Below, in pieces: positions 1 to 64,000 of a stretch of DNA of 64,000 nt (position 1 is the stretch's first letter; every line of letters starts with the position of its first letter). The translations under genes were made by a program, and so were the position numbers. The stretch spans positions 29,476 through 93,475 of IMG/VR virus record IMGVR_UViG_3300025131_000013. The stretch is one strand, 5' to 3'. Below the pieces are notes generated by a model. That model was not told where the DNA came from, made no database searches, and saw only the letters and a list, made by a program, of their open reading frames with translations. The DNA comes from a virus.

Positions 1-1
1 T

Positions 2-931
2 ACGACTGCTGGTGTCGGTGGTGACTTTCTTCCGGTCCCGTTGGCGAATACCTTTATTGATCTCGTAAGAGATCAGAACTGGGTCCGCCAACTGGTCCAG
101 ACCGTGCCGATGGGCTCCAAGACCCTTGATTTCCCAAAGATTCTAACAGGTCCGTCAGTGTATTACGAGTCAGCTGAGAATGCGCAGGCAGTAGAAACAA
201 GCATGACGACTGGTTCGGTGCGTCTGACAGCCAAGAAGCTCTTTGCGCAGTTAAAGGCGTCTGAGGAACTCTTTGAGGATGCTGCGTTCGATATGGATAC
301 GATCATCCGACAGCATTTCGTGAATTCCCTGGCTGATGCCGAGGAAGAAGCGTTTGTTGACGGTGAAACTACCCATACCGCCTCAGCAGTAACCCCAGGA
401 GCTGCTACGGAGTCCAATTGGTATACGAAAGATCACCGTCTGATTTTCGACGGGTTGGCTACACTCTCGACTGCCTCAGGGGCTGCAACGGGTGTCAACG
501 GCGCAGGTGCGTCGATTACTTCCGCTATGATTAGGGAAGCAATCTACAACCTGGGCGTTTATGCGCGTTCAATGAAGGATGTGGTTGTCCTTCTTAACCC
601 TTGGTCGGCGAACGAGCTTTTGGATGACGCCAAGCTCGTAACTCTCGACAAGTATGGTTCCCAGGCGACGATTTTCACGGGAGAAATTGGCCGGCTGTAC
701 GGCCAGGCACGCGTTCTGACCTCGCCGTATCTGGCAGACGGTAAGGGTGTGTTCTTCCACCGGGGTAATCCTCTGATTGGTGACCGCAGACTTGTGCGTC
801 TGCGCGGTGAGGATGTTATTGAGTATGATCAGCGAAGGCTGGTGATCTCAGAGCGTCTTGACTTCGTGGTGCAGTATGCTAACGCCATCGGCGAGATGTT
901 TAACTTGGATCGTCCTGGATCTGGCTCCTAA
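2..931 (+). CDS. Major capsid protein, HK97 fold (5' end outside window)
   Basis: Frame is open from base 2 (TTAGVGGDFLPVPLANTFIDLVR, typical GG.l.P capsid motif). Also VRLTAKKLFAQLKASEELFEDA, LADAEEEAFVDG and ISERLDF. Ends ...RPGSGS. Confidence 0.93.
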   Translation, partial: TTAGVGGDFLPVPLANTFIDLVRDQNWVRQLVQTVPMGSKTLDFPKILTGPSVYYESAENAQAVETSMTTGSVRLTAKKLFAQLKASEELFEDAAFDMDTIIRQHFVNSLADAEEEAFVDGETTHTASAVTPGAATESNWYTKDHRLIFDGLATLSTASGAATGVNGAGASITSAMIREAIYNLGVYARSMKDVVVLLNPWSANELLDDAKLVTLDKYGSQATIFTGEIGRLYGQARVLTSPYLADGKGVFFHRGNPLIGDRRLVRLRGEDVIEYDQRRLVISERLDFVVQYANAIGEMFNLDRPGSGS

Positions 932-955
932 CCATTAGGTTAAGACCAGACCTAA

Positions 956-995
956 ATGAAGGGGGCGGGGCTTTGGCCTCGTCCCTTTCATTGTA
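956..995 (+). terminator. Stem-loop after capsid gene (putative terminator)
   Basis: ATGAAGGGGGCGGGGC-TTTG-GCCTCGTCCCTTTCAT forms a 16 bp stem with G-U pairs; the U tract is weak. Confidence 0.6.
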
Positions 996-1019
996 TATAG
1001 TCTTAAAGGAGGTAGTTGG

Positions 1020-1154
1020 ATGAAAGAGGTATTTAAAAGTAAGACAGATGGAGAGCCGAAGCCGATCAAGAAAGAGATGATAGGCCAACGGACCCCTGAA
1101 GAGAAGAAGCGCAAGAAAGAGACAGAATTGAGGAAGGGATGTTTGATATATTAG
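1020..1154 (+). CDS. Small Lys/Glu-rich hypothetical protein (44 aa, not in ORF track)
   Basis: AAAGGAGG SD then ATG; MKEVFKSKTDGEPKPIKKEMIGQRTPEEKKRKKETELRKGCLIY*. Confidence 0.6.
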   Translation: MKEVFKSKTDGEPKPIKKEMIGQRTPEEKKRKKETELRKGCLIY

Positions 1155-1729
1155 GTGCAGTAAGCTCTATAGCGACAGGAGGATTAACTGGACTCATCGG
1201 GTCCGGTATTTCGCAGTTTATGGAGCACAGGAAGCAAAAGACTGAATACGCCCATCAGCTTGCTTCTCGTAGACTTGATCTAGAGATAGTTGAGAAGAAG
1301 GCAGAGCTTCAGATCAAGGTAAAAGAGACCGATGCGAATATCGCGCTTGAGATTGAGGCTGGAAAAGATTTTAGGAACTCATTTGATAACGATAAGGCTA
1401 GATATGTTGATTCTAGTCGGACTGGTGCTGTTGTTAACTTTCTTCTAGGGTGTGTGGATGTAATTAGAGGGATGATCAGGCCAGTAGCTACTATTTTCTT
1501 CAGCTATTTGACCTATTCTATCTCAGACTCCCTTTTGACTCTATTAGGGGGAATTGATCAACTTCCCAGAGAACAATTAGTTGATCTCCTTAATAGAGTC
1601 ACCCAAACAATACTGTATATCGCTACGACTTGTATTTTATGGTGGTTCGGAACTAGGCCACCAAAGATGAACCAATATACCGGAGGTGTCTATGCCGCAC
1701 AACGTGGCGAAGCACAGCGTTCTGGTTGA
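1139..1729 (+). CDS. Holin-like membrane protein (GTA 3TM-holin type)
   Basis: N-terminal amphipathic GLTGLIG, a coiled coil, then RGMIRPVATIFF TM and ILWWFGTR C-terminal motif. Confidence 0.7.
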   Translation: MFDILGAVSSIATGGLTGLIGSGISQFMEHRKQKTEYAHQLASRRLDLEIVEKKAELQIKVKETDANIALEIEAGKDFRNSFDNDKARYVDSSRTGAVVNFLLGCVDVIRGMIRPVATIFFSYLTYSISDSLLTLLGGIDQLPREQLVDLLNRVTQTILYIATTCILWWFGTRPPKMNQYTGGVYAAQRGEAQRSG

Positions 1730-1786
1730 CCCCGCATTTGTGTAGTTTTCGTCGTTAAGAGTAACGCCTAATCAGGAGTCAAGATT

Positions 1787-3910
1787 GTGAATAAGTTTGA
1801 AGGTAAGAATTTTGTGAATCCGGGCAATGTTAAGATTGATGATCCCAAGGCCGCGATTGCTATCGAAGCTCAGATCCTTTCGGATTTGATTATTGATCGA
1901 AAGCAAACCGGCCATGAATCATTGGGTGATAAGGATGCCCTGATCCAAGTAGCTCATGATGTTGATTGGGTTACTCTCCGAATAGCCAAGAGGCTTATTA
2001 AGGAGGCAGGACCACGAAAAGCTATCGCGCTTGCTCAACTAGCGTCAGGGAATCTCTTTACTCCGCATAACGAGATACGGACGATAGAGAGAAAGCCCGG
2101 GAAATCATGTGCATTCTTCTCTGACGGTCGTTCCTTCTATACGGGTGGTCGCTACAGCGTTTTTATGCACGCCGTCTTACTGGCCGAGGTGATGAATGTC
2201 ACTTGGCTGACTGATGAACCCCTTCCGTTTGAGTCAGACTTCCCAGATCATAAGGTCAAGGTCATTGAAGACGCTCGGATATTTGAGCGGAAGATGGAGG
2301 ATCTTGGTGTTGACTTTGTAGTTGGACTCCCCAATCTATCAGGACAAGCTGCAGCCGCTTATTCGGAGCAGTTCAAGATCCCCTATTATTTGGTGATGTT
2401 TGAATCGCCGAATTTCATCAAGGAGTTCAGGAGTGATGGGGAAGATGCGAAGGAAACCTACTGGACTGACTATAAGAAGTGTATGCGTGGTTGCGACGCT
2501 GTTATCGCTCATAGCAATGTTAGTGCGGACTTTACTCGTGATTGGCTCTCTGACGGAGAAGGTAGACTCCCTCCAGTCCGAGTAACTCACCCTACGTGGA
2601 ATAAGACAATACTTGACGCTGAACTGTTTAGCCAGCTCAAACCTAGAGAGGGTGTGGTAATTTGCTCCCGCTCTGCTCCGTTCAAAGATCCGTATGCTCT
2701 GCTAGTTGAGCTGGATAAGATAGGCTTTAAAGAGCGAGTGGTAATAATCGGAAAGACTTGGAAGACAGATCGTTACGAGAAGGATTGGTCTTTTGAGTTG
2801 ATCCTATACGGGACTATCTCAGATACTAGAAAGTTCTCGTATCTGAAGCAAGCCAAAGTTCTCGCTATGCCCTCCCAATTTGAAGGATTTGGGATGCCTC
2901 CAATGGAGGCACTGGCGTGCGGAACTCCGGTGATCGCTTATGATCTGCCCGTTCTTAAGTCGATTTATGAAGGGGAGATTGTCTACACCCCTATAGGTAA
3001 TGCTGGTTTGATGGCACGGCGTATAGTAGAGGCGTGTGATCCTGAGATCAGAGACATACCTTTCCAATCAAAGCCAATCCTCAAAAAGCTCTCCCCGCGT
3101 AGTGCGTTAACTTCCCTAAAGCGCGCCTTCCCAGGCCCATTAACACTTGGAGTAGGCATTATTGCCTACGATATAGGGGATTGGGTAGGAAAGGCAATTG
3201 AGAACGCCGCCCAGTATGCTGACGAGGTCTATATTGTCCACGGACGGTGCGCTGACTTCCCTGAAGCTCCTCACGGAGACCAGCATACGATTGAGGAGAT
3301 TGAGCACGCCATCTCTCAGATAGACGTTCCGGTGTTCTTCCATCGGCTGGGAGAGCATATCCCTCCGACTAAGGTTGCTCTCCAAAACTTCATCGCCGAA
3401 CGGGTTGAGACCGACATCTATATGAAGCAGGATGCGGATGAGTTCTGGCATCCAGAAGATGTTCAGAAGGCTCTGGAGATGTTCGTTGAGGATGAGGAAT
3501 TGGACATCATCCGAGTGTCCTGGCATCACTTCTGGAAGAATTTGAAGCAGGTTACTTGTGATGCCGGAGGTCAGTGGACGAATAAGCACCCTCGCTTCTG
3601 GAGATGGAACTCAGGGTTCTCCCATACCTTTACCCATAACAACTTTGTCGACGCAGATGGTATAGAAGTCAGACCACCGGACTATCCAGAGGTTGTAACA
3701 GACCTAACCTGCTATCACTGCGGGTATGCTCGGGGTGAAGAGTATGTCCAGCGCAAGATCGAGTTCTATCGGGATAGGGGAATTGAGAAGGATGTTAAAG
3801 ATACCTATACCGATTGGAAGCCTGGAGATCGGACTCAGCCTACCCAGCACGCTAATGTGAATAGCTGGGTCGAGCCGTTCAAGGGTAAGTTGCCGGAGAT
3901 CCTGAAATGA
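1787..3910 (+). CDS. Bifunctional glycosyltransferase (GT4 GT-B domain + GT2-like GT-A domain)
   Basis: MPSQFEGFGMPPMEALACGTPVIAYD is the GT4 Ex7E motif. The C-terminal half has LGVGIIAYD...KQDADEFW (DxD) ...CYHCGYAR. Confidence 0.9.
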   Translation: MNKFEGKNFVNPGNVKIDDPKAAIAIEAQILSDLIIDRKQTGHESLGDKDALIQVAHDVDWVTLRIAKRLIKEAGPRKAIALAQLASGNLFTPHNEIRTIERKPGKSCAFFSDGRSFYTGGRYSVFMHAVLLAEVMNVTWLTDEPLPFESDFPDHKVKVIEDARIFERKMEDLGVDFVVGLPNLSGQAAAAYSEQFKIPYYLVMFESPNFIKEFRSDGEDAKETYWTDYKKCMRGCDAVIAHSNVSADFTRDWLSDGEGRLPPVRVTHPTWNKTILDAELFSQLKPREGVVICSRSAPFKDPYALLVELDKIGFKERVVIIGKTWKTDRYEKDWSFELILYGTISDTRKFSYLKQAKVLAMPSQFEGFGMPPMEALACGTPVIAYDLPVLKSIYEGEIVYTPIGNAGLMARRIVEACDPEIRDIPFQSKPILKKLSPRSALTSLKRAFPGPLTLGVGIIAYDIGDWVGKAIENAAQYADEVYIVHGRCADFPEAPHGDQHTIEEIEHAISQIDVPVFFHRLGEHIPPTKVALQNFIAERVETDIYMKQDADEFWHPEDVQKALEMFVEDEELDIIRVSWHHFWKNLKQVTCDAGGQWTNKHPRFWRWNSGFSHTFTHNNFVDADGIEVRPPDYPEVVTDLTCYHCGYARGEEYVQRKIEFYRDRGIEKDVKDTYTDWKPGDRTQPTQHANVNSWVEPFKGKLPEILK

Positions 3911-4785
3911 GGATTTGTATAATCAGGAACAATAATCCGGGGCACGTCCAGATAGCAGATATGCTCTGGAGGTCAGCCTTAAGACTAGGGCATACTCCTG
4001 TTCTTGCCGGGGCAAATGATATGTCCCCAAGACCAGCGGATATGACCATCCTAGTCAATATCGTCCCTAAAGCTATGGCGGCAGTCAATAAGGCTACTGG
4101 GACTCTCGGCAGGATACGTAATAAGGTGTATATCAATCTTGAGAACTTGCCTTTTGCCGAGGGCAGTGGTCAGTTCGAGAGATACAGGATCAAAGAGTTT
4201 AACGCCCAGATAGAGATTTTCAATCCTGGCTGCGTAACACTCTGCGACCCCGGAGTGTATGATCGGGTGTCCCTTAAGAAGCTAGGCGTGATGATGCCTC
4301 GCCAGTTCTACGATAAAGGGTTCTTGTATGATCCAGACTTCCATAGGGATCTAAGGATGCTTAAGGATTTGGGAGCTTGTTTTATAGGGAGCTTGAGCGA
4401 GGACAGGAAAGAGAAGTTGGCGTCTATTCGGAAGGTGAATGTCTTTCGATCCTGGGGGTATGAGAAGGTATCCTTGATGAACCGACACGCCATCTCCCTG
4501 AACTTCCAAAAGCGGGATGAGCACAACTTCAAGACGTATAGGGCAGTAGACGCGATAATGTGTGGGTGCCTGTTCTTAACAGAGCAGGATGACTTCCATA
4601 CTACTTTCCCTGATGATTGTTATGTCTCAGTCCCGATAGAGGATATGCCTGAGGCGGTGGAGTATTATCTTGAACACTCCAACGAGAGGGAAAAGATAGT
4701 AGGTTTGGCCCAGGAGTTCATCAAGAGTAATTTTGGAGTAGACCAGTATCTAAGTGGACTAGTAGAGGAATTTCAAGATGCCTGA
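3907..4785 (+). CDS. CgeB-like (Glyco_trans_1_2) glycosyltransferase
   Basis: ACFIGSLSEDR...ISLNF...RAVDAIMCGCLFLTE...VEYYLEHSNEREKIVGLAQEFI. Confidence 0.8.
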   Translation: MRICIIRNNNPGHVQIADMLWRSALRLGHTPVLAGANDMSPRPADMTILVNIVPKAMAAVNKATGTLGRIRNKVYINLENLPFAEGSGQFERYRIKEFNAQIEIFNPGCVTLCDPGVYDRVSLKKLGVMMPRQFYDKGFLYDPDFHRDLRMLKDLGACFIGSLSEDRKEKLASIRKVNVFRSWGYEKVSLMNRHAISLNFQKRDEHNFKTYRAVDAIMCGCLFLTEQDDFHTTFPDDCYVSVPIEDMPEAVEYYLEHSNEREKIVGLAQEFIKSNFGVDQYLSGLVEEFQDA

Positions 4786-6070
4786 TAAAGTTGATGGCTT
4801 GCGGGATATAGTGAATAATCTGAAGAAGAAGGATCGAGACTCCACTATCTTGTTCACCGAAGAAGAGATCATGGAGATTCGTCACGGTCAATCTTCAGAA
4901 GAGGACAGGAAAGCCTTGTTTGATGCCGTCAGGGAGAGGCCAGGATTCCAAGCTCCTGGAGCAGCAGCTCACGCCAGCAGACCGGAGATGATCGCTAGAG
5001 AAGGGCAGGAGAATATGACTAGTGATCAACTAGCTGATCTCCTTATGCTCAAGCTACAGGTAACTCCTCAGCACAAGATACCTTTCACGGGGACTAAGGT
5101 CAATGTCAATAGTTGGTCTAACGCGACTAGGACATTCAGATGTTGGGGAGACTACTGGGCCTGGATGCAATTGGGTCGTGCGTTTACTGAATTGGGCTAC
5201 CATTTTAATGTTGATCCTGGGATCTCTGACGTCACAGTGTATCTGAGGGGCGGTCGATTCAAGACCGACGATCATTGGCAGGTCCCAAATCGGATCAACC
5301 CAAATACCCACAATATTGTCTGGATCTATTCTCATCCGGACGACATATCGAGTCTTGAGCTTCGGGACTACGATGAGGTATGGTGCCTCTCCCAGAAAAT
5401 GGTCGATCAAGTTCAGGCTTACGGGCACAAGGGATTAGTTGAGACTCCTATTACTTCGTGCACAAACATGGTGGAGCCTTCTACAGTCGATGACCGCTTC
5501 GACGTAGTATTTATCGGGAATGCCCGAGGTCAGACAATTAACGAGGATGGTAGGGACGTCATCCAGATGCTGAAGGATCGATCGGATCTAAACGTAGGCA
5601 TCTACGGGATGAAGTGGGATCTCCCTCATCTTAGCTGGGTAGTAGATCGAGGATGGTGGCAGGGTGACTACTACGCCTACTACAAGCTACCAAGACTCTA
5701 CAGCGGAGCAAAGGTAGTCCTGAATGATACTCACCCCGATATGGCTAGGTTCGGGTTCATCCCGATGAAGCTATTCGATATCATTAGATCAGGTGGATTC
5801 CCGATCACGGACGGCATCGCTGGTCTTGAGGAGAAGCTCCCAGAGATAGCTGTCTATGAAAGCAAGAAGAATCTCAACGATCTGATTGACTATTACCTGG
5901 AGGAATCAGACGAGCGGACTGAGAGACAGCGCGATATGTGGTATCGTATCAAGGATGATACCTTTACCGCAAGAGCAGCAGAAGCAGTCGAGAGTTCTCA
6001 TTACGAGGGATGGAAGTCAAGAGAGTCAGTATCGCAGGAGATGTTCGATGTCCACCGAGTTGAAGCTTGA
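4778..6070 (+). CDS. CgeB-like glycosyltransferase with N-terminal extension
   Basis: WGDYW, DVVFIGNARG, YSGAKVVLNDTHPDMARFGFIPMKLFD, IDYYLEESDER, TFTARA. Confidence 0.85.
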   Translation: MPDKVDGLRDIVNNLKKKDRDSTILFTEEEIMEIRHGQSSEEDRKALFDAVRERPGFQAPGAAAHASRPEMIAREGQENMTSDQLADLLMLKLQVTPQHKIPFTGTKVNVNSWSNATRTFRCWGDYWAWMQLGRAFTELGYHFNVDPGISDVTVYLRGGRFKTDDHWQVPNRINPNTHNIVWIYSHPDDISSLELRDYDEVWCLSQKMVDQVQAYGHKGLVETPITSCTNMVEPSTVDDRFDVVFIGNARGQTINEDGRDVIQMLKDRSDLNVGIYGMKWDLPHLSWVVDRGWWQGDYYAYYKLPRLYSGAKVVLNDTHPDMARFGFIPMKLFDIIRSGGFPITDGIAGLEEKLPEIAVYESKKNLNDLIDYYLEESDERTERQRDMWYRIKDDTFTARAAEAVESSHYEGWKSRESVSQEMFDVHRVEA

Positions 6071-6641
6071 GGTAGGGTGCGGCGGTAGATTGCCTGGAGG
6101 CTATATCGGAGTAGATATAGTCCAGACTAAGGCAGTCAAAGGGAAGCCGTTTATCTATGGTGAGGCTGCTAAGATACCGTTTCAAAGCGGGACGGTAGAT
6201 GAGGTATCCTGCTGTCATATGGTAGAGCATCTTGACCCTAGATACTTTGTGAGTTGTCTACTTGAATGGCGTAGAGTTCTGAAGGTAGGCGGGGCGTTGG
6301 TTATCCAATGCCCTAATGCTATTGTCTACCTAGAGGAACTTCTTGAGTTCTTTAGAGATGGTGGATTACCTCGCGCACCACGGCTAGAGCCGCAGAGGTA
6401 TCCAGATGAGATGAAGAACCGACCGTATGAGATGTGGCCTATAATCCAGGTCACCGGACTTGCTTCGATAGGAGACCATATGGTTAATCGGAATCACTTC
6501 TCTATAGAGCATCTGAGATTCTACGTCGAGATATACGGTGGCTTTGAGATAAAGGAAGCCAAAGTCAAAAGGACTAGGCAGAGTCACGGAATCGAACATC
6601 GACCTGACGGAGATTTAATTGTCCGAGGAACAAAAAGATGA
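6048..6641 (+). CDS. Class I SAM-dependent methyltransferase (glycan-cluster type)
   Basis: Likely start MSTELKLEVGCGG; GYIGVDI, CHMVEHL, EWRRVLKVGGAL. Confidence 0.85.
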   Translation: MSTELKLEVGCGGRLPGGYIGVDIVQTKAVKGKPFIYGEAAKIPFQSGTVDEVSCCHMVEHLDPRYFVSCLLEWRRVLKVGGALVIQCPNAIVYLEELLEFFRDGGLPRAPRLEPQRYPDEMKNRPYEMWPIIQVTGLASIGDHMVNRNHFSIEHLRFYVEIYGGFEIKEAKVKRTRQSHGIEHRPDGDLIVRGTKR

Positions 6642-7651
6642 TCAAGGTATTCTATGTAGACGCTTTTGCCCAAGAGAGGTATTCAGGCCCCTTTAGGCTC
6701 AAAGGATTCGAGTTGGCTAAGTTCGATGCGGTTGCGTTTGATTACCGACAGATCGGATATACTCACGGGGAGCTAGGGCTGAATCACTCTCTACTCAATT
6801 CTTTGAGGGTTTTCAGACCGGATGTTATATTCGTCAACAAGGGGCACTTCGGGATTAATCAGAAGGTGCTAAGGCAGTTCCTTGACGATAATCCTCATAC
6901 TATGCTCATCACTTGGACCGGAGATCAGCGCGGGACGGTAATGGATGAGGTAGTTCCCTGTGCTCAACTCTCTCATGTCCTTGCCCATAGTAATGACGAT
7001 CCTAAGTTGGCTAAAGGGTATAATGAGGTGGGCGTCCCTAACGTAATAGAGCATCATTGCGCTACGGACGTTGAGGTGTATAAGCCTCACGATGCCTGGC
7101 CGCAATCAATGGAAGGAGAGGTATCCTTCTTTGGCAGCCAATACGGGGCGTATCCTCTTAGCGGGTTCAGGGATGAAGTCCTGAAAGCTGTTGATAAGGA
7201 GTATGACCTAAAGCTGTATGGAGGAAACTGGGAGAGGGTGTTTCCGGGCAAGCTGACTAGCCAAGCCCATCGAGATAGATACGCTTTGGCTGCCTCCGGC
7301 TGTAATATCCAACTCTGTGTCAATGCCTTCAATAATATCCACCGCTATACGTCGAATCGGGTATGGAACGCTTTGGCGTGCGAGAGGCTTGTTTTACAGC
7401 ACCATTTCGCCGGGGCTGAGTCTTTATTGGGTCCAGGTTGTGAGAATGTAGTATACTTCCAAGATACTGATCAGTGCCTGGCGCTTATTGACTACTATCT
7501 GGCCCATAAGGATGAGGCCCAGGAGATAGCAGCCAGAGGCAGGAAGTTTGTTGAGGAGGCTCATACCTACTACCATCGGGCTATGGAGCTAAAGGATATA
7601 TACGACAAGTGGATGGAGGATGATGCCTGGTCCTTCAACAGGAGGGGATAA
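6638..7651 (+). CDS. CgeB-like glycosyltransferase
   Basis: FRPDVIFVNKG, WTGD, VSFFGS, LKLYGGNW, SNRVWNALAC, IDYYLAHKDEAQEIAARGRKFVEEAHTYYHRA. Confidence 0.88.
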   Translation: MIKVFYVDAFAQERYSGPFRLKGFELAKFDAVAFDYRQIGYTHGELGLNHSLLNSLRVFRPDVIFVNKGHFGINQKVLRQFLDDNPHTMLITWTGDQRGTVMDEVVPCAQLSHVLAHSNDDPKLAKGYNEVGVPNVIEHHCATDVEVYKPHDAWPQSMEGEVSFFGSQYGAYPLSGFRDEVLKAVDKEYDLKLYGGNWERVFPGKLTSQAHRDRYALAASGCNIQLCVNAFNNIHRYTSNRVWNALACERLVLQHHFAGAESLLGPGCENVVYFQDTDQCLALIDYYLAHKDEAQEIAARGRKFVEEAHTYYHRAMELKDIYDKWMEDDAWSFNRRG

Positions 7652-8481
7652 TGCCTGATGCTTTTTGGCAAACTCCGGAGTTTCTGGAATTCTTGACTAA
7701 AGGTAAGGTTGAGAAGACCAGATATAATCTGAATGTGGATGATCTATCTCCTGCTATACCAAGGAAAGAATCTACAGACATCCTATTCAAGCTATTCAAG
7801 CTATACCCCGGTTTAAAGGTGGATGCCTTTGTAATCCCTGACTGGAGAGGCGAGGCCTGTGTTAAGGACTACCCTGGTTGGATACAGGAAGTCAAGACCC
7901 TGGTCGATATGTTCGATCTGAGGCTCCACCACCACGGGCTTAACCATGATTTCAATCAAGGCTTTAGGACAGAGTTCTCGGATAAGTCAATAACTGAATG
8001 CGAGGACATTATAATAAAGGCCGTAGAGGTCTGGAGCAAGGTAGGGTTGGATGTAGGGATGGAAGTCTTCAGGTCACCTAGATGGGTTAGCAGCACGAAC
8101 CTTTTGGATGCTTGTAAGAATCTAGGGTTCAAGATAATTGGCCTAAATTGGAGGCAGCATCCGGCAGAAGTATGGAAGAGGGGGATGGATGTAGTATATA
8201 GCAATTTCTACTACGCCAATACCCCGACCTACCCAAGCGGCAAGGCTAAGGATAAGGATCTCCACCAGTTATGGTCTGATTTCTCTAACGAGAGGATCTG
8301 CCACGCTCACTTCGGGCATCTAGGATACGATGCCTTGAGGAAAAGAGTAGACAACACAAAGGTGGACATAAGAGATATGATCCTTTACGGGGCAGACTAC
8401 GTGTATCTGGAAGAAGCAACTTCTTTCCGAGAGGTGGTGAAAAATGCAAATCCCGCTGTTCAAGCCGCATGTCAACCCTAA
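7651..8481 (+). CDS. Polysaccharide deacetylase-like protein (NodB/DUF2334 type)
   Basis: LNVDDL, AFVIP, HHHGLNH metal motif, EF, VFRSPRW. Confidence 0.8.
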   Translation: MPDAFWQTPEFLEFLTKGKVEKTRYNLNVDDLSPAIPRKESTDILFKLFKLYPGLKVDAFVIPDWRGEACVKDYPGWIQEVKTLVDMFDLRLHHHGLNHDFNQGFRTEFSDKSITECEDIIIKAVEVWSKVGLDVGMEVFRSPRWVSSTNLLDACKNLGFKIIGLNWRQHPAEVWKRGMDVVYSNFYYANTPTYPSGKAKDKDLHQLWSDFSNERICHAHFGHLGYDALRKRVDNTKVDIRDMILYGADYVYLEEATSFREVVKNANPAVQAACQP

Positions 8482-9586
8482 AGCCCTAAAGGGATTAGCC
8501 GATATATTTGAGTCCGGTTGGACGGGTCTTGGCCCAAAGACTGAGGAGTTTGAAGAGGCTTTCTGCGAATATACCGGGGCTAAGTATGCGGTAGCTGTCA
8601 ACTCGTGTACAGCAGCCCTACACTTAGCCTTAATTTGCGCTGGATCAAGGGATGAAGAGACAGTCATATCAACTCCTATGACTTTTGTTTCGTCCAATGA
8701 GGCTATTAAGTATACCGGGGCATACGTTGATTTCGCAGACGTATGTTCTGAAACGCTTAGTATGGACCCCAAATCTTTACAAAAGATGTGCGAGGATCAA
8801 GGGCCACCGAAGGTTGTAGTTGTAGTCCACTATGGTGGCTCTCCGGCAGAAATTGATTCTTTTTCTAGTCTCCAAGATCAATACGGCTTCGAGATTGTAT
8901 GGGATTGCGCCCATGCTATGGGTGCTTCTCATAGGGATAGGAAGCTGGGATCTTTTGAGAAGTTTGCCTGCTTCTCTTTTCACGCGGTAAAGAATCTAGG
9001 GATTGGTGACGGAGGGATGATAGCGACGAATGATCAAGAGGTCTATGAGCGTCTCAAGCGTCTAAGATGGATGGGCGTTGATAGCTCGACTTACGAAAGA
9101 TCCTCAAACGGAAAGTATAAATGGTTGTATTCCGTAGATGAGTTGGGGTATAAGTATCACATGAACGATGTCATGGCTACGATTGCTTTGGCTCAGCTTA
9201 AGGATCTAGAGTGGCAAAACGAGAGGCGCAGGAATTTAGCCCTCCAATACCAGCATTTTCTCGTAGACCAATGGGCTTCTAATGGGGATCTGCAGATCGT
9301 TAATCCTTATAAGTCAGATAGGGAAAATGCCCAGCACCTGTTCGTTATACGGGTGAAGAAGGGGGCAAGGGACGGCTTACATAACTATTTGGCTAAAAGA
9401 GGGATCACTACCGGGGTCCATTATTACCCGAACCACCTATACAAGATGTTTTACGGGCAGTACCAGTGCCAGCAGGCTTGCTTGGCATTTGAGGAAATCC
9501 TTAGCCTACCGATGTATTGGCAGATGGAAACTGAGGAGCAGACTTATGTTTGCGAAGCAATTAAGTCCTATTTTAACGCTGTCTGA
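8444..9586 (+). CDS. DegT/DnrJ/EryC1/StrS PLP-dependent sugar aminotransferase
   Basis: AVNSCTAALHLAL, DCAHAMG, FSFHAVKNLGIGDGGM (PLP Lys), GYKYHMND, LSLPMY. Confidence 0.96.
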   Translation: MQIPLFKPHVNPKALKGLADIFESGWTGLGPKTEEFEEAFCEYTGAKYAVAVNSCTAALHLALICAGSRDEETVISTPMTFVSSNEAIKYTGAYVDFADVCSETLSMDPKSLQKMCEDQGPPKVVVVVHYGGSPAEIDSFSSLQDQYGFEIVWDCAHAMGASHRDRKLGSFEKFACFSFHAVKNLGIGDGGMIATNDQEVYERLKRLRWMGVDSSTYERSSNGKYKWLYSVDELGYKYHMNDVMATIALAQLKDLEWQNERRRNLALQYQHFLVDQWASNGDLQIVNPYKSDRENAQHLFVIRVKKGARDGLHNYLAKRGITTGVHYYPNHLYKMFYGQYQCQQACLAFEEILSLPMYWQMETEEQTYVCEAIKSYFNAV

Positions 9587-9590
9587 TAAG

Positions 9591-10145
9591 ATGGCGATTA
9601 AAAATCTTGTTCCAAAGGAGCAAGATAAGGTTCCTGTAACTCAACTTCGATGGATGATGGATCTGAGGAATAGGGATCAGGGCGTCCGGGATGCTCTAGG
9701 GATAGAGGGGCAACAGACTTGGGAAGAGCAATTGGCTTGGTACAAGGGTTTCATCTTCGACCATAAATCAGCTATTTATATGATTCACTACGGCAGTAAT
9801 TTTGCCGGATACTTGAACTTTACAGCTCTTGATCTAAAGGGAAGGCACACTGAGATAGGGATTAAGATGACTGAGGCCTACCGGGGACAGGGGATAGGGA
9901 GGCAAGCCTTCGAGTTCTGGTGTGATATGCTTACCAAATACTATAACCTGAATAAGCTCTACCTTTGGGTAAGGGAGCATAATTTACCCGCAATAGGCCT
10001 GTATGAGTCTATGGGTTTTGTTGAAACAGGGCGCCACAAGGCTCACTTTTATGATGATGAATCAGGTCATTGGAGCGATTATATCTTAATGTCTCTGTAC
10101 CATATTCTCTTTACGCCTTCAACTATAGAGAAGAAGGATGGTTGA
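9591..10145 (+). CDS. GNAT N-acetyltransferase (PseH-like)
   Basis: QTWEEQLAWY, EIGI, YRGQGIG (AcCoA motif), NLPAIGLYESMGFVETG. Confidence 0.88.
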   Translation: MAIKNLVPKEQDKVPVTQLRWMMDLRNRDQGVRDALGIEGQQTWEEQLAWYKGFIFDHKSAIYMIHYGSNFAGYLNFTALDLKGRHTEIGIKMTEAYRGQGIGRQAFEFWCDMLTKYYNLNKLYLWVREHNLPAIGLYESMGFVETGRHKAHFYDDESGHWSDYILMSLYHILFTPSTIEKKDG

Positions 10146-10198
10146 TTCTATCCAAGGTTGTTGGTATAAGTTAGCGACCGAACTATTTCAGGAGAAAT

Positions 10199-10834
10199 GT
10201 GATGCCCTACGCTGTAGCAAATGACGCCGCGTCTCTTGCTGGCCTACAGGCTGGTGATGTAACAGCGGCCCACGCAACCCTAGCAGACGATATCGTTGAC
10301 TCTCTGATGAATAGGGTGCCGGATGGTTTTAATCAAGTCACAGCTTCTGCGGAGTCACACACAGTGCGTATCGCTGGAACGCGTGAGCTTCTATTAAATC
10401 ATCATCCGGTGATTTCTATTACTACGGTGGTAGTGGACGCCAGGGCTTCTAATCCTACCACTCTAAATTCGGGTAACTATAGAGAGGAAAATGGAATCCT
10501 CAAGTTAGTTACCCCGGCTGCGGTGAACGCAGGGATAGAGTGGGTTTCTTCATGGCCAGTTGGAATCGAGCAAGTTGATGTCACCTACGAATACGGATAT
10601 TCGTCAACTCCTGCTCTGATAGTCCAACTGGCTAATATTATCGCCGGAGAGATTGGCAAGAAGGCTAATCAAGCAGCCAATCAGCCAGCCTCCGGAGCTT
10701 CAAAAGTCCGAATCGGAGACTTTGAGGAGCAGTATGCGTCCGGATCAATGGACGCTATTACTCAAATGCTTACTGAAACAGGCAAGGTAATCCTTGCTCA
10801 AGCGAACTTAATTTATCGGGAGTATCGCTACTGA
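10199..10834 (+). CDS. Head-tail connector/adaptor (gp6/gp15-like)
   Basis: LLLNHHPVISITTV...VDVTYEYGYSSTPALI...KVRIGDFEEQY; position before stopper and tail genes. Confidence 0.75.
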   Translation: MMPYAVANDAASLAGLQAGDVTAAHATLADDIVDSLMNRVPDGFNQVTASAESHTVRIAGTRELLLNHHPVISITTVVVDARASNPTTLNSGNYREENGILKLVTPAAVNAGIEWVSSWPVGIEQVDVTYEYGYSSTPALIVQLANIIAGEIGKKANQAANQPASGASKVRIGDFEEQYASGSMDAITQMLTETGKVILAQANLIYREYRY

Positions 10835-11199
10835 TGGCTATCCAGATCCCGACAATATATCTGAATCGGATAGCAACAATTACACGACCTGCCGATCCTT
10901 CAACTGCTGATGCTTCTGGTGTGATCGGAGCACACACTACTGTTTCATTAGTTGCTAAGATAAGGATCTACCAGAACGATGATTATGGAGGTCGGACTGG
11001 TAAGATTGAAGAACAGGGTGTTGTAGCCGCTTCCTCGCATAAGGCGGTAGTTGGTGCGAACGAGGATGTATTAGCTGGAGATACGCTGGTAGATAATGCT
11101 ACAAGTGAGTCCTTTTCAATTAACCTAGTAGATAGTCAGCCAGCAGGATACGTAGGCTCTCATAAAGAGATTTGGCTGACTTCGTCAGAGTATAAGTAA
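10834..11199 (+). CDS. Head closure/stopper protein
   Basis: LNRIATITRP...DVLAGDTL...HKEIWL; synteny. Confidence 0.65.
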   Translation: MAIQIPTIYLNRIATITRPADPSTADASGVIGAHTTVSLVAKIRIYQNDDYGGRTGKIEEQGVVAASSHKAVVGANEDVLAGDTLVDNATSESFSINLVDSQPAGYVGSHKEIWLTSSEYK

Positions 11200-11642
11200 T
11201 GGCTTCTAACAGACACATCTTTAGTGTAAGGTGGATAGGCATACCTAGCGCAATTATTAGCTTCCAGAATGAATTTAACGCAATTATTCGTGAAGCTAGG
11301 ACAGTTGTGAAGAATACAGCTAACCGGACAGCTAGGAAGTCAGCTACTGCTCTTAGGCGAGGCAGGTATAAGGCGTATCAGTCAGGGAGACTTGCTAGTG
11401 CCCACTCGGTTGCTGAAATGATGAATACAAATACGATAAAGACATATAGGGTTGCTAACACCTCAGACTACGCTCTGTTTATTCATAACGGGACCAAAAG
11501 GATGGCTGGTAGGCCGTGGCTCCGAGGAACGCTGAACGGAGAAATACCTAAGTTTACTAAGGATATCAGGGCTGTGGTTGCTCGTAAGAAGACAGTTGAG
11601 GTTGGGTCAGCACCTTCGTTATCCTTTACGGCTGGAAGGTAA
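11199..11642 (+). CDS. HK97 gp10-like tail completion/neck protein
   Basis: SGRLASAH...DYALFIHNGTKRMAGRPWL motif. Confidence 0.8.
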   Translation: MASNRHIFSVRWIGIPSAIISFQNEFNAIIREARTVVKNTANRTARKSATALRRGRYKAYQSGRLASAHSVAEMMNTNTIKTYRVANTSDYALFIHNGTKRMAGRPWLRGTLNGEIPKFTKDIRAVVARKKTVEVGSAPSLSFTAGR

Positions 11643-11645
11643 GAG

Positions 11646-12080
11646 ATGCCAGCAATTGCCCAAGATGATTATTTAATACAAGCCGCAATAGCCTATCTTC
11701 TGGCTGATGCGGATGTTTCTGGTATAGTAGGAACGGATGTATACCAGAAAGATACGGAACTCGTTGGGGTAACACCACCTTACGTGACCGTGGGATTCGA
11801 TTTTGAATCCAAAGTTTTAGGAATCTCGTCAAATAGGGGAACTTTCACGGTGATATGCTGGTATGCGGATAGTCCGTCTACCAACATCACACTACTCCGT
11901 CAACTGGCAGCAGAGGTTCGTAGGTTGTTCGACGTAGAGCACGCAGTTTCCTCCATTTTATCATATAAGAGCGGCCTCAAACTGCGCTACTCATCTCTAC
12001 GTGACTCTCCAGTCTTAGTCGATACAACCGACAACCTGTATTGGTGTCCAGCTGAGTTTGACGCTATTCTAGACACCTAA
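11646..12080 (+). CDS. Tail terminator protein
   Basis: QAAIAYLLADADVSGIVGTDVY...PPYVTVG; immediately upstream of tail tube. Confidence 0.75.
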   Translation: MPAIAQDDYLIQAAIAYLLADADVSGIVGTDVYQKDTELVGVTPPYVTVGFDFESKVLGISSNRGTFTVICWYADSPSTNITLLRQLAAEVRRLFDVEHAVSSILSYKSGLKLRYSSLRDSPVLVDTTDNLYWCPAEFDAILDT

Positions 12081-12100
12081 CTACGAAAGGAGGTGGAAAA

Positions 12101-12592
12101 TTGGCTGTTCAGTTCGGTATTGCTACGATGAAGATGACGCCGCAGACTGCGGGCGGATCTCCTGACTCTAATGTAGGTCCGATCACCATGGGAATTCTTC
12201 AGAATGTGTCGTTGGACTTCTCGTTCGACTTTGCACAGCTATACGGTGGTTCTGGAGTGTTCCCGGTAGATGTTCGCGTCCATACAGGTTCTATTAACGG
12301 TCAGGCTGAAGAAGCTGAGATGACCGGCATCTTCTTCGCTTTATTGACTGGCGGGACTCAATCGAACGCAACGGTGACATTCACGAATACTACTCAGCCA
12401 ACGGAGTGGCAGCTTGAGTTGGAATTGGCTACGGATAGTTCGGATATGAACTTTACGTTGAATGCTTGCCGTTCTTCGTCGTTCAATGTCCCGTTCGCCC
12501 GTGATAGTCATGTTATTACCGGATTTCAGTTCCAGGCTTTTGCCGATAATAGCGGTAATATCGGAACACTTGTGATAGATGATCCAAGCTAA
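12101..12592 (+). CDS. Major tail tube protein
   Basis: Strong SD AAGGAGG + TTG. Beta-rich (LQNVSLDFSFDFAQLYG...FQFQAFAD). Followed by a terminator and the chaperone/TMP genes. Ends ...DDPS. Confidence 0.8.
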   Translation: MAVQFGIATMKMTPQTAGGSPDSNVGPITMGILQNVSLDFSFDFAQLYGGSGVFPVDVRVHTGSINGQAEEAEMTGIFFALLTGGTQSNATVTFTNTTQPTEWQLELELATDSSDMNFTLNACRSSSFNVPFARDSHVITGFQFQAFADNSGNIGTLVIDDPS

Positions 12593-12619
12593 GTAGTTAA
12601 GAACACCCAACAGGCCTGT

Positions 12620-12654
12620 AGGGTGGCGGCGCTTGGGTCGTCACCCTCCTTTAC
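12620..12654 (+). terminator. Putative intrinsic terminator after tail tube gene
   Basis: AGGGTGGCGGC-GCTTGG-GTCGTCACCCT 11 bp stem followed by CCTTTAC. Confidence 0.65.
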
Positions 12655-12669
12655 TACGGAGTAGTCAAG

Positions 12670-13182
12670 ATGAATGCACCAATAAAGAAGCATAAGAGTA
12701 AGAAGAAACGCCGTCCAGAGACACCTCTTGAACCTGAAGCCGTAAAGGAAGTGGAGGATGAAGAGGAAGCTGGTGTGTTTGAGGAAGAGGATGAACTCTC
12801 TGTTTTGGAAATAGCCTCTGATCTTGATGGCACTCCACGGCCAGATGAGAACTTTGTTCTTAAGATCAATGGTAAGGACTACAAACTCGTTCCTGCTACC
12901 TTACGAGACATCCCGAAGTTGGGTGGTCTCGTTCAGTCGATTACTGCCTCGGCTGAGGATGAAGATGAGATGTCTTTCTTCTCTGAAGAGAAAGTCAATC
13001 TCGTTGCTGAACTAATTCTACTTTCCCTCTCGAAAAAAGATCGCAAGAAGGTCACAATAGACGACATTCTTGATTCTTGTCAGTTTGCAGACTTTCCGTT
13101 GGCGCTTCAGGCTTGTCTAAGTCTGAATGATTTTTTAAGAAGGATGGGTCAAGTCAAGAGGACGATGGAGAGCCTGGTCTAG
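12670..13182 (+). CDS. Tail assembly chaperone (gpG-like)
   Basis: Between tail tube and TMP; LKINGKDYKL; slippery site near 3' end. Confidence 0.8.
   Translation: MNAPIKKHKSKKKRRPETPLEPEAVKEVEDEEEAGVFEEEDELSVLEIASDLDGTPRPDENFVLKINGKDYKLVPATLRDIPKLGGLVQSITASAEDEDEMSFFSEEKVNLVAELILLSLSKKDRKKVTIDDILDSCQFADFPLALQACLSLNDFLRRMGQVKRTMESLV
13131..13137 (+). promoter_or_regulatory. -1 programmed ribosomal frameshift site T TTT TTA
   Basis: In-frame GAT TTT TTA; the -1 frame is open (KKDGSSQEDDGEPGLVDPYHIAMTM...) into the 13203-13670 ORF. Confidence 0.85.
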
Positions 13183-13670
13183 TCGATCCTTATCATATAG
13201 CTATGACAATGTATGTGTTCTGTAGCGAATGTGGCTGGAAGCCAAAAGACTTCTTTGACTTAACTCGCAGGCAAATGAATGCCCTTATGAAGGGGCGAGA
13301 GAAATGGTTCAGACAAAAAGCGAAGGCAGAGGAAGATGCTGAGAAGGGCATCAAGCCTAGAGAACCTGTAAAAGGCGGTAACTATCGAACCAGAGCGGAA
13401 AATATCCACTATAATAAGGAGGCAGGAAACGCTTCGATTGTCGGTGGTAGCGAGATTAGTAAAGCGATAGAGGTTGCCGGCGATAAGGGCAAGATATCAG
13501 TTAGCTCCACCGGGGGAATGTTTGAAGGTCTTTCTAAGGCAGGCGGGATGGATACGAAGGTCTGGAGAGGCGGGGTCAAGAGGAAGGATCGACCCAAGAG
13601 TCAGAAGGAAAAGATAGCAGCAATCAAACGGGAAATGGCTCATAACGAAAAGCACTACGGGATAGACTAA
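13137..13670 (+). CDS. Tail assembly chaperone C-terminal part (gpT-like, made as G-T fusion)
   Basis: CGWKPKDFFDLTRRQMNALM matches the gpT-like W...f..lT..q motif; no clear own SD. Confidence 0.78.
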   Translation, partial: KKDGSSQEDDGEPGLVDPYHIAMTMYVFCSECGWKPKDFFDLTRRQMNALMKGREKWFRQKAKAEEDAEKGIKPREPVKGGNYRTRAENIHYNKEAGNASIVGGSEISKAIEVAGDKGKISVSSTGGMFEGLSKAGGMDTKVWRGGVKRKDRPKSQKEKIAAIKREMAHNEKHYGID

Positions 13671-13671
13671 G

Positions 13672-16600
13672 ATGCCATCTAAAGTAGCCTCAATATTTGC
13701 CGACATCGGCGTTGTTTTAGGGGGATTCAATAGAGGAATGCAGGCCATCAAGTCCTCATTCCTTACCCTTAATAATGTTGCTGGTGATTCAGAGGCAATT
13801 CTGCGTCAAGCGGGATTTGCTTTAACAGCTGTTAGTGTTGCCGCTGCTGCACTAGGCAGAGTAACTATAAAGACATTCGTTGAGTTCGAGCAGTCCATAG
13901 CGAACGTAGCGAGTGTCCTGGATGGCATGGATAGTGATTTTGAGGCGTTAGAAAGTGCCGCCAGAAAAGCAGCTATCCAGACTATTTTTACGGCTAACCA
14001 AGCCGCAGATGCTATGTATGTTCTTGGTTCTGCCGGTCTTGAGACGGGTGAGATCTTCTCAGCCCTTGAGCCTATTCTCGCTCTTGCTGCCGCTACTCAA
14101 GCTGAGATCGCTGATTCCGCTCGACTAGTGGTATCGGCGATGGTTGCTTTCCAGATCCCGTTCTCGGATACCGCTAGAGCAGCCAACGCATTTGCCGCGG
14201 CAATCGCGAATTCTCAGGCTACTATGGATAGGTTGACGAACTCAATGAAGTTTGTCGCCCCGGTAGCCAGAGCCGCAGGAATCTCGTTTGAGCAGACTAC
14301 GGCGGCACTCTCCCAGTTACTCGACGCAGGCATCTCTGCTTCGACTGCTGGCGTCTACCTCCGTGGTATTATGCTGAGTCTTCAGAATCCTACTATGAGG
14401 GCTAGAGGCGCAATTCGATCTCTTGGGCTCAGCATGGAGGATGTTTCACCTCAGGTGAATGATCTGGCTCAGATTATCCAGAACCTTGAAAGCGTCCAAG
14501 CGGGTGCCGTAGATAAGGGTGATGAGCTAGCGGACATCTTCGGTAGACGTTATACCACCGCAATGCAGGTCTTGATCCGGCTAGGATCTACTGCTCTTAG
14601 GGACTTTGAGGCCGGGATTACTGGGACCAATAAGGCTTTCGATCTTCAGATGGTCCAGATTACGACCGTCAAGGGTGGCTGGTTACTCCTTAAGTCAGTC
14701 CTTCAGGATTTAGCTATTGGGCTCGGCAAGGTTCTCCTGCCGGCTCTTGACTTTGTTACTAAGTCATTGAGAGGGATGTTCCTACTCATCAACGAAGCGT
14801 TCAATGCCTTGCCTCCGATCCTTCAGAAAGCAGTGGTAGGGTTCGGTGCTCTAGCTACGGTCCTGATAGCAGTCCTTGGCCCACTGGCTTTATTTGTAGG
14901 ATTCTTGCCTAAGATGGCGTTAGGTATAGGCCTGATTGCGGGCACTATAGCATCGAGTATTGCCCCGTTTATAGCTTGGGCGGGAGCTATAGGATTGGCG
15001 GTGACCGCTATCGCAGGGGCTACAGCTGCTTTCATGGCCTTCCGAAAAGGTTCTGAATCCGGAATCAAGCGTCCTGTTGAAGAGACTATGTCTGTCCTTC
15101 GGGCCTTTGAGCAGAGGGTAGACCGGACTAACTTCTTGCTGGACGAGTATGCGCAGGGTGGAGAAAAGGCAGCCCATGCCGCTGGTGAGCTAGGAAGAAT
15201 GTTTGTTGGCGTGGAGATGTCTACTACGGCAATGGGTAAAGCCCTTACTGTAAATACGGTTGCTATTCGCGAGCAGATCCAAGCAGAGAGAGAATTAATA
15301 GACATCAAACGCCAATCTCTAGCTACCGATCTACTGACTAATATAGATCAGGAGGTCAAGAAAAGAGATGAATTAATAGAGAGAGTAAGGATATCAGAGA
15401 GAGTCTACGAGGGCTCATTAAGAGTTGCTCGCGGCATGGTGGCGATCGGTAACCAGTCTGCGGCAGCCACCAAGAAACAAAATGATCGCCTTTCAGCAGC
15501 TACAAGGACTAGGGAAGCTGACGTAAATGCTCTTGAAGCTCAAGAGAAGGCTTTGTCTAATACTATAGCTCAATTTGTTAGGGCTGAGTTAGGTATTACT
15601 TCTGGTGAGATTTCTCTTGAAGAGTTTACGGCTGCGGTTGTCGCCGCACGACCTGCTCTTGCCGCTCTTGCCCCGGAATTGTATAAGATTTTCCAGCAGA
15701 ATCAGAAATTGAACAAATCAGGCGGGGGATCTACTCAGCGAGATAGGGCTGAACGCCTTAAGGCTGAGACGGATATCCAGAAAGCCCGGTTTGGAGCAGT
15801 TGCGGCAGCTAACGCCTTGATCCAGGATGAGCTTGAGAGGGCGTTGGCAGCTAATAACCTTGCTTTGGACAAAGCCCTTGCGGACGCTGAGAAGAGGGGC
15901 AAGGAAGTAGCAGTCTCTCTAGGAGAGACTATTGGATTAGCCCACGAAGGGCGTTTGGCTGAGAATGCCTTTAAGCGAAAGGATGCGGCCGACAAGAAAG
16001 CGCGTGACGCAGCAGAAAAGAGGGCGATAGCTTCAGCTGAACGCATAGCTAGGGTCAGAAATCAGTTCGAGCAGCAGTCAAATGCCGCTATCGCTGTATC
16101 CAGAGCCAATATGATTGCGGATATTGATCAGCGTGAGATGGCTCAGCTCAAGGCTAGATTTGCTAATCAGATAGTAGCTATTAAAAGATTTGTGGATGAG
16201 AATGCTGAACTGAGTGTTGAAGGTAAGAGGCTGGCCAACCTTAGAATCTTAACTCTTGAGCAAGAGCTCATCTTCAAAGAAGATGAGCTTAGGGTTAAAC
16301 AGGCTGAGCGTAGGGAGGATGAGAGGAAAGCAGAAGTCAAGAGATTGAAGAAAGAAAGAGATAAGGCTCTGTCTGAGGATAATCAGTTACAGGAAACGAT
16401 GGCCGTAATTGATGGGATCCTGGGAGATTTCAGTAGGGATATTCAGGATATAGTCTTGGACGGTCTGTTCGGTGGAAATAAGGAAGTAGACCGAAGAACC
16501 AGAGATAGACTGCAAGATCTGGATGAGTTCCATCGCCAGCAGAAGGCAAGATTAGCTGGAAATTCCTCGGCTCTCATGGCTCTTGAAAGAGATGTGGCAG

Positions 16601-17127
16601 AGCAGAGAAGAAGGATTCAGCAGGACGCAAACGAGCAGATAGGGTCGGCCTGGACTAAATTATGGGAAGGCCTCAAGAGATCCTTCATACGGAATATCCT
16701 ACAGTCGATGGAGCGTAGTCTACGTGAGTTCATCAAGAGAGCAATCTTAAGGCTGGCTGCTCTCAGGCTAGGAGAGGCTGCGGCGCGTAAGGAGGGTGGC
16801 GGGATGCTTACCTTCCTGAAGGTATTGGGGACGTTCGCTTCAATAGCGTCCGGCAATCCGTTGCCTGCTCTAGCTGCTGGATCTATCGATCAAGTAGTAG
16901 GAGGAGGTGGTGGTGGTGCCGGACCTGGGACGCATCGTAGTCCTGATTCAGTTCCATTTGCTGGCAAACCAGCTTTAGGCAGAGGTGAAGGCATTACGGT
17001 AGTGATCAATAATGATGGTCTTATGAGAGGTGCTCTTGTTATGGCAGACGATCCAGAGATTATGGATCGAGTTGTCAGGAATACGCTTGAGCCGGCCATC
17101 GCTAGAATTCAATCAGAGAACTTGTAA
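13672..17127 (+). CDS. Tail tape measure protein (TP901 family)
   Basis: FEQSIANVASV...TIFTANQAADAMYVLGSAG...MKFVAPVARAAG...GISASTAG; Ala-rich coiled coils with hydrophobic segments. Confidence 0.95.
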   Translation: MPSKVASIFADIGVVLGGFNRGMQAIKSSFLTLNNVAGDSEAILRQAGFALTAVSVAAAALGRVTIKTFVEFEQSIANVASVLDGMDSDFEALESAARKAAIQTIFTANQAADAMYVLGSAGLETGEIFSALEPILALAAATQAEIADSARLVVSAMVAFQIPFSDTARAANAFAAAIANSQATMDRLTNSMKFVAPVARAAGISFEQTTAALSQLLDAGISASTAGVYLRGIMLSLQNPTMRARGAIRSLGLSMEDVSPQVNDLAQIIQNLESVQAGAVDKGDELADIFGRRYTTAMQVLIRLGSTALRDFEAGITGTNKAFDLQMVQITTVKGGWLLLKSVLQDLAIGLGKVLLPALDFVTKSLRGMFLLINEAFNALPPILQKAVVGFGALATVLIAVLGPLALFVGFLPKMALGIGLIAGTIASSIAPFIAWAGAIGLAVTAIAGATAAFMAFRKGSESGIKRPVEETMSVLRAFEQRVDRTNFLLDEYAQGGEKAAHAAGELGRMFVGVEMSTTAMGKALTVNTVAIREQIQAERELIDIKRQSLATDLLTNIDQEVKKRDELIERVRISERVYEGSLRVARGMVAIGNQSAAATKKQNDRLSAATRTREADVNALEAQEKALSNTIAQFVRAELGITSGEISLEEFTAAVVAARPALAALAPELYKIFQQNQKLNKSGGGSTQRDRAERLKAETDIQKARFGAVAAANALIQDELERALAANNLALDKALADAEKRGKEVAVSLGETIGLAHEGRLAENAFKRKDAADKKARDAAEKRAIASAERIARVRNQFEQQSNAAIAVSRANMIADIDQREMAQLKARFANQIVAIKRFVDENAELSVEGKRLANLRILTLEQELIFKEDELRVKQAERREDERKAEVKRLKKERDKALSEDNQLQETMAVIDGILGDFSRDIQDIVLDGLFGGNKEVDRRTRDRLQDLDEFHRQQKARLAGNSSALMALERDVAEQRRRIQQDANEQIGSAWTKLWEGLKRSFIRNILQSMERSLREFIKRAILRLAALRLGEAAARKEGGGMLTFLKVLGTFASIASGNPLPALAAGSIDQVVGGGGGGAGPGTHRSPDSVPFAGKPALGRGEGITVVINNDGLMRGALVMADDPEIMDRVVRNTLEPAIARIQSENL

Positions 17128-17885
17128 TGAAAACAGTAGATGTGACATTCCTAGCAGAGCAAAATAAGCTCTCTGGCTCTAAGGCAATCGAAGAGGCCAA
17201 GGTATACAAGAGGTATCCGTGGCCGATAACTGAGATTGTGGATGCCGGGAATTTCAAAGTAGAAGGGCACGCAGAAGATCATTTTTCCTTGAATGATTGG
17301 TTCATCATAACTACGAGGAAATTTAGCACCAAGTTTAGAGTGACTGGGACTCCATCGTTCGCATCAGGAGTGACTAATATACCTTCTGCTGCTCACTCTT
17401 TAGGGACGGCGCAAGATGTCGGAGGCTTCGTAGCCAAGCGTTATGACGTCTCAAGGCAGGTCTTGAAGATAGGGACAATAAGTCAGAGGTTTGAAGGACA
17501 AACTCTGAATAGCTTTAGGACTGGTGCCGCCACTATAGAGATGAACGACAGGGCATATCTAAATCTGTATGACGAGGCAAATCAAGATGGGGTATTCTTC
17601 CAGAGAAGCTGGTCGGATACCATAAGTGTCTCTACGCCTGGTGCCAGCACGACAGTATTTACCTTAGTTACCGGAGGTTTGACGACTAATAAGCTGAGGG
17701 GCTACACCCTACAGCTTTTATCAGGCCCCTACGAAGGCAAAGCCTACCCTATTATAGCAAATGCGGCAGGGACCGTTACGATTCAGGGAGTCGTTAGTAA
17801 TGCTATATCTGGAGATGAGGTTTTGCTTGCTCTTGAGAATCTATTCTATGGCGAAATCTTGGCCGGATTTAAGGGTGCTCTGTAA
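17127..17885 (+). CDS. Tail tip/hub protein, N-terminal part
   Basis: Immediately after TMP; DVSRQVLKIGTISQRFE...GAATIEMND...EILAGFKG resembles the first half of a hub domain. Confidence 0.55.
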   Translation: MKTVDVTFLAEQNKLSGSKAIEEAKVYKRYPWPITEIVDAGNFKVEGHAEDHFSLNDWFIITTRKFSTKFRVTGTPSFASGVTNIPSAAHSLGTAQDVGGFVAKRYDVSRQVLKIGTISQRFEGQTLNSFRTGAATIEMNDRAYLNLYDEANQDGVFFQRSWSDTISVSTPGASTTVFTLVTGGLTTNKLRGYTLQLLSGPYEGKAYPIIANAAGTVTIQGVVSNAISGDEVLLALENLFYGEILAGFKGAL

Positions 17886-20203
17886 TGGCTACATATAGCT
17901 TCTGGCAATCAAAGACGGTAGCTCAATTATCTTCGATTACGGATGGCGTGACTGATGCCGATAAGGCATATATGGAGGCTAATCCGTTTGACCAGATAGC
18001 TGCTATGTTCTCGGAACTAGGATCTGGCCCTAGTGGTAGTCTTATTGATCTGACGGTAAGACTGGCCGTATCGTTACAGGCTGATGGCGATTTAATACCT
18101 GGCTCTGTTACACTAGCCATAGACGGTCAAGATATATCTGTAAACGACCTGTTCGTATCAGGCATAACTAGCTTTAACGCTGTCCAGTATACATGGACTG
18201 GATCAGACGGTGGAGCCGGGGATGTTCTGACTACGGATGGTGGGGGTAGTCTTACTTGGACCACTCCTACTGTTTCCTCGCCTCTCTGGACTCAGTCAGG
18301 CAACGATATATACTACCCGTCTGGCGGAGTAGGAGTTGCCGGAAACGTAGGAATTGGATCTAGTTCATCCCCCAGCCACAGATTTACTGTTCAACAAACT
18401 GGATCTGCCTTCGTAGTCCTTAATAATGCTGGGACAGTATTCTTTGAGGTTGATACTAGCCTCAATACGATAACTGCTCCTACGGTTGGAGTGACTACTA
18501 CGATCTATACTCTTGAAGCCACTAATTCGTTTGATGTTGGCTCGGGTAGCTTTACGGTTAATAGTGTAGGCAATACCGATATAGCCGATGACCTTAAGGT
18601 AGATGGCCACACAGGGTTGGGTGCTGGTGCTACCCCTTCGTCAAATCTGACGTTTTGGATACATAATACGCTTGGCGCAGGAGGAACTGTCTATAACTTT
18701 GTGAATCAGCTAGTTGTTAGTGGGGCCAATACTGACGTATATGGGCAATGGAATACGGTAGGGACTTCTGCCGCCGTAGCACTTACCAATATCTATAATC
18801 TCCGTATAACTGAGGGATCAAAGACCCCAGGCACTACGATCACAAATCAGTATGGCGTCCTTATAGGGACGTTAAATGATGCTTCCAATAACTGGGGCAT
18901 ATGGTGCGAGACAGACTCGGTATTTACCGGGACTCTTAAGGTTGGGCCGGATAGTGCCTTCCTGAATGCCTCTCATGGATTCAGAGTAGAAGTAGATCAA
19001 GCGTTCAATGCTGGCCTTGAAGTAGTCAACATAAATAGTAATGGATTTGCTGCAGCCTCTATGGACTTGAGAAGGACTGCTACTGGAGTAAGCGGTCATC
19101 ATGTAGGCATCTTTAACGTCACTGGTAAGGATACAGCCGGCAACATCCATCAATATGCGAATGTTATTTTTTCATCAGAGATAGCGACCTCTGGTGGAGA
19201 GATGGGCCAGATATCTCTGTATGTAGCAGAGTCAGGAGTAGACACCCAAGAGTATTTGAGAATCTCTGCTAACAATACGGCTATTTCTCTGAAGGGGAAC
19301 ATCCTTCCTCTGTCAGGTGATGATACGGGTCAGATAGGTGATACATCTGATAGGTTTTCAAAAGGATATTTTGCTGATTCGGTATCATCCGGTGCTACTG
19401 TTGCCCCAGGAACAAGTGGAGCATATGTATACCGATTTGTTGCTCACAGCACTGCCGCTGAAGGAGTCTACTCACAATGGACTAACTCTGCTACCGGAAC
19501 TGGAGCAGACCAGGGCTTTGTAATTGGAATTGATTCAACAGGTCAAGGGATTCTTTATAATAACGAAGCTCAGAATATCTTGTTCTATACTGCTGGCGTT
19601 CAGGCAATGATTATAGAGACTGGAACTGAATTTCTTGGGATCGGGCCATCAACCACCACCCCCGCTTATCGAATTGATACCCAGGGTGTTGCCTCGAATG
19701 AGGCATACCGCATTTCTACTGATGTAGTTGACGGCGCAGTATGGTTTATTTGGAATAATGATGCCCGAACTTGGTGGGGTGGAGTCAGAACGGATGATTA
19801 CTGGGCCCTTTGGGATCAAACCGGAGCCAATTATCGCCTTGTAATAGCCACTAATGGAGATATCTCAGGAACTCACGGAACTTACCATATATCGTCTGAT
19901 GAGCGTCTTAAGACAAATGTTGTTCCGATAGAGAATGCTTTAGCTACTGTATGCCAGATGGAGGGTGTTCACTATAATTGGATAACCCCTCCTTACAAGC
20001 GAGAAGGAAAGCAGACTGGGATGATAGCTCAGCAGATTTATGGAATAGCCTCTGAGCTCACTCAGACAGCAGATGATGAAATGGCTACTATGTCAATTAA
20101 GGATGACATCAGTGTTGACGCATACTTAGTTGAGGCAATTAAGGAACTTAAATTAGAAAATGATGATTTGAGAGCAGAAATCGAGATTCTGAAGGCGATA
20201 TAG
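17885..20203 (+). CDS. Tail fibre with C-terminal intramolecular chaperone (peptidase S74)
   Basis: GNVGIG repeats; SSDERLKTNV...GMIAQQI...LVEAIKELKLENDDLRAEI. Confidence 0.9.
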   Translation: MATYSFWQSKTVAQLSSITDGVTDADKAYMEANPFDQIAAMFSELGSGPSGSLIDLTVRLAVSLQADGDLIPGSVTLAIDGQDISVNDLFVSGITSFNAVQYTWTGSDGGAGDVLTTDGGGSLTWTTPTVSSPLWTQSGNDIYYPSGGVGVAGNVGIGSSSSPSHRFTVQQTGSAFVVLNNAGTVFFEVDTSLNTITAPTVGVTTTIYTLEATNSFDVGSGSFTVNSVGNTDIADDLKVDGHTGLGAGATPSSNLTFWIHNTLGAGGTVYNFVNQLVVSGANTDVYGQWNTVGTSAAVALTNIYNLRITEGSKTPGTTITNQYGVLIGTLNDASNNWGIWCETDSVFTGTLKVGPDSAFLNASHGFRVEVDQAFNAGLEVVNINSNGFAAASMDLRRTATGVSGHHVGIFNVTGKDTAGNIHQYANVIFSSEIATSGGEMGQISLYVAESGVDTQEYLRISANNTAISLKGNILPLSGDDTGQIGDTSDRFSKGYFADSVSSGATVAPGTSGAYVYRFVAHSTAAEGVYSQWTNSATGTGADQGFVIGIDSTGQGILYNNEAQNILFYTAGVQAMIIETGTEFLGIGPSTTTPAYRIDTQGVASNEAYRISTDVVDGAVWFIWNNDARTWWGGVRTDDYWALWDQTGANYRLVIATNGDISGTHGTYHISSDERLKTNVVPIENALATVCQMEGVHYNWITPPYKREGKQTGMIAQQIYGIASELTQTADDEMATMSIKDDISVDAYLVEAIKELKLENDDLRAEIEILKAI

Positions 20204-20231
20204 CTGGTATCTTAGAGGAAAGGGGAATCAG

Positions 20232-20546
20232 ATGGCCTTGACAGAAGCAGAAGTTAAATTCGTAGCAAGACTTCAGGCTCAGGTAGACGGGATGAATCAT
20301 TCCGTTAGAGCTGCAGCCCAGAGTCTGCTGGTAAGAAAGAAAGCCGTCACAGATTTGATGGCTGAAGAGGCAGCTTTATTTGGATCGTCCTTCGGTGATA
20401 CCGATTCCGTTGATACTGCTGCTGCTGCTCTTCAGGTAGATCTGGATCGAGTGGACGTAGCGGTTGACGAACTATTTAATACCGGATTGATTTCAGGAAG
20501 TAGAGTGGAAATGGAAGGAGGGCTTAACCCGTCAATACCCCAGTAG
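20232..20546 (+). CDS. Hypothetical protein (helical)
   Basis: ORF with purine-rich SD (GAGGAAAGGGG) within the structural operon. Confidence 0.65.
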   Translation: MALTEAEVKFVARLQAQVDGMNHSVRAAAQSLLVRKKAVTDLMAEEAALFGSSFGDTDSVDTAAAALQVDLDRVDVAVDELFNTGLISGSRVEMEGGLNPSIPQ

Positions 20547-20561
20547 GGAGTTATTAAGAGT

Positions 20562-21107
20562 ATGAGTAAGAAGAAGTATGGCCAGTTCATGCGCAGTGCG
20601 CGCAAGCAGAAGTTAAGAATGAGGAGAGAATTCGTGGAATCACTCGCTTTTAAGCTCAGATACTACCTAGAGGACAGCGGTGACGTTGCCCCTCAAGAAG
20701 ATGGAAGTAAGAAGCCAGTCCGGATGGAGATCCAGAACGATCCGAAGTATCTCCTGGGCATTATGAACGGGATCGACACAGCCAAAGACCCGTATAAGTC
20801 CAGACGCCGAACGATTATGCGTCTGTTCTCTTCGTGTACCAAGGTCGCTCGTGATTGGGCCAGGTCAATGAAGGATACGGATATTCCTGACGAAGAGCAA
20901 GATTTCGTCCTGGAGATTGATATCCCGATCAGCCCAGAGGGGATGGAGTTTCTTAAGGAGTTGGTCGAGAAGCCGCCAGAAGGAGCCAAGTATCAGTCGA
21001 TTCCGGTTCAGCATCTGCTGGTATCTATCGAAGATCAGTATAACGAGTGGAAATCGGAAAAGCCTGATGGCGCGGTTGCAGAGAGCGAACAAAAACCTCC
21101 CGCGTAA
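20562..21107 (+). CDS. Hypothetical protein
   Basis: ORF with GGGAG SD; codon style matches neighbouring genes. Confidence 0.65.
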   Translation: MSKKKYGQFMRSARKQKLRMRREFVESLAFKLRYYLEDSGDVAPQEDGSKKPVRMEIQNDPKYLLGIMNGIDTAKDPYKSRRRTIMRLFSSCTKVARDWARSMKDTDIPDEEQDFVLEIDIPISPEGMEFLKELVEKPPEGAKYQSIPVQHLLVSIEDQYNEWKSEKPDGAVAESEQKPPA

Positions 21108-21133
21108 CCTTTCGGATCGGACGGTGTTCGGAC

Positions 21134-21173
21134 TGCTCAGGGGCTGCAAAGCTCCTGAGCAATCCTTCTTTTC
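21134..21173 (+). terminator. Putative terminator hairpin with GCAA loop
   Basis: TGCTCAGGGGCT-GCAA-AGCTCCTGAGCA followed by ATCCTTCTTTTT. Confidence 0.7.
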
Positions 21174-21192
21174 CCTATCGGAAGGTTGTTAG

Positions 21193-24100
21193 ATGCCCAT
21201 CGTAAGGTTCAGCCCTAGCTCAGAATTCGGAACATTCAAATGGGGTCAACTAGACACAGGAGAGGCAGGAGAAGTGGCTAGATTACTCTATCATTCGGGA
21301 TTGATCCATCCAGGGTCAATAGATGCTCTGACAAAGCAGAAGATGATGAGGGTTCGATCATTAGGATTCCTCAGAGAACTTGACCTATACAAAGCCTGGC
21401 AATATACTGAGCTCAAAGGCAGGATGGTCACTATTCCCGGAATCCAACTCTGGTCATATGGTGAGGGACAATTATCAGCACCATCCTATGGCCCAAAGGA
21501 TTTAAAATTGTCTGTCAAGGACAGTCAGCTGGGACAGATATCCATAGAGGACATTAGTTCCGATTATCATGCCGGACTATACCCTCTGAAGTATCGCTAC
21601 CCATCTTTATTCTCGTGGGATAGGGGTGAGTGGGAAAGAATACTCGGAGTCACTGGCCTCGATGCCAATGGTGCTACCAAAGTAACAGGGATTGATGGAT
21701 CTGCTAATGATGGATACGCCAGAGTTAAGGTGGCTGATTCAGACGCAGATCGCCCATATGTCTTCCCTGAGAATGATATAGTCGAGTTCGTAGAGGTGAC
21801 TGGTAGGCTTGATGCTACAGAAAAAATCCTGAATGTAGGATCTCTTGCCCTGTCGTATGATTCCGGACCAGAGGTTGCTCTGAATCCTTGGTTCGAGGAT
21901 ATTATATCCTGGGATGGCGCGAATCTTAGCACTCGCGCCAATAATCTGACCGGCAAGCTATCTGAGAATTTCAATAAGTCTGGAGATATTATCCAGAATA
22001 CTGCCGGTGACTCCTTCTATATAGGGTCATCGCAACCATTCTACGGGTTTGAGTTATTCGCCTCTAGTTGGCTTGGAGTAGGCGAGACTATAGAGATAAT
22101 GTTCTCCAACAGGCCTCACGTATCTGAGAATGGAGCAGTTGATACCGGGTTTAGTGCTGATTTCTGGTCTTCAGTGACAGATGAGACATCGGCCCTGAAT
22201 GAGGACGGCAGTATATATTGGGACGATACTGCCGTAGTAGGATGGACAAAGGCTAATCTGATCTATGATGATGGGGCAGAAAAGCAGTTCCTCCAGTATT
22301 ACTGGATCAAAGTTAAGGTGACTAGTGCTACTCCAGGGACCTTGACGGCCCTTACCTTGAGGCGCCATCTTAGATTGCCTGGATCAAAAGGCGACTATAT
22401 AACAGTTAAGGTAGATCCTGAGGCCTTGAGGCTAAAGGAATCAGACGAATCCCTAGTCATAAGGCCTGATAGTAATGGCGTTGCGACTCCATCATCCTGG
22501 CACAGATTTGTATCAATGGATAAGGCTATAACGGAATTAGCAGACGTAGCAAGGTTCAGAGGTGAGATACTGGACCAGGATGACATAAAGATAAATCTGA
22601 ACTCAAGGTATATGAACGTATATTCCGATCTACCTGGTCCAGATTACTACCAGAGGATAACGGCTTCCTTTGTGGATTCAGATGATAATGATCGGGTATA
22701 TCTGGGAATAGGGAAAGAGCTATGGTCCTATGAGCAGCAAGGATCATTACAGTTCCTAGGCAAGATAGTGAATAAGACCGATCCTGCCGGAACTCTTGAC
22801 GATCTTACATTCACTTCTATTCAGAGAATAGTGAAAGACGGGAATGTAGTAAAGGGTGTAGCTTGGACAAGCCGTAGAGATGTAGGGACTGGCCGATCTG
22901 ATTCGGCTGCAGTCACCTTTACCTATACGGTGTCTACTGATACGTTTGCTTACTCCCAAGTCAATGATGGTATCTATGGCGTGATGCCGTCTAAGGAAGT
23001 ATCAAGGATAGGAACGGTTCATGCTGCTGGAGGCCCGACATACTTCAGGTATATAGGGCAGGGATGGGTTGGTGATACTTTCCATGGCGGAGAGAATATG
23101 ACCATCCCGTTTGAGCAAGATGTTTACACAGAAGCAGCAAGCGCATCGGCTGGCTTTCTTTCCGTTCAGGTTCACTCCAGGGATGGTAATACTTCCTCAA
23201 CTGGCTTAGACTATCCGATCTGGATATTTGAACCAACGATGGTAGGTGTCGCACACGAGCCTAACTATGAAGAGGGTCCATACTGGCACGCTAGGCCAGG
23301 TGTATACGCCGTCAATGATGGCGTAGGGACTGTTAATGAGAATGATAAAGACAGGATAGGGTTTAGATACTCTGTAGGCCAAAAGGGGATGGTCGAGTAT
23401 CACTTTAACGATGACAACTGGTATTGTTTCGAGCGTAGAGATCAGCTAAATACAGATACTATAAGGTTGAGGCCTGCTGGAGGTGGAGCGGGTAGTTTTG
23501 AGGATTGTATTTTCTTCTATCCATCGATCAATGATGGAGATCCTACAAATACCAACCCTAACGTATTAGCTGGCCAATTCCCTGATGCGGCAGCCGATAA
23601 GGTATACCTGTCCTATATCATATGGAATGAGGAGGATGTAGCAGGGACGCTTGCTGAGTCAGTATCCTACTTTAGTCTTTACCAACAAGATGGTAAGGCT
23701 AAGGATTGGCCGAAGGCATTCCATTACAATATAACGGGTGCTCTTTATACGGACAAGACAACCGTTTGGAATGCAGGGACTGGCGGAGCAGCCACCCTAG
23801 ACGCCCAATACGATGCTGTCTATGTCGGCGATACTACTACCTTCAATTCCGTATATTTTTCTGTTACCAATAGTGCGTTTAACGCCACAGTCCTGCTTCA
23901 ATACTGGAATGGGTCTGCTTGGACTACAATTGACGCAAGCTTGCAGAATGACAACACTTCTGAGCTTACTACAGACGGTCATTGGACTTGGTCACCTCCT
24001 GCTGATTGGGCAGAAACAGCGGTTAGTCCTGGGGCGATAACACAGTATTGGATCAGATTCCAGGTCGATCCCTATGTCTCTGGATCTACGGTGATAGACG

Positions 24101-25164
24101 GTGCACAGAATGCTTGGACTAATTACTGGGAATCAAGAGCAGCTATCGCAGGTGCTAATAGAGACTGTGAGATGATAACTGATTTCTGTCACAATCCCAA
24201 TGAAGGGACGATCCACGCCTGTGTATTTGATCGCGATATAACGGCAGGATCTAACCCCGGTGAGTATGCCTATCTGGTCATTGAGTTGTCTACCTTGGAC
24301 TATAATTACAGCCAGACAGGGGACAACTTCTTATTTGATCCTATTAGGCCAATCAAAGGATTCATCTACAATTCGACTGACTTTAACATCTATTCAATAG
24401 CCACTAGTCTAGCTGACTTTAATCAAGGCTCTTGGCTCCTGAAGTGTGACTTTACTGGCGGAAACACGATAGAGTTGGAGAACGTTGGAATCGCTCCAGG
24501 AGGTGCTTACGATTTAGAGGGGCATCTTTCCGTAGATTCAGACGGAGGCATGTATGGGGTCGTTGGCGGTAATGAGAACGTCCTGTGGCAATACTCCGAC
24601 GTAATATGGCCTAGAGTCCACATACTTAATATGGGCGATATGGATGTATCAGAGGCCATCGTGAAATTGTGCCAAGCGTCCAATTTTGTCGTCCAAGTTA
24701 CCTCAGAGAGGGTTTTGACTATTCAAGGAAGGCTCGGCAAGACCACTCCGGGGACATTCACTGCTGGCAGGAAGCAATTAATAGACGTGAGGCCGTCTAA
24801 GAAATACCAGCATATCTATCGGGCGGTCACAGTATCTTGGAGTAATGGAGTTGATTCAGGAGTAGAGAACTATGGCGATGTTAATAGTAAGGGCGCCATA
24901 CTATCCGTCAACAATGAATTTATACAGAGTCCGTATTACGCCAGGATTTTGGCCCGTATGCTATTCGACTATTTCAAGAACGTCAGATATGTCTTCCAGG
25001 CAGATATGACTTATCTACTGCAATTAGAGTTGGGAGATGAATTAACCTTTAGCGTTCCTTCAAGTGTAGCTGGTATAGATACTACGAAGGAATGGATTGT
25101 CTGGGGGCTTGATCTAGACACCACCAATAAAAAGTTACTTGGAACATTCTTGGAGAAAGTATAA
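21193..25164 (+). CDS. Large tail tip/hub protein with beta-propeller and two discoidin-like inserts
   Basis: C-terminus has hub-like motifs (EAIVKLCQASNFVVQVTSERVL; LSVNNEFIQS; LQLELGDEL). Two copies of a D.fYvG...F...W..v.D.T..L..DG...W...W......YWI domain. Confidence 0.75.
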   Translation: MPIVRFSPSSEFGTFKWGQLDTGEAGEVARLLYHSGLIHPGSIDALTKQKMMRVRSLGFLRELDLYKAWQYTELKGRMVTIPGIQLWSYGEGQLSAPSYGPKDLKLSVKDSQLGQISIEDISSDYHAGLYPLKYRYPSLFSWDRGEWERILGVTGLDANGATKVTGIDGSANDGYARVKVADSDADRPYVFPENDIVEFVEVTGRLDATEKILNVGSLALSYDSGPEVALNPWFEDIISWDGANLSTRANNLTGKLSENFNKSGDIIQNTAGDSFYIGSSQPFYGFELFASSWLGVGETIEIMFSNRPHVSENGAVDTGFSADFWSSVTDETSALNEDGSIYWDDTAVVGWTKANLIYDDGAEKQFLQYYWIKVKVTSATPGTLTALTLRRHLRLPGSKGDYITVKVDPEALRLKESDESLVIRPDSNGVATPSSWHRFVSMDKAITELADVARFRGEILDQDDIKINLNSRYMNVYSDLPGPDYYQRITASFVDSDDNDRVYLGIGKELWSYEQQGSLQFLGKIVNKTDPAGTLDDLTFTSIQRIVKDGNVVKGVAWTSRRDVGTGRSDSAAVTFTYTVSTDTFAYSQVNDGIYGVMPSKEVSRIGTVHAAGGPTYFRYIGQGWVGDTFHGGENMTIPFEQDVYTEAASASAGFLSVQVHSRDGNTSSTGLDYPIWIFEPTMVGVAHEPNYEEGPYWHARPGVYAVNDGVGTVNENDKDRIGFRYSVGQKGMVEYHFNDDNWYCFERRDQLNTDTIRLRPAGGGAGSFEDCIFFYPSINDGDPTNTNPNVLAGQFPDAAADKVYLSYIIWNEEDVAGTLAESVSYFSLYQQDGKAKDWPKAFHYNITGALYTDKTTVWNAGTGGAATLDAQYDAVYVGDTTTFNSVYFSVTNSAFNATVLLQYWNGSAWTTIDASLQNDNTSELTTDGHWTWSPPADWAETAVSPGAITQYWIRFQVDPYVSGSTVIDGAQNAWTNYWESRAAIAGANRDCEMITDFCHNPNEGTIHACVFDRDITAGSNPGEYAYLVIELSTLDYNYSQTGDNFLFDPIRPIKGFIYNSTDFNIYSIATSLADFNQGSWLLKCDFTGGNTIELENVGIAPGGAYDLEGHLSVDSDGGMYGVVGGNENVLWQYSDVIWPRVHILNMGDMDVSEAIVKLCQASNFVVQVTSERVLTIQGRLGKTTPGTFTAGRKQLIDVRPSKKYQHIYRAVTVSWSNGVDSGVENYGDVNSKGAILSVNNEFIQSPYYARILARMLFDYFKNVRYVFQADMTYLLQLELGDELTFSVPSSVAGIDTTKEWIVWGLDLDTTNKKLLGTFLEKV

Positions 25165-26084
25165 TGTCGTTTTCAGGGAACGTATTAGGCGGTGTCGGAT
25201 ATCCAAGATTCTATCTTCTATCAGAAGATATGGTATCAAATGGCAGCATGGAGGATGATGATAACTCTGATAATCTGCCTGATGGGTGGACTGCTGGCGG
25301 TGCTGGCTCTATTAATAGGGTAGCGGACACATCCACTATCTTTGGCGATTACGTCATGAACCTTATAGACGCTAGTGTTGGCGCTAATGGTTGGGCTCAA
25401 TCATCTGTCATGGATCTTCCTTCAGGAGAAGATATAAACGGTCACGAGTTACTGGTTTCGATGTGGGTAAAGTTGATTACAGGAACCCCGAATCCTGGCG
25501 GTCTGATCGTCTATGTCTACAATTCTAGTAATATTCTGGTCGGCAACGAAGAAGTGGTAGCCATAATAGGGACTACGTGGCAGCAACTTTGGATCCCTGT
25601 TAGGCCGTTGGTATCACTCACAGGCGATACGGACCTGTACATAACTATTTTGCCAACCAGAGGCGGGGTATCAGAACTAGCCAATTACTACGTAGACAAC
25701 GTCCAGGTTTTTGAAGTGAACGATACGGTGGATATATCTGTCGAGCCGCAAGAGTATCAGGCTCAAGGCTGGGATAAGCAATTACAAACTGGCCGGCAGA
25801 CCCTGATTGATGGCTCCCTGAAAGAGTATGTCCACGGATGGAGATACCGATGCGAGATAGGGTATGATCTGCTAACTGCCGCAGACGAGGTATTGAGGCA
25901 GAGTATAGCGGATCACGATGGCCTTATAGGTTTTATGCCGCACATTGATACTGCCTGGGGCCAAATTTGCCTTTGGAATGGTGCTCTTGATAGAACATAC
26001 TGGCTCAATCGCTTCCTCGGTCATACGTCAGCTATTCCTTTGATTGGAGCAGAGTTGATGAATGAGAAGCCCACAGGAACCTGA
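25164..26084 (+). CDS. Distal-tail-like protein with inserted carbohydrate-binding module
   Basis: MVSNGSMEDD...PDGW...SMWVK...TWQQL...YVDNVQV is CBM4/9-like; C-terminal TLIDGSLKEY..GWRY. Confidence 0.6.
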   Translation: MSFSGNVLGGVGYPRFYLLSEDMVSNGSMEDDDNSDNLPDGWTAGGAGSINRVADTSTIFGDYVMNLIDASVGANGWAQSSVMDLPSGEDINGHELLVSMWVKLITGTPNPGGLIVYVYNSSNILVGNEEVVAIIGTTWQQLWIPVRPLVSLTGDTDLYITILPTRGGVSELANYYVDNVQVFEVNDTVDISVEPQEYQAQGWDKQLQTGRQTLIDGSLKEYVHGWRYRCEIGYDLLTAADEVLRQSIADHDGLIGFMPHIDTAWGQICLWNGALDRTYWLNRFLGHTSAIPLIGAELMNEKPTGT

Positions 26085-26248
26085 TGTCTCATAACCTCAT
26101 TATTTCCAACGGTGTATACCTATTCGCCTACGCTCTGAGTGCTTCTGGGGACTTGCTTCTCAACGTAGGGCCGGAGACTAGATGGAATAGGTCACCAACG
26201 GGGGTAAGGGGGGACTTCCTTTTCCAGCCAAAGACTAAAAGGAATTAG
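26084..26248 (+). CDS. Small hypothetical protein (54 aa, not in ORF track)
   Basis: TGATG overlap with the upstream stop, exactly filling the gap; MSHNLIISNGVYLFAYALSASGDLLLNVGPETRWNRSPTGVRGDFLFQPKTKRN*. Confidence 0.55.
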   Translation: MSHNLIISNGVYLFAYALSASGDLLLNVGPETRWNRSPTGVRGDFLFQPKTKRN

Positions 26249-26254
26249 AATCTA

Positions 26255-27820
26255 ATGGCCCCCGTTAATATTGGTGATTACTCAGCCTCTATAAATCAGG
26301 AGTTTAGAGTATCGGATGTTAGATGCTCTGGAGTTAGTGCTCCTAGTCTCGGACAGAGAGTAAGCGGTGATAGCGTGACTGTCACCTTTACCCTCATGAC
26401 GTATGTCGATGCTGATCTCACCGGATCGGTGATTATCGAGTTTTCGACTGCGGGTGCCGGCGGACCATGGAGTGCCGCAACGATTACTGGTGCTACTACG
26501 GGTTTAACCGTGTCTCAGGACGGCAATACGTATAGCGTGACTTGGGATTCTCTAACTGACGTTGGCTCGAACGTAGATCAGAATAATATCCTGTTTCGCA
26601 TTACAGCTAATGATGGGACGAACAATGATGGTGATGCGGATACTCCTGTCAACTCGTCCTTCTTTACGGTAGACAACCTTCCATCTGCTCCTACAATTAC
26701 TGCCCCGACTTCAGGGTGGTTCCGTAAGGATGATGACTATCCTTCCTTCGCAGTAGAGTTCACTATTCCTACTGATCCCGGCGGCGACAAGCTATGGCCG
26801 GTATTTGAAGCGGATACTTCGCCGAACTTTGATTCTGTAGCCTTCTTCCAGGTGGACAGCAATGACGCAACGAACTATCTGTTCTTTGACGTTGAGGTTA
26901 CTAATCCTCTCAAGCCTATCTCCGGATATTATGTCCAGGATGTCGCAGCAAACGAGGATGGATCGGCAACCACGGTAGATTGGGATTCTTTGTCGGATGC
27001 CTATACTGGTGATGCCCTGCCCACTACGATATTGGATGCCAGAGTCCTTCTGATACAAAAGAAGGATCGGAGGGTATTGCTGACCTCGGTATCGAATACA
27101 CAGATCCAACTAACTGCTTCTGCTGCCGGAGTAGCAACGCCTGAAGTAGACCTCTACATATTCGATGACGTCCAAACAGACTTCTATATAGTATCCGGGT
27201 TGACTGTTCCGAATACTACTTTGACGGCGCAAACATTTGCTTCGATGGGTGAGGACTTCGCCCAGGCAATCCCTAATCCGTTTGGTAGTGCCCCTCGTAT
27301 CTTGATGTGTGATGAAGCAGAGCGACTCTGCTATATGGGGACGATTACTACTACGGATGTAGAACTTGCTAAGTCAGTTGCTGGTCCTACGGGCAACGGA
27401 ACGGTTACGCTATTCATCTTGAAGACAAACTCAGATATCTACCAAGATGATAACTATGCTGTCACGCCTTCAGATCTTACGATCACTCGGTATGACAGCT
27501 TAAGCGATGGGGGCGCACTTCCTACCTCTGTCGGTGGCGCCGTTCCTAGCGTGGTTCCTAACTCAGATCGGGCTGTATACGTAGACAGTCCCGGCTCAGA
27601 AGATTTCCAGATAGCTAAATCTGGTGCCGGGATTCCTACGGACGCGACAGTTGAGATGAATATCTTTACAGAAGAAGGTGCTTCAGGGATCTGGGTAGTT
27701 ATGCCTGCTACTGGAATTGATGATGCGACATTTGAAGGTGGTAACGCCCGTTACAGAGCGCAAGCGGGTGACTTCGACGACAATGTCTGGTATTTTAGAG
27801 CTGCGTTCGGTAACACTTAG
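26255..27820 (+). CDS. Virion protein with Ig/FnIII-like domains and three internal repeats
   Basis: VTWDSLTD...LFRITAND...VDNLPSAPTITAP; three ~85 aa repeats ending in S.AG.....V..(Y/F/N)I(F/L). Confidence 0.65.
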   Translation: MAPVNIGDYSASINQEFRVSDVRCSGVSAPSLGQRVSGDSVTVTFTLMTYVDADLTGSVIIEFSTAGAGGPWSAATITGATTGLTVSQDGNTYSVTWDSLTDVGSNVDQNNILFRITANDGTNNDGDADTPVNSSFFTVDNLPSAPTITAPTSGWFRKDDDYPSFAVEFTIPTDPGGDKLWPVFEADTSPNFDSVAFFQVDSNDATNYLFFDVEVTNPLKPISGYYVQDVAANEDGSATTVDWDSLSDAYTGDALPTTILDARVLLIQKKDRRVLLTSVSNTQIQLTASAAGVATPEVDLYIFDDVQTDFYIVSGLTVPNTTLTAQTFASMGEDFAQAIPNPFGSAPRILMCDEAERLCYMGTITTTDVELAKSVAGPTGNGTVTLFILKTNSDIYQDDNYAVTPSDLTITRYDSLSDGGALPTSVGGAVPSVVPNSDRAVYVDSPGSEDFQIAKSGAGIPTDATVEMNIFTEEGASGIWVVMPATGIDDATFEGGNARYRAQAGDFDDNVWYFRAAFGNT

Positions 27821-27828
27821 AGGGAAAA

Positions 27829-29787
27829 ATGGCCGAGTATAAAGTTCCAGAACTCGCGTATGAGTTTCCTAGCGAGGACATTACCGCTGAGAGCGGATAT
27901 CGTGTCCTTTCTGTTGATCTCAACAACGGTCGGTTTATGTGGGACCTTGAAGTATTCCGGCAGCTTGAGCGGGCTACCTCTTGGTATCAGGAGTTAGGTG
28001 CGTTTCCGACTCACGCCTTGATATTTGTAGATACAACAAGAGGTATTGTTGAGATCTATGATAGAAAGGATAATACGACTTGGGCCACGTTTACAGCGGG
28101 AGCAAATAACTTCCTGCTGAATTCTACTGCTATAAACGACATCGACTTTGTTGATGGTGTGCTAGCGGTGGCGGATGATACGAACGGGCTACAGTTGGTT
28201 GATTTCGTTCGGGACGCAGGATACCGCTATGATACGAATGGCCTATACGTTAAGGTAGGGGACATAGCGGATCGTGACGGTGCCCTCGGTGAGCTTCTGG
28301 TTAATACGATCATCCAGCTTAACCACGATGACGTAACCTCGGTGAGTATGGCCCGAGACCACGACGACCAGTATGTGGAGATGGACATCGGTCGAACTGT
28401 TCCGGATATTTTGGTCACTACGGATGATGAGGTGACTCTCCTTAAAGCGAGAGATCACGCATCGAACGAGCAGGCAGCCTACGATCTGGGCACCGCCTCT
28501 ATAGTAGGATTGTATTGCGTCATCACCCCAGACGGGCACTGCTTTAGCGCATACTCTGATGTTACGAACGATAAGGTGCGGTGGGATAAGACTGCCGGCA
28601 TTATCGCTGATACGTGGCCTGCGGCAAACGATACGATTCATGGCGGTGGAACTACGGGAGGTGGTATTAATCCTGTATCATCTGGAGCCGTGATCTCAAT
28701 GATTGGCGCCATACCAGGTGTGTCAGCGGCTGATGGTGCTTCGCCAGTGTTGGCAATTGGAACAGACGAGGGGCTGACGCTAAAGCATCTGGATGATACG
28801 AACGAGTCTGATGGTATCACTTTCTTTTTCGACAATGTGGCGGCCCATCCCCCGTTGGCTGGGAAAGCAACACTCAAGGACTCGTGGTGGCTAGGATCGG
28901 TTGCCGGCCTACAAGGAAAGACCCTTACGAATGGCGGAACTGTAACCTTTGCTGCCGCCGTTACGGGTAACGGTGCGGTATTTACGGAGGGTGGAGCGAC
29001 CGTCCTGTCCAGGACTGGTGACGCCGATCTAGATACGGGCACCGATGACTTCGCTATAGGGTTCTACTTCAAATCGACGAATGCGGCAAATCCAGGATCT
29101 TCGGTCAACCTCCTTAACCTTGAGGATGCCGGCGGTCAGGATATGCTGGAGATTTTCGCCAATACGTCCGGTCAGATCGTTGCTCGTATTACGGATGACT
29201 CCGGTGCTACTTGGGATACGATAACGACAACGGCTGACTACTACAACGCTTTGTGGCATTCGCTGATGCTGGTCCGGGACAACAGCACTCTCTATCTTTA
29301 TATAGATGGAAAGCAGGCAGGGACCGTAGCGGTGACGAATGCTGCTACTGCTCTCGACTTCGCTGAGATCTACGTAGGGAATGATAAGGCGGCAGGCACC
29401 GGATTCGGCGGGACGATGGATGATCTGTTCTTCTGGCAGCTGACGGATGCTACGAACGCAGCGAGACACTTCTCAAGGTTCTGGCACCGGAGAATGCAGT
29501 CAGGACTCAATAACGCTTCTATCGGGACCGAGCTAGATTTGGCTCCGGTCACTTGGGTTTCCTCAGACCATGAAGGCGAGCACTTCATGTTCGGTGACGC
29601 GAATGACATGTATGTGATTGATCGTTTCGGGATCATCATCCAGAACACTGCTACTCCTGGAGGGACTATCCAAGACGGAGATATATGGACCCTGCCTGGA
29701 GCAGCAGGATTTGCCTACGCTCTTGGGACTACTACTACTGTTAATGTCCAGCAGGTGAATGTCGACCTCGCTGATATCCTGCTCTAA
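27829..29787 (+). CDS. LamG/concanavalin-like adhesin with beta-propeller segments
   Basis: DFAIGFYFKS...ALWHSLMLVRDNSTLYLYIDG...FGGTMDDL is a LamG-like jelly-roll. Confidence 0.8.
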   Translation: MAEYKVPELAYEFPSEDITAESGYRVLSVDLNNGRFMWDLEVFRQLERATSWYQELGAFPTHALIFVDTTRGIVEIYDRKDNTTWATFTAGANNFLLNSTAINDIDFVDGVLAVADDTNGLQLVDFVRDAGYRYDTNGLYVKVGDIADRDGALGELLVNTIIQLNHDDVTSVSMARDHDDQYVEMDIGRTVPDILVTTDDEVTLLKARDHASNEQAAYDLGTASIVGLYCVITPDGHCFSAYSDVTNDKVRWDKTAGIIADTWPAANDTIHGGGTTGGGINPVSSGAVISMIGAIPGVSAADGASPVLAIGTDEGLTLKHLDDTNESDGITFFFDNVAAHPPLAGKATLKDSWWLGSVAGLQGKTLTNGGTVTFAAAVTGNGAVFTEGGATVLSRTGDADLDTGTDDFAIGFYFKSTNAANPGSSVNLLNLEDAGGQDMLEIFANTSGQIVARITDDSGATWDTITTTADYYNALWHSLMLVRDNSTLYLYIDGKQAGTVAVTNAATALDFAEIYVGNDKAAGTGFGGTMDDLFFWQLTDATNAARHFSRFWHRRMQSGLNNASIGTELDLAPVTWVSSDHEGEHFMFGDANDMYVIDRFGIIIQNTATPGGTIQDGDIWTLPGAAGFAYALGTTTTVNVQQVNVDLADILL

Positions 29788-29796
29788 GGAAACGTA

Positions 29797-31392
29797 ATGA
29801 GAACCCTTTCTAAATTTGGATTATCAGATGACTCCATAGCATCGGGCATCTTATCAGGCATTCCTGCTGGGGACTACACCGATCCTACTCTATATGGAAC
29901 GACTAGGATATGGTGGGATGCCACCAATACCTTGTTCCGATCTAAGATAGGGTCAGACCCTGCCTCCGAGACTGATGGCGCTCCAGAGTCTCATCTTACT
30001 CAGGTCTACGGTGATGAGTCCGATGGAGCCGTGGCTAATGCTACGGACGTAGATATTGAGGCTACTACGATTGCTCAATCTGGAGTCGTTACTCCAGCTT
30101 CTAATCGGATCTGGCGAGCTACAGGGAATGTTACCCTAACTCAGACGGTTGATGTAGTCCAACAGGACGGTCAAGCTCGTAGTCCTTTCCCGTTGAGACA
30201 AGGATCTCCAGGAATCGAGCTTGGCGCCATTATGGCGGCTATCGGATCGAAGGGGATGCCGGTTCCAATAAGGCCTGGTGGAGATGGAACAGGGCTTATT
30301 GGCGGTATTATCCAGATTATCTCTGGAGGCGATGTATCGGTTGGCGCAGCGATGTCTGCTTTAGGGACTAACGCTTCAGGAGATGGCGGTGGAGGCGGTG
30401 GAATAGTAATTATAGTTGCCGCTGGAACTATTTCTGGCGCTAGTGCTATTGACGTATCAGCGGGGGATGGACACGCTACTGCGGCTGCCCAAGGAGGCGG
30501 TGGAGGCTACTCAGGCGGATGGGGAGGTCACGGTGGTTGGGCGGGAGCGGGTGGAGGCGATGCGTATATAGGTAGGACGCCTGGAGCATCTGGAGCAGGG
30601 TATAAGGTTGCTCAAGCTGGCGGAGGTGGATACCAGGGTGGCGGTGGAGGCGGGTGTATAGATGCGGTTGGAGTTACTACTGGATCCACAGCTGGTGGCG
30701 CTGGAGGTGATGGAACGGCTTTCTTGAACTTTGATCAGCAGAAAGAAGATTTGACTGATCACTGGACTGACGCAGTAGAGGTTTGGAATGCTGCTGTGGC
30801 TGGTTCCAACTCGGGATGTTGTGCCGGTGGTGCAGCTGGAGTAAATGGAGGCGGTGGAGGTGGAGGCGGTGGTCGACCGGGATCTGCTGGAGCCGCAGGA
30901 GCAAATGGTGGAGCAGGAGGTGACGCGGGTTCGGGTGGTGGAGCAGGAGGCGCGTGTAATATCACTGGAACTGCTGGCAATGGAGGTGCTGGAGCCGCAG
31001 GATCTAACTACGCATACTCTTTGACTAATAAGGACGTGTTTACTGGGATGCCTGGTGGCCAGGGAGGCGGTGGAGGCGGTGGCTTAGGCAAACTTCAGAA
31101 CGGCTGTTCTGATGGTTCTGCTGGAGCAGGCGGTGCTGGAGGTGCGTCACCTGGACCATTCGTAGGTAGTATGGGTAATGGATCTGGCGGGGCAGGCGGG
31201 ACAGGAGAGACTCCTAGTGGTGGTGATGGTGATGGCGGTGACGGAGGCGATGGAGGAAATGGTGGCGGTGGCGCTGGCCTAGTTATCCTTGTTGCCCCTA
31301 CTATTACCTACAATGGAACTGTAACCGGAAAGCTCGTGAAGATAGCAGGCACAGACGCTGAGAACATCCTTAGAAGTGTATTCGGTAGCTAA
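29797..31392 (+). CDS. Glycine-rich tail fibre/adhesin (polyglycine-II type)
   Basis: Long GGGGG/GGAGG runs; GGGGGIVIIVA and GGGAGLVILVA motifs; ends ...VFGS. Confidence 0.75.
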   Translation: MRTLSKFGLSDDSIASGILSGIPAGDYTDPTLYGTTRIWWDATNTLFRSKIGSDPASETDGAPESHLTQVYGDESDGAVANATDVDIEATTIAQSGVVTPASNRIWRATGNVTLTQTVDVVQQDGQARSPFPLRQGSPGIELGAIMAAIGSKGMPVPIRPGGDGTGLIGGIIQIISGGDVSVGAAMSALGTNASGDGGGGGGIVIIVAAGTISGASAIDVSAGDGHATAAAQGGGGGYSGGWGGHGGWAGAGGGDAYIGRTPGASGAGYKVAQAGGGGYQGGGGGGCIDAVGVTTGSTAGGAGGDGTAFLNFDQQKEDLTDHWTDAVEVWNAAVAGSNSGCCAGGAAGVNGGGGGGGGGRPGSAGAAGANGGAGGDAGSGGGAGGACNITGTAGNGGAGAAGSNYAYSLTNKDVFTGMPGGQGGGGGGGLGKLQNGCSDGSAGAGGAGGASPGPFVGSMGNGSGGAGGTGETPSGGDGDGGDGGDGGNGGGGAGLVILVAPTITYNGTVTGKLVKIAGTDAENILRSVFGS

Positions 31393-31404
31393 AGAGAGGA
31401 CGAT

Positions 31405-31857
31405 ATGCCAACGCCTGAAGAACTAGCTGATCAGATAGCCAAGCTTGACGCTGATAGAGCTATACTGGAAAAGAAGCTCGTTGAAGATCCTATCAACGAG
31501 ATTACTTTCAAATCAGCGGTCGATATAGTTGCTGCTGATCCCCTAATGTCGTCAATCGGAGTGGCGGTAGTTAAGTCAGAGATACACCCTCAATGGTGTA
31601 GTCTCGACTTTCCTGTTGGCGCTGCTTCAGGATTCCAAGCGTTGGCTATGAGGCAGATGATACAGCTTATGCTGTCTCTCGGTGCTGAGCCTGGATTCAA
31701 AGTGGTGGAGAACGGAGCCAAGAGTAGGCTGCCCTACAGGGTATACGTGGCTATTACGAATATCAACGAGTGTATTGAGGCTGTGAGGGTTATGGCTTTG
31801 ACTGACTCCCAGAGAGTGTTGGAGTATGCCGTTGAGGCAGACGAGGCAAGTATATGA
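31405..31857 (+). CDS. Hypothetical protein, paralog of 35659-36081
   Basis: SD GAGGA; coiled-coil N-terminus then PQWCSLDFPV..ASGF...GAEP. Confidence 0.65.
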   Translation: MPTPEELADQIAKLDADRAILEKKLVEDPINEITFKSAVDIVAADPLMSSIGVAVVKSEIHPQWCSLDFPVGAASGFQALAMRQMIQLMLSLGAEPGFKVVENGAKSRLPYRVYVAITNINECIEAVRVMALTDSQRVLEYAVEADEASI

Positions 31858-32489
31858 TCTCAGGTGATATCAAATCCAACGGCTGCGCTCTGCTCCCAGG
31901 AGTAGTGACTGGACCGTCGACTAAGATTATGATCGAGACTCTCAACGGGATGCTAGAAACCCTGGAAGAGATGTCTAGGGTTAATGGCTTGATAGTCAGA
32001 GAGACATTCTCAGACTTCTTCAATCTCCCACAGATAACGGATGTAGTCAAGGACGTTCTTGGGACTGATAGTCCTATCCTTTTGGCTACGAGAGGGAATG
32101 CTAGTGTCTCTAGTGATCCCGGTGATCCGCCTCATTCTAACAATTATGAGTGGGGTAATATTGCCCCAGGAATCTCGATAGTCACGGCCTGTCTCTATCT
32201 GGATAAGATAGACGATACGTCAGGCACGTTTGCTTACTGTCCAGGATCCCATCTGAAGTATTACCCTCCTTATACGGAAGTCCCGACCCAAGCAGATATA
32301 GACGCGGGGACATATGAGGAAGTCTACGCAGAGGCGGGTGACGTTCTCTTTAGGATACCGGAAGTCTGGCATGCTGTAAGGCCGATAGGAAACCCAAGAA
32401 GATATATCACAGGCTTCTGGGTGAATCCTGATAACGCGGGCAAGTTCCTCTCAGAGCGGGTGGAGCGATTTTTGGAGGTTCGGGCCTAA
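31854..32489 (+). CDS. PhyH-like Fe(II)/2-oxoglutarate dioxygenase
   Basis: VTACLYLD...GTFAYCPGSH...AEAGDVLF..EVWHAVRP...R; first metal motif reads H-S-N. Confidence 0.82.
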   Translation: MISGDIKSNGCALLPGVVTGPSTKIMIETLNGMLETLEEMSRVNGLIVRETFSDFFNLPQITDVVKDVLGTDSPILLATRGNASVSSDPGDPPHSNNYEWGNIAPGISIVTACLYLDKIDDTSGTFAYCPGSHLKYYPPYTEVPTQADIDAGTYEEVYAEAGDVLFRIPEVWHAVRPIGNPRRYITGFWVNPDNAGKFLSERVERFLEVRA

Positions 32490-32710
32490 TGAGAACTATA
32501 TCGAGATTCTCTGTCACCGCTCCATTACCGGGTTCAGTTCCTGACGGGACGTTCACTGATCCGTTTATCTACGGGACTACATACGTCTGGCATGACTCGG
32601 TGAACAATGTGATGAGGAAGCAACTTACTACCCCGGTTACTGAGACTGAGGGAGAGATTCTGATGGAGGCTGAGGATTCACCACCAACAGCAGGTGTTAG
32701 TGATTTCTAG
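32489..32710 (+). CDS. Small protein homologous to the N-terminus of the Gly-rich fibre
   Basis: MRTISRFS..VPDGTFTDPFIYGTTYVWHD..P.TETEG versus MRTLSKFG..IPAGDYTDPTLYGTTRIWWD..PASETDG. Confidence 0.75.
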   Translation: MRTISRFSVTAPLPGSVPDGTFTDPFIYGTTYVWHDSVNNVMRKQLTTPVTETEGEILMEAEDSPPTAGVSDF

Positions 32711-32720
32711 GAGGATGGGG

Positions 32721-35642
32721 ATGAGAAAGTATTTCAGTCAAGTAGCTTTAGCACTACTTTTATTAGTAGGGGTGACGTTTGCTCAGACTCACCACTCGAA
32801 CAAGAAGATATTGTTTCATAAGGCTATTGGTGTCTTGCCTGATAGCCTTATTATGGTGAATCCTGATACCACGATCACCGGATTCAGCGCAAACATCGTC
32901 AAGCGTTACAGCCTGAACGACCCTGCCGTGATGTGGGACCGTGATGCGTTTCAGGCGAAGGTCAGCGTGTCGAGCATCGGCACACGCGGCGATACGACTG
33001 ATGCGTGGCCGACGAACTTTGCTATTGTATCAGCACAAGAGTCTGCCACAGACTCGCTTGGTATCATTAACACGGACACAGGCGAACAGTGGATGTGGTT
33101 TGTCGCGGGGGCGTCGTATATGCTTGGCAATGGCGCATCTGCCGTTTTTGCCAACAGCGTGTTCTTGGATGGAGTCCTCTACGTTGCCGTCGATGGGACA
33201 GGATTATTTGTCATCGACTTTCTTAGAGAGACGAGTGATTACGTTCTGGACCAAAACTCCTACAGGTTCAAGGGGAACATTTCCGAGAGGAACACAGGCG
33301 CAGGAATCATTCAGTATGCGAAGTATCCGCCCATCACGAACGCGGATGTTAATGTCGTCGACGCGATCCGCGATCCAGAGGGCGGCATGGACGAGTTCGG
33401 GCGACCGTTGCACTATTGGGTGGTGGGAACTGATGGCGGTATCTCCGAATACAATCCCATCGACAACGCCATTTGGGACTCTGGGGGGACTGACGATGGC
33501 GATATTGTTAGGCTGATGGACCGGGGGGATGTGTGGTGGGCGTATGAAGATCCAACACGATACTGGGTGTATAGAACCGCTCCCATTCAGTCGCACTACA
33601 AAAATGGGTTTGGCCCACCGGGGGGTGGCGAGTATGCAGACGCGGGGGTTGGTGGAACAGATATTCCGTGGACAACATCAGCAGTTGTTACGAGCTTTAC
33701 CGTTCCAGTTGGTTCTGTGACGCACGATGGCGCACCTGTTGTAATTATTGGGTCGGACGAGGGCTTGATGATTTCGCAAAACAAGCCATTCGTATTGCCC
33801 TCTGGGTCCGCAAACAGTTCCCTCACCCACACCATCGATGCCACGCAGAACGCGCCACTGTGGTCAGGCGTGGTTGTGGACTCGTATCCACTTGAAGATG
33901 CAACGGGGATGTTTGGTGAGGATCTGACTGACGAGGGCGTGACCTTCTCGTCGGCTGTAATCGGTAATGGCGTAGTCCTTGATGGCACCAACATTATGTA
34001 TCGTAACAACGATGCGACCTACACGCCAACAGGGACGATGGGGACCGATCTGTATATGACTGTCGCGTTTTGGGTGAAATCAAGCTACGCAGACAGTTGG
34101 GATCCACTCCTTGCTTTGACAGAAGGCACGACCCCCGGTAACGATTGGTTCAGTATTTTCCCGTGGGCTGGTGTCGTCTACGTGCGAATAACTTCCAATG
34201 CCAACTCAACTGCCGAGACAGTAGATACACAGATTGATGTTCTCGATAATACGTGGCACCATATTGCCTTCACTATTGGTGCAACTGAGTTACGGTGTTA
34301 TTTGGACGGGATTCTTATAGATACGGATGCGTCACTTACCTCATTCTCAGGGGTTCCAGCGTGGGATACATTCACAGTTGGCGACCTACACGATGGGTTC
34401 ACTGGTGCTGGTTCGATGTTTATAGGCACACTCGACCAAATCCTCCTGACGTATCGGGAGCTTACAGCCAAAGAGGTCAGGCACCTACATCAGCGCGGTC
34501 GTGACGCGCTACAACATAACGCCATCGGTGACGATGCCCTCGTAGGCGCATCGGTGCAAGACGTGGAAGCGGCAGAGGACGGTTCGATTTGGGTTCTCGC
34601 AGGAGCATCGACTTCAGCCGACTCAACGTTGCACCGCTTAACGCCGACAGGCATCCCGACAGACACGCTCACAGCAAGCGGTCTGGTTGACATAGACGTG
34701 TGGAACGTGAACGGAGCCAAGCCAGACAGCTCCATCGAATCCTACGGCGTGGCGATGGCATTGGGCACTGGCGGTCTGCGGCTGATACAGCCCAATCCGG
34801 TGGTTGCTGACAGGTGGGCGGGATACAACAAGAGCGGCGTTCACGGCGCGTGGTATGGAGGCGGGATTGCGGCGTGGGCAAGGTATCAGTTGAACGGGAC
34901 CGCCAGAGTAGATTCTGCCGGAGCCTACGGTTCGTATTACAACGTCCAAGACGCGCTTGACGCGGGTGGCGCAAACGTTCGTGTCGATGTTGGGGTTGGG
35001 ACATACCCCCCGTTTGATTATTCAGCGGATGGCCAACAGGTATGGGGGGTTTCGTGGGGGGCTGTCATTGACGGTGCCAACACTGATGATGCCGTAGAGT
35101 TTGGTGGTGTCTATGACAATTGCGTTCTCGCCAACATCACAGCGAAGACCACTTCCAGTGGCCCTGGCTATGATGCGGTTGATCTGTCACAGTCGGGATC
35201 GGAATACTTCTTGGCGTGGCGGGTTCGCGTCCCTGACTCCGACAACTACGGATTCAATATTTCGGTTTCGTGTCCGTATATCAGGATCATAGACTGCCAT
35301 GTCGACGATGCCGATGTGTTTGGGATATACATTGCTGGCTCGGCGTATTTTATGATCAAGGGCAATCACATCGGAACCAGTGGTGGAGGTCCACCAAATG
35401 AAGGCATCTACATTGATCATACTGCCGCCAATGGGTTCGTGTCAGAGAACAATGTTGTGATGGCAGGGTCTCCAGAGATACATATCTTGGGTAACAAGAT
35501 CGGCGTTTCTGATAATTGGGTAGACGGCACGATCACCCTTCACACGAACAGCAATGACTGCCTGACCTCTGGAAATATTGTTAACACGTCGATCACGAAT
35601 AGTGGAACATCTAACACGGTTGGAGACGTTGAAGTCTTCTAA
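32721..35642 (+). CDS. Signal-peptide-bearing LamG + parallel beta-helix (pectate-lyase-like) protein
   Basis: SD AGGAGG; MRKYFSQVALALLLLVGVTFA|Q. LamG (VAFWVKS..TWHHIAFT..CYLDG..GTLDQI). YYNVQDALDA..VGVGTY begins a beta-helix. Paralog of 27829-29787. Confidence 0.8.
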   Translation: MRKYFSQVALALLLLVGVTFAQTHHSNKKILFHKAIGVLPDSLIMVNPDTTITGFSANIVKRYSLNDPAVMWDRDAFQAKVSVSSIGTRGDTTDAWPTNFAIVSAQESATDSLGIINTDTGEQWMWFVAGASYMLGNGASAVFANSVFLDGVLYVAVDGTGLFVIDFLRETSDYVLDQNSYRFKGNISERNTGAGIIQYAKYPPITNADVNVVDAIRDPEGGMDEFGRPLHYWVVGTDGGISEYNPIDNAIWDSGGTDDGDIVRLMDRGDVWWAYEDPTRYWVYRTAPIQSHYKNGFGPPGGGEYADAGVGGTDIPWTTSAVVTSFTVPVGSVTHDGAPVVIIGSDEGLMISQNKPFVLPSGSANSSLTHTIDATQNAPLWSGVVVDSYPLEDATGMFGEDLTDEGVTFSSAVIGNGVVLDGTNIMYRNNDATYTPTGTMGTDLYMTVAFWVKSSYADSWDPLLALTEGTTPGNDWFSIFPWAGVVYVRITSNANSTAETVDTQIDVLDNTWHHIAFTIGATELRCYLDGILIDTDASLTSFSGVPAWDTFTVGDLHDGFTGAGSMFIGTLDQILLTYRELTAKEVRHLHQRGRDALQHNAIGDDALVGASVQDVEAAEDGSIWVLAGASTSADSTLHRLTPTGIPTDTLTASGLVDIDVWNVNGAKPDSSIESYGVAMALGTGGLRLIQPNPVVADRWAGYNKSGVHGAWYGGGIAAWARYQLNGTARVDSAGAYGSYYNVQDALDAGGANVRVDVGVGTYPPFDYSADGQQVWGVSWGAVIDGANTDDAVEFGGVYDNCVLANITAKTTSSGPGYDAVDLSQSGSEYFLAWRVRVPDSDNYGFNISVSCPYIRIIDCHVDDADVFGIYIAGSAYFMIKGNHIGTSGGGPPNEGIYIDHTAANGFVSENNVVMAGSPEIHILGNKIGVSDNWVDGTITLHTNSNDCLTSGNIVNTSITNSGTSNTVGDVEVF

Positions 35643-35658
35643 AAATGGAGGATACACG

Positions 35659-36081
35659 ATGCGATTTATTACCACAGCAATCGCGACACTGGTGCTTACG
35701 GGCGCGGTGTTCGCACAAGACTCAGTAGATCCAGAGATTTCGGTATTACAAGCTAAGATCGACAGCATCCGCGAAGTGCGTAATCTTGCCGAGCGCGAGG
35801 CGACATTGGCGTGGGCCGACTCCGTTGCAGTTGCCAATTCATTGCAAGTAACAGGCGTGTCGTTCAAGGTGGACAGTCGCGACCCGCAGTGGATTATGGT
35901 AGACGTTCCCCTGTCCACGTCCACGGGTTTTGAGTTCGCTTTCTGGCTTGCCAAGTTAGCCGAAGCGAAGAACGAATACGGAGCCAAGCCGTCAGGCACG
36001 ATGGGCTGCGTCAGGGTGCGGAAGGACAGGGCAATCAAGTTTCTTGAGAGCACCAAGAACGATCTGGAAATAGGGGGATAG
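35659..36081 (+). CDS. Signal-peptide-bearing hypothetical protein, paralog of 31405-31857
   Basis: SD GGAGGA; MRFITTAIATLVLTGAVFA|Q; PQWIMVDVPL..STGF...GAKP. Confidence 0.75.
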   Translation: MRFITTAIATLVLTGAVFAQDSVDPEISVLQAKIDSIREVRNLAEREATLAWADSVAVANSLQVTGVSFKVDSRDPQWIMVDVPLSTSTGFEFAFWLAKLAEAKNEYGAKPSGTMGCVRVRKDRAIKFLESTKNDLEIGG

Positions 36082-36252
36082 ACGATGGGTGACAGGTTGC
36101 GAACCCCTTATAAGGAGACAGGGCGAGGCGTTTTTTTTGAAATGGGTTGGCGTAAATATGTTTTGATTTCAGTCAACGCTTGATTTTGTTTCTAGTGTTT
36201 TGGAAGTTTGGAAAACACCCAACAGTGTAACACTCATCAAGGAGGCAGTTTA

Positions 36253-36639
36253 ATGGAACCATTCGCAGGTGGGGAACTCGCAACTTTGACTGCTGGTGCG
36301 ATTTTCACCAGACTTGGTATCATCTTCGCTTTGGCGTTTGCCTTGGCGTTTGTTGTAGAGAGTGCTCTGGATGGCATCTTCACATATCGTCGGTTCAAGT
36401 CCTTTTTTGATGCTGGATACGGAGTCAAATACCCGATAGCTGTGCTCTGCTCCTACCTTGTATGTAGTGGGGTGGGAGTAGATTTAATTGTGATGCTGAC
36501 GACCGGGAATTTGATTCCTTCTTTGACGGTCCACTTTACTCCTGGCCTACTTTTGATGGCCTTTTTTGTCGCCAGAGGCAGTAAGTATGTTGCGACACGT
36601 TTCGGCGAACTGAAGCAGCAGGTAGAAAAATTCTCGTAA
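36253..36639 (+). CDS. Holin-like 3-TM membrane protein
   Basis: SD AAGGAGG; three hydrophobic segments; GLLLMAFFVARGSKYV and a charged C-terminus. Confidence 0.6.
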   Translation: MEPFAGGELATLTAGAIFTRLGIIFALAFALAFVVESALDGIFTYRRFKSFFDAGYGVKYPIAVLCSYLVCSGVGVDLIVMLTTGNLIPSLTVHFTPGLLLMAFFVARGSKYVATRFGELKQQVEKFS

Positions 36640-36643
36640 GTCC

Positions 36644-36661
36644 AATTACGCAGAATGTATA
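36644..36661 (+). promoter_or_regulatory. Putative phage promoter motif, copy 1
   Basis: AATTACGCAGAATGTATA is near-identical to 54698-54716. Confidence 0.5.
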
Positions 36662-36702
36662 GGTAGGCGTCCGATTCGTCGTCGGACGTTGTAGTCATCG
36701 TC

Positions 36703-36745
36703 AAGCGGGGCAGGTTTCGTCACCTGTCCCGCTTTCTTTTTCTTT
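36703..36745 (+). terminator. Strong intrinsic terminator ending the structural region
   Basis: AAGCGGGGCAGGT-TTCGTC-ACCTGTCCCGCTT followed by TCTTTTTCTTT. Confidence 0.85.
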
Positions 36746-36829
36746 AGCGACACGCCTGTGAACATCGTATACTATACTAGTCCGGTAGGCTATCGGGCAA
36801 CGCCTCTTTGTAGGCCATTCTAACCAGTA

Positions 36830-38689
36830 TTGAATGAAAGGAAGGATAGCTTGATAACCGTAGGCACTCATCACAAGGATGACTCCCTCCTAGTGATTGA
36901 TATTAAGGATGCTGCGGATTTTGATACAGCGGTATATATAATGCGGAACAGGGTTCCCGGTGCTCAATTTGAGAAGGGAATCAAACGCTGGACAATCCCT
37001 GTAGCAACCCTTGAAGATATTCCCCCGTATTACGACACTACCTATGGCAAAGAGATAGTGGCGCTTGAGGCAAGCGCGCTCAAGAGATTTGAGCGGCAAT
37101 TTGCTGGTAAGAACATAGCTATAGAGGTAAAATCCGGTCATGAGTTTGATCTTGGTCTTAACGGTCGCCTCAAAACAGAAGATGAATATGGCAGCGATAT
37201 CACAATGAGGCCGTATCAAACCGTAGGTGCGAAGTTCTTCGATGTTACAGGCAAAGCCTTGAATGGGGATACGGTTGGTCTGGGTAAGTCAATCCAAGCA
37301 GTTGCTGCCTCTCAGATGAGGTTTGAGAAAGGTGAGGCAGATTGCTTTCTCCTTATTATACCGCCATCTTTAACTGAGAAGTGGGTCCAGGAGATTGAGA
37401 AGTTCACCCATTCTGCAGTTCATCGCCTTACTCGGAATGAGTTGCTAAAGAAGAACCCCCTCAGCAGATATCGCAAGAAGTATAAGGCAGGATACTACCT
37501 GATATTGTCCTATTCTATGACTTTCAGGTATGTAGATCGTATACTTAAGGATATAGAGGGTGATGGTGATTTTTCGGCTGGAGCCATAGTTGATGAAGTT
37601 CAGTATATAAAAAATTATGGAGCCAAGAGAACTAAAGCAACTAAGCAAATCACCAATGCCTGTAAATACGTATACGGGTTATCCGCTACATATCTTGAAA
37701 CCTCGGTGACTAACATTCATTCAATTTTTGATGGGTTGAATCCTGGGGTCTTTCGGATGAGTGAGTTTAAGTTCAAGGAGCGGTATGCGGAGACCTCGTA
37801 TTGGGGCCAGACTACCGGATATAAACACGGGGATGAAATTAAAAAGCGATTGGAACCTTGGGTGATTAGAAGGCATTCCGAGGATGTCTCAGATCAGATG
37901 CCTTCTAGGCAAGAGACTACTTACTGGATGGATCTTAACGCAAGGCAAGCCGCCTTCTATCGGGATGTATTAGAGCAGGTTACAGACAAGATTAATGACG
38001 CAAAGAGAGAGGGCCAGCTTCAAGTAGCCACTGCTCTTTCCCTCACTATGTATTTGCGCCAGGCGTGCCTCAATACGGTGATAATGGGGCATAAAGAACC
38101 AGTAGACAGTAAGTTTGATACCCTGCTTGAGCTGATTAATGATACAGAGAAGAAGGATAAGCTGGTAGTGTTTTGTTGGTTTGCTCAAGGTGTTAGGGCT
38201 TTGGGTAAATCTCTTGATGCGGCAGGTATAAGTAATACTGCTATTTGGGCAGGCAACGCTAAGATTAAAGATAGAGTTCAGATCATCAAAGAGTTTGGGG
38301 AGTCTGATAAGAAAGTTCTTGTATCGTCAGATATCCTTAGAGAAGGGCATGATGTTGTTGTGGCTCAGCACGTAATTAACTACGACATAATGTGGAACCC
38401 GTCGAATATGGAGCAGAGGGCTGGTCGAGTCCACAGGCTGTCCCAGAAAGCATCTACGGTATTTGTTAATACAATCCTCTCAAGGAATACGGTCGAGCAG
38501 TATATGTTTGATCGGATGTCTCAGTATAAGGCTATGGGCCACGACATTATGGATGATAAGCGGACGTTTAGGAAGATAAGTGTCAAGGAGATTGTTAAGG
38601 CACTTCAATTTAAACCTGAAGGAGGGAGTAGTGGCGGCTCAAGCGGATTCAAAGTCGACTTCAGCAAAAAAGGCAAAAGCAAAAAGTAA
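36830..38689 (+). CDS. SNF2-family helicase
   Basis: MRPYQ, GDTVGLGKS, VDEVQ, GLSAT, YDIMWNPSNMEQRAGRVHR. Confidence 0.93.
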   Translation: MNERKDSLITVGTHHKDDSLLVIDIKDAADFDTAVYIMRNRVPGAQFEKGIKRWTIPVATLEDIPPYYDTTYGKEIVALEASALKRFERQFAGKNIAIEVKSGHEFDLGLNGRLKTEDEYGSDITMRPYQTVGAKFFDVTGKALNGDTVGLGKSIQAVAASQMRFEKGEADCFLLIIPPSLTEKWVQEIEKFTHSAVHRLTRNELLKKNPLSRYRKKYKAGYYLILSYSMTFRYVDRILKDIEGDGDFSAGAIVDEVQYIKNYGAKRTKATKQITNACKYVYGLSATYLETSVTNIHSIFDGLNPGVFRMSEFKFKERYAETSYWGQTTGYKHGDEIKKRLEPWVIRRHSEDVSDQMPSRQETTYWMDLNARQAAFYRDVLEQVTDKINDAKREGQLQVATALSLTMYLRQACLNTVIMGHKEPVDSKFDTLLELINDTEKKDKLVVFCWFAQGVRALGKSLDAAGISNTAIWAGNAKIKDRVQIIKEFGESDKKVLVSSDILREGHDVVVAQHVINYDIMWNPSNMEQRAGRVHRLSQKASTVFVNTILSRNTVEQYMFDRMSQYKAMGHDIMDDKRTFRKISVKEIVKALQFKPEGGSSGGSSGFKVDFSKKGKSKK

Positions 38690-39113
38690 AAAGGCTAAGC
38701 ATAATAAGGTTAAGCCTGATGGCTTTTTGCTTTTTGTTCCTTTGGTGACTCACGGCAATATTGAGCTACCTGTTCTCAATACGTTCACGAATTGTGTTTG
38801 TTTCACCACTCGTTATAGACTTAATAAGTGGCGGGATCATTATCAAATGGATGTTGTTCGGGTGAAACGGTATGATTCAGTGAGTAAGATCCCTGCAATG
38901 ATTAAGACTCTGATGTCGGGCCGTAGGCCGAAGGGTCTTGCTCTTGATCCAAACCCAGTGACCGCAAACCAGTATGATATGTCTTTTGTCTCAAAGGCGA
39001 ATGACTTTTCTCTAACGGACGATATTGAGAAGATAGCTACATTTGTTAAGGTTACGGCTGTTGAGACGAAGGGAATGGACTTGGAGGTAAAGGATGTCAA
39101 TTCTGGTGAATAG
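38631..39113 (+). CDS. Hypothetical protein
   Basis: GTG start after GGAGGGAG; Lys-rich N-terminus. Confidence 0.6.
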   Translation: MAAQADSKSTSAKKAKAKSKKAKHNKVKPDGFLLFVPLVTHGNIELPVLNTFTNCVCFTTRYRLNKWRDHYQMDVVRVKRYDSVSKIPAMIKTLMSGRRPKGLALDPNPVTANQYDMSFVSKANDFSLTDDIEKIATFVKVTAVETKGMDLEVKDVNSGE

Positions 39114-39639
39114 CACGTCACCGGATCGGATTACGGTGATTATAACACGACGAGATTTCAAGAAGTTTAGGAACGGTACATCCCTCGATACTGTCCAAGA
39201 GATATCAGGCAGTATTAAGACTCAGGTTGAATTGCTTGATCTAGCTAAGAAGGACGGTAAGCGTGCGAAGGTCATAGGCTATAGGAATAAGCCTGTAGAG
39301 AGTTGGGGTCCTGCTCAATACGTTCGCTTCGTTAAAGACAAGCATAAGAAAGCATTCGGGGCTACAGTCGTATATATAAATAATGACCGGGGTAGCACTT
39401 TGGCTGCAGTAGCAGGGTTGATGGGAAGATTCAAGTCGAAGGGCTACAGCAAAGCTGAGCTAGTTGCTTATATTGAGTGGTGCTTTGATGAGTCAGAGTC
39501 TACCGAGATGTCCTTCTCCCATATCTGTACCAGTCGCTTTCTGAAAGAATGGGAAATGTTGGTCGGTAAGTCGAAGAACAAAAAGCCAGTTAAGACTAAG
39601 GCATCAAATGCTTTCAAGAGAAAGATGTTACCGGTATGA
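39094..39639 (+). CDS. Hypothetical protein (possible replication initiator-associated)
   Basis: SD GGAGG; directly upstream of the loader-like and DnaB genes. Confidence 0.6.
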   Translation: MSILVNSTSPDRITVIITRRDFKKFRNGTSLDTVQEISGSIKTQVELLDLAKKDGKRAKVIGYRNKPVESWGPAQYVRFVKDKHKKAFGATVVYINNDRGSTLAAVAGLMGRFKSKGYSKAELVAYIEWCFDESESTEMSFSHICTSRFLKEWEMLVGKSKNKKPVKTKASNAFKRKMLPV

Positions 39640-40202
39640 TTGGAAGGGAGCAACGCTATCAGAAGGCTGGACTCCCGAATAGGTATTGGAAGGTAAGACC
39701 TCTCATCTATGTTCGCGAGGAAGGTTTAGAGACGAAGTTTGGAGGGATTGTAGAGGCCTGTAGGGGCTATGACCAGGATGTAACATACGGAGTCGTTATA
39801 GAATCCCGTAAGGAAGGGATCAGGCCTGCATTCGGCGCGGCAGTCCTTAAGTATCTAATGGCTCTGAATAACGTCCAGGGATGGTGGCGGTCCTTTACGC
39901 GCCTATCTGGGTTCATACGGTCTACGAAGTTTGATCAACCTGCTTGGGATACTTTTGTTGATTGGCTTTGTCGGCCTACTGGACAGATTCTTTTGATCGA
40001 GAATATGTCCGCAAAGACGATGGCTAATCTTGACGATGAAGAACGGATACGGCTGCTTGATTTCTTCCAACAGTTATTCCAGAACGGATGCCTTGTTATC
40101 ATAACCACGACTGATAATCAAGACCGATTTGAGAAGATGCTTGGTGAAGACCTAGCAGCCCTCTTGAGTGATAACCTCGGAACGTGGGGCAAATTGGGAT
40201 GA
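39636..40202 (+). CDS. DnaC/IstB-like helicase loader with degenerate P-loop
   Basis: RYQKAGLPNRY N-terminus, ILLIENM Walker-B-like, VIITTT; no GKT/S. Confidence 0.6.
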   Translation: MIGREQRYQKAGLPNRYWKVRPLIYVREEGLETKFGGIVEACRGYDQDVTYGVVIESRKEGIRPAFGAAVLKYLMALNNVQGWWRSFTRLSGFIRSTKFDQPAWDTFVDWLCRPTGQILLIENMSAKTMANLDDEERIRLLDFFQQLFQNGCLVIITTTDNQDRFEKMLGEDLAALLSDNLGTWGKLG

Positions 40203-41635
40203 AGTTCTATGATCTTGGCCTTGAAAGATCGGTGCTACAAGCTATTCTCTATGATTTCCCTACACTTGTTAGGTTTTCTACCCGTCACCTCCTTACGCCT
40301 GAACACTTTTCCGATCTCTCATATCGGCGTATCTTTCGCGCGATCAAGTCTGTGTATAAAGATGGTGCGGGCAAGCCTAACTCGAAGTTGGTCCGTCGAA
40401 GATTACAAAAAACGAAAACTCCAAAGGCACGCGATAAGGTGCTTTCGGTCTTTGAACGCCTTAAGAAGCCAGACGAGGATGGACTCCATAATGCTGATGC
40501 TTACTTGGATGAACTTTCATCCTTGTTTGAAGGGCGACGACTCCAATTCCTTGTTAAAGATATGGCAGGATCGTTGGCAGATGGAGACATCGCAGACGCA
40601 CTAGCCGCAGTCCAAAAGATGACTTCTACTACGGACGCAGGCGTCCAGGTAGATGAGGCTGACTTCCTTGATATATTTGAGGATACGATTGAGCTGGATA
40701 AGCAGAAGAAGCAATACCCTGAGTTATTCAAGAGATACCCGACAGGGATAAAGGGAGTTCATCCGACTACCGGAGAGAATATTGACGCCGACAAGCATAT
40801 CTTGAACGGCGGCTTGATGAGAGGGACTCTCACTATAATAGGCGGGGATACGGGACTCGGCAAGAGTAAAACACTTAGCCACATATTTAGATACGCAGTT
40901 CGTCGGCACTCCAAAGGGGTGTTTATGACGAATGAGAACGCTTTGTCTCAAGTCCAGACAGATTTCATCTCAGGGATTGTCGGTATTGACTTCAATAGGA
41001 TTGACCGAGGTTTGCTGGATGAGCAAGACTATGTCAAGATTAGGGCGAAGCTCAAGTATTATAAGAAGCTAGGGGCTGAGGCTAAGATTGTCAGCTTTCC
41101 AGAGGTTTCGACTGTCGGGGCATACAGAGCGAAGCTATTGGAGTGGAAGCAACAAGGGTTTGTTGCAGACTTTAGCGTCATAGATTACTTGAACGAGATG
41201 AATCAAGAAACCGGCGCGGATTCAAAAGGAGATTGGTCGGGGATAGGTGAGATAACTGCAGATCTCTGTGGTGTATCAAAGAGTTGGGATACTACTGTTG
41301 AGCTAGATAATGGGTATAAGATAATGGGTATGCCTATTGTTACAGCGTCCCAAAAAAAGACAGGCTCAGCAGGTAAGTCCTTTGCTAAAACTGAAGACTT
41401 GGCTTACTCCCCCGTTCCTGGACAGCTAGCAGCTTGTGTAGGCCAATTAACTCAAGACCCAGATATGGAGGAACTCGGAGTTATTGACCTAGCCTTTACA
41501 AAGTGTAGATTCGGAAAGCCGGGGAAGTTAAGGCTGTATCCTGACTTTGCTAAATCTCGTCTACACTCCAAGAAGAAGCACAGCGAATCAGTGATGGACA
41601 ACTCTTATGACTTAGGAGATGGTGAAGATGAGTGA
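40199..41635 (+). CDS. dnaB: DnaB-like replicative helicase
   Basis: ERSVLQAIL...LTPEHF, IGGDTGLGKS, VIDYL, IVTASQ, KCRFG. Confidence 0.9.
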   Translation: MKFYDLGLERSVLQAILYDFPTLVRFSTRHLLTPEHFSDLSYRRIFRAIKSVYKDGAGKPNSKLVRRRLQKTKTPKARDKVLSVFERLKKPDEDGLHNADAYLDELSSLFEGRRLQFLVKDMAGSLADGDIADALAAVQKMTSTTDAGVQVDEADFLDIFEDTIELDKQKKQYPELFKRYPTGIKGVHPTTGENIDADKHILNGGLMRGTLTIIGGDTGLGKSKTLSHIFRYAVRRHSKGVFMTNENALSQVQTDFISGIVGIDFNRIDRGLLDEQDYVKIRAKLKYYKKLGAEAKIVSFPEVSTVGAYRAKLLEWKQQGFVADFSVIDYLNEMNQETGADSKGDWSGIGEITADLCGVSKSWDTTVELDNGYKIMGMPIVTASQKKTGSAGKSFAKTEDLAYSPVPGQLAACVGQLTQDPDMEELGVIDLAFTKCRFGKPGKLRLYPDFAKSRLHSKKKHSESVMDNSYDLGDGEDE

Positions 41636-41981
41636 GGATAAGGATGTGACAATGAATCCTTTTTGGGGAGACCCAGAGAAGGTTTGGGTTCCGTTTAATG
41701 GATGTAAGTTGCTTAAGTCTGACTATATAAAACAGGACGATACCGCTTTTCACGTAGGTGAATTGTTTTTTGTATCCGGCGATACTATGTCGGACATCCA
41801 GACAGCATTTAGAACCGGGTCTCAACAGAGAGTCAAGAATATCCTGAGTCGTATTATCGTAGTTGAGTGCGGGCTGTTGGTTAGTCTTTTTGACAAGAAG
41901 GAGTGGATTCATGCTGTTGACGAAATCAAGACAGAAAAAGCTCGGTCTAAGTCAGAGGTGGAAGCAGAAGCGGAGTCTTGA
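41628..41981 (+). CDS. Hypothetical protein
   Basis: ORF with AGGAG SD in the operon. Confidence 0.55.
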   Translation: MSEDKDVTMNPFWGDPEKVWVPFNGCKLLKSDYIKQDDTAFHVGELFFVSGDTMSDIQTAFRTGSQQRVKNILSRIIVVECGLLVSLFDKKEWIHAVDEIKTEKARSKSEVEAEAES

Positions 41982-43032
41982 TCTCCCGGCAAGTCTTTGG
42001 GAGCAAGAACTCGCCCATATTAAGCAGTATGGGCCGGGAGGAATGAAGAGATTGGGAGGCCAAAAGGCTTACCCAGATATTGCTTTGATTCGGAAGGATA
42101 TCAAGAGGAACTATACTGAGGTATTCACTCGGGATGATAGTCGAAAGCAGATCCGGTGGCCCCTTAACTTGGAGTATACCTGCTCCGGATTCTTCTTGAA
42201 CAATGGACCTTCTCATTGTGGGGTAGTTATACCAACAGAGGGTAGGCCCGAATTGTTGGAGCGGTGCCTCAGGACGATACAAGAGAAGGCAATGCTGCGC
42301 CTTCCGGTCCTTATAGTAGACGATGGCGCTAAAAAGCCAGTCAAGAAACTGGACTTTATCAAGCACAAGAAGGAACTCTTTGATTTCCCGATTGTTGTGA
42401 AGCGACCGGCAAAGTTGTCGGGAGTCAAGGATGGGGAGCGTTTGGGTGCCGGATTCGGCAGAGCCTTTGGGCAGCAATACTGGCACGCCAGAGAGAGGCA
42501 TTGGGTAATCCAGATGGATGATGATGCCTTCATCCATAACCATTGCTTCGAGAATCTCTACGCCAACGCAATGATCAATGACAACTACGGGATCATCGGG
42601 GCGATGGGATCCTTCCGGCAATTCTATCAGGGGAACTGGAGAGATGAGCACTCTATCAATGCGATCGGCGTCTGCTATATTGTTAATAAATGGGCTATTG
42701 ATCTATGCGGGAATTTCGACCGCAGGATGCGCGCAAGGCAGGATGTCGATTTGGCTATTAGGATGTGGCTTAATGGCTTTCGTGTTTGTGTGCTCCCTAA
42801 AGCTGATGTTGACCACGTTCGGTTCAGGACCAAGAAGGAAGAAGATCCAGAACGGGTAGAGATGTTCGAGCAATGGAAGGTTGATGCCGGGAACCTTCTT
42901 AAAAAGAAGTATAGCAAATTCGGGCTGAAAGCCAGCGCGAGTGGTGTCCTCCGCTATATGGAAGCCTTCGAGAAGCAGGGCTTTGTCCGTATGGCCTGGA
43001 GGAAAACGAAGGCAGGACTAAAGGCCAAGTAA
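41911..43032 (+). CDS. GT2/GT-A glycosyltransferase in replication module
   Basis: VVIPTEGRPELLERCL, LIVDDG, QMDDD (DxD), QDVDLAIRMWLNG; ATG 41911 has an AAGGAG SD. Confidence 0.85.
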   Translation: MLLTKSRQKKLGLSQRWKQKRSLDLPASLWEQELAHIKQYGPGGMKRLGGQKAYPDIALIRKDIKRNYTEVFTRDDSRKQIRWPLNLEYTCSGFFLNNGPSHCGVVIPTEGRPELLERCLRTIQEKAMLRLPVLIVDDGAKKPVKKLDFIKHKKELFDFPIVVKRPAKLSGVKDGERLGAGFGRAFGQQYWHARERHWVIQMDDDAFIHNHCFENLYANAMINDNYGIIGAMGSFRQFYQGNWRDEHSINAIGVCYIVNKWAIDLCGNFDRRMRARQDVDLAIRMWLNGFRVCVLPKADVDHVRFRTKKEEDPERVEMFEQWKVDAGNLLKKKYSKFGLKASASGVLRYMEAFEKQGFVRMAWRKTKAGLKAK

Positions 43033-43493
43033 TGTTTGTCCATGTAATCAGATACGCTTCGTTCAAAGATGACTCGCTAGGGTTTGCTATGATAGACGGA
43101 AGGTTTATTTGTCATACTTTGGAGGATGAGGATCGGACAAAGAAGGTGTCTGGTGAGACTAGGATACCTGACGGTCTGTATCAATTGGGCGTTCGCCATG
43201 ATAGCCCTAAGTTTAAGCATTTTGATGATAGGTGGGGTTGGCATAACGGGATGATTTGGATTAAGCACGTTCCAAATTTTACCTATGTCTATGTCCATCC
43301 CGGTAACGATGATGATGACTCAGATGCTTGTCTACTTACTGGTGATCACGTCTACCGGAAGTCAGGTAAGGACGCCCATAAGCTCGGTAAATCCAGGGAA
43401 GCCTACAAGAGGTTTTACTGTAACATCAGGCCGTGGTTAGATCTGCCTGGTCCACTCGATCCAGTCATAATAAGGGTAAGTTCGTATGCTTAA
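43032..43493 (+). CDS. DUF5675-family protein (putative cell-wall peptidase/lysin)
   Basis: CHTLED..GETRIPDGLY..VPNFTYVYVHPGNDDDDSDACLL. Confidence 0.8.
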   Translation: MFVHVIRYASFKDDSLGFAMIDGRFICHTLEDEDRTKKVSGETRIPDGLYQLGVRHDSPKFKHFDDRWGWHNGMIWIKHVPNFTYVYVHPGNDDDDSDACLLTGDHVYRKSGKDAHKLGKSREAYKRFYCNIRPWLDLPGPLDPVIIRVSSYA

Positions 43494-44130
43494 CAAGAAC
43501 GTCAGTCCATACAGGTATTGGGATGCTAGATATAAGTCTTTTGGTGGCCCGGAATCGGTATTCAATAAATCGGGTGCTCATCGGGCTATGTATCTGGAGG
43601 CAGTATCTGCTTGTCTTCCGGTAGTGAATCGCAAGAGGAATGTTCGTATTCTTGATTTAGGTGCCGGCCCAGGATTAATGGGGTATATACTACATTCCAG
43701 AGGTCATATTGGGGAGAGGGATACCTACAGAGCGGTTGATTTCTCTAGAGAGGCAGAGAAAGGGTTTGGTGAATACTTTGTAGGTAGGAACGGGTATGAT
43801 TTCACTCGGGCTGATCTATCTTATACCTTGCTTCCTGAAGTGAGGGAGGAAAAATGGGATCTGATTATTTGTACAAAGTGTCTTGAGCATCTTACAGATG
43901 ACGTTAAGATAGTGAGGATGATGATTCGCCTACTAGATACGGACGGGCGTATTGTCATTGCTGTCCCCAGATATACAGACCTTTCGTATTTATTTTCCAC
44001 AAGGAAATATGTGACTCCTAGTCCTATAACAGATCTTTTGAAGAAGTCCAGCCTGCATGCTGACTCTAAGCAAGTTGATGGATGGTGGGTTATCTCAGGG
44101 GATACAAGGAAGAACTCATGGTTATTGTAG
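43486..44130 (+). CDS. Class I SAM-dependent methyltransferase
   Basis: YWDARY, RILDLGAGPG, AVDFS, CLEHL, GRIVIAVP. Confidence 0.88.
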   Translation: MLNKNVSPYRYWDARYKSFGGPESVFNKSGAHRAMYLEAVSACLPVVNRKRNVRILDLGAGPGLMGYILHSRGHIGERDTYRAVDFSREAEKGFGEYFVGRNGYDFTRADLSYTLLPEVREEKWDLIICTKCLEHLTDDVKIVRMMIRLLDTDGRIVIAVPRYTDLSYLFSTRKYVTPSPITDLLKKSSLHADSKQVDGWWVISGDTRKNSWLL

Positions 44131-44243
44131 CTGGCATTCTTAATCAATTGGGTCAGGGCAAGAAGAATCCGTATGGGCCAATCTTCAGGGATGTAGATAT
44201 AGATAGGGAGGAAGCGAAAGATGGTCTTTCTGAAGAAGGCTGA
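44118..44243 (+). CDS. Small hypothetical protein (41 aa, not in ORF track)
   Basis: AAGGA SD; bridges the gap and overlaps both neighbours; MVIVAGILNQLGQGKKNPYGPIFRDVDIDREEAKDGLSEEG*. Confidence 0.4.
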   Translation: MVIVAGILNQLGQGKKNPYGPIFRDVDIDREEAKDGLSEEG

Positions 44244-44733
44244 CATGAATAAGGCCATCGACGTTTGTGGTCATAATACTCTGCCTCGTAGATTTATGCT
44301 GGATATGGAGGAAGAATATGGCTTCGCTTACTGGGTAAGCGGAGTCTTGTTCTGGTTAATGAGGCCAGTAATGGCGGACTCCAATCGATATGATTTGATG
44401 AGGTTCTTTAGGGTTCATCGGAAGATCAGAGAAGTAGGATACGCAATCCATGAAGATATACCGACTCAGTTTAATCTGGTAGACGGCCAGGTAGATGGGA
44501 CTTACAATGCCCAATATGAAGTCTTTACAGACCTGCGCCATGCCCGGTATGTTGATGATGATTTGACGGACTGGACAAAGAAGGAGGTGAAGATCTGTAA
44601 GAAAGCAGCCAGTAACTTCCTCTCGGACCAAGCATATGGCGATTTAACCAAGTGGTGTCGTGCTGCTGCTCAGAAGCGTCTAGGTTTGAGAGAGCGGCAA
44701 TTACTCGTAGCTCATTTTGTAGACGGAGGTTGA
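44221..44733 (+). CDS. Hypothetical protein
   Basis: GGGAGG SD; in operon. Confidence 0.6.
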   Translation: MVFLKKADMNKAIDVCGHNTLPRRFMLDMEEEYGFAYWVSGVLFWLMRPVMADSNRYDLMRFFRVHRKIREVGYAIHEDIPTQFNLVDGQVDGTYNAQYEVFTDLRHARYVDDDLTDWTKKEVKICKKAASNFLSDQAYGDLTKWCRAAAQKRLGLRERQLLVAHFVDGG

Positions 44734-44734
44734 G

Positions 44735-45052
44735 ATGAAAGGCATTCCTGTAGTCAAGAATATTGGAAGAAAGGAAGCCCAGGAAGTGGCCAAGGCAGCT
44801 AGGTCGAAGGCCGAAGGGCTGAGGCAACTCGTAGAGTATCCAGACAAGCTAGCAGATATTATTGGTCGAGAGGCTCTGCTTCAAGTCGAGGTGTTTCAGC
44901 TTACTGACCAGGCTACTTCTGATCTTCCGAATGAGAAGTTGATTGAAGTGAACGAGTTGCTTGATCGGAAAGCAACTAAGCTCGCAGATCTTCTGAAGGA
45001 GAAGAAGAAGATCCAGGCTCTGATGGCTGGTAAGTCCAAGAAGAAACATTAG
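44735..45052 (+). CDS. Hypothetical coiled-coil protein
   Basis: GGAGG SD. Confidence 0.6.
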   Translation: MKGIPVVKNIGRKEAQEVAKAARSKAEGLRQLVEYPDKLADIIGREALLQVEVFQLTDQATSDLPNEKLIEVNELLDRKATKLADLLKEKKKIQALMAGKSKKKH

Positions 45053-45292
45053 ATGATAACAATCCCTTACTATGAGATGTTTACTCCGGATGAGCAGGAG
45101 TTGGACACCCTCAATAAGGCTGGCGTTGAAGCCAACAAGGCAGGGTTTCGTTTTCACGCACAGAAGTGGTATCGTAAGATAGGGATGATTGGAGTTTCCC
45201 TTCCAGTCTTCCAGGAATCAAGAGAACAGCCGCTAACACTGGAGGATATTAAGGAATGGGAGCGAGTAAAAACGCAAGACGAACCCTTATAG
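45053..45292 (+). CDS. Hypothetical protein
   Basis: Abuts both neighbours. Confidence 0.5.
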   Translation: MITIPYYEMFTPDEQELDTLNKAGVEANKAGFRFHAQKWYRKIGMIGVSLPVFQESREQPLTLEDIKEWERVKTQDEPL

Positions 45293-46170
45293 AACTTGCT
45301 AAGGCGGCATTGATTGTCGTCGAGCGAGACGCTATGTATGGGAAGGAGTCTGTCACTCGACTTGGATTGAGAGGCAGATTCATGGATTTAGACCGGAAGT
45401 ATGCTCGGCTGAAGGAGCAACTCTGGGATCATCCGGTTGATCCAAAAGAAGATGAGAACTTTGAGTCTATTTTGGATGACCTTCGGGATCTTTGTAATTA
45501 TAGCGGCCTAGCGATTCCGGTATTGAGGGATGAGGCCGGCAAGAAGTATAAGAAATCGGAGTATAAGGACGCTGCTGCGCTCTTTTTGAAGTTCGCTCTC
45601 ACACTCGACCCAGAGATGAGAAAGCCCGCCCCGTATATCGAACCGAAACTAGAGATGGAAGCTGAGGAAACGGCTTCTACAGAGCCGGAGAAAAAGTCCA
45701 AGCCAGTTGTTAAGAACAAGAGGACGAGGCGTTCTGAGGTAGAGAGGAAGCTGAAGCTGCTCGACGGAGATGATATTGCCGAGACTGCTTTTGATGCTTC
45801 GACCAAGATCGACGGTATGACGGCTGAGGCCGCATCTCTGATGATGTATTCTTGGGCTAAGCTGGATAATCTTGGTAAGGGTGGTGAGACCAACCCTCTT
45901 TCATCGGCCCAACTTAAGCCGAAGGCAATTGCCAAGAAGGTTGTTAACGATGATGATGTCGTTGATAGTGTGATGAAACATTGCGGTCTTTCGGACAAGA
46001 AGGAGATGATAGTTCTGGCTGAGAAGTTCTTTGAGTTCGCTCTTGTGGAACTTGATATTATAGAAGGCGATAAAGCAGCTGATCCGAAGCAAATGACTAA
46101 GACAGCTAAGGCAGACCCTGAGGTAATTGGTCGAAGCGGTGACGATACAGTCCTCGAAGTGAACGACTGA
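45256..46170 (+). CDS. Nucleotide-modification-associated domain 1 (DUF1599/Nmad1, MazG-like) protein with C-terminal extension
   Basis: ERDAMYG..GLRGRFMDLDRKYARLK..ESILDDLRDLCNYS. Confidence 0.72.
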   Translation: MGASKNARRTLIELAKAALIVVERDAMYGKESVTRLGLRGRFMDLDRKYARLKEQLWDHPVDPKEDENFESILDDLRDLCNYSGLAIPVLRDEAGKKYKKSEYKDAAALFLKFALTLDPEMRKPAPYIEPKLEMEAEETASTEPEKKSKPVVKNKRTRRSEVERKLKLLDGDDIAETAFDASTKIDGMTAEAASLMMYSWAKLDNLGKGGETNPLSSAQLKPKAIAKKVVNDDDVVDSVMKHCGLSDKKEMIVLAEKFFEFALVELDIIEGDKAADPKQMTKTAKADPEVIGRSGDDTVLEVND

Positions 46171-46268
46171 AAGGGTGAGACGCCTCCTCAGACAAAGGGG
46201 AGGCGGTCACGCCCCAGTTTGGGGCGATCAAGCGGTTGGGTGATGGCTTACTGGTGGTTTTACGATAG

Positions 46269-49200
46269 GTGGTTAAAGTGCCTGACAATTTTGTTCATCT
46301 TCACGCTCATACTGAGTATAGCTCACTCGACGGGATGGCTAAACTTGCCGCTTCTGTCGGTCGAGCCAAAGACTACGGACAAACTGCCTTAGCCATAACG
46401 GATCACGGCGTAACTAATGGCTGGGTAAAGTTCTGGAAGGAGTGTAGATCGGCAGAGATTAAGCCAATCCTTGGAGTGGAGTTCTACATAGTAGATGATA
46501 TGGAGCGTCGAGGATTGACTGACGCAGAGAAACTGAAGTATTGTAAGGATTTGACCGGAAAGGCCCTGCGGTCTAAGATGGCCGAGGTTCAGAAAGCTCT
46601 CGGTTTGAGGAAGCGATACCATTGTATCGCTTTGGCTAAGAATTATCAAGGATACAGAAATATCCTTCGGCTTGTTAGTGAGTCCAATAAGCGAGGGTTC
46701 TATTATAAGCCAAGAATAGACTACAAGACTCTTTTTGAACTCAAACAGGGTCTTATCGTCACATCGGGCTGTATGGCGGGAAAGATCCCACAGTTCATAT
46801 TAGCCTCGGAAGGCAAGTCCTTCTACTCCGATGTATCCTATGATATTGATGCGACCGATGATGCCTCGTCTGAAGAGATAGATGAGATGTGGAGTCGTAT
46901 GAAGGAGGAATTTGGTGGCGATTTCTACGCCGAAATCCAGTCCATTGATATGGAAGAGCAGTCTATTGTTAACGCAGGAGTAGCCTCATATGCCTCAGAA
47001 TATGAGGTCCCGCTCATTGCTACAAACGACATCCACTACGTCGGACAAAACGATTGTGTCGCTCATGATGTCCTGCTTGCGATCCAAACCTCCTTCGGAT
47101 ATAACGTCAAGCGAATTGACGATCCGACACGTTGGCGTTTTACTACAGAAGAACTTTGGCTTAAGGACCGCCATCAAATGGTTGAGGATCTCAAGGATTT
47201 TAATGCTCTTGAGGATTTGCCGGCAAGTATTATTGAGACGGCTTGTGATAATACCATGGAGGTCGCAGATAAGATTACTTTTGCGCCATGGGATCAATTC
47301 TCTGATCCAAAAGTCACCCCTTCGGTATATCTTCCAAGAGATTACTACCCACATTCATATAAGTCTGCGATGCGGAAGACAGAGAAGTATTGGGTAGGAT
47401 GCGAGAAGATGCTCTGGGACTGGTGTAAGGACGGATGGAAACGGAAGATTCGCGGAAGAGTGGATCCTGGATTACACAAGCAGTATAAGGAACGGCTGAA
47501 GTATGAATTCAATATGGTGAAGGAGCTAGGATTCCTTGAATATTTTATTATCATTGCCGACCTTATTAAGTGGGCTAAAGGCCAAGATATTGTGGTCGGA
47601 CCAGCACGCGGTAGCGCAGCTTCCAGTTTGGTATGTTACTTGGCCGATATCACGGAGATTGATCCGATCCCTTGGCGGCTTCTGTTCGAGCGTTTTATCA
47701 GTCCTAACCGCACCGACAATCCAGATGTCGACATTGATTTCGCTCCAGATAGACGGGATGAGATCAAGACCTACCTCTCAGAGAAATATGGTAGTGAACG
47801 TGTCGCCCTTGTCGGCTCCAATATTCTGTTTAAAGGAAAGCTGGTTCTTCAAGATGTTGCTCGTGTTTACGGGCTTACACCCAAGGATATTGAAGAGGTT
47901 AAGAAGCTCATTATCGTCCGATCAGGTGCTGATCGTCGAGCAAGTTTCACCCTTATGGATTCTATGGATGAATTTGAGATTTGCCGGAAATTTGCGAAAG
48001 AGAATCCAGAGGTGGTCACTGCTGCGGCAGAACTTGAAGGTCAGGTCAAGGCTAATGGCGTGCATGCTGGAGGTGTTCTTGTTGCGGATAAGCCGCTATG
48101 GAATTATTGTAGTGTGCGACTCGATGCTAAGACAGGTAACTTCGTAGCCAACGCAGATAAGCACGATATTGAGGATCTCGGACTTCTGAAGATTGACGTA
48201 TTAGGAGTAGATGAGTTGACGATGATCTCTAGGGCAGTTAAGTTAATTGAGAGGCGCCACGGTGTTACTATTAAGCCGTGGGAGATCCCAGTAGATGATG
48301 GAGACACTTTTGAAGAGATGTCGTTCGGAAATACCGTTGGAGTATTTCAATTCCACTCTAAAGGAATTACTCGACTCTCCCAGAATGTGCAACCTGATTG
48401 CTTTGAGGATGTTGCTGCTATCACGGCGTTGCACCGTCCTGGACCGCTACACTCTGGCGCAGCTTATTCTTACGGACCACTTAAGCGAGAGGAAAAGCCC
48501 AGACGAAACTGGCATCCAATCGTCCAAGAGATTTGTAACGATACCTATGGAGAGATCCTCTACCAAGAGCAGCTCATGGGCATCGTCAGGGAGTGTGCTG
48601 GTTTCTCTTGGAAGCAGACTGGTGACTTACGGAAAACGATCTCCAAGAATGTAGGCGTTGAATACTTCCACGATGAATATCTGCCCCCTTGGCTAAAGGG
48701 ATGCTATGAGAACCCGAAGTGGATAGAGGGTCTGGCGATTACAGATCCGAAAGCGTATATGGAGGTAAAGGATAAGCCAAAGAAGCTGAAGAAGCTCTCA
48801 GATAATAGAGCTGAAGCTACTTTCACCTCCTTTATGAATTTCGGTTCGTGGAGTATGAATAAGTGCCACGCCGTTGCGTATGGTATGATAACCTATGTGT
48901 CGATGTGGCTCAAGACCCACTACCCGCTAGAGTTTATGTGCGCATGCATCGAAACGGAAAACAATGAGAGCGAACGAAGAAAGCTCATCACTGAACTTAA
49001 GCGCATCGGGATACCGATCCATGGACCGAATATTAATAAGTCGGACATTAAGTTCGGAATTGAGGAGGACGGCATTCGTTGTGGACTTCAAGACGTTAAG
49101 GGTGTTGGTGAAAAGGCTTGCACCTCTATCGTCGAATCAGGGCCGTATAAAGGCATATTTGATTTTGAGCGAAAGGTCAATCGACGTGTCGTCCACAAGG

Positions 49201-50306
49201 GTGTTATTAGAAGCCTCATCTGTGCGGGTGCTTTTGAGGACTTTTATGCTAATACAAAAGTCCTTCTTGATCGCTATGAAGAGATGCTCGCTGACGCCAA
49301 AAGATACGATGGTAAGTTGCCAAAGGAAGTCAGAAAGCGATGGAGAAAGGATCTCTCTAGTGATAGAGATGCCTTCACTGAGGAAGAGGAAACTCGGCTC
49401 AAGGAGCGATTTACCACTATGGTTCAGGGCGATGCGCTCATTACTTACTATAATGGGTTCCTCGACTCCCTCAAAGTTCCTTGGCAATCTGTTGAGGATG
49501 TTGGCGAATTGGCTGAAAGCGGAGAGCAGATTAAGAAGCCAGTCTACGTAAGGGCAATAATACGATCTATTGATCTCAAGCGTTACTCACAGGAAGTGAA
49601 CTACGTAGTGGGTGACGAGCAAGATTTCCGGTATTGTCTTCTCGATCTTGAGGACGAGACAGACTTTATTATGGGATCCTGCGAGGCCGAAGTATATGCC
49701 CGACATGAAAAGCTCTTGTGGGAATGGGGGACTGGAACTCCGGTCCTTGTCAAAGGAAATCTGGCTAGTGGTAGGAGGAAGCTATACGTTACAGAGATGG
49801 CTTCGCTTGACGATTTACGATTCCGCTTTGAAGGTGGTAAGGGGTTTGGATCATTGGAGCGTAATGAGGCCGCAGTTTTGCGTACAAATCCAGGCAACCC
49901 GAGAGGGATTGGAAGCGTTCGTAAGAGGGCAAGTAAAATCCTCAATGGCCTTGCTTGCTGTGAACAAGCATGGAATAAAGGGAATTTTACAGCCGCCGGA
50001 TATATCTCTAGAGCAAAGGTAGTCCAGACCAAGAAAGATAAGAGGGATATGATGTTTGCTTCGCTTGAGGACGAGACAGGGATGATTCCGGTCATGGTCT
50101 GGCCGAATGATACTGCGGCTGATGGAGGATGGATTAGGAAGGTATTTGAGAACGCTGAAGCTAAGGGTTTGGCTGTAAAGGTGAGACTAAGGCGGATGCC
50201 TGGGAATGAGAAATTCCCTGAGACTAAATTCGTAGTGGACTATAGAGGTAGACCATCTGTGATGCCTTTAACTGCAAAGAATATCAAGGCGCTCAGTAAT
50301 GTATAG
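46269..50306 (+). CDS. dnaE: DNA polymerase III alpha subunit
   Basis: PHP: HLHAHTEYSSLDG, ITDHG, ATNDIHY. Polymerase: GPARGSAASSLV, LFERF, PDVDIDF, HAGG, LLKIDVLG, NKCHAVAY. Confidence 0.97.
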   Translation: MVKVPDNFVHLHAHTEYSSLDGMAKLAASVGRAKDYGQTALAITDHGVTNGWVKFWKECRSAEIKPILGVEFYIVDDMERRGLTDAEKLKYCKDLTGKALRSKMAEVQKALGLRKRYHCIALAKNYQGYRNILRLVSESNKRGFYYKPRIDYKTLFELKQGLIVTSGCMAGKIPQFILASEGKSFYSDVSYDIDATDDASSEEIDEMWSRMKEEFGGDFYAEIQSIDMEEQSIVNAGVASYASEYEVPLIATNDIHYVGQNDCVAHDVLLAIQTSFGYNVKRIDDPTRWRFTTEELWLKDRHQMVEDLKDFNALEDLPASIIETACDNTMEVADKITFAPWDQFSDPKVTPSVYLPRDYYPHSYKSAMRKTEKYWVGCEKMLWDWCKDGWKRKIRGRVDPGLHKQYKERLKYEFNMVKELGFLEYFIIIADLIKWAKGQDIVVGPARGSAASSLVCYLADITEIDPIPWRLLFERFISPNRTDNPDVDIDFAPDRRDEIKTYLSEKYGSERVALVGSNILFKGKLVLQDVARVYGLTPKDIEEVKKLIIVRSGADRRASFTLMDSMDEFEICRKFAKENPEVVTAAAELEGQVKANGVHAGGVLVADKPLWNYCSVRLDAKTGNFVANADKHDIEDLGLLKIDVLGVDELTMISRAVKLIERRHGVTIKPWEIPVDDGDTFEEMSFGNTVGVFQFHSKGITRLSQNVQPDCFEDVAAITALHRPGPLHSGAAYSYGPLKREEKPRRNWHPIVQEICNDTYGEILYQEQLMGIVRECAGFSWKQTGDLRKTISKNVGVEYFHDEYLPPWLKGCYENPKWIEGLAITDPKAYMEVKDKPKKLKKLSDNRAEATFTSFMNFGSWSMNKCHAVAYGMITYVSMWLKTHYPLEFMCACIETENNESERRKLITELKRIGIPIHGPNINKSDIKFGIEEDGIRCGLQDVKGVGEKACTSIVESGPYKGIFDFERKVNRRVVHKGVIRSLICAGAFEDFYANTKVLLDRYEEMLADAKRYDGKLPKEVRKRWRKDLSSDRDAFTEEEETRLKERFTTMVQGDALITYYNGFLDSLKVPWQSVEDVGELAESGEQIKKPVYVRAIIRSIDLKRYSQEVNYVVGDEQDFRYCLLDLEDETDFIMGSCEAEVYARHEKLLWEWGTGTPVLVKGNLASGRRKLYVTEMASLDDLRFRFEGGKGFGSLERNEAAVLRTNPGNPRGIGSVRKRASKILNGLACCEQAWNKGNFTAAGYISRAKVVQTKKDKRDMMFASLEDETGMIPVMVWPNDTAADGGWIRKVFENAEAKGLAVKVRLRRMPGNEKFPETKFVVDYRGRPSVMPLTAKNIKALSNV

Positions 50307-50408
50307 TAGATTAAGAGGGTATAGCGTCCCATGGCGTTAAACCTCTCCTTGGTTGGGGCATCGGACAGGCATGTTCGGTGCCCTTAATCTGTCTAGGAGG
50401 TCAAGAGT

Positions 50409-50654
50409 ATGAGGGCAACAGTTGAAGTTGAGGAGATAGTAGCATTGGCGCAGTATAAGAATATCAAGATCAGAGTCTGCCTTGATGGTGAGTGCGAATC
50501 AGATGAGGAGATTGATGAGCTAGCAGTAAAGGCAGCAGGAGCAGTCAAGAGGCAGGTCAAAAGGACGATCAAGTCTCTGGATGGAGGATGCCTCGCAGGA
50601 GGGCTTAGTAAGCAGTGGGCCTATAAGAACGGGAGGAAGAAGCGTGAAAACTGA
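50409..50654 (+). CDS. Hypothetical protein
   Basis: AGGAGG SD; LAQYKNIKIRV. Confidence 0.65.
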   Translation: MRATVEVEEIVALAQYKNIKIRVCLDGECESDEEIDELAVKAAGAVKRQVKRTIKSLDGGCLAGGLSKQWAYKNGRKKREN

Positions 50655-50868
50655 TTTCGCAAGGGACATACCTGTTGGTGCTACGGTTGACTTGGGTGTT
50701 AGGGGCAGGCAGATCGTTAGGCAAAAGACGAGTGACGGGATTATATTTGCTAGTGTGGGGGAGTTTACTCCTGCTACTAGAGTCCCTGCTGATATAGGGG
50801 TAGCATGGGATGACTATGCCTACGGATTTCTCCGTGCGCAGGATAGGGTAGGCGCGTCCTATGGCTAA
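50644..50868 (+). CDS. Hypothetical protein
   Basis: GTG start after GGGAGGA. Confidence 0.5.
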   Translation: MKTDFARDIPVGATVDLGVRGRQIVRQKTSDGIIFASVGEFTPATRVPADIGVAWDDYAYGFLRAQDRVGASYG

Positions 50869-51589
50869 GAATGCAGACGCTGGAGAGAAGTGGGGAAGTG
50901 CGTTCGTGCGCGCTAACGTAAAGAAACCCCGACCGAGGGCAAAGACCTTCCTCAGCGTTAAGAGGCGTGCTGAGAGGAACCTCGAAATTGGGACCGAAGA
51001 ACTCTCTGAAGCCATTGAAGGACTTGCCTCCTTGGCCAATGTGGGTGACCTCCCCGCAGGCATCGGCTCGGACGATATTGATCATGTCCAGACTCATCTT
51101 ATGATCCCAGAGGATGATCTGGATAATCCGATCATAGTCACTAAGCATATGAATCGCCTACCTTCTATCTCAACTCGGTGGGGGATGATTGGCGTTCGGG
51201 TTGAGCGTGCTCTGGATGAGATAACCCGAGAGCATGATCGCTGGGTAGCAGAAGCAAAGATAGGAATCAGGGACGTTCTGTTCCAGAAGTCTAGGGATGA
51301 GGGCGCAACTGCTAACAACTCTGTTCCGACCAAATCCGACATCGAAGCACAGTTTCTTGTCCTGTATAATGAAGATGAGGGCTACATCCAGCGACGACAG
51401 ATGATGAAGGATATGGAACATGTTAAGGATTATATTAGTATTATCGTGAAGTCAATCGATAAAGCGTGTGATATGATTCAGAATATCGGCCACATGAACC
51501 GGATGATGGTTGAACAAGGGGCCATCATTGTAAGGAATAGAAAGGGAGAAAATGAATCGCGCCGACAAACTCGCAAAAGCAAAGGCTGA
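50861..51589 (+). CDS. UvsY-like recombination mediator (putative)
   Basis: Long helices with PTKSDIEAQ..DEGYIQ..DMIQNIGHMNR pattern; near SSB and RecA. Confidence 0.5.
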   Translation: MAKNADAGEKWGSAFVRANVKKPRPRAKTFLSVKRRAERNLEIGTEELSEAIEGLASLANVGDLPAGIGSDDIDHVQTHLMIPEDDLDNPIIVTKHMNRLPSISTRWGMIGVRVERALDEITREHDRWVAEAKIGIRDVLFQKSRDEGATANNSVPTKSDIEAQFLVLYNEDEGYIQRRQMMKDMEHVKDYISIIVKSIDKACDMIQNIGHMNRMMVEQGAIIVRNRKGENESRRQTRKSKG

Positions 51590-51767
51590 TCTGGCTAATC
51601 TTGAGTCTGTAAAGAATTACAACCAGCAAAGGTTGTATCGCGGTCCTATTAGAAAGTTGAGGGAGGAAATTGTAAAGTTGCAGAAGCAGTCTTATTCCAG
51701 GCGAGCAACAAGGATTGCTGAAGAATCGATCGATAAGACGGGGAGCAACGAAAGCAGCGATGTATAA
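51552..51767 (+). CDS. Hypothetical protein
   Basis: AAGGGAG SD. Confidence 0.6.
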   Translation: MNRADKLAKAKADLANLESVKNYNQQRLYRGPIRKLREEIVKLQKQSYSRRATRIAEESIDKTGSNESSDV

Positions 51768-51913
51768 GTAGACGGTTAAAGATTCCGCGTGTGCGAATCC
51801 TAGACCCAGGCACCCTCAAAGCTCTCGTTAGCACGCCCACTGCTAACGAGAGCCTAGTATCAAACTGACCTTAGCCCAATGTGGCCACGGTCCAAAACGA
51901 AAGGAGTAGTGGG

Positions 51914-52765
51914 ATGGCAAAAACGAAGAAGTCAGAGTCTAAGCGTCTTGATCCTAAGAGTAAATGGGCGGGAGGGACTCAACGCGCATCTCGGGGCAAT
52001 TTCGATTACCCTAAGATGAAGACGGATAAAAAGCGGAATTACTTTGTCCTGTTTGAGGACGATTTCGGTGAGTGTTACCAGCACTGGGCGAAGAAACCAA
52101 AGGAAGGCGGCGAAGATATTCGGTCCTTCAACTGTGCTGGTGGAATTGAAGGAGTCGGTGATGCTCCGGATCAGTGCGCGTGTTGTGCGCTTGAGAGTGG
52201 AGACCTGGATGTCACAACGAACGCCTACGTTGATAATACTCGTCATCGTTATTTCCTCAAAGTCGTTCCGGTCAAATTCATCAAGAAGGGCGGTAAGAGT
52301 CTGGCCCGAGCCGCAGAGAAAGAGGTTCAGATTCTTGAGATCGGGCCTCAGATCTTTAAAGGCTTGTCAGGTATCCGTTCTGAGATTGATGATGATGAAG
52401 CCGGTGAATACGCAGACCTCGGCATATCCTCGGTGACTGGGGTAGTTATCCAAGTCACAAAGGTCGGTGAGGGTCGGAACACCGAGTATTCAGTGAAGGC
52501 ACTCCAGAGTAAGGTTGATACGGTCAAGATTCTTAAAGGCTGTGAAGATGAATGTCCTCCACTTGAAGAATTATCCAAGGCTGACTCTAACTCTCGTATG
52601 CGTGTCTTCTTGTTGGGCGCTGATTCCATGGATGAAGATGACGATGATGAGGTCGATCTTGACGCCGGGGATGAAGACGAGGATGAGGATGATGACGACG
52701 AGGTGGATCTGGATGATGACGAGGATGATGACGAGGATGATGACGAGGATGATGATGATGAGTAG
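51914..52765 (+). CDS. Single-stranded DNA-binding protein (gp32-like) with long acidic tail
   Basis: SD AAGGAG; QHW..FNC..CACC zinc site, VQILEIGPQIFK, TKVGEGRNTEYSV; ~45 aa D/E tail. Confidence 0.85.
   Translation: MAKTKKSESKRLDPKSKWAGGTQRASRGNFDYPKMKTDKKRNYFVLFEDDFGECYQHWAKKPKEGGEDIRSFNCAGGIEGVGDAPDQCACCALESGDLDVTTNAYVDNTRHRYFLKVVPVKFIKKGGKSLARAAEKEVQILEIGPQIFKGLSGIRSEIDDDEAGEYADLGISSVTGVVIQVTKVGEGRNTEYSVKALQSKVDTVKILKGCEDECPPLEELSKADSNSRMRVFLLGADSMDEDDDDEVDLDAGDEDEDEDDDDEVDLDDDEDDDEDDDEDDDDE
52630..52762 (+). repeat. GAY/GAR low-complexity repeat encoding the acidic SSB tail
   Basis: Tandem GATGACGAGGAT units. Confidence 0.85.
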
Positions 52766-52838
52766 CCCTGAAAAGGTCCGGTAGCTTATAACTCTGCCGG
52801 TAGGATGGTTGGAGTCCAACTCCTAGAGGGGTATTGTG

Positions 52839-52886
52839 GGGGAGGTCAAGAAGGTATGCTTTTGCCTTGGCCTCCCCTGCGCTTTA
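52839..52886 (+). terminator. Hairpin/putative terminator after SSB region
   Basis: GGGGAGGTCAAG / CTTGGCCTCCCC 12 bp stem. Confidence 0.55.
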
Positions 52887-52901
52887 TAAGGAGTCAAGAG
52901 T

Positions 52902-53129
52902 ATGCAAGTCCAATATAGTTCTGGAATGGTTCTCGTCCTTGAGGGTGAGAAGAATTGTATCAGAGTGGATGAAGATCTTACAAACGCAAAGCTGACGCTC
53001 GTTATATTCAAGGGGAAATTTCAAGATCCTGGCGCAAGGATGATCGGAGAGGTGGAGCTTACTGACTATGGCTTGGACTCTCTATTTAATAAGCTAGAGC
53101 GGATGAGACGGGAGAGAGGCAAGTCGTGA
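52902..53129 (+). CDS. Hypothetical protein
   Basis: AAGGAG SD. Confidence 0.6.
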   Translation: MQVQYSSGMVLVLEGEKNCIRVDEDLTNAKLTLVIFKGKFQDPGARMIGEVELTDYGLDSLFNKLERMRRERGKS

Positions 53130-53704
53130 AACTCTCAAACTGTCGCGAGTGTAGCCTCTGCAAGAAACAAGACTCTGGGTTCAGAAGAACTCAGGTCGTT
53201 CTAGGCAGAGGCTCACCAGAATATCGGATTATGTTTGTTGGTGAAGCACCGGGGGATTATGATGATCGAAACGGGAAGCTATTCTGGCCTGAAGATCCGG
53301 CAGGTGAGATGTATGATAAGATACTGAAGAACTTGAGTTTAAGGCGCGAGATGGTATATACTACTACCGCTGTCAAATGTCGGCCAACTCAGGTCGGACC
53401 TGCTGGCCCGAAGAACCGACCACCCTCTGGCGTAGAGATTGAGACGTGCCGTAGATGGTTGCGTCGAGAGATCATTAAGCAGAATCCAAAGTTAATCGTA
53501 ACTCTGGGTGCTGCCTCTCTTAAGTCAGTAGTAGGCGTGGACGGCGTGATGAGGCATGCAGGAAGATTGGTAGATTGTAGTGAGTTCAAGTGCTATGCCT
53601 TTCCTTTGCTTCATCCTGCCTCAATCATAAATGATCACAGTCGCAAGCAACAGATGAAGAAGGATATTGTAACTCTGCGAGCGGTAATTAAGGAGGTCTA
53701 CTAG
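53126..53704 (+). CDS. udg: Uracil-DNA glycosylase, family 4
   Basis: CRECSLC, IMFVGEAPG, AVKCRP, NRPP..EIETC, IVTLG, LHPAS. Confidence 0.93.
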   Translation: MKLSNCRECSLCKKQDSGFRRTQVVLGRGSPEYRIMFVGEAPGDYDDRNGKLFWPEDPAGEMYDKILKNLSLRREMVYTTTAVKCRPTQVGPAGPKNRPPSGVEIETCRRWLRREIIKQNPKLIVTLGAASLKSVVGVDGVMRHAGRLVDCSEFKCYAFPLLHPASIINDHSRKQQMKKDIVTLRAVIKEVY

Positions 53705-54699
53705 TGGCAGCAAAGTCAGAAGCAATGGAGGCAGATGAAGCAGCGGTAGCGTTGAATAAGCGATTTGGACCAGGATCTGCTTACTTTCTGGGATCATACC
53801 AAGGTGAGAGATTGCCTACGATCCCTTTTGGTTTGCCTTCTCTTGATGCTGCTTTAGGAGGTGGTGCCCCTAAAGGCAGGATCGTAGAGATATATGGTCC
53901 TGAGGCGAGTGGGAAAACTACCCTGCTCCTTCACCTTATACGAGAAGCTATGAGGATTGGGGGTAAGTGTGCATTCGTAGACGCAGAGCACGCCCTGAGC
54001 GTAGATCTAGTAGAGAATATGGGTATTGATCTCAATAAGCTGATGTTCTCTCAACCGGATTCAGGGGAGCAGGGACTAGACGTAGCTATTGCTCTTGCTA
54101 AGTCTGGAGCCTTTGATGTGATCGGTGTAGACTCTGTTGCGGCTTTGGTTCCTCAGGCAGAGTTGGATGGAGAGATGGATGATCAGCAAATGGGACTTCA
54201 GGCTAGGATGCTAGGGAAGGGGATCAGAAAGATAGCAGGAGCAGCCTCTAAGACTGATACCTGTGTAGTCTTTATTAATCAACTTCGGATGAAAATCGGG
54301 GTGATGTTTGGTAATCCTGAGACTACTCCTGGTGGTAAGGCACTAGGTTTTTGGGCCAGTCAACGTATAGATGTGCGAGCCTACAAACAGATGAAAGAGG
54401 GTAAGCGAGTGATTGGCAGAGAAGGGTGGATTACCGTAGCCAAGAACAAGATTGCTGCCCCTTATCGCAAGATCGAAACCCGACTGCTATATGGACAGGG
54501 TTTTGATGCTGGATTTGATCGTTTTAATTTCGGAGTTGAGACCGGAGCAATCCGTAAGAAAGGAAACACCTATTCAGTAGTTACTAGTAAGGGTGCTTTC
54601 AAGTTAGGTGTGGGTAAAGATGCTGCCCAACAGAAGCTGAGAGAATCTAAGTTGGGTCGGAAAAAGTTACGGTTGGCGCTTAAGAAGTCGGTTGGTTAA
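53704..54699 (+). CDS. recA: RecA recombinase
   Basis: GRIVEIYGPEASGKTT, FVDAEHAL, SQPDSGEQ, VDSVAAL, FINQLRMKIGVMFGNPETTPGGKAL. Confidence 0.98.
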   Translation: MAAKSEAMEADEAAVALNKRFGPGSAYFLGSYQGERLPTIPFGLPSLDAALGGGAPKGRIVEIYGPEASGKTTLLLHLIREAMRIGGKCAFVDAEHALSVDLVENMGIDLNKLMFSQPDSGEQGLDVAIALAKSGAFDVIGVDSVAALVPQAELDGEMDDQQMGLQARMLGKGIRKIAGAASKTDTCVVFINQLRMKIGVMFGNPETTPGGKALGFWASQRIDVRAYKQMKEGKRVIGREGWITVAKNKIAAPYRKIETRLLYGQGFDAGFDRFNFGVETGAIRKKGNTYSVVTSKGAFKLGVGKDAAQQKLRESKLGRKKLRLALKKSVG

Positions 54700-54716
54700 T
54701 TTCGCAGAAATGTATA
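54698..54716 (+). promoter_or_regulatory. Putative phage promoter motif, copy 2
   Basis: AATTTCGCAGAAATGTATA is near-identical to 36644-36661. Confidence 0.5.
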
Positions 54717-54723
54717 TATCTAA

Positions 54724-54917
54724 GGACGTAGGAGGTGAGCCAAGGGGAACTTTGAGGTATAATGGACACTACACTTCAATGGCTATCCATCTTCGGCCAG
54801 ACCTTTCGTGTCCAGGGGCGAGCAAGGGGGACTCTTGGGCTTTGGTTGCCGTTAGGATAAGTCCAGTTTTGTGGGGAAAGAGTAGTGTTCTACTCAAAGG
54901 GCTGATCAAATACGTCT
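54724..54917 (+). ncRNA. Putative ~195 nt rod-shaped ncRNA (6S-like architecture)
   Basis: Nested stems: GGACGTA/TACGTCT, AGCC/GGCT, CTTTGAG/CTCAAAG, GGACACTAC/GTAGTGTTC, CTATCC/GGATAAG, GGCCAGA/TTTGGTT. Flanked by the promoter motif and a terminator-like hairpin. Confidence 0.55.
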
Positions 54918-54918
54918 A

Positions 54919-54966
54919 TTCAAGGGCAGTTGACTACCTCTCTGGTTGGCTGCCCTTGAATTAATT
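54919..54966 (+). terminator. Hairpin downstream of the putative ncRNA
   Basis: TTCAAGGGCAGTTGAC / GTTGGCTGCCCTTGAA 16 bp stem followed by TTAATT. Confidence 0.7.
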
Positions 54967-54980
54967 AAGGGGGTGCTGTA

Positions 54981-55481
54981 ATGCCGACCAGTATAATCTA
55001 TAAACATCCTTCACCGGACTGTCCTTTGTGTAGGAGGAAAAAAGGCCATAAGGGCTCATCTAGAAGTAATACTGAAGAGACCCACACACATCAATGCCAC
55101 TCGGTATTCGTTGCGGGATCTAATCTTCATAATGCGATGTGGGTACTGAGGTGTGAAGAAGTGTTTAAGCGTTGCCCCGGTTATCGCTATCACAAGAGAC
55201 TTCTGACTCGGTTTAAGAAGGCTTTAGTTGGGACTTCTCGGAAGGTTACGATGGGTCGAGTGGTTGCTCTGCCTAGACTTGTTGGCGCAATGGTCTTGCC
55301 GAAGATGAAGTCGAGCGGGATGAATCGTCAGGAACCTGAACCGCTGAGGAATCTGACGAGTGAGTCAGCAGTCAGTGCTTGCCTCGACCATTATGGGTTT
55401 ACTCAGATAGAGAAGACAAAAAAGAATCGCAAGAAGAAGATGTGGAAAATAGCGGAGGATTGGTTTGTCCGGAAATCTTAG
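54981..55481 (+). CDS. Hypothetical basic protein with Cys/His cluster
   Basis: CPLC...HTHQCH; AAGGGGG SD. Confidence 0.6.
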   Translation: MPTSIIYKHPSPDCPLCRRKKGHKGSSRSNTEETHTHQCHSVFVAGSNLHNAMWVLRCEEVFKRCPGYRYHKRLLTRFKKALVGTSRKVTMGRVVALPRLVGAMVLPKMKSSGMNRQEPEPLRNLTSESAVSACLDHYGFTQIEKTKKNRKKKMWKIAEDWFVRKS

Positions 55482-56613
55482 GTTTATCCATATGGCGGAT
55501 GTCCATCTGAAGACATCCCCTACGACTCCTGAGTGGAAGATAAAAGAGCAGGATGATTGCCTCCGCTGTGTGAATGTGTACGCAGTTGAGCAAGGTATCA
55601 AGGATATTATAGTGGCGGGGGATGTCTTTGATCACCATAATCCTGACTCTGATTCTCTCCAGTTTTTTTTAGATTGGATAAAGCTAGGGGTGGAGTCAGG
55701 ACTTCGGTATTGGATCATCCCAGGCAATCACGATGCCTCGGATAAGATGTGCTCTAAGCACTCTATGTCCTCTATCCGACAAACTCTGGATATTGTAGAT
55801 GCTGGCTATAAGAAAGGATTCAATATAATTGATAAGACTCATGTCTTATCGGGTGATTTCTTTCGTGGCTTCAGGATCTACTTCATACCGTGGATGGAAG
55901 ATGAAGCCTATGTCAAAGCAGTCAAGCGCGTAGGTAAGTCAGCTGCCAGTGCCAGCGAAATTCCAATACTGGCTACTCATTGCTTTATCAAAGGATCCCA
56001 GGTCGGCGATGGAGGATACAAGCATCAGGAAGGGATTGATGTTAAGGTGTTTGATCCCTTTCATTACGTAGCCCTGGGAGATATCCACTTGAGGCAGGAA
56101 TTTAAGACCAAGAAAGGGATGGCGTATTACCCAGGCTCTTTGATCTGCCAGAACTTTGGGGAGCGCAAGGAGAAGAAAGGATTCTTGGATGTTACTATTA
56201 CTCCTGATTCTGCTGAAGTTAAATTTGTTGCCGTGCCGCACGTTACCTGGACCCAGAGAAGGATTAAATCATCTGTTCTAATGAAGATGGTAGTGTCGGG
56301 TGACCTATTTAACAGGAAGTTCCCCCGATCAAAGTTTGCAGGGAAGAACCTAAAGCTCATCATTGATTGTGAGGGAGGCAAGTCCTCAAGTCAGCCGATA
56401 GATGCTTTAGTTGAGAGATCTAAGAAGATGGGTCTAGTCAACTTTGAGTGGAGGATGGCCAATACCGGGTATGCTCGTGTCGATAGATTCAAATCTAAGA
56501 AAACAGGATCTATGATGGATGAGATGGTAGACTCGGACAAGGCAGTAAAGAAGAAGCAGAAGAAAAAGGCAAAACAAGTTGGGAAGCAACTCTTAGAGAG
56601 AACTTCCAGATGA
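55465..56613 (+). CDS. sbcD: SbcD/Mre11-like metallophosphoesterase nuclease
   Basis: FIHMADVHL, AGDVFD, PGNHD, ATH, YVALGDIH, YPGS..NFGE. Confidence 0.93.
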   Translation: MSGNLRFIHMADVHLKTSPTTPEWKIKEQDDCLRCVNVYAVEQGIKDIIVAGDVFDHHNPDSDSLQFFLDWIKLGVESGLRYWIIPGNHDASDKMCSKHSMSSIRQTLDIVDAGYKKGFNIIDKTHVLSGDFFRGFRIYFIPWMEDEAYVKAVKRVGKSAASASEIPILATHCFIKGSQVGDGGYKHQEGIDVKVFDPFHYVALGDIHLRQEFKTKKGMAYYPGSLICQNFGERKEKKGFLDVTITPDSAEVKFVAVPHVTWTQRRIKSSVLMKMVVSGDLFNRKFPRSKFAGKNLKLIIDCEGGKSSSQPIDALVERSKKMGLVNFEWRMANTGYARVDRFKSKKTGSMMDEMVDSDKAVKKKQKKKAKQVGKQLLERTSR

Positions 56614-56873
56614 AGACGCACGTATTCAGGTCCGCGAGATATAGGATCGTTGAGTCTGATCGTATCAAGCGAGACGGATATTGTGATTGGAGGCGCAAGA
56701 AGGGCAAGAAACTTTGGATTAAGAAGTCCCTGTCGGACGAGAAAAGGCTGGACGTTCTCATTCATGAAGGACTTCATGCCTGTCTTCCTGATGCTGACGA
56801 GCACACAGTTCAGGAAACGGCCCAAGACTTAGCTCTATTCTTGCTCCGAGATGGGTGGAGAAGATCTCAGTAG
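56610..56873 (+). CDS. Small HExxH zincin-like protein
   Basis: GYCD...LWIKKSL...LDVLIHEGLHA....E..V. Confidence 0.65.
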   Translation: MKTHVFRSARYRIVESDRIKRDGYCDWRRKKGKKLWIKKSLSDEKRLDVLIHEGLHACLPDADEHTVQETAQDLALFLLRDGWRRSQ

Positions 56874-56926
56874 TTTCTCTTGATGATTCCATACAGGATG
56901 GTGTTTTTTTTTGAAAGAGCAGGATA

Positions 56927-57151
56927 ATGTCTGAGGGAAGGTTTACGCAAGAATATATGTTATTGAATGAACGCATACCACTTAATTCTAGGATGTCTAG
57001 ATTTGATGGGACAGAGGAGGAACTTAAGGCTAGGCTTGTTCAGCTTCAGGAATCTTTGAGGCCATCTACAATAATTGTAGCTAAGGTGGCTGTTTGGGAG
57101 GATGCTTGGCGGATATCTCCGAAGGGGGACATACAGGATATGAGGGGTTGA
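56927..57151 (+). CDS. Hypothetical protein
   Basis: AGGA SD; TGATG coupling to sbcC. Confidence 0.5.
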   Translation: MSEGRFTQEYMLLNERIPLNSRMSRFDGTEEELKARLVQLQESLRPSTIIVAKVAVWEDAWRISPKGDIQDMRG

Positions 57152-59202
57152 TGAGACTATCAAGGATAAGCCTTACAAACTTTTCCTCGCATAAGTCTAC
57201 TGAGATAGACTTCAGCAAGGATGATCACATTGTCCTCATAAGAGGACTGAACGGATCGGGCAAATCCTATCTGATGGACTCTGTCCCCTTCGCCTTGTAT
57301 GGTAAGGTTGATCGCGGACTGATCATGAGGCCGCGCCAATTGGTTAGGGGTGGTGCTGAGACAGCCTCGGTTATAGTTGATCTTGAAGGAAAGAGTCATA
57401 TTCAGGTGATGAGACGGATTGGGAAGAAGTCTTCAAGTGTCCGTCTTATAATAGATGGTGGTGAGAAATCAGGAAGGGTGACTAGGCAGACCCAAGAGCG
57501 GATTGAGAATGCCCTTGGGTTTTCATACGAGTCCTTTATGTCCGCTTCTTATCTGAGTCAGGGTAAGGTGGGGGCATTTACGGATGGTAAGAGCGGTGAT
57601 CGTGTTAAGATTCTGACGAATGTACTGAACTTGGCATCAATTGATGCGGCGGCTCAATCCTCAAAAGATATGGGGAAGCAACTAGTGGATGAGGCCCAGT
57701 TGCTAGGGTCTAAGATTGCTTTCCTTGAGGATGAGGCAGATAAGCTCAGAACGCCTGATGAGATAGCCGAGGATATTCAATTTTCCCAAGATCAAAAAAG
57801 AGAGCAAGAGCGTGAGTTAAGTAAGGCCCGAAAGTTACGAGATCGGCTCAATAAAAGGGCCGAATTGCAGCGTGAATACAGGACGAACAGGGTAGGGGTA
57901 AGGTTTAGCCTAGAGGAAGGGAATCGGGCTGTAGATCGGCTGCAAAGGGAGATTGATAGGGATGTTGAAGAGCGCAAGGGATTAGCCAAGCGACTCAAAA
58001 AGTTGGAGAAGGGGAAAGAAAAGATTGCTCGCCTGAAGGAGTTGCTTGAAAAGAATTCCTATCCTTACAATGAGGTTGAGGAACAGGTCGAGGAACAGGC
58101 CAAGAACGAGGCTGACTTGGTGGTAGTAGGAGAGCAGATATCTAAACTCCGAGGTGTGAGGGATAAAGGTGGGAAGTGTCCTACATGTTTACGTGATGTG
58201 GGGGCGGGTCATGAAGAAATTGGGACCGCTATCCAAGTCTTTGTATCCGAGCGCAAAAAACTTGTTAAAGAAAAGATTGTGCTAGATAATCAGAATGAAG
58301 AGCTACAGGGGCAAATCGAAAGACATCAAGAGGTAGCTGGTGCCCTCGAATCAGCAGAGCGTCGAGTTAGTGAGGCTGAGTTCGTCAAAGGTGAACACGA
58401 GACCTATAGCAAGAGAATTTCCAAAAAGACTAAGCAACACAAAAGGCATCAATCTGAGAGAGATAGACTGACGGACGTCCTCATAGCAATGAGGGTTAGG
58501 CACTTAAAGGACATGGCCAAATTTGAAGATCTGGATGATGAAGCACACAATGCTTTAGAGGATGTCCAGGAAGAAATTGATGATCTTAACGGCAGTATAG
58601 GAAAGTTGACTGTTACTATTGGCCACTTGGTGGCGCAACTCAAGAGGTCGAAAGAAATCAAGGCTGAGATTAAGGAGCAGAAGGCAGAGATCAAAGTCTC
58701 CACAGACGAGACATTCTATTACGAGTATTGGGCTGATCGTTTCCCAAAGGTTAAGCTCGGCCTAATTGATTCTTTCGTCCCGCAGATGGAGGAAGTGGCT
58801 AACTCTATACTTGATACCTTTTCGCCAATCAGGATTGAATTATCCACTATGATGGAAAAGAATGACGGTGGAATGATGGATCGTTTTAGGATAGTTGTAT
58901 ACGAAGGGAAGGATGAACGGGAATGGGAAAACTGGAGCGGTGGCGAGAAGAAGCAAGTTGCCATAGCTATTTGTCTGGCCATGAATACAACCCTCTGGAA
59001 TATGGGGTTTGGTTTAGATTTCATCTTGATGGATGAAGTCTTTGCCGATCTTGATATTGAGAAGCGTCCTAAAGTCCTCAAGTATCTAGGTGATTCAGGA
59101 CGAAATGTGATGGTGATCTCCCATACTGACATCAATCCGGCATTTTTTGATCGAGTTCTTACCGTTACTAAGACAGAGAAGGTATCAAGGATAGATGGCT
59201 AA
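57151..59202 (+). CDS. sbcC: SbcC/Rad50-like SMC ATPase
   Basis: ISLTNFSSH, GLNGSGKS, YLSQG, CPTC zinc hook, WSGGEK, ILMDEVFADLD, VISH. Confidence 0.94.
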   Translation: MRLSRISLTNFSSHKSTEIDFSKDDHIVLIRGLNGSGKSYLMDSVPFALYGKVDRGLIMRPRQLVRGGAETASVIVDLEGKSHIQVMRRIGKKSSSVRLIIDGGEKSGRVTRQTQERIENALGFSYESFMSASYLSQGKVGAFTDGKSGDRVKILTNVLNLASIDAAAQSSKDMGKQLVDEAQLLGSKIAFLEDEADKLRTPDEIAEDIQFSQDQKREQERELSKARKLRDRLNKRAELQREYRTNRVGVRFSLEEGNRAVDRLQREIDRDVEERKGLAKRLKKLEKGKEKIARLKELLEKNSYPYNEVEEQVEEQAKNEADLVVVGEQISKLRGVRDKGGKCPTCLRDVGAGHEEIGTAIQVFVSERKKLVKEKIVLDNQNEELQGQIERHQEVAGALESAERRVSEAEFVKGEHETYSKRISKKTKQHKRHQSERDRLTDVLIAMRVRHLKDMAKFEDLDDEAHNALEDVQEEIDDLNGSIGKLTVTIGHLVAQLKRSKEIKAEIKEQKAEIKVSTDETFYYEYWADRFPKVKLGLIDSFVPQMEEVANSILDTFSPIRIELSTMMEKNDGGMMDRFRIVVYEGKDEREWENWSGGEKKQVAIAICLAMNTTLWNMGFGLDFILMDEVFADLDIEKRPKVLKYLGDSGRNVMVISHTDINPAFFDRVLTVTKTEKVSRIDG

Positions 59203-59590
59203 ACGCCTACACAAAGCGGACAGGAAGCACTTTGAGCCTGATGATGGATGGTTTAAGCGAGCAGGCAAGAAGATAAGGTGGCTTCTGTCTGAGCCGTTGA
59301 ATAGCGAGTATCTACTTTTTCTTAGAAAGTATGGGACTGAGGAGATTAGCAGGGAGCAGGTAGGCAGGAGGATAGGACGCCACCCTGCTCAAGTGGGGCG
59401 TTATGAGGGAATGGGTTACGATAGACAGATACCTGAGCTTAAGGTGCTGAGGAAGATCATTGTCGTCCTTCAAGCTAATCCCCTTACCCTTCTGAATCTC
59501 CAACTTAGCTTCAAGACTAAGAAAGAGGCAATTGATTGGCTCAAGAGTTGCTCTGATGAAGAAACCAAGAGGATGTTAGATGGCTCGTAA
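59195..59590 (+). CDS. XRE-family HTH DNA-binding protein
   Basis: ISREQVGRRIGRHPAQVGRYEG...PELKVLRKI. Confidence 0.78.
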   Translation: MAKRLHKADRKHFEPDDGWFKRAGKKIRWLLSEPLNSEYLLFLRKYGTEEISREQVGRRIGRHPAQVGRYEGMGYDRQIPELKVLRKIIVVLQANPLTLLNLQLSFKTKKEAIDWLKSCSDEETKRMLDGS

Positions 59591-60161
59591 AAAGGCGTCA
59601 AGCGGATATGAATTTGAAGTTGAGCTTTGTAAGCTCGCAGAGCGATACCTTGGGAGGTATCTTGCGCAGAACTACCGGGTATTTGGATCTGGTCGCAATA
59701 AGAATGCGCGGTTTAGTGGAGGTGATGAGCGTAAGCTCGGAGATCACTTCATGGAGATTGTTGCTCGTGGATTACCTCTACCTTGGAAAGTCAGGTTTAC
59801 AACCGAGGCAAAGTGGTATAGTCCTAAAGGGAAGGGAGTAAAGTCTGTAGCGATCCAGAAGGGTTGGCTTGACCAGATACGTCACGAAGCCAATGAGCAG
59901 GGATCGTTCCCGATCTTCGCTATCAAATTTAAGGGCCAGAATAAGAGGTCTAAAGAACTAAAGCAGTATAACTGGTATGGTAGGGATGCGAATGCTGTAT
60001 GGTTTGCTATGCCTGTGAAACATTTTTTCCTTCTTATATTATTCCTTCTGGGTGCCAGAATGGGGGTGGATTTACGTGGCCAAGTTAAAGATGAAGAGAC
60101 AAGAGAGGCGATCTCTGGAAAGAAGGGGCGCAAAGGTAGAACAAGCAATCCTAAGTCATGA
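59580..60161 (+). CDS. PD-(D/E)xK nuclease, Holliday junction resolvase-like
   Basis: GYEFEVEL..RVFGSG..GD..EAK..WLDQIRHEA...PIFAIK. Confidence 0.75.
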   Translation: MARKKASSGYEFEVELCKLAERYLGRYLAQNYRVFGSGRNKNARFSGGDERKLGDHFMEIVARGLPLPWKVRFTTEAKWYSPKGKGVKSVAIQKGWLDQIRHEANEQGSFPIFAIKFKGQNKRSKELKQYNWYGRDANAVWFAMPVKHFFLLILFLLGARMGVDLRGQVKDEETREAISGKKGRKGRTSNPKS

Positions 60162-60387
60162 AGATCAGGCTCACATTGTTCGTCAAAAGTTTCCGGCGAT
60201 GGATGAGGACAGTACAATCGGGACGTATCAAAAAGTTCGGCTGGCTACGTTTATCAATGACGATACGATCAGGGTGAATGAATTCGGAACCCTGGAAGCC
60301 TACATCGGTGAAGATGGGGCACTTGTAGTCACACTTGACCCTAAATCGAAAGCGAAGGCAAGATCATTTGCATTTGGAAGGAAGTAA
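60091..60387 (+). CDS. Hypothetical protein
   Basis: ORF in operon; start uncertain. Confidence 0.5.
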   Translation: MKRQERRSLERRGAKVEQAILSHEDQAHIVRQKFPAMDEDSTIGTYQKVRLATFINDDTIRVNEFGTLEAYIGEDGALVVTLDPKSKAKARSFAFGRK

Positions 60388-60388
60388 G

Positions 60389-60490
60389 ATGGAGAAGCTC
60401 ACACTCACCACGCTGAGGATTGCTCTGATTATGACCTTTATGTTCACAACCATCATCTCCCTAGTAATGAGGATCGTATGGCCTATGTAG
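60389..60490 (+). CDS. Small single-TM peptide (33 aa, not in ORF track)
   Basis: GGAAGG SD; MEKLTLTTLRIALIMTFMFTTIISLVMRIVWPM*; fills the gap exactly. Confidence 0.5.
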   Translation: MEKLTLTTLRIALIMTFMFTTIISLVMRIVWPM

Positions 60491-60786
60491 GGTGTCCGAA
60501 TTGTAGGAAGGGTGTCCACTTGGGCGACCGAGCACAAGGGTGTATCTGTCTTGGGTGTCAGACCTACTTCTCTAAGGACAAAGCCGTAGAGCCTGAGTAT
60601 GACGCAACCTCAAAAGGGGTTGCGGTTCATGGGGAAGGTGCGGCTGATCGCGAGGCTCTAAGGAGTTCAATAGGACAGATGGCTGACGATTCAAAGACCG
60701 GGAAAGCAAGGGAGCAAGGTGGATCTCACTACAGAAACAAATACCGATACCGGGCAGGACTCGGAGGAAACTCCAGGAAAGGCTGA
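60478..60786 (+). CDS. Zinc-ribbon protein
   Basis: CPNC...CLGC. Confidence 0.65.
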   Translation: MAYVGCPNCRKGVHLGDRAQGCICLGCQTYFSKDKAVEPEYDATSKGVAVHGEGAADREALRSSIGQMADDSKTGKAREQGGSHYRNKYRYRAGLGGNSRKG

Positions 60787-61192
60787 TACACTCATCTTGA
60801 CTGAGGAACTGAAAGTAATAGAAGGTCACTCTGAGCAGTTGTTGGGTGACCTTCTTTCAGTCAGGGGTAGCTATGACAGATTTAGAGCAGCAGTACAGAT
60901 CACCTTTAAGTATACTATTGTTATTCTCCAGACTCAACTGCCTGGTCGGGCCAGTAATGCTCGCTTCCATTGGGATGAATGGAGTCAGAACGCAACTATA
61001 TATGTGAGTATGTTTTATAATCATAACCCTGAGTGGGTGATGAGTAGGGTGATCCATGAACTAGCAGAGTTTAACTTGGTGAAGACCTTGAAGGCAGTAG
61101 AGGCATTTACCAGTAAGGCCGAGGCAAAGAAGATCATAAGGGATGTGATGAAGGATTACTACCCCGACATGACCCCGCTCAAAAACTTCTAA
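60719..61192 (+). CDS. Hypothetical protein (zincin-like HE motif)
   Basis: ATIYVS...RVIHELAE. Confidence 0.55.
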   Translation: MDLTTETNTDTGQDSEETPGKADTLILTEELKVIEGHSEQLLGDLLSVRGSYDRFRAAVQITFKYTIVILQTQLPGRASNARFHWDEWSQNATIYVSMFYNHNPEWVMSRVIHELAEFNLVKTLKAVEAFTSKAEAKKIIRDVMKDYYPDMTPLKNF

Positions 61193-61277
61193 TCCTCTGA
61201 TATAACACAAATCGAATCGGCAATCACGCTGTTTTTCCCCCGGCAATTTTTGTTGTTTTTACAGAAAGGCTGGTCCA

Positions 61278-61520
61278 GTGGCTACCTTAATACTCATCCC
61301 GAAGAATGGGTATGATCCTTCTCAGGACGCTAAGACGTTTGCCAGGATCCCAGATATGGCGGCTAAAGCGGCCCAAAGCAAGCAACACTTCCTCCTTACC
61401 ATAGATCCGAACGAGTATGAAGTGTTCTCATCTATGGGTGATCTCGACCGAGTGGAAGTTGATGAATCAGGAAGCATCCGTCTTAACATGACAATGTTCG
61501 ACTTTGATGGCCAAGCATAG
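61278..61520 (+). CDS. Hypothetical protein
   Basis: GTG start after AAAGG; overlaps the primase start. Confidence 0.55.
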   Translation: MATLILIPKNGYDPSQDAKTFARIPDMAAKAAQSKQHFLLTIDPNEYEVFSSMGDLDRVEVDESGSIRLNMTMFDFDGQA

Positions 61521-62409
61521 TAAGTCTGACCTGCTGAGGATATTAACCCCTCATCTACAAGGACTAATAGATAAAGGACGGTGGATTATGTTCCGCTGTC
61601 CGTATCACGATGATCACGATCCTTCGTTTGGTGTAGATACCAAGAAGGGTGCGTTTAATTGCTTTGCTTGCCGAGTAACAGGAACGATAGCAGGTTTATT
61701 TGCGCACCTCGGTATAGAGTCGGATCTTGAAGAAGTTGACGCAATGTCTGAAGGTGAATGGAGTGATGTTCTCGAATCGTTAGAAGATCGAGCCACTAAG
61801 AAGATGGAATGGCCTGGAGTAGACCTTACCATTCGTTCGCCGTTTCGTGAGAAGGCTCCAGAGAAATACGCAAACTATTTGAAAGGACGAGACATTAGTG
61901 TCCCTACCACACTCCGATTTGGGATCGGATGGTCTTCATCCGAACCTACTAGAATCCTCATTCCAGTCAATAATCTTATGGGTGATCAAGTCAATTGGGT
62001 CGAGCGCAGAGAGCTTGGAAAGAGAAAGCCGAAATACTGGCGCCCAAAAGGAGTCAAAAAGGAACTTGCACTTTTTGGGTTGGATAAAATTGGTGACGGA
62101 CACAACTGGGTTATTGTTACTGAGGGAATTTTTGATGCTATCGCCCTCGCAAACTACAGTCTACCAGCAGTATGTTGTTTTGGTGGCTTCAGCACGTTCC
62201 AAAGGAACGCACTGGTTAAGAGGTTTGATCTGATCTATATTTGCTTTGATGGAGATAAAGCAGGTCGTATTAAAAGCAGAGAAGCACGAAATATGTTGAG
62301 GGACTGCGGTGTGATGGTGAAGAATGTAAAACTCCCCAAGGGCAAAGATCCCGGCAACTATGCCTCTGAAATAGCAAGGAAAATGGGGTCGGATTGGTCC
62401 GAAAAATAA
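61507..62409 (+). CDS. dnaG: DNA primase (CHC2 zinc finger + TOPRIM)
   Basis: CPYHDDHDPSF..FNCFAC; YLKGR; VTEGIFDA; CFDGDKAG; LPKGKDP. Confidence 0.93.
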   Translation: MAKHSKSDLLRILTPHLQGLIDKGRWIMFRCPYHDDHDPSFGVDTKKGAFNCFACRVTGTIAGLFAHLGIESDLEEVDAMSEGEWSDVLESLEDRATKKMEWPGVDLTIRSPFREKAPEKYANYLKGRDISVPTTLRFGIGWSSSEPTRILIPVNNLMGDQVNWVERRELGKRKPKYWRPKGVKKELALFGLDKIGDGHNWVIVTEGIFDAIALANYSLPAVCCFGGFSTFQRNALVKRFDLIYICFDGDKAGRIKSREARNMLRDCGVMVKNVKLPKGKDPGNYASEIARKMGSDWSEK

Positions 62410-62534
62410 TCCCCTTCTTCAGCTGCGAATACTTTATATTAAGGTAGTCGAAAAGATACTCTGTATAATTATCTGCCGCTTGTGGGGCACACTAAGTGGC
62501 TGCGTAGTCCAGAGTAAACCTGAGGGGGTCAAAG

Positions 62535-63248
62535 ATGGCGAAGCGTAGTAAATCTGTGAAGAAGCAGAAGATACGTTGGTCTGATCTACAGGGCGTCCTT
62601 GACGGATGCCCTCGTGCATTTAAGACAACACTGAACTACCTCTCTTACGATGAGAAGGGTAGGAATGTCCTTGAAGGCTATCTTAGGAGAACAGAGCGCC
62701 AGCTCAAGCGATTGCCTGATTCGGAATACGGTGACTTAGTATCCGAGGCCCATAAGCAAGTATGGAGATGTGCAGGGCGGTATCTGGCTCGTAAGGCCAC
62801 CGGAGAGAAGTCAACGATTGCCTTCAGAGTCTATTATTATCAGAGATTGAAGCAGTGTTTCACTGATAGAGTCCGAGCGACCCAAAAGAAATCTGACGTT
62901 CATAATACCCATGCTCTATCGGCAGACGCCTTGATGGAAGATTCAGGATTTGATCTGCCCGGATCGTCAGTCGGAGGTGATGTTCCAGCTAGGATAGATA
63001 TTAATCTTCGGATTCAAACGTTAGGAAAGCACGAACGGACTATCGTCAAGAAGTTAGATGATGGATGGACGCCTACTCAAATCAAGAGGGAGTTGATTGA
63101 TCGCCTTGTGAGTAAGAAACCGGGGCGCAATTACGATGATGTAGCAAAGCTAGTCAGAACTAGAGTAGATCAGTCTCTGGCGGTGATACGATCAGTTCTC
63201 GAAGATGTCTGGGGTGCCTACGATGAAGATCATAGATTTCACAGCTAA
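62535..63248 (+). CDS. Phage sigma-factor-like protein
   Basis: Region-2-like DLVSEA..VWRCAGRY..FRVYYYQRLKQCFTD; LSADA; region-4-like LGKHERTIVKKLDDGWTPTQI. Confidence 0.7.
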   Translation: MAKRSKSVKKQKIRWSDLQGVLDGCPRAFKTTLNYLSYDEKGRNVLEGYLRRTERQLKRLPDSEYGDLVSEAHKQVWRCAGRYLARKATGEKSTIAFRVYYYQRLKQCFTDRVRATQKKSDVHNTHALSADALMEDSGFDLPGSSVGGDVPARIDINLRIQTLGKHERTIVKKLDDGWTPTQIKRELIDRLVSKKPGRNYDDVAKLVRTRVDQSLAVIRSVLEDVWGAYDEDHRFHS

Positions 63249-63846
63249 TTGCGAGGACTGTGAAGATAGAGTCATATTGGAGACTTTCGTCCCTTGTATG
63301 GCTTTGAACGGCAATCCTATAAAGGAGGAAACAATAATCAGGTTGCTGTGCCAGTATTATACAGGCATCTTTCAGGGTTCAGGCGTAATAATGAAGCGAC
63401 CTAGAGTATTTGACTATGCTCTGGACTCTTACAAAGGCTTTCGGTTCTACTGGGAGTTACAGAAGGAGAAAGGTTGGTTTGCGGAAAAAGACCGCAAGAA
63501 TCTTATTGATACAGCAAGGCGTGTATTTTTAGTCGACCACGCTGTAGTCAGTGTATACCTTAACGACCTTAATACCGATGGTGGTAAGTGTCCAAGCTGT
63601 GTCTTTAATAAAGACCTTACACAGGAGGGACAAAATGCGTTAAGACCGCAAGACGGCAGCATAGGAAGTGCTTGTCCGGTTAGACCAGGAGCAGTTGAGC
63701 GAGTAGTAGAATGTCGAGAGTATCGGTTGGATATCGAAGAATTTTTGTCGTTTGAGACTACGACATCAACCCCCATAGCAGGAGTATTAGGACATGGCGA
63801 CAAAGAAAGAGAAATTGTTGGCCGCAGCCAAGAAAGCGAAGGTTAA
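63205..63846 (+). CDS. Hypothetical Cys-rich protein
   Basis: CEDC, CPSC..CP..C. Confidence 0.55.
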   Translation: MSGVPTMKIIDFTANCEDCEDRVILETFVPCMALNGNPIKEETIIRLLCQYYTGIFQGSGVIMKRPRVFDYALDSYKGFRFYWELQKEKGWFAEKDRKNLIDTARRVFLVDHAVVSVYLNDLNTDGGKCPSCVFNKDLTQEGQNALRPQDGSIGSACPVRPGAVERVVECREYRLDIEEFLSFETTTSTPIAGVLGHGDKEREIVGRSQESEG

Positions 63847-64000
63847 GGGATACGCCAAGATGAGCGTGAAGGAACTGGAAGCCGCTCTGGCCCCTGAAGA
63901 GGAAGAGGAGGAACTGGAAGACGAGTTGGACGAAGAACTCGACGACCTGGAGGATGAGGATGAGGATGAGGATGAGGATGAGGATGATGATGATGACGAC
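63794..64000 (+). CDS. Rho_N/HeH-like domain protein with acidic tract (3' end outside window)
   Basis: AGGAG SD; MATKKEKLLAAAKKAKVKGYAKMSVKELEAAL then poly-D/E to the window end. Confidence 0.7.
   Translation, partial: MATKKEKLLAAAKKAKVKGYAKMSVKELEAALAPEEEEEELEDELDEELDDLEDEDEDEDEDEDDDDDD

Follow-up and report, generated by a model that had tools for sequence, protein, structure and literature searches.

The window, a 64,000-nucleotide stretch of viral DNA, begins within a structural operon whose order, portal-protease-capsid-[island]-adaptor-tube-tape measure, is that of a siphovirus. The portal and protease genes lie upstream of the capsid gene, which starts 61 nt before the window, occupies positions 1–931 (+ strand), and encodes a 330-residue major capsid protein of the HK97 type (PF05065, E 2.5e-24). 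The island spans positions 1787–10145 and consists of eight + strand ORFs in one co-directional run, mostly overlapping, with successive gene junctions of −4, −8, −23, −4, −1, −38 and +4 nt. Four of the genes encode glycosyltransferases, one a GT4+GT2 fusion and three CgeB-like; the products of the other four are a SAM methyltransferase, a DUF2334/deacetylase-like protein, a DegT aminotransferase, and a GNAT. The GC content of the island (0.477) equals that of the window, with no compositional break. The initial annotation had described an eight-gene glycan island between the capsid and head-tail genes, organized as a tightly coupled operon; all eight ORFs and both flanks are as it described, and the shared orientation and junctions of −38 to +4 nt agree with tight coupling. 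Its placement of the island after the capsid gene is correct insofar as the island is inside the structural operon, but the two are not directly adjacent, with a hairpin and two ORFs intervening. Judged only by gene position, the island is probably expressed late.

The intervening segment begins with a perfect 17-bp hairpin (955–992, + strand) right after the capsid stop codon, and the region containing it (925–1145) has a minimum folding energy of −61.8 kcal/mol (z −3.4), with none of 200 shuffles folding equally well. The hairpin was not called by a consensus terminator scan, and its possible roles include attenuation and mRNA stabilisation; across positions 1–13700 the consensus promoter and terminator scan gave a signal no higher than in shuffles. 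Two ORFs follow, one for 44 residues (1020–1154) and one encoding a 196-residue protein (1139–1729, + strand; phrog_6637, E 3.6e-20) in a slot, variable in content, that lies past the capsid gene and ahead of the island. In a relative whose capsid is 86% identical (L003) the same slot is occupied by a GTA_holin_3TM gene, without significant similarity to the 196-residue ORF; the latter was considered as a three-TM holin and rejected, there being no Pfam match and no TM segment at KD19>=1.6. The downstream boundary of the island is a head-tail adaptor gene (10199–10834, + strand; phrog_442, E 2.6e-13), followed by a Neck1-like gene (11199–11642), a gene for a 163-residue probable major tail (tube) protein (12101–12592, + strand), and the tape measure gene (13672–17127). 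The tube assignment comes from a phrog_8234 match (E 1.8e-11) and from its position ahead of chaperone-like genes and the tape measure.

The first island gene (1787–3910, + strand) encodes the 707-residue GT4+GT2 fusion. Its GT4 half is assigned by Pfam (Glycos_transf_1, E 2e-14; 53.9 bits, with the cut-off at 26.4) and contains the E-x7-E motif; its best matches include TarM, PimA and PglA-type enzymes. The proposed fusion thus stands for the GT4 half by Pfam, whereas the GT2 half of the window copy does not reach significance there (E 0.039) and is recognized as a putative GT2 through its homologues, which reach E 1.2e-11 with PF00535, through an invariant DxD motif, and through a fold model (pLDDT 87) with GT-A matches; the GT-A hallmarks are present. 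Across 29 fusion sequences E366 and E374 of the GT4 half and D549 and D551 (the DxD) of the GT2 half are invariant, and two homologues (P0002 and P0003) share 66–67% identity. The nearest solved relatives of the GT2 half are GmaR (profile E 5.7e-6) and SunS/ThuS, which occupy Foldseek ranks 1–6 (E 8e-11 to 5e-9); these are the top matches by both profile and fold, sharing the GT-A fold and DxD motif, yet identity is only 14–17% and the TM-score about 0.5. Listeria GmaR is a flagellin O-GlcNAc transferase, and SunS and ThuS are glycocin S-glycosyltransferases; the phage enzyme differs from them in the fusion of its GT2 domain to a GT4 domain. Megablast and tblastn searches of GenBank phages with the region, the fusion and one CgeB-like gene gave no match (50,697 phages in the case of tblastn).

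The other seven genes are all on the + strand. Three encode CgeB-like glycosyltransferases, of 292 residues (3907–4785; PF13524, E 3.5e-11, 43.7 bits), 430 residues with the domain at residues 261–399 (4778–6070; E 1.3e-12, 48.3 bits), and 337 residues (6638–7651; E 8.9e-22, 78 bits). All exceed the gathering cut-off of 25 bits for PF13524 (Glyco_trans_1_2), so that the three CgeB-like enzymes and the total of about five GT domains that had been proposed, counting the GT4 and GT2 halves of the fusion, both hold. None of these proteins has a match among PDB sequences, and membership of the CgeB family is therefore by Pfam domain only. For the CgeB protein of Bacillus subtilis, sugar transfer to the self-assembling crust surface protein CgeA is reported, with weak activity and a physiological donor that is not known (PMC13577073). 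The SAM-dependent methyltransferase gene (6048–6641, with 6048 the most likely start) encodes about 197 residues with the SAM motif LEVGCGG and a Methyltransf_11 match (E 2.2e-8), and the DegT/DnrJ/EryC1-type PLP sugar aminotransferase gene (8444–9586, 380 residues) a PF01041 match (E 4.2e-93); both are as first annotated. The best NCBIfam match of the aminotransferase, PseC (UDP-4-amino-4,6-dideoxy-AltNAc transaminase), scores 299.9 bits, below the cut-off of 423.5, and identifies it as a DegT-family member only. Two other assignments needed revision. The 276-residue product of positions 7651–8481, initially called a NodB-like deacetylase, is a putative polysaccharide-deacetylase-like protein, with DD and HxxxH motifs visible, and is better placed in DUF2334: the direct Pfam match to Polysacc_deac_1 is weak (E 0.091), a 46%-identical homologue carries PF10096, and the Atlas comparison to DUF2334/Polysacc_deac clusters gives a feature score of 0.95 and a TM of 0.69. 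The 184-residue acetyltransferase (9591–10145, most likely starting at 9591 or alternatively at 9546) is a GNAT (PF00583, E 4e-14), but a generic one, since its PseH score of 45.2 bits is below the NCBIfam cut-off of 93.1.

In related IMG/VR contigs that include upstream DNA, the fusion always follows the same capsid family, as do both full-length matches found among 185,579 species genomes, and in this combined set it is located 10–4001 nt past the capsid gene; full-length copies are absent elsewhere among those species genomes. The position of the island within the structural operon is fixed clade-wide, and the adjacency of fusion and capsid gene could simply be inherited gene order.

The initial annotation had argued against O-antigen seroconversion because no flippase or GtrA component was present, and this is confirmed genome-wide: the whole 93-kb genome (100%-complete) encodes no GtrA, Wzx, priming phosphoglycosyl transferase (Bac_transf) or integrase (PF04138, PF01943, PF02397 and PF00589 are all without matches), and the island proteins contain no TM segments. 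Gtr-type seroconversion, by contrast, employs a GtrA flippase and a membrane GtrC in a temperate phage. A role for the island in remodelling an envelope glycan of the host, be it LPS, capsule, teichoic acid or S-layer glycan, for superinfection exclusion or release, is compatible with the presence of GT4, GT2, DegT, GNAT and, in relatives, pyruvyl transferases, all typical of polysaccharide loci, and with the enzymes most closely matching the GT4 half; these same genomic absences, the location of the island among the late structural genes of a phage that appears to be lytic, and the restriction of the fusion to phage contigs beside one capsid family make it quite improbable. The genome also lacks a 4,6-dehydratase and a nucleotidyltransferase, so the substrate of the DegT enzyme must be supplied by the host. 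The single hint as to that host comes from a contig that had been binned in a 'Chloroherpeton thalassium' MAG, possibly a binning artefact; with a genome GC content of 47.7%, this is not a typical actinobacteriophage.

The extreme C termini of two virion proteins provide candidate targets. The capsid protein of the window ends in RPGSGS (terminal Ser codon 926–928), with its last nine residues forming coil in a structure model. All 33 non-redundant capsids that precede the fusion end in Ser, and the entropy of the terminal position is zero, compared to 2.1–3.1 bits over the preceding 11 positions. The tube protein ends in VIDDPS (terminal Ser codon 12587–12589), and tube proteins likewise end in Ser in 10 of 10 cases (nine non-redundant homologues plus the window copy), mostly as GDxS; none of 14 head-tail adaptor homologues does. 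We propose from these sequences that the capsid Ser is the acceptor and the tube Ser a second one. Relatives without the fusion have a capsid ending in Ser in only 3 of 17 cases; in L064, one of these, the capsid gene is directly followed by a different GT2 gene, and in another, L059, a GT2 gene lies about 9.5 kb downstream. GT2 or CgeB-like domains also occur elsewhere in relatives with non-Ser capsid ends, and an iterated HMM of the tube protein recovered no homologue from relatives without the fusion.

Enzyme and terminal Ser are both traits of the clade, and the capsid tree shows only about three changes in them, so that their co-occurrence could stem from shared ancestry alone; an independent-pairs test relating GT to terminal Ser on this tree offers three informative pairs (p = 1) and has no power. 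This leaves room for the island to be an auxiliary metabolic cassette that was passed on by descent and has no virion target in particular, the Ser being kept for an unrelated structural reason. We regard this as highly improbable, as the core enzyme is retained even in islands of one gene, and the same terminal-Ser pair is present in two unrelated phages reported from experiment to be glycosylated, Che8 (capsid ending in TGS, tube in DGS) and Corndog (VGS and GDS). For both of these, glycans at the capsid and tail-tube C termini are reported in PMC12619734 and PMC11600133, which cite Freeman 2023. It is also conceivable that the enzymes act on other phage proteins instead of, or besides, the capsid and tube, such as secreted adhesin-like proteins or the tail fibres. 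With five GT domains, more than one acceptor could be served, and a 531-residue fibre-like protein (29797–31392) ends in Ser (VFGS), one of 13 such proteins among the 115 predicted for the genome. Terminal-Ser conservation, however, was tested and found for the capsid and tube proteins only, and the fusion is linked with the capsid gene and not with fibre genes; we thus consider such targets unlikely.

Virion glycosylation, as the initial annotation suggested, is favoured by the clade-wide position in the structural operon, the proximity of the GT2 half to polypeptide glycosyltransferases, and the lack of GtrA, Wzx, priming transferase and integrase, the glycan itself being inferred. Specifically, these sequences indicate that capsid and tail tube are probably O-glycosylated at their C termini, in the cytoplasm, with a tailored oligosaccharide. 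The island would be a phage-encoded system that operates late in infection, in the cytoplasm of the host, on the proteins of the phage's own particle, with the fusion as the proposed priming and first-extension enzyme. Its GmaR/SunS-like GT2 half would read the free, flexible C-terminal tail of capsid and tube subunits and place the first sugar on the terminal Ser, an acceptor different from the flagellin and ribosomal peptide used by GmaR and SunS/ThuS. The GT4 half would add the next sugar, and the three CgeB-like transferases would lengthen the chain, bringing all five GT domains into use. DegT and GNAT may start from a keto-sugar nucleotide made by the host and produce from it the donor of an N-acetylated amino-deoxy sugar, and the methyltransferase and DUF2334 deacetylase-like enzyme would tailor the glycan; the specific sugar is proposed by analogy with PseC/PseH and viosamine. 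In some relatives the minimal system would be the fusion alone. Mimivirus builds a tailored particle-surface glycan on its fibrils through viosamine and bacillosamine pathways, with an aminotransferase, an N-acetyltransferase, a methyltransferase and GTs; the same kinds of virus-encoded genes are present here, a likeness in the kinds of genes, although that eukaryotic giant virus has its own dehydratase, which is absent here.

A fourth CgeB-like gene, the one match to PF13524 outside the island besides the three within it, adjoins ThyX-like and FAD-oxidoreductase genes (genome positions 672–3948). This neighbourhood would suit transferases that hypermodify the phage DNA with a glycan, a modification that GTs of other phages are reported to make (Pyle et al. 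2024, as cited in PMC12619734). The island itself is in the structural operon, distant from replication genes, the GT2 half resembles peptide and not DNA glycosyltransferases, and DNA modification leaves an invariant terminal Ser on two virion proteins unexplained, so this too appears very unlikely.

The closest parallel to glycosylation of capsid and tube is the virion O-glycosylation described for the mycobacteriophages Che8 (Cluster F1) and Corndog (Cluster O) in PMC11600133, PMC12619734, PMC11256854 and PMC4351075, citing Freeman et al. 2023 (Cell Host Microbe 31:1216). These phages too encode one or more glycosyltransferases, with a methyltransferase in Corndog, compared to five GT domains and one SAM methyltransferase here; the enzymes are soluble and without export machinery, and Ser is the last residue of both the capsid and the tail-tube subunit, a feature known in our phage from sequence alone. 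The glycan genes of Corndog also interrupt the head-gene operon, there between portal and protease. Nonetheless, the enzymes are not homologous, with no tblastn match in the 50,697 phage records and different Pfam families (a TylF-like O-methyltransferase, a GT2-like enzyme and a GT25 enzyme in Corndog, in place of the GT4+GT2 fusion and CgeB-like proteins), and neither the Che8 nor the Corndog capsid has any sequence relationship to the window capsid. Our island is larger, adding DegT and GNAT genes for nucleotide-sugar tailoring and a deacetylase-like gene, and varies strongly between relatives, and glycosylation was shown experimentally in the mycobacteriophages, whereas here it is read from the genes.

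In the literature searched, glycans on phage particles have been demonstrated for mycobacteriophages only. We think it somewhat better than an even chance that virion glycosylation reaches beyond the actinobacteriophages, to an environmental siphovirus lineage with an O-antigen-like, fast-diversifying locus anchored by the GT4+GT2 fusion, whose GmaR/SunS-like half reads a single C-terminal Ser on capsid and tube. If so, the phenomenon extends to uncultured environmental phages, the mycobacteriophages arrive at the same acceptor logic through unrelated enzymes and capsids, and a terminal Ser plus a GT is a convergent and predictable signature of sugar-coated particles, simple to recognize by a Ser at the end of both the capsid and the tube protein and a transferase gene within the structural operon. 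It would also raise the question of what a sugar coat does outside an animal host, with shielding, adhesion and stability as candidate roles. The fusion alone offers a minimal, one-gene version that is testable in E. coli, and a C-terminal-Ser transferase could serve as a protein-glycosylation tool.

Around the fusion, its conserved core, the island varies among the relatives, from that gene alone (L013 and L019) up to about 12 kb. Island contents in these relatives are all glycan-related, and include GT2, CgeB-like, methyltransferase, pyruvyl transferase, DegT and GNAT genes. Homologues of the second CgeB-like protein are present in six islands (L006, L010, L011, L015, L027 and L105), those of the methyltransferase in three (L015, L027 and L105), and the DegT-GNAT pair recurs in four (L010, L011, L015 and L105). 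That the accessory genes turn over so rapidly suggests that glycan diversity is under selection, and different glycans are therefore expected in related phages.

The source contig (93,475 bp, viral in IMG/VR, CheckV completeness 100%), of which the window covers bases 29476–93475, carries its large genes on the + strand throughout, in the order portal, protease, 191-aa ORF, HK97-type major capsid protein (MCP), glycan island, head-tail adaptor, Neck1-like protein, 163-aa probable major tail protein (MTP), chaperone-like proteins, tape measure and fibres. The phage is a siphovirus, and a search of its genome for a tyrosine integrase gave no match. Both contig ends (genome positions 1–100 and 93376–93475, the latter being 63901–64000 of the window) lie within GAAGATGA-type repeats that code for runs of Asp and Glu; assembly probably stopped within a single gene of acidic repeats, in a genome that is circularly permuted or circular.

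The run of eight ORFs described in the initial annotation is present at 1787–10145, with junctions of -4, -8, -23, -4, -1, -38 and +4 nt, and the GC content of the island equals that of the window. Three elements separate it from the MCP gene: a perfect 17-bp hairpin (955–992, z -3.4) directly 3′ of the capsid stop codon, a 44-aa Lys-rich ORF (1020–1154) with a strong AAAGGAGG ribosome-binding site, and a 196-aa ORF (1139–1729, a phrog_6637 gene) whose 5′ start is overlapped by the 44-aa ORF. The slot occupied by this last gene is itself variable; in the related locus L003, whose capsid is 86% identical, it holds a GTA_holin_3TM gene (L003:11210–11638) unrelated to the phrog_6637 gene, and elsewhere among the relatives it holds 0–4 differing small ORFs.

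The first island gene (1787–3910) encodes a 707-aa fusion of GT4 and GT2 glycosyltransferases. Pfam assigns the GT4 half; the GT2 half is not called in the window copy, where the C-terminal 270 residues score E 0.039, and is instead supported through homologues, motif and model. A 36%-identical fusion homologue has a GT2 domain at E 1.2e-11, PF00535 is present in most of the 34 homologues, the GT2 DxD (D549, D551) and GT4 E-x7-E (E366, E374) show no variation across 29 sequences, and the structure model of the GT2 half, built on 23 sequences, has a pLDDT of 87. The best PDB match of the GT2-half profile is GmaR (E 5.7e-6), followed by SunS, and in Foldseek the SunS and ThuS chains occupy ranks 1–6 (E 8e-11 to 5e-9) with generic GT-A enzymes next, near 1e-7. 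GmaR, SunS and ThuS transfer sugars to polypeptides. Matches of the GT4 half are only generic ones, such as TarM and PimA.

Elsewhere in the island the three CgeB-like transferases (3907–4785, 4778–6070 and 6638–7651) all match PF13524 over cut-off, and Pfam also confirms the SAM methyltransferase and the DegT aminotransferase (E 4e-93). The supposed PseH-like protein is a GNAT by Pfam; PseC and PseH rank high in NCBIfam for the DegT and GNAT proteins, but both fall under the equivalog cut-offs. The candidate NodB-like deacetylase (7651–8481) matches Polysacc_deac_1 only at E 0.09; its sole homologue carries DUF2334 and the ESM Atlas groups it with DUF2334/polysaccharide-deacetylase clusters (features 0.95, structure TM 0.69). 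The protein after which PF13524 is named, CgeB, reportedly has a weak modifying activity on the crust protein CgeA (PMC13577073).

The 34 fusion homologues are all metagenomic, 588–828 aa long and identical in architecture. Searching IMG/VR with a profile recovered 25 fusion loci, and adjacency of the island to capsid genes, which the initial annotation had put forward as a check, holds in them: an MCP homologue precedes the fusion wherever upstream DNA is present, and the adaptor, MTP and tape measure lie 3′ of it wherever the locus DNA extends that far. An MCP-profile search added 79 loci and left this arrangement unchanged. Among 185,579 prokaryote species (one genome each), the full-length fusion occurs in only two contigs, both phage-like MAG contigs with MCP then fusion, and the remaining matches are generic GT4 domains. 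We note that the same phage lineage includes a 59.6-kb contig (L105, DYLM01000005.1) assigned to a sulfidic-cave MAG named 'Chloroherpeton thalassium'; it has capsid, fusion, methyltransferase, CgeB-like, DegT and GNAT genes, and its binning is an artefact or else points weakly to the host.

In its smallest form the island is just the fusion (loci L013 and L019), and in L015 it reaches about 12 kb. The additional genes of the relatives are a shifting set of GT2, CgeB-like, CmcI-like and several other methyltransferase, polysaccharide pyruvyl transferase, DegT and GNAT genes, and the fusion is therefore the core of the island; the other genes are a fast-changing glycan-tailoring set. Polysaccharide pyruvyl transferases (PF04230) are found in two relatives (L008:7297–8043 and L009:13813–14625), which suggests that their glycans are pyruvylated and hence negatively charged. 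That the island is a cassette with no virion target is an unlikely alternative. GT2 or CgeB-like domains occur in fusion-less relatives too, in very large ORFs elsewhere; transferases per se are thus not diagnostic.

All 33 non-redundant MCPs that precede a fusion end in Ser, with zero entropy at this position and 2.1–3.1 bits at the 11 positions before it, and in the MCP model the final nine residues are coil, beyond the last strand. The window MTP and all nine of its non-redundant homologues likewise terminate in Ser, mostly as GDxS; of 14 adaptors, none does. About 11% of the predicted proteins in this genome end in Ser. Other phage proteins are less likely acceptors. Seventeen MCP relatives lack the fusion and have 2.5 kb or more of DNA downstream; three of them end in Ser and the other 14 in A, I, L, P, V or Y. 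On the tree of MCPs there are about three changes in fusion presence and about three in terminal Ser, and an independent-pairs test is powerless; the association is consistent, yet statistically not independent of ancestry. Two of the Ser-terminated, fusion-less loci have a GT2 gene, about 9.5 kb downstream in L059 and, in L064, immediately 3′ of the MCP gene together with a UDP-glucose-dehydrogenase-like gene (L064:4705–6866), where the GT2 (PF13641) seems to have replaced the core enzyme. Locus L073, with neither fusion nor terminal Ser, has a collagen-repeat protein gene soon after the capsid gene (L073:9268–10377), and its head may be decorated by protein rather than glycan.

Three papers describe glycans on mycobacteriophage capsid and tail-tube C termini, attached by phage transferases (PMC12619734, PMC11600133, PMC11256854), and the system proposed here would be of this kind. 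In sequence records the capsid and tube proteins end in ...TGS and ...DGS in Che8 and in ...VGS and ...GDS in Corndog, and are Ser-terminated like the MCP and MTP here. The MCP family has no significant profile similarity to the Che8 or Corndog capsid, and the common terminal Ser is therefore not inherited. In Corndog an O-methyltransferase and three transferases lie between portal and protease and split the head operon (PMC4351075), an interruption similar to that seen here, although the enzyme families differ (TylF-like, GT2-like and GT25). What is new, relative to the literature searched, is the enzyme set and the lineage, together with an island of this size and variability that has a single-gene core.

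Beside the observed enzyme identities, synteny and Ser signature, we infer an acceptor, order of steps, timing and sugar identities as follows. The terminal Ser of MCP and MTP would be O-glycosylated in the cytoplasm, with priming by the GT2 half of the fusion and extension by its GT4 half and by the three CgeB-like enzymes. An N-acetylated amino sugar would come from DegT and GNAT, and tailoring of the chain would fall to the methyltransferase and the DUF2334 enzyme. Epimerase/dehydratase, Polysacc_synt_2 and NTP_transferase domains are absent from the genome, and DegT thus presumably depends on the host for a keto-sugar nucleotide as its substrate. Remodelling of the host envelope by the island is an unlikely alternative to virion glycosylation; the absence of export genes and the lytic gene set argue against it. 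No GtrA, Wzx-type flippase or Bac_transf priming enzyme was found genome-wide, and the island proteins lack transmembrane segments, one DegT stretch being borderline over threshold. DNA glycosylation by the island is a further unlikely alternative, considered mainly because a fourth CgeB-like gene (L102:2035–2943, L102 being this genome; PF13524 E 1.7e-20), outside the window, adjoins ThyX-like and FAD-oxidoreductase genes (genome 672–3948). Its upstream neighbour is FAD/NAD amine-oxidase-like (genome 672–2042) and the ThyX-like gene lies on its other flank (genome 3034–3948); this fourth enzyme may act on a non-virion target, possibly nucleotides or DNA.

What the first reader, a model, noticed from the sequence alone, without database searches (positions are those of the whole stretch)
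27829..36081. Duplicated adhesin module whose second copy is routed for secretion
Seen: three paralog pairs. 27829 (LamG) ~ 32721 (e.g. WATFTAGANNFL..FVDGVLAVADDTNGLQLVDFVRD versus WMWFVAGASYML..FLDGVLYVAVDGTGLFVIDFLRE; IGTDEGL versus IGSDEGL). 31405 ~ 35659 (PQW..D.P...GF...GA.P). The N-terminus of 29797 ~ the whole of 32489. In the second set, the LamG/beta-helix protein and its partner both begin with Sec-type signal peptides (MRKYFSQVALALLLLVGVTFA|Q; MRFITTAIATLVLTGAVFA|Q), which the first set lacks. Tailed virions assemble in the cytoplasm, so exported versions of tail-adhesin homologs are unexpected. Inference: either periplasm-folded appendages that dock on virions at lysis (perhaps via the small 32489 adaptor), secreted receptor-masking decoys for superinfection exclusion, or an exported depolymerase aiding release.
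Basis: partly seen in the sequence, partly recalled or inferred. Interest (0 to 1): 0.78.

Follow-up and report, generated by a model that had tools for sequence, protein, structure and literature searches.

The report
Phage tail-fibre cassette with export signals
An uncultured 93-kb tailed phage carries two versions of a tail-fibre gene set, and in the second the large sugar-binding protein and its small partner both start with bacterial secretion signals, a trait shared by dozens of related phage lineages, so these fibre-type proteins are probably made outside the cytoplasm where tailed virus particles are built.

Summary
All three paralog pairs are significant (E = 7e-30, 3e-6, 1e-13). Of about 111 ORFs in the phage, only 32721 and 35659 have canonical Sec/SPI signal peptides (MRK.../TFA|Q; MR.../VFA|Q), each behind a strong Shine-Dalgarno site.

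It is not a recent duplication. Set 2 is a mobile two-gene cassette: a signal-peptide (SP) beta-propeller/LamG/beta-helix protein plus an SP partner. I found it in four other phage contigs, and it shares 87-96% DNA patches with one of them.

The signal is family-wide. 39 of 47 long (beta-helix) homolog clusters carry an SP and 0 of 37 short forms do (p = 3e-16). 24 of the 39 have Gln at +1, as do all 7 SP-bearing partners.

SP-less phages encode the same parts as three SP-less proteins. Two phages (this one and L012) place a stand-alone, SP-less fibre N-terminal module just upstream of the SP protein. One SP-bearing homolog has a fibre shaft 79% identical to that of an SP-less fibre.

Best reading (about 0.42): a tail-fibre module switched to the periplasm, which joins virions at lysis, possibly through the 73-aa product of 32489. 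Close rival (about 0.35): a non-virion enzyme or lectin that destroys or masks the receptor. Export and cleavage are inferred, not shown. This scan has noted SP-bearing phage fibres on other DNA before. I found no published description.

The parts
27829..29787 (+). Set 1 'A1': SP-less short form (652 aa). Beta-propeller with inserted LamG; no N-module and no beta-helix.
   Evidence: Pfam Laminin_G_3 E=8.8e-15. BLASTP against P0006 E=7e-30. Belongs to the SP-less short class, 0 of 37 with an SP.
29797..31392 (+). Set 1 'B1': about 60-aa N-terminal fibre module plus a Gly-rich repetitive body (531 aa).
   Evidence: Translation. N-module homologous to 32489 and to the N-terminus of the SP-less fibre P0063. 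No Pfam or PHROG hit.
31405..31857 (+). Set 1 'C1': SP-less small partner (150 aa).
   Evidence: BLASTP against the 35659 product E=3e-6. Aligns from the mature start of the SP-bearing partners.
31854..32489 (+). PhyH-like 2OG/Fe(II) dioxygenase (211 aa) between the two sets. Its start and stop overlap both neighbouring genes.
   Evidence: Pfam PF05721 E=3.6e-9. Coordinates.
32489..32710 (+). Stand-alone fibre N-terminal module (73 aa, no SP). Candidate cytoplasmic docking adaptor, or a stub left by recombination.
   Evidence: E=1e-13 against the B1 N-terminus. E=2e-9 against the N-terminus of the SP-less fused protein P0063. Analogous stand-alone N-module in L012 at 6444-6770.
32721..32783 (+). 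Predicted Sec/SPI signal peptide of the long form (MRKYFSQVALALLLLVGVTFA|Q).
   Evidence: The AF2 model has helix 2-19 followed by a low-confidence linker. SP present in 39 of 47 long-form clusters.
32721..35642 (+). Set 2 'A2': SP-bearing long form (973 aa). Seven-bladed beta-propeller (aa about 47-697) with LamG inserted (aa about 400-600), a disordered linker, and a right-handed beta-helix (aa about 727-973).
   Evidence: Pfam Laminin_G_3 E=1.8e-18. AF2 pLDDT 79. VIA Z about 25 to WD40 propellers over 47-694. Beta_helix and NosD Pfam hits in 10 and 6 of 37 homologs. Profile hits to pectinesterase, NosD and alginate lyase structures.
35659..35715 (+). Predicted Sec/SPI signal peptide of the partner (MRFITTAIATLVLTGAVFA|Q).
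   Evidence: A-Q is invariant in all 7 SP-bearing orthologs while the hydrophobic core varies.
35659..36081 (+). Set 2 'C2': SP-bearing small partner (140 aa). Long helix plus a small alpha/beta domain.
   Evidence: Orthologs always sit directly after the SP long form: L003 12772-13191, L007 10690-11097, L012 9504-9914. AF2 pLDDT 73; no fold match above Z 6.4.
36253..36639 (+). Membrane protein (128 aa), the last gene of the late operon. Possibly lysis-related.
   Evidence: Hydrophobic N-terminal half. No Pfam hit. Small membrane proteins also follow the cassette in L003, L007 and L012.
36703..36734 (+). Strong intrinsic-terminator-like hairpin that ends the tail/fibre operon.
   Evidence: 13-bp stem with 8 GC pairs and a T-run. 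It is the strongest such site in 26000-37500; weaker terminator-like matches inside 27829-36081 are in line with the shuffled expectation.

Best explanation
Genes 32489, 32721 and 35659 form a tail-fibre module that has been moved to another cell compartment.

The large protein has a 7-bladed beta-propeller with an inserted LamG lectin domain and a C-terminal carbohydrate-type right-handed beta-helix. It and its dedicated small partner are made late, from the tail operon. Both are sent through the Sec translocon and cut by signal peptidase I, exposing an N-terminal Gln. The 73-aa fibre N-module (32489) has no signal and stays in the cytoplasm.

I think the exported fibre most likely matures in the periplasm and is added to otherwise finished virions when the holin opens the inner membrane. 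It would dock through the N-module protein, or, in relatives, through an N-terminal module kept directly behind the signal peptide. The phage's first set (27829, 29797, 31405) is the ordinary cytoplasmic version of the same kit.

Shown: the paralogy, the SP-like sequences, their family-wide conservation and coupling to the beta-helix form, the conserved two-gene cassette, and the split N-module in two phages.
Inferred: export, cleavage, periplasmic residence, and docking at lysis.
For: 1. Only these two of about 111 ORFs have canonical SPs, each at an SD-preceded ATG.
2. The SP is tied to the long form across the family: 39 of 47 long against 0 of 37 short clusters (Fisher p=3e-16). 24 of the 39 have small-x-small|Q, and so do all 7 SP-bearing partners. 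Hydrophobic-core sequences diverge while the A|Q site is invariant.
3. Large protein and partner switch together. SP plus SP occurs in G000, L003, L007 and L012. In L011 the propeller/LamG protein, a separate beta-helix protein and the partner all lack an SP.
4. Near-complete genomes carry one version or the other. G001 (100% complete) and G002 (77%) have only the SP form. G005 (92%) has only the SP-less form.
5. A stand-alone SP-less N-module lies directly upstream of the SP protein in G000 and in L012. The two are of different N-module types, and each type is fused to SP-less bodies in other phages.
6. SP-bearing homologs keep fibre shafts. Residues 184-274 of P0009 are 79% identical (E=2e-34) to the shaft of the SP-less fibre P0072. 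N-terminal extension lengths are alike in both classes.
7. The cassette lies inside the tightly packed late tail operon, with no clear promoter or strong terminator of its own.
8. No T9SS C-terminal domain was detected, so the periplasm is the likely destination.
Against: - I found no published precedent for a virion part of a tailed phage that matures in the periplasm.
- G000 already has an SP-less set that could supply its fibres, so set 2 may do something else.
- P0006 itself has only about 13 residues between the cleavage site and the propeller, and no docking module of its own.
- Binding of the 32489 product to P0006 was not tested.
- The N-module ORFs could be stubs left by recombination.
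- SP-bearing members have no excess of cysteines, so one obvious benefit of export, disulfide formation, is not supported.
- Signal-peptide calls rest on my heuristic, not on SignalP or experiment.
- The host is unknown. Strong SD use does not fit classical Bacteroidia, although the Gln+1 pattern points to that phylum or its relatives.
Confidence: 0.42

Rival explanations
1. The pair is exported but never becomes part of the virion. In the periplasm or envelope of the infected cell, the propeller/LamG/beta-helix protein, helped by its partner, binds or cuts the surface polysaccharide that the phage uses as receptor. This would block superinfection, keep progeny from sticking to debris, or loosen capsule or EPS for release.
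For: - G000 has a separate SP-less set available for the virion.
- The beta-helix has conserved Asp residues (D841 100%, D865 97%). Its profile matches pectinesterase, NosD and alginate lyase structures.
- Bacteria have periplasmic beta-helix depolymerases: VexL (signal peptide; PMC6003464) and the tailspike-like WceF (Tat signal; PMC7949094).
- The cassette sits beside lysis-type membrane genes in G000, L003, L007 and L012.
- It fits the textbook view that tailed virions are completed in the cytoplasm.
Against: - A free enzyme has no use for fibre shafts or N-terminal fibre modules. Yet these are kept behind the SP, and one is 79% identical to the shaft of an SP-less fibre.
- G001 (complete) and G002 carry the SP form as their only family member, in the fibre position.
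- The cassette is not a separate transcription unit of the moron type.
- No enzymatic activity is shown.
Confidence: 0.35
2. The hydrophobic N-termini are not cleaved export signals. They are signal-anchors or structural segments that tether the proteins to the inner membrane or bury them in the tail, so the proteins stay accessible to cytoplasmic assembly.
For: - Export and cleavage are not demonstrated.
- My SP call is heuristic.
- Predicted SPs on phage structural proteins can be false positives, as noted for capsid proteins in PMC10367356.
Against: - The n-region charge, the short (12-15 residue) hydrophobic core and the -3/-1 small residues are conserved while the sequence is not.
- The A|Q junction is invariant in 7 of 7 SP-bearing partners and Gln+1 is present in 24 of 39 long forms. 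That pattern is expected only if signal peptidase cuts there.
- SP-less relatives begin exactly at the predicted mature start.
Confidence: 0.1
3. Set 2 is a host-derived secreted carbohydrate-active enzyme gene pair, captured by the phage as an auxiliary metabolic or lysogenic-conversion cargo. Its SP is simply inherited from the bacterial donor.
For: - LamG, beta-propeller and beta-helix domains with an SP are typical of secreted bacterial CAZymes.
- Two related contigs are temperate, with an integrase close to the cassette.
- GC content of 28-35.6 kb is raised to 0.50-0.58, against about 0.46-0.48 in the flanking DNA.
Against: - Two pattern scans of 185,579 species genomes found no cellular homolog.
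- All five contexts recovered are phage contigs.
- The body is homologous along its whole length to SP-less fibre-region proteins that carry fibre N-modules.
- It is embedded in the late operon.
Confidence: 0.05

Closest known systems
Modular phage tail-fibre / receptor-binding cassettes with a downstream assembly partner (such as lambda Stf-Tfa or T4 gp37-gp38; from general knowledge)
   Same: A large distal fibre-type protein with exchangeable N-terminal docking modules and shafts. A small dedicated gene follows directly downstream. The position is at the end of the late tail operon, next to lysis genes. Recombination between phages is mosaic.
   Different: Both proteins carry Sec/SPI signal peptides. 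There is no sequence or fold match to Tfa/gp38-type chaperones. The body is a propeller with an inserted LamG domain followed by a single-chain-type beta-helix, not a classical trimeric fibre tip.
Bacterial periplasmic beta-helix glycan depolymerases: VexL (PMC6003464) and tailspike-like WceF (PMC7949094)
   Same: Exported right-handed beta-helix proteins that act on surface polysaccharides from the periplasmic side. WceF has a phage-tailspike-like fold.
   Different: Those are chromosomal genes within polysaccharide synthesis loci, and WceF uses Tat. Here the genes are phage-encoded, lie in a tail operon, are fused to a propeller/LamG body and come with a co-exported partner. No activity is known.
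Phage-encoded proteins of unknown function that obey the 'Q-rule' for signal peptides, in Porphyromonas gingivalis phages (PMC10367356), and the Bacteroidetes Q-rule itself (PMC5837995)
   Same: SPI signal peptides whose cleavage exposes Gln. Both G000 proteins, 24 of 39 long homologs and 7 of 7 SP-bearing partners fit this.
   Different: The P. gingivalis phage proteins were not described as fibre homologs. The G000 host is unknown, and G000 uses strong Shine-Dalgarno sites, which are unusual for Bacteroidia.
Envelope proteins encoded within or beside phage tail-fibre regions (lambda Lom and Bor, T5 Llp; from general knowledge)
   Same: Signal-bearing phage proteins encoded in or next to tail genes that act in the host envelope. 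Llp blocks the receptor.
   Different: Those proteins are not homologs of the phage's own fibre proteins. Lom and Bor are prophage-expressed accessory genes, whereas this cassette is an integral late-operon pair.

Membership tests
Sec/SPI (type I) signal peptide substrates | Positively charged n-region, an uncharged hydrophobic core of about 7-15 residues, and small residues at -3 and -1 | tested here: met
   MRK-YFSQ-VALALLLLVGV-TFA|Q and MR-FITTAIATLVLTGA-VFA|Q. No lipobox Cys and no twin-Arg motif.
Sec/SPI (type I) signal peptide substrates | The signal is conserved as a feature, not as a sequence, in orthologs | tested here: met
   39 of 47 long-form clusters and all 7 SP-bearing partner orthologs. 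The hydrophobic cores differ while the cleavage motif is kept.
Sec/SPI (type I) signal peptide substrates | Demonstrated export and cleavage, or a trained predictor such as SignalP | not testable with these tools
   No SignalP and no experiment was available. Only my own hydropathy and charge heuristic was used.
Bacteroidetes 'Q-rule' exported proteins | [quoted passage not shown] | tested here: met
   Both G000 proteins, 24 of 39 SP-bearing long forms and 7 of 7 SP-bearing partners. The rule is defined in PMC5837995.
Bacteroidetes 'Q-rule' exported proteins | The host belongs to Bacteroidota or another high-Q lineage with a glutaminyl cyclase | tested here: inconclusive
   The host is unknown. 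Strong AGGAGG/GGAGG sites precede most G000 genes and genes in L003 and L007. From general knowledge this is atypical for Bacteroidia. High Q-values also occur in Ignavibacterium and some Chlorobi.
Phage tail fibre / receptor-binding protein | Encoded in the tail module downstream of the tape measure and distal tail genes | tested here: met
   Tape measure protein at 13672-17127 and an S74-chaperone fibre at 17885-20203. The operon terminator is at 36703.
Phage tail fibre / receptor-binding protein | Sequence membership in an annotated fibre family | tested here: not met
   None of the seven proteins has a PHROG hit. tblastn found no match in 50,697 GenBank phage records.
Phage tail fibre / receptor-binding protein | N-terminal virion-docking module and/or fibre shaft | tested here: inconclusive
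   P0006 has neither. The N-module is the separate 32489 ORF. Relatives keep shafts behind the SP, and P0009 is 79% identical to the SP-less P0072 over 91 aa.
Phage tail fibre / receptor-binding protein | Physical presence in the virion | not testable with these tools
   Requires virion proteomics or immuno-EM.
Laminin_G_3 / concanavalin-A-like lectin domain (PF13385) | Pfam match above the gathering score | tested here: met
   P0006 67.5 bits and P0001 55.6 bits, against a cut-off of 27.6. 35 of 37 long homologs match.
Right-handed parallel beta-helix (PF13229 / NosD PF05048) | Pfam or structural match of the C-terminal domain | tested here: inconclusive
   P0006 alone has no Pfam hit at E<=0.1. 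However, 10 and 6 of 37 homologs match, the family profile hits 8tne (E=3e-7) and 7o0y (E=2.5e-4), and AF2 models stacked short strands over 727-973.
T9SS cargo (Bacteroidota outer-membrane secretion) | C-terminal Por secretion domain | tested here: not met
   No such Pfam family appeared among the hits for the 37 long forms.
Moron / lysogenic-conversion cassette | Own promoter and terminator, transcribed independently of late genes | tested here: not met
   Gene gaps within 27829-36081 are 8-16 nt or overlapping. The only strong terminator is at 36703.
Tail-fibre assembly chaperone (Tfa/gp38-like), for the small partner | Family or fold match | tested here: inconclusive
   No Pfam or PHROG hit. 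The best structural Z is 6.4, which is within background.

The most novel reading that the evidence does not exclude
A widespread group of uncultured tailed phages, probably infecting Bacteroidota-like diderm hosts, builds the outermost receptor-binding part of the tail in the periplasm. The fibre and its helper are Sec-exported, trimmed to an N-terminal Gln or pyroGlu, and attached to cytoplasmically assembled virions only in the seconds between holin triggering and outer-membrane rupture. In split versions such as G000 and L012, a small cytoplasmic N-module protein pre-installed on the tail serves as the socket. This would be a two-compartment assembly pathway that has not been described for Caudoviricetes.
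Probability: 0.35. Interest if true: 0.92.

Novelty: new variant of a known kind. Interest (0 to 1): 0.74.

Why it matters
Tailed-phage assembly is taught as a purely cytoplasmic process. A large, conserved class of fibre-type proteins that carry working secretion signals would mean one of two things. Either virions are finished outside the cytoplasm, or phages routinely export copies of their own receptor-binding machinery to remodel the host envelope.

Both readings bear on how host range is predicted from genomes and on how fibre genes are annotated. These proteins currently hit no phage family. Both also bear on how receptor-binding proteins from uncultured phages should be expressed for use, which might need a periplasmic route. 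The conserved Gln+1 signal may also serve as a host-lineage marker for viral contigs.

Tried and rejected
- **Complex prediction** of P0006 residues 600-973 with the mature partner gave no verdict (score 0.00). It counts neither way.
- **Export for disulfide formation:** rejected. The shared core of SP-bearing members has slightly fewer Cys than that of SP-less ones (0.46 against 0.63 per 100 aa) and no conserved Cys column.
- **+1 frameshift fusing 32489 to the 32694 frame** (overlap 32664-32710): I saw no slippery site, and the product would bury the hydrophobic segment internally. Dropped.
- **Sialidase-like catalytic propeller,** suggested by Foldseek hits to trans-sialidase: on a second look the propeller is a generic 7-bladed WD40-like fold (Z about 25). 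No catalytic assignment was made.
- **C-terminal aromatic residue as an outer-membrane-protein beta-signal:** it follows the beta-helix family, including SP-less members, not the SP. Dropped.
- **Searches that found nothing:**
  - tblastn of five family members against GenBank phages
  - megablast of the region
  - two genome-contig scans
  - one viral scan
  - a word-index search for longer homologs of 32489
  - PHROGs on long N-terminal extensions
- **BLASTP of P0072 against P0090** showed no significant similarity of their N-terminal extensions beyond a short motif. That motif is therefore only a weak argument.
- **Spanin or lipoprotein scan of G000** found no credible candidate, so the envelope type of the G000 host is not settled. 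Only L007 shows a spanin-like gene.

Full report
**Setting.** The window is bases 29476-93475 of a 93,475-bp IMG/VR virus record that CheckV rates 100% complete. Nearly all genes lie on the + strand. A tape measure gene (13672-17127) and a fibre with an S74 chaperone domain (17885-20203) mark a long-tailed phage. The finding lies at the end of this late tail operon. Genes from 27829 to 36081 are separated by 8-16 nt or overlap. The only strong terminator-like hairpin is at 36703-36734, after a small membrane-protein gene.

**Observation.** All three paralog pairs are significant:
- 27829 against 32721: E=7e-30, 28% identity over about 620 aa.
- 31405 against 35659: E=3e-6.
- The N-terminus of 29797 against 32489: E=1e-13.

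Both large proteins contain Laminin_G_3. The two starts are ATG 32721 and ATG 35659, each behind AGGAGG or GGAGG. In a hydropathy and charge scan of about 111 ORFs of the whole genome, only these two have a K/R n-region, an uncharged hydrophobic core and a small-x-small|Q site. SignalP was not available, so export is inferred.

**What the proteins are.** An AlphaFold2 model of the 973-aa protein has pLDDT 79. It shows:
- an N-terminal helix (the signal peptide) and a floppy linker;
- a 7-bladed WD40-like beta-propeller over residues about 47-697 (VIA Z about 25, about 285 residues aligned), with the LamG domain inserted in it;
- a disordered linker, then a right-handed beta-helix over residues 727-973.

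The beta-helix is confirmed at family level. Pfam Beta_helix and NosD match 10 and 6 of 37 homologs. The family profile hits pectinesterase 8tne, NosD 7o0y and alginate lyase 7o7a. Set 1's 27829 protein is the same propeller/LamG body without signal peptide or beta-helix.

The small partner is modelled as a long helix plus a small alpha/beta domain, with no informative fold match.

**The signal is a family trait.** A profile search of 1.84 billion representative proteins found about 84 non-redundant full-body homolog clusters. I sorted them with a script.
- Of 47 long forms (with beta-helix), 39 have a canonical SP.
- Of 37 short forms, none has one (Fisher p=3e-16).
- 24 of the 39 show small-x-small|Q.

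All seven SP-bearing partner orthologs have an invariant A|Q junction while their hydrophobic cores differ. That pattern is what selection for signal-peptidase cleavage would produce. It matches the Q-rule of Bacteroidetes and a few relatives (PMC5837995). Q-rule proteins of unknown function were reported in P. gingivalis phages (PMC10367356). The strong Shine-Dalgarno use in G000, L003 and L007 leaves the host lineage open.

**A mobile cassette, not a duplication.** The pair of SP long form plus SP partner occurs in L003, L007 and L012. L006 has the SP long form at a contig end.
- L003 belongs to G001, a complete 42.8-kb phage with different head genes.
- L007 is high-GC, with a spanin-like lipoprotein and an integrase nearby.
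- L012 and L006 were recovered.

G000's set 2 shares 87-96% identical DNA patches with G001, and set 1 shares none. In L011 (G005, 92% complete) the same kit exists without any signal, as three proteins: the propeller/LamG body, a separate beta-helix protein and a partner. G001 and G002 have only the SP version, G005 has only the SP-less version, and G000 has both. The large protein and its partner therefore switch compartment together, which argues that they work together. I could not confirm contact: the complex prediction gave no verdict.

**Link to the virion.** Three observations bear on this.
- The 73-aa product of 32489 is a fibre N-terminal module. It heads the Gly-rich protein 29797 and, in another phage, an SP-less propeller/LamG protein (P0063, E=2e-9).
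- L012 repeats the architecture with a different N-module: a stand-alone 108-aa 'MANTYPFTGPGTRW...' module, then the SP long form, then the SP partner. That module is fused to SP-less bodies in at least seven other clusters.
- Other SP-bearing members keep long fibre shafts right behind the signal. Part of P0009's shaft is 79% identical to the shaft of the SP-less fibre P0072 (E=2e-34). N-terminal extension lengths are similar in both classes.

A free periplasmic enzyme would not need shafts or docking modules.

**Interpretation.** I regard export of the pair as likely (about 0.85). What happens next is open.

I slightly favour (0.42) a fibre that matures in the periplasm and joins virions once the holin opens the inner membrane. 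In G000 it would dock through the 32489 protein.

The close rival (0.35) is a non-virion enzyme or lectin that destroys or masks the receptor. It would be comparable to the bacterial periplasmic beta-helix depolymerases VexL and WceF.

Less likely are uncleaved anchors (0.10) and a captured bacterial CAZyme pair (0.05). For the last, two scans of species genomes found no cellular homolog.

A disulfide rationale for export is not supported.

**Prior knowledge.** Three literature searches turned up no description of Sec-exported tail fibres in tailed phages. No family member occurs in 50,697 GenBank phage records. Earlier AI notes of this scan report SP-bearing fibre genes in other uncultured phages. 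They are leads, not evidence, but they show the pattern recurs on other DNA.

Noticed in passing
window 31854-32489: A PhyH-like 2OG/Fe(II) dioxygenase gene (Pfam PF05721, E=3.6e-9) sits between the two fibre sets, and its start and stop overlap both neighbours. It could hydroxylate a fibre protein, for example the Gly-rich 29797 product. It is absent from the other cassettes I saw.
   Followed up: no
window 29797-31392: A 531-aa protein with a fibre N-module followed by long poly-Gly/Ala/Ser tracts. It causes a GC-skew spike at 30.2-31.2 kb and has no family hit. In set 1 it occupies the place that the beta-helix takes in other kits.
   Followed up: partly
window 32865-33101, 34503-34810, 36003-36087: Patches of 87%, 93% and 96% DNA identity to an otherwise unrelated 42.8-kb phage (L003/G001). 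They indicate recent recombination of the SP cassette between co-occurring phages.
   Followed up: yes
window 36253-36734: A 128-aa membrane protein follows a 171-nt gap and is followed by the strongest terminator-like hairpin in the region. It may be a holin-type gene closing the late operon. It has no Pfam hit.
   Followed up: partly
L007 6066-6671: A unimolecular-spanin-like protein (lipobox LSIGC, coiled coil, C-terminal membrane helix) lies just upstream of that phage's SP cassette. It implies a diderm host for that relative.
   Followed up: no
L011 / G005 contig ends (43139-44248 and 59-613): The SP-less short form spans the two ends of the contig, so the record is a circularly permuted, near-complete genome.
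   Followed up: partly
window 1787-10145: A cluster of glycosyltransferase genes and a DegT aminotransferase gene lies between the head and head-tail genes. I did not examine it further.
   Followed up: no
32489 product and L012 6444-6770 product, C-termini: Both stand-alone N-module proteins end in ...S-x-F (GVSDF and AGPSF). With only two cases, this may be chance or a docking motif.
   Followed up: no
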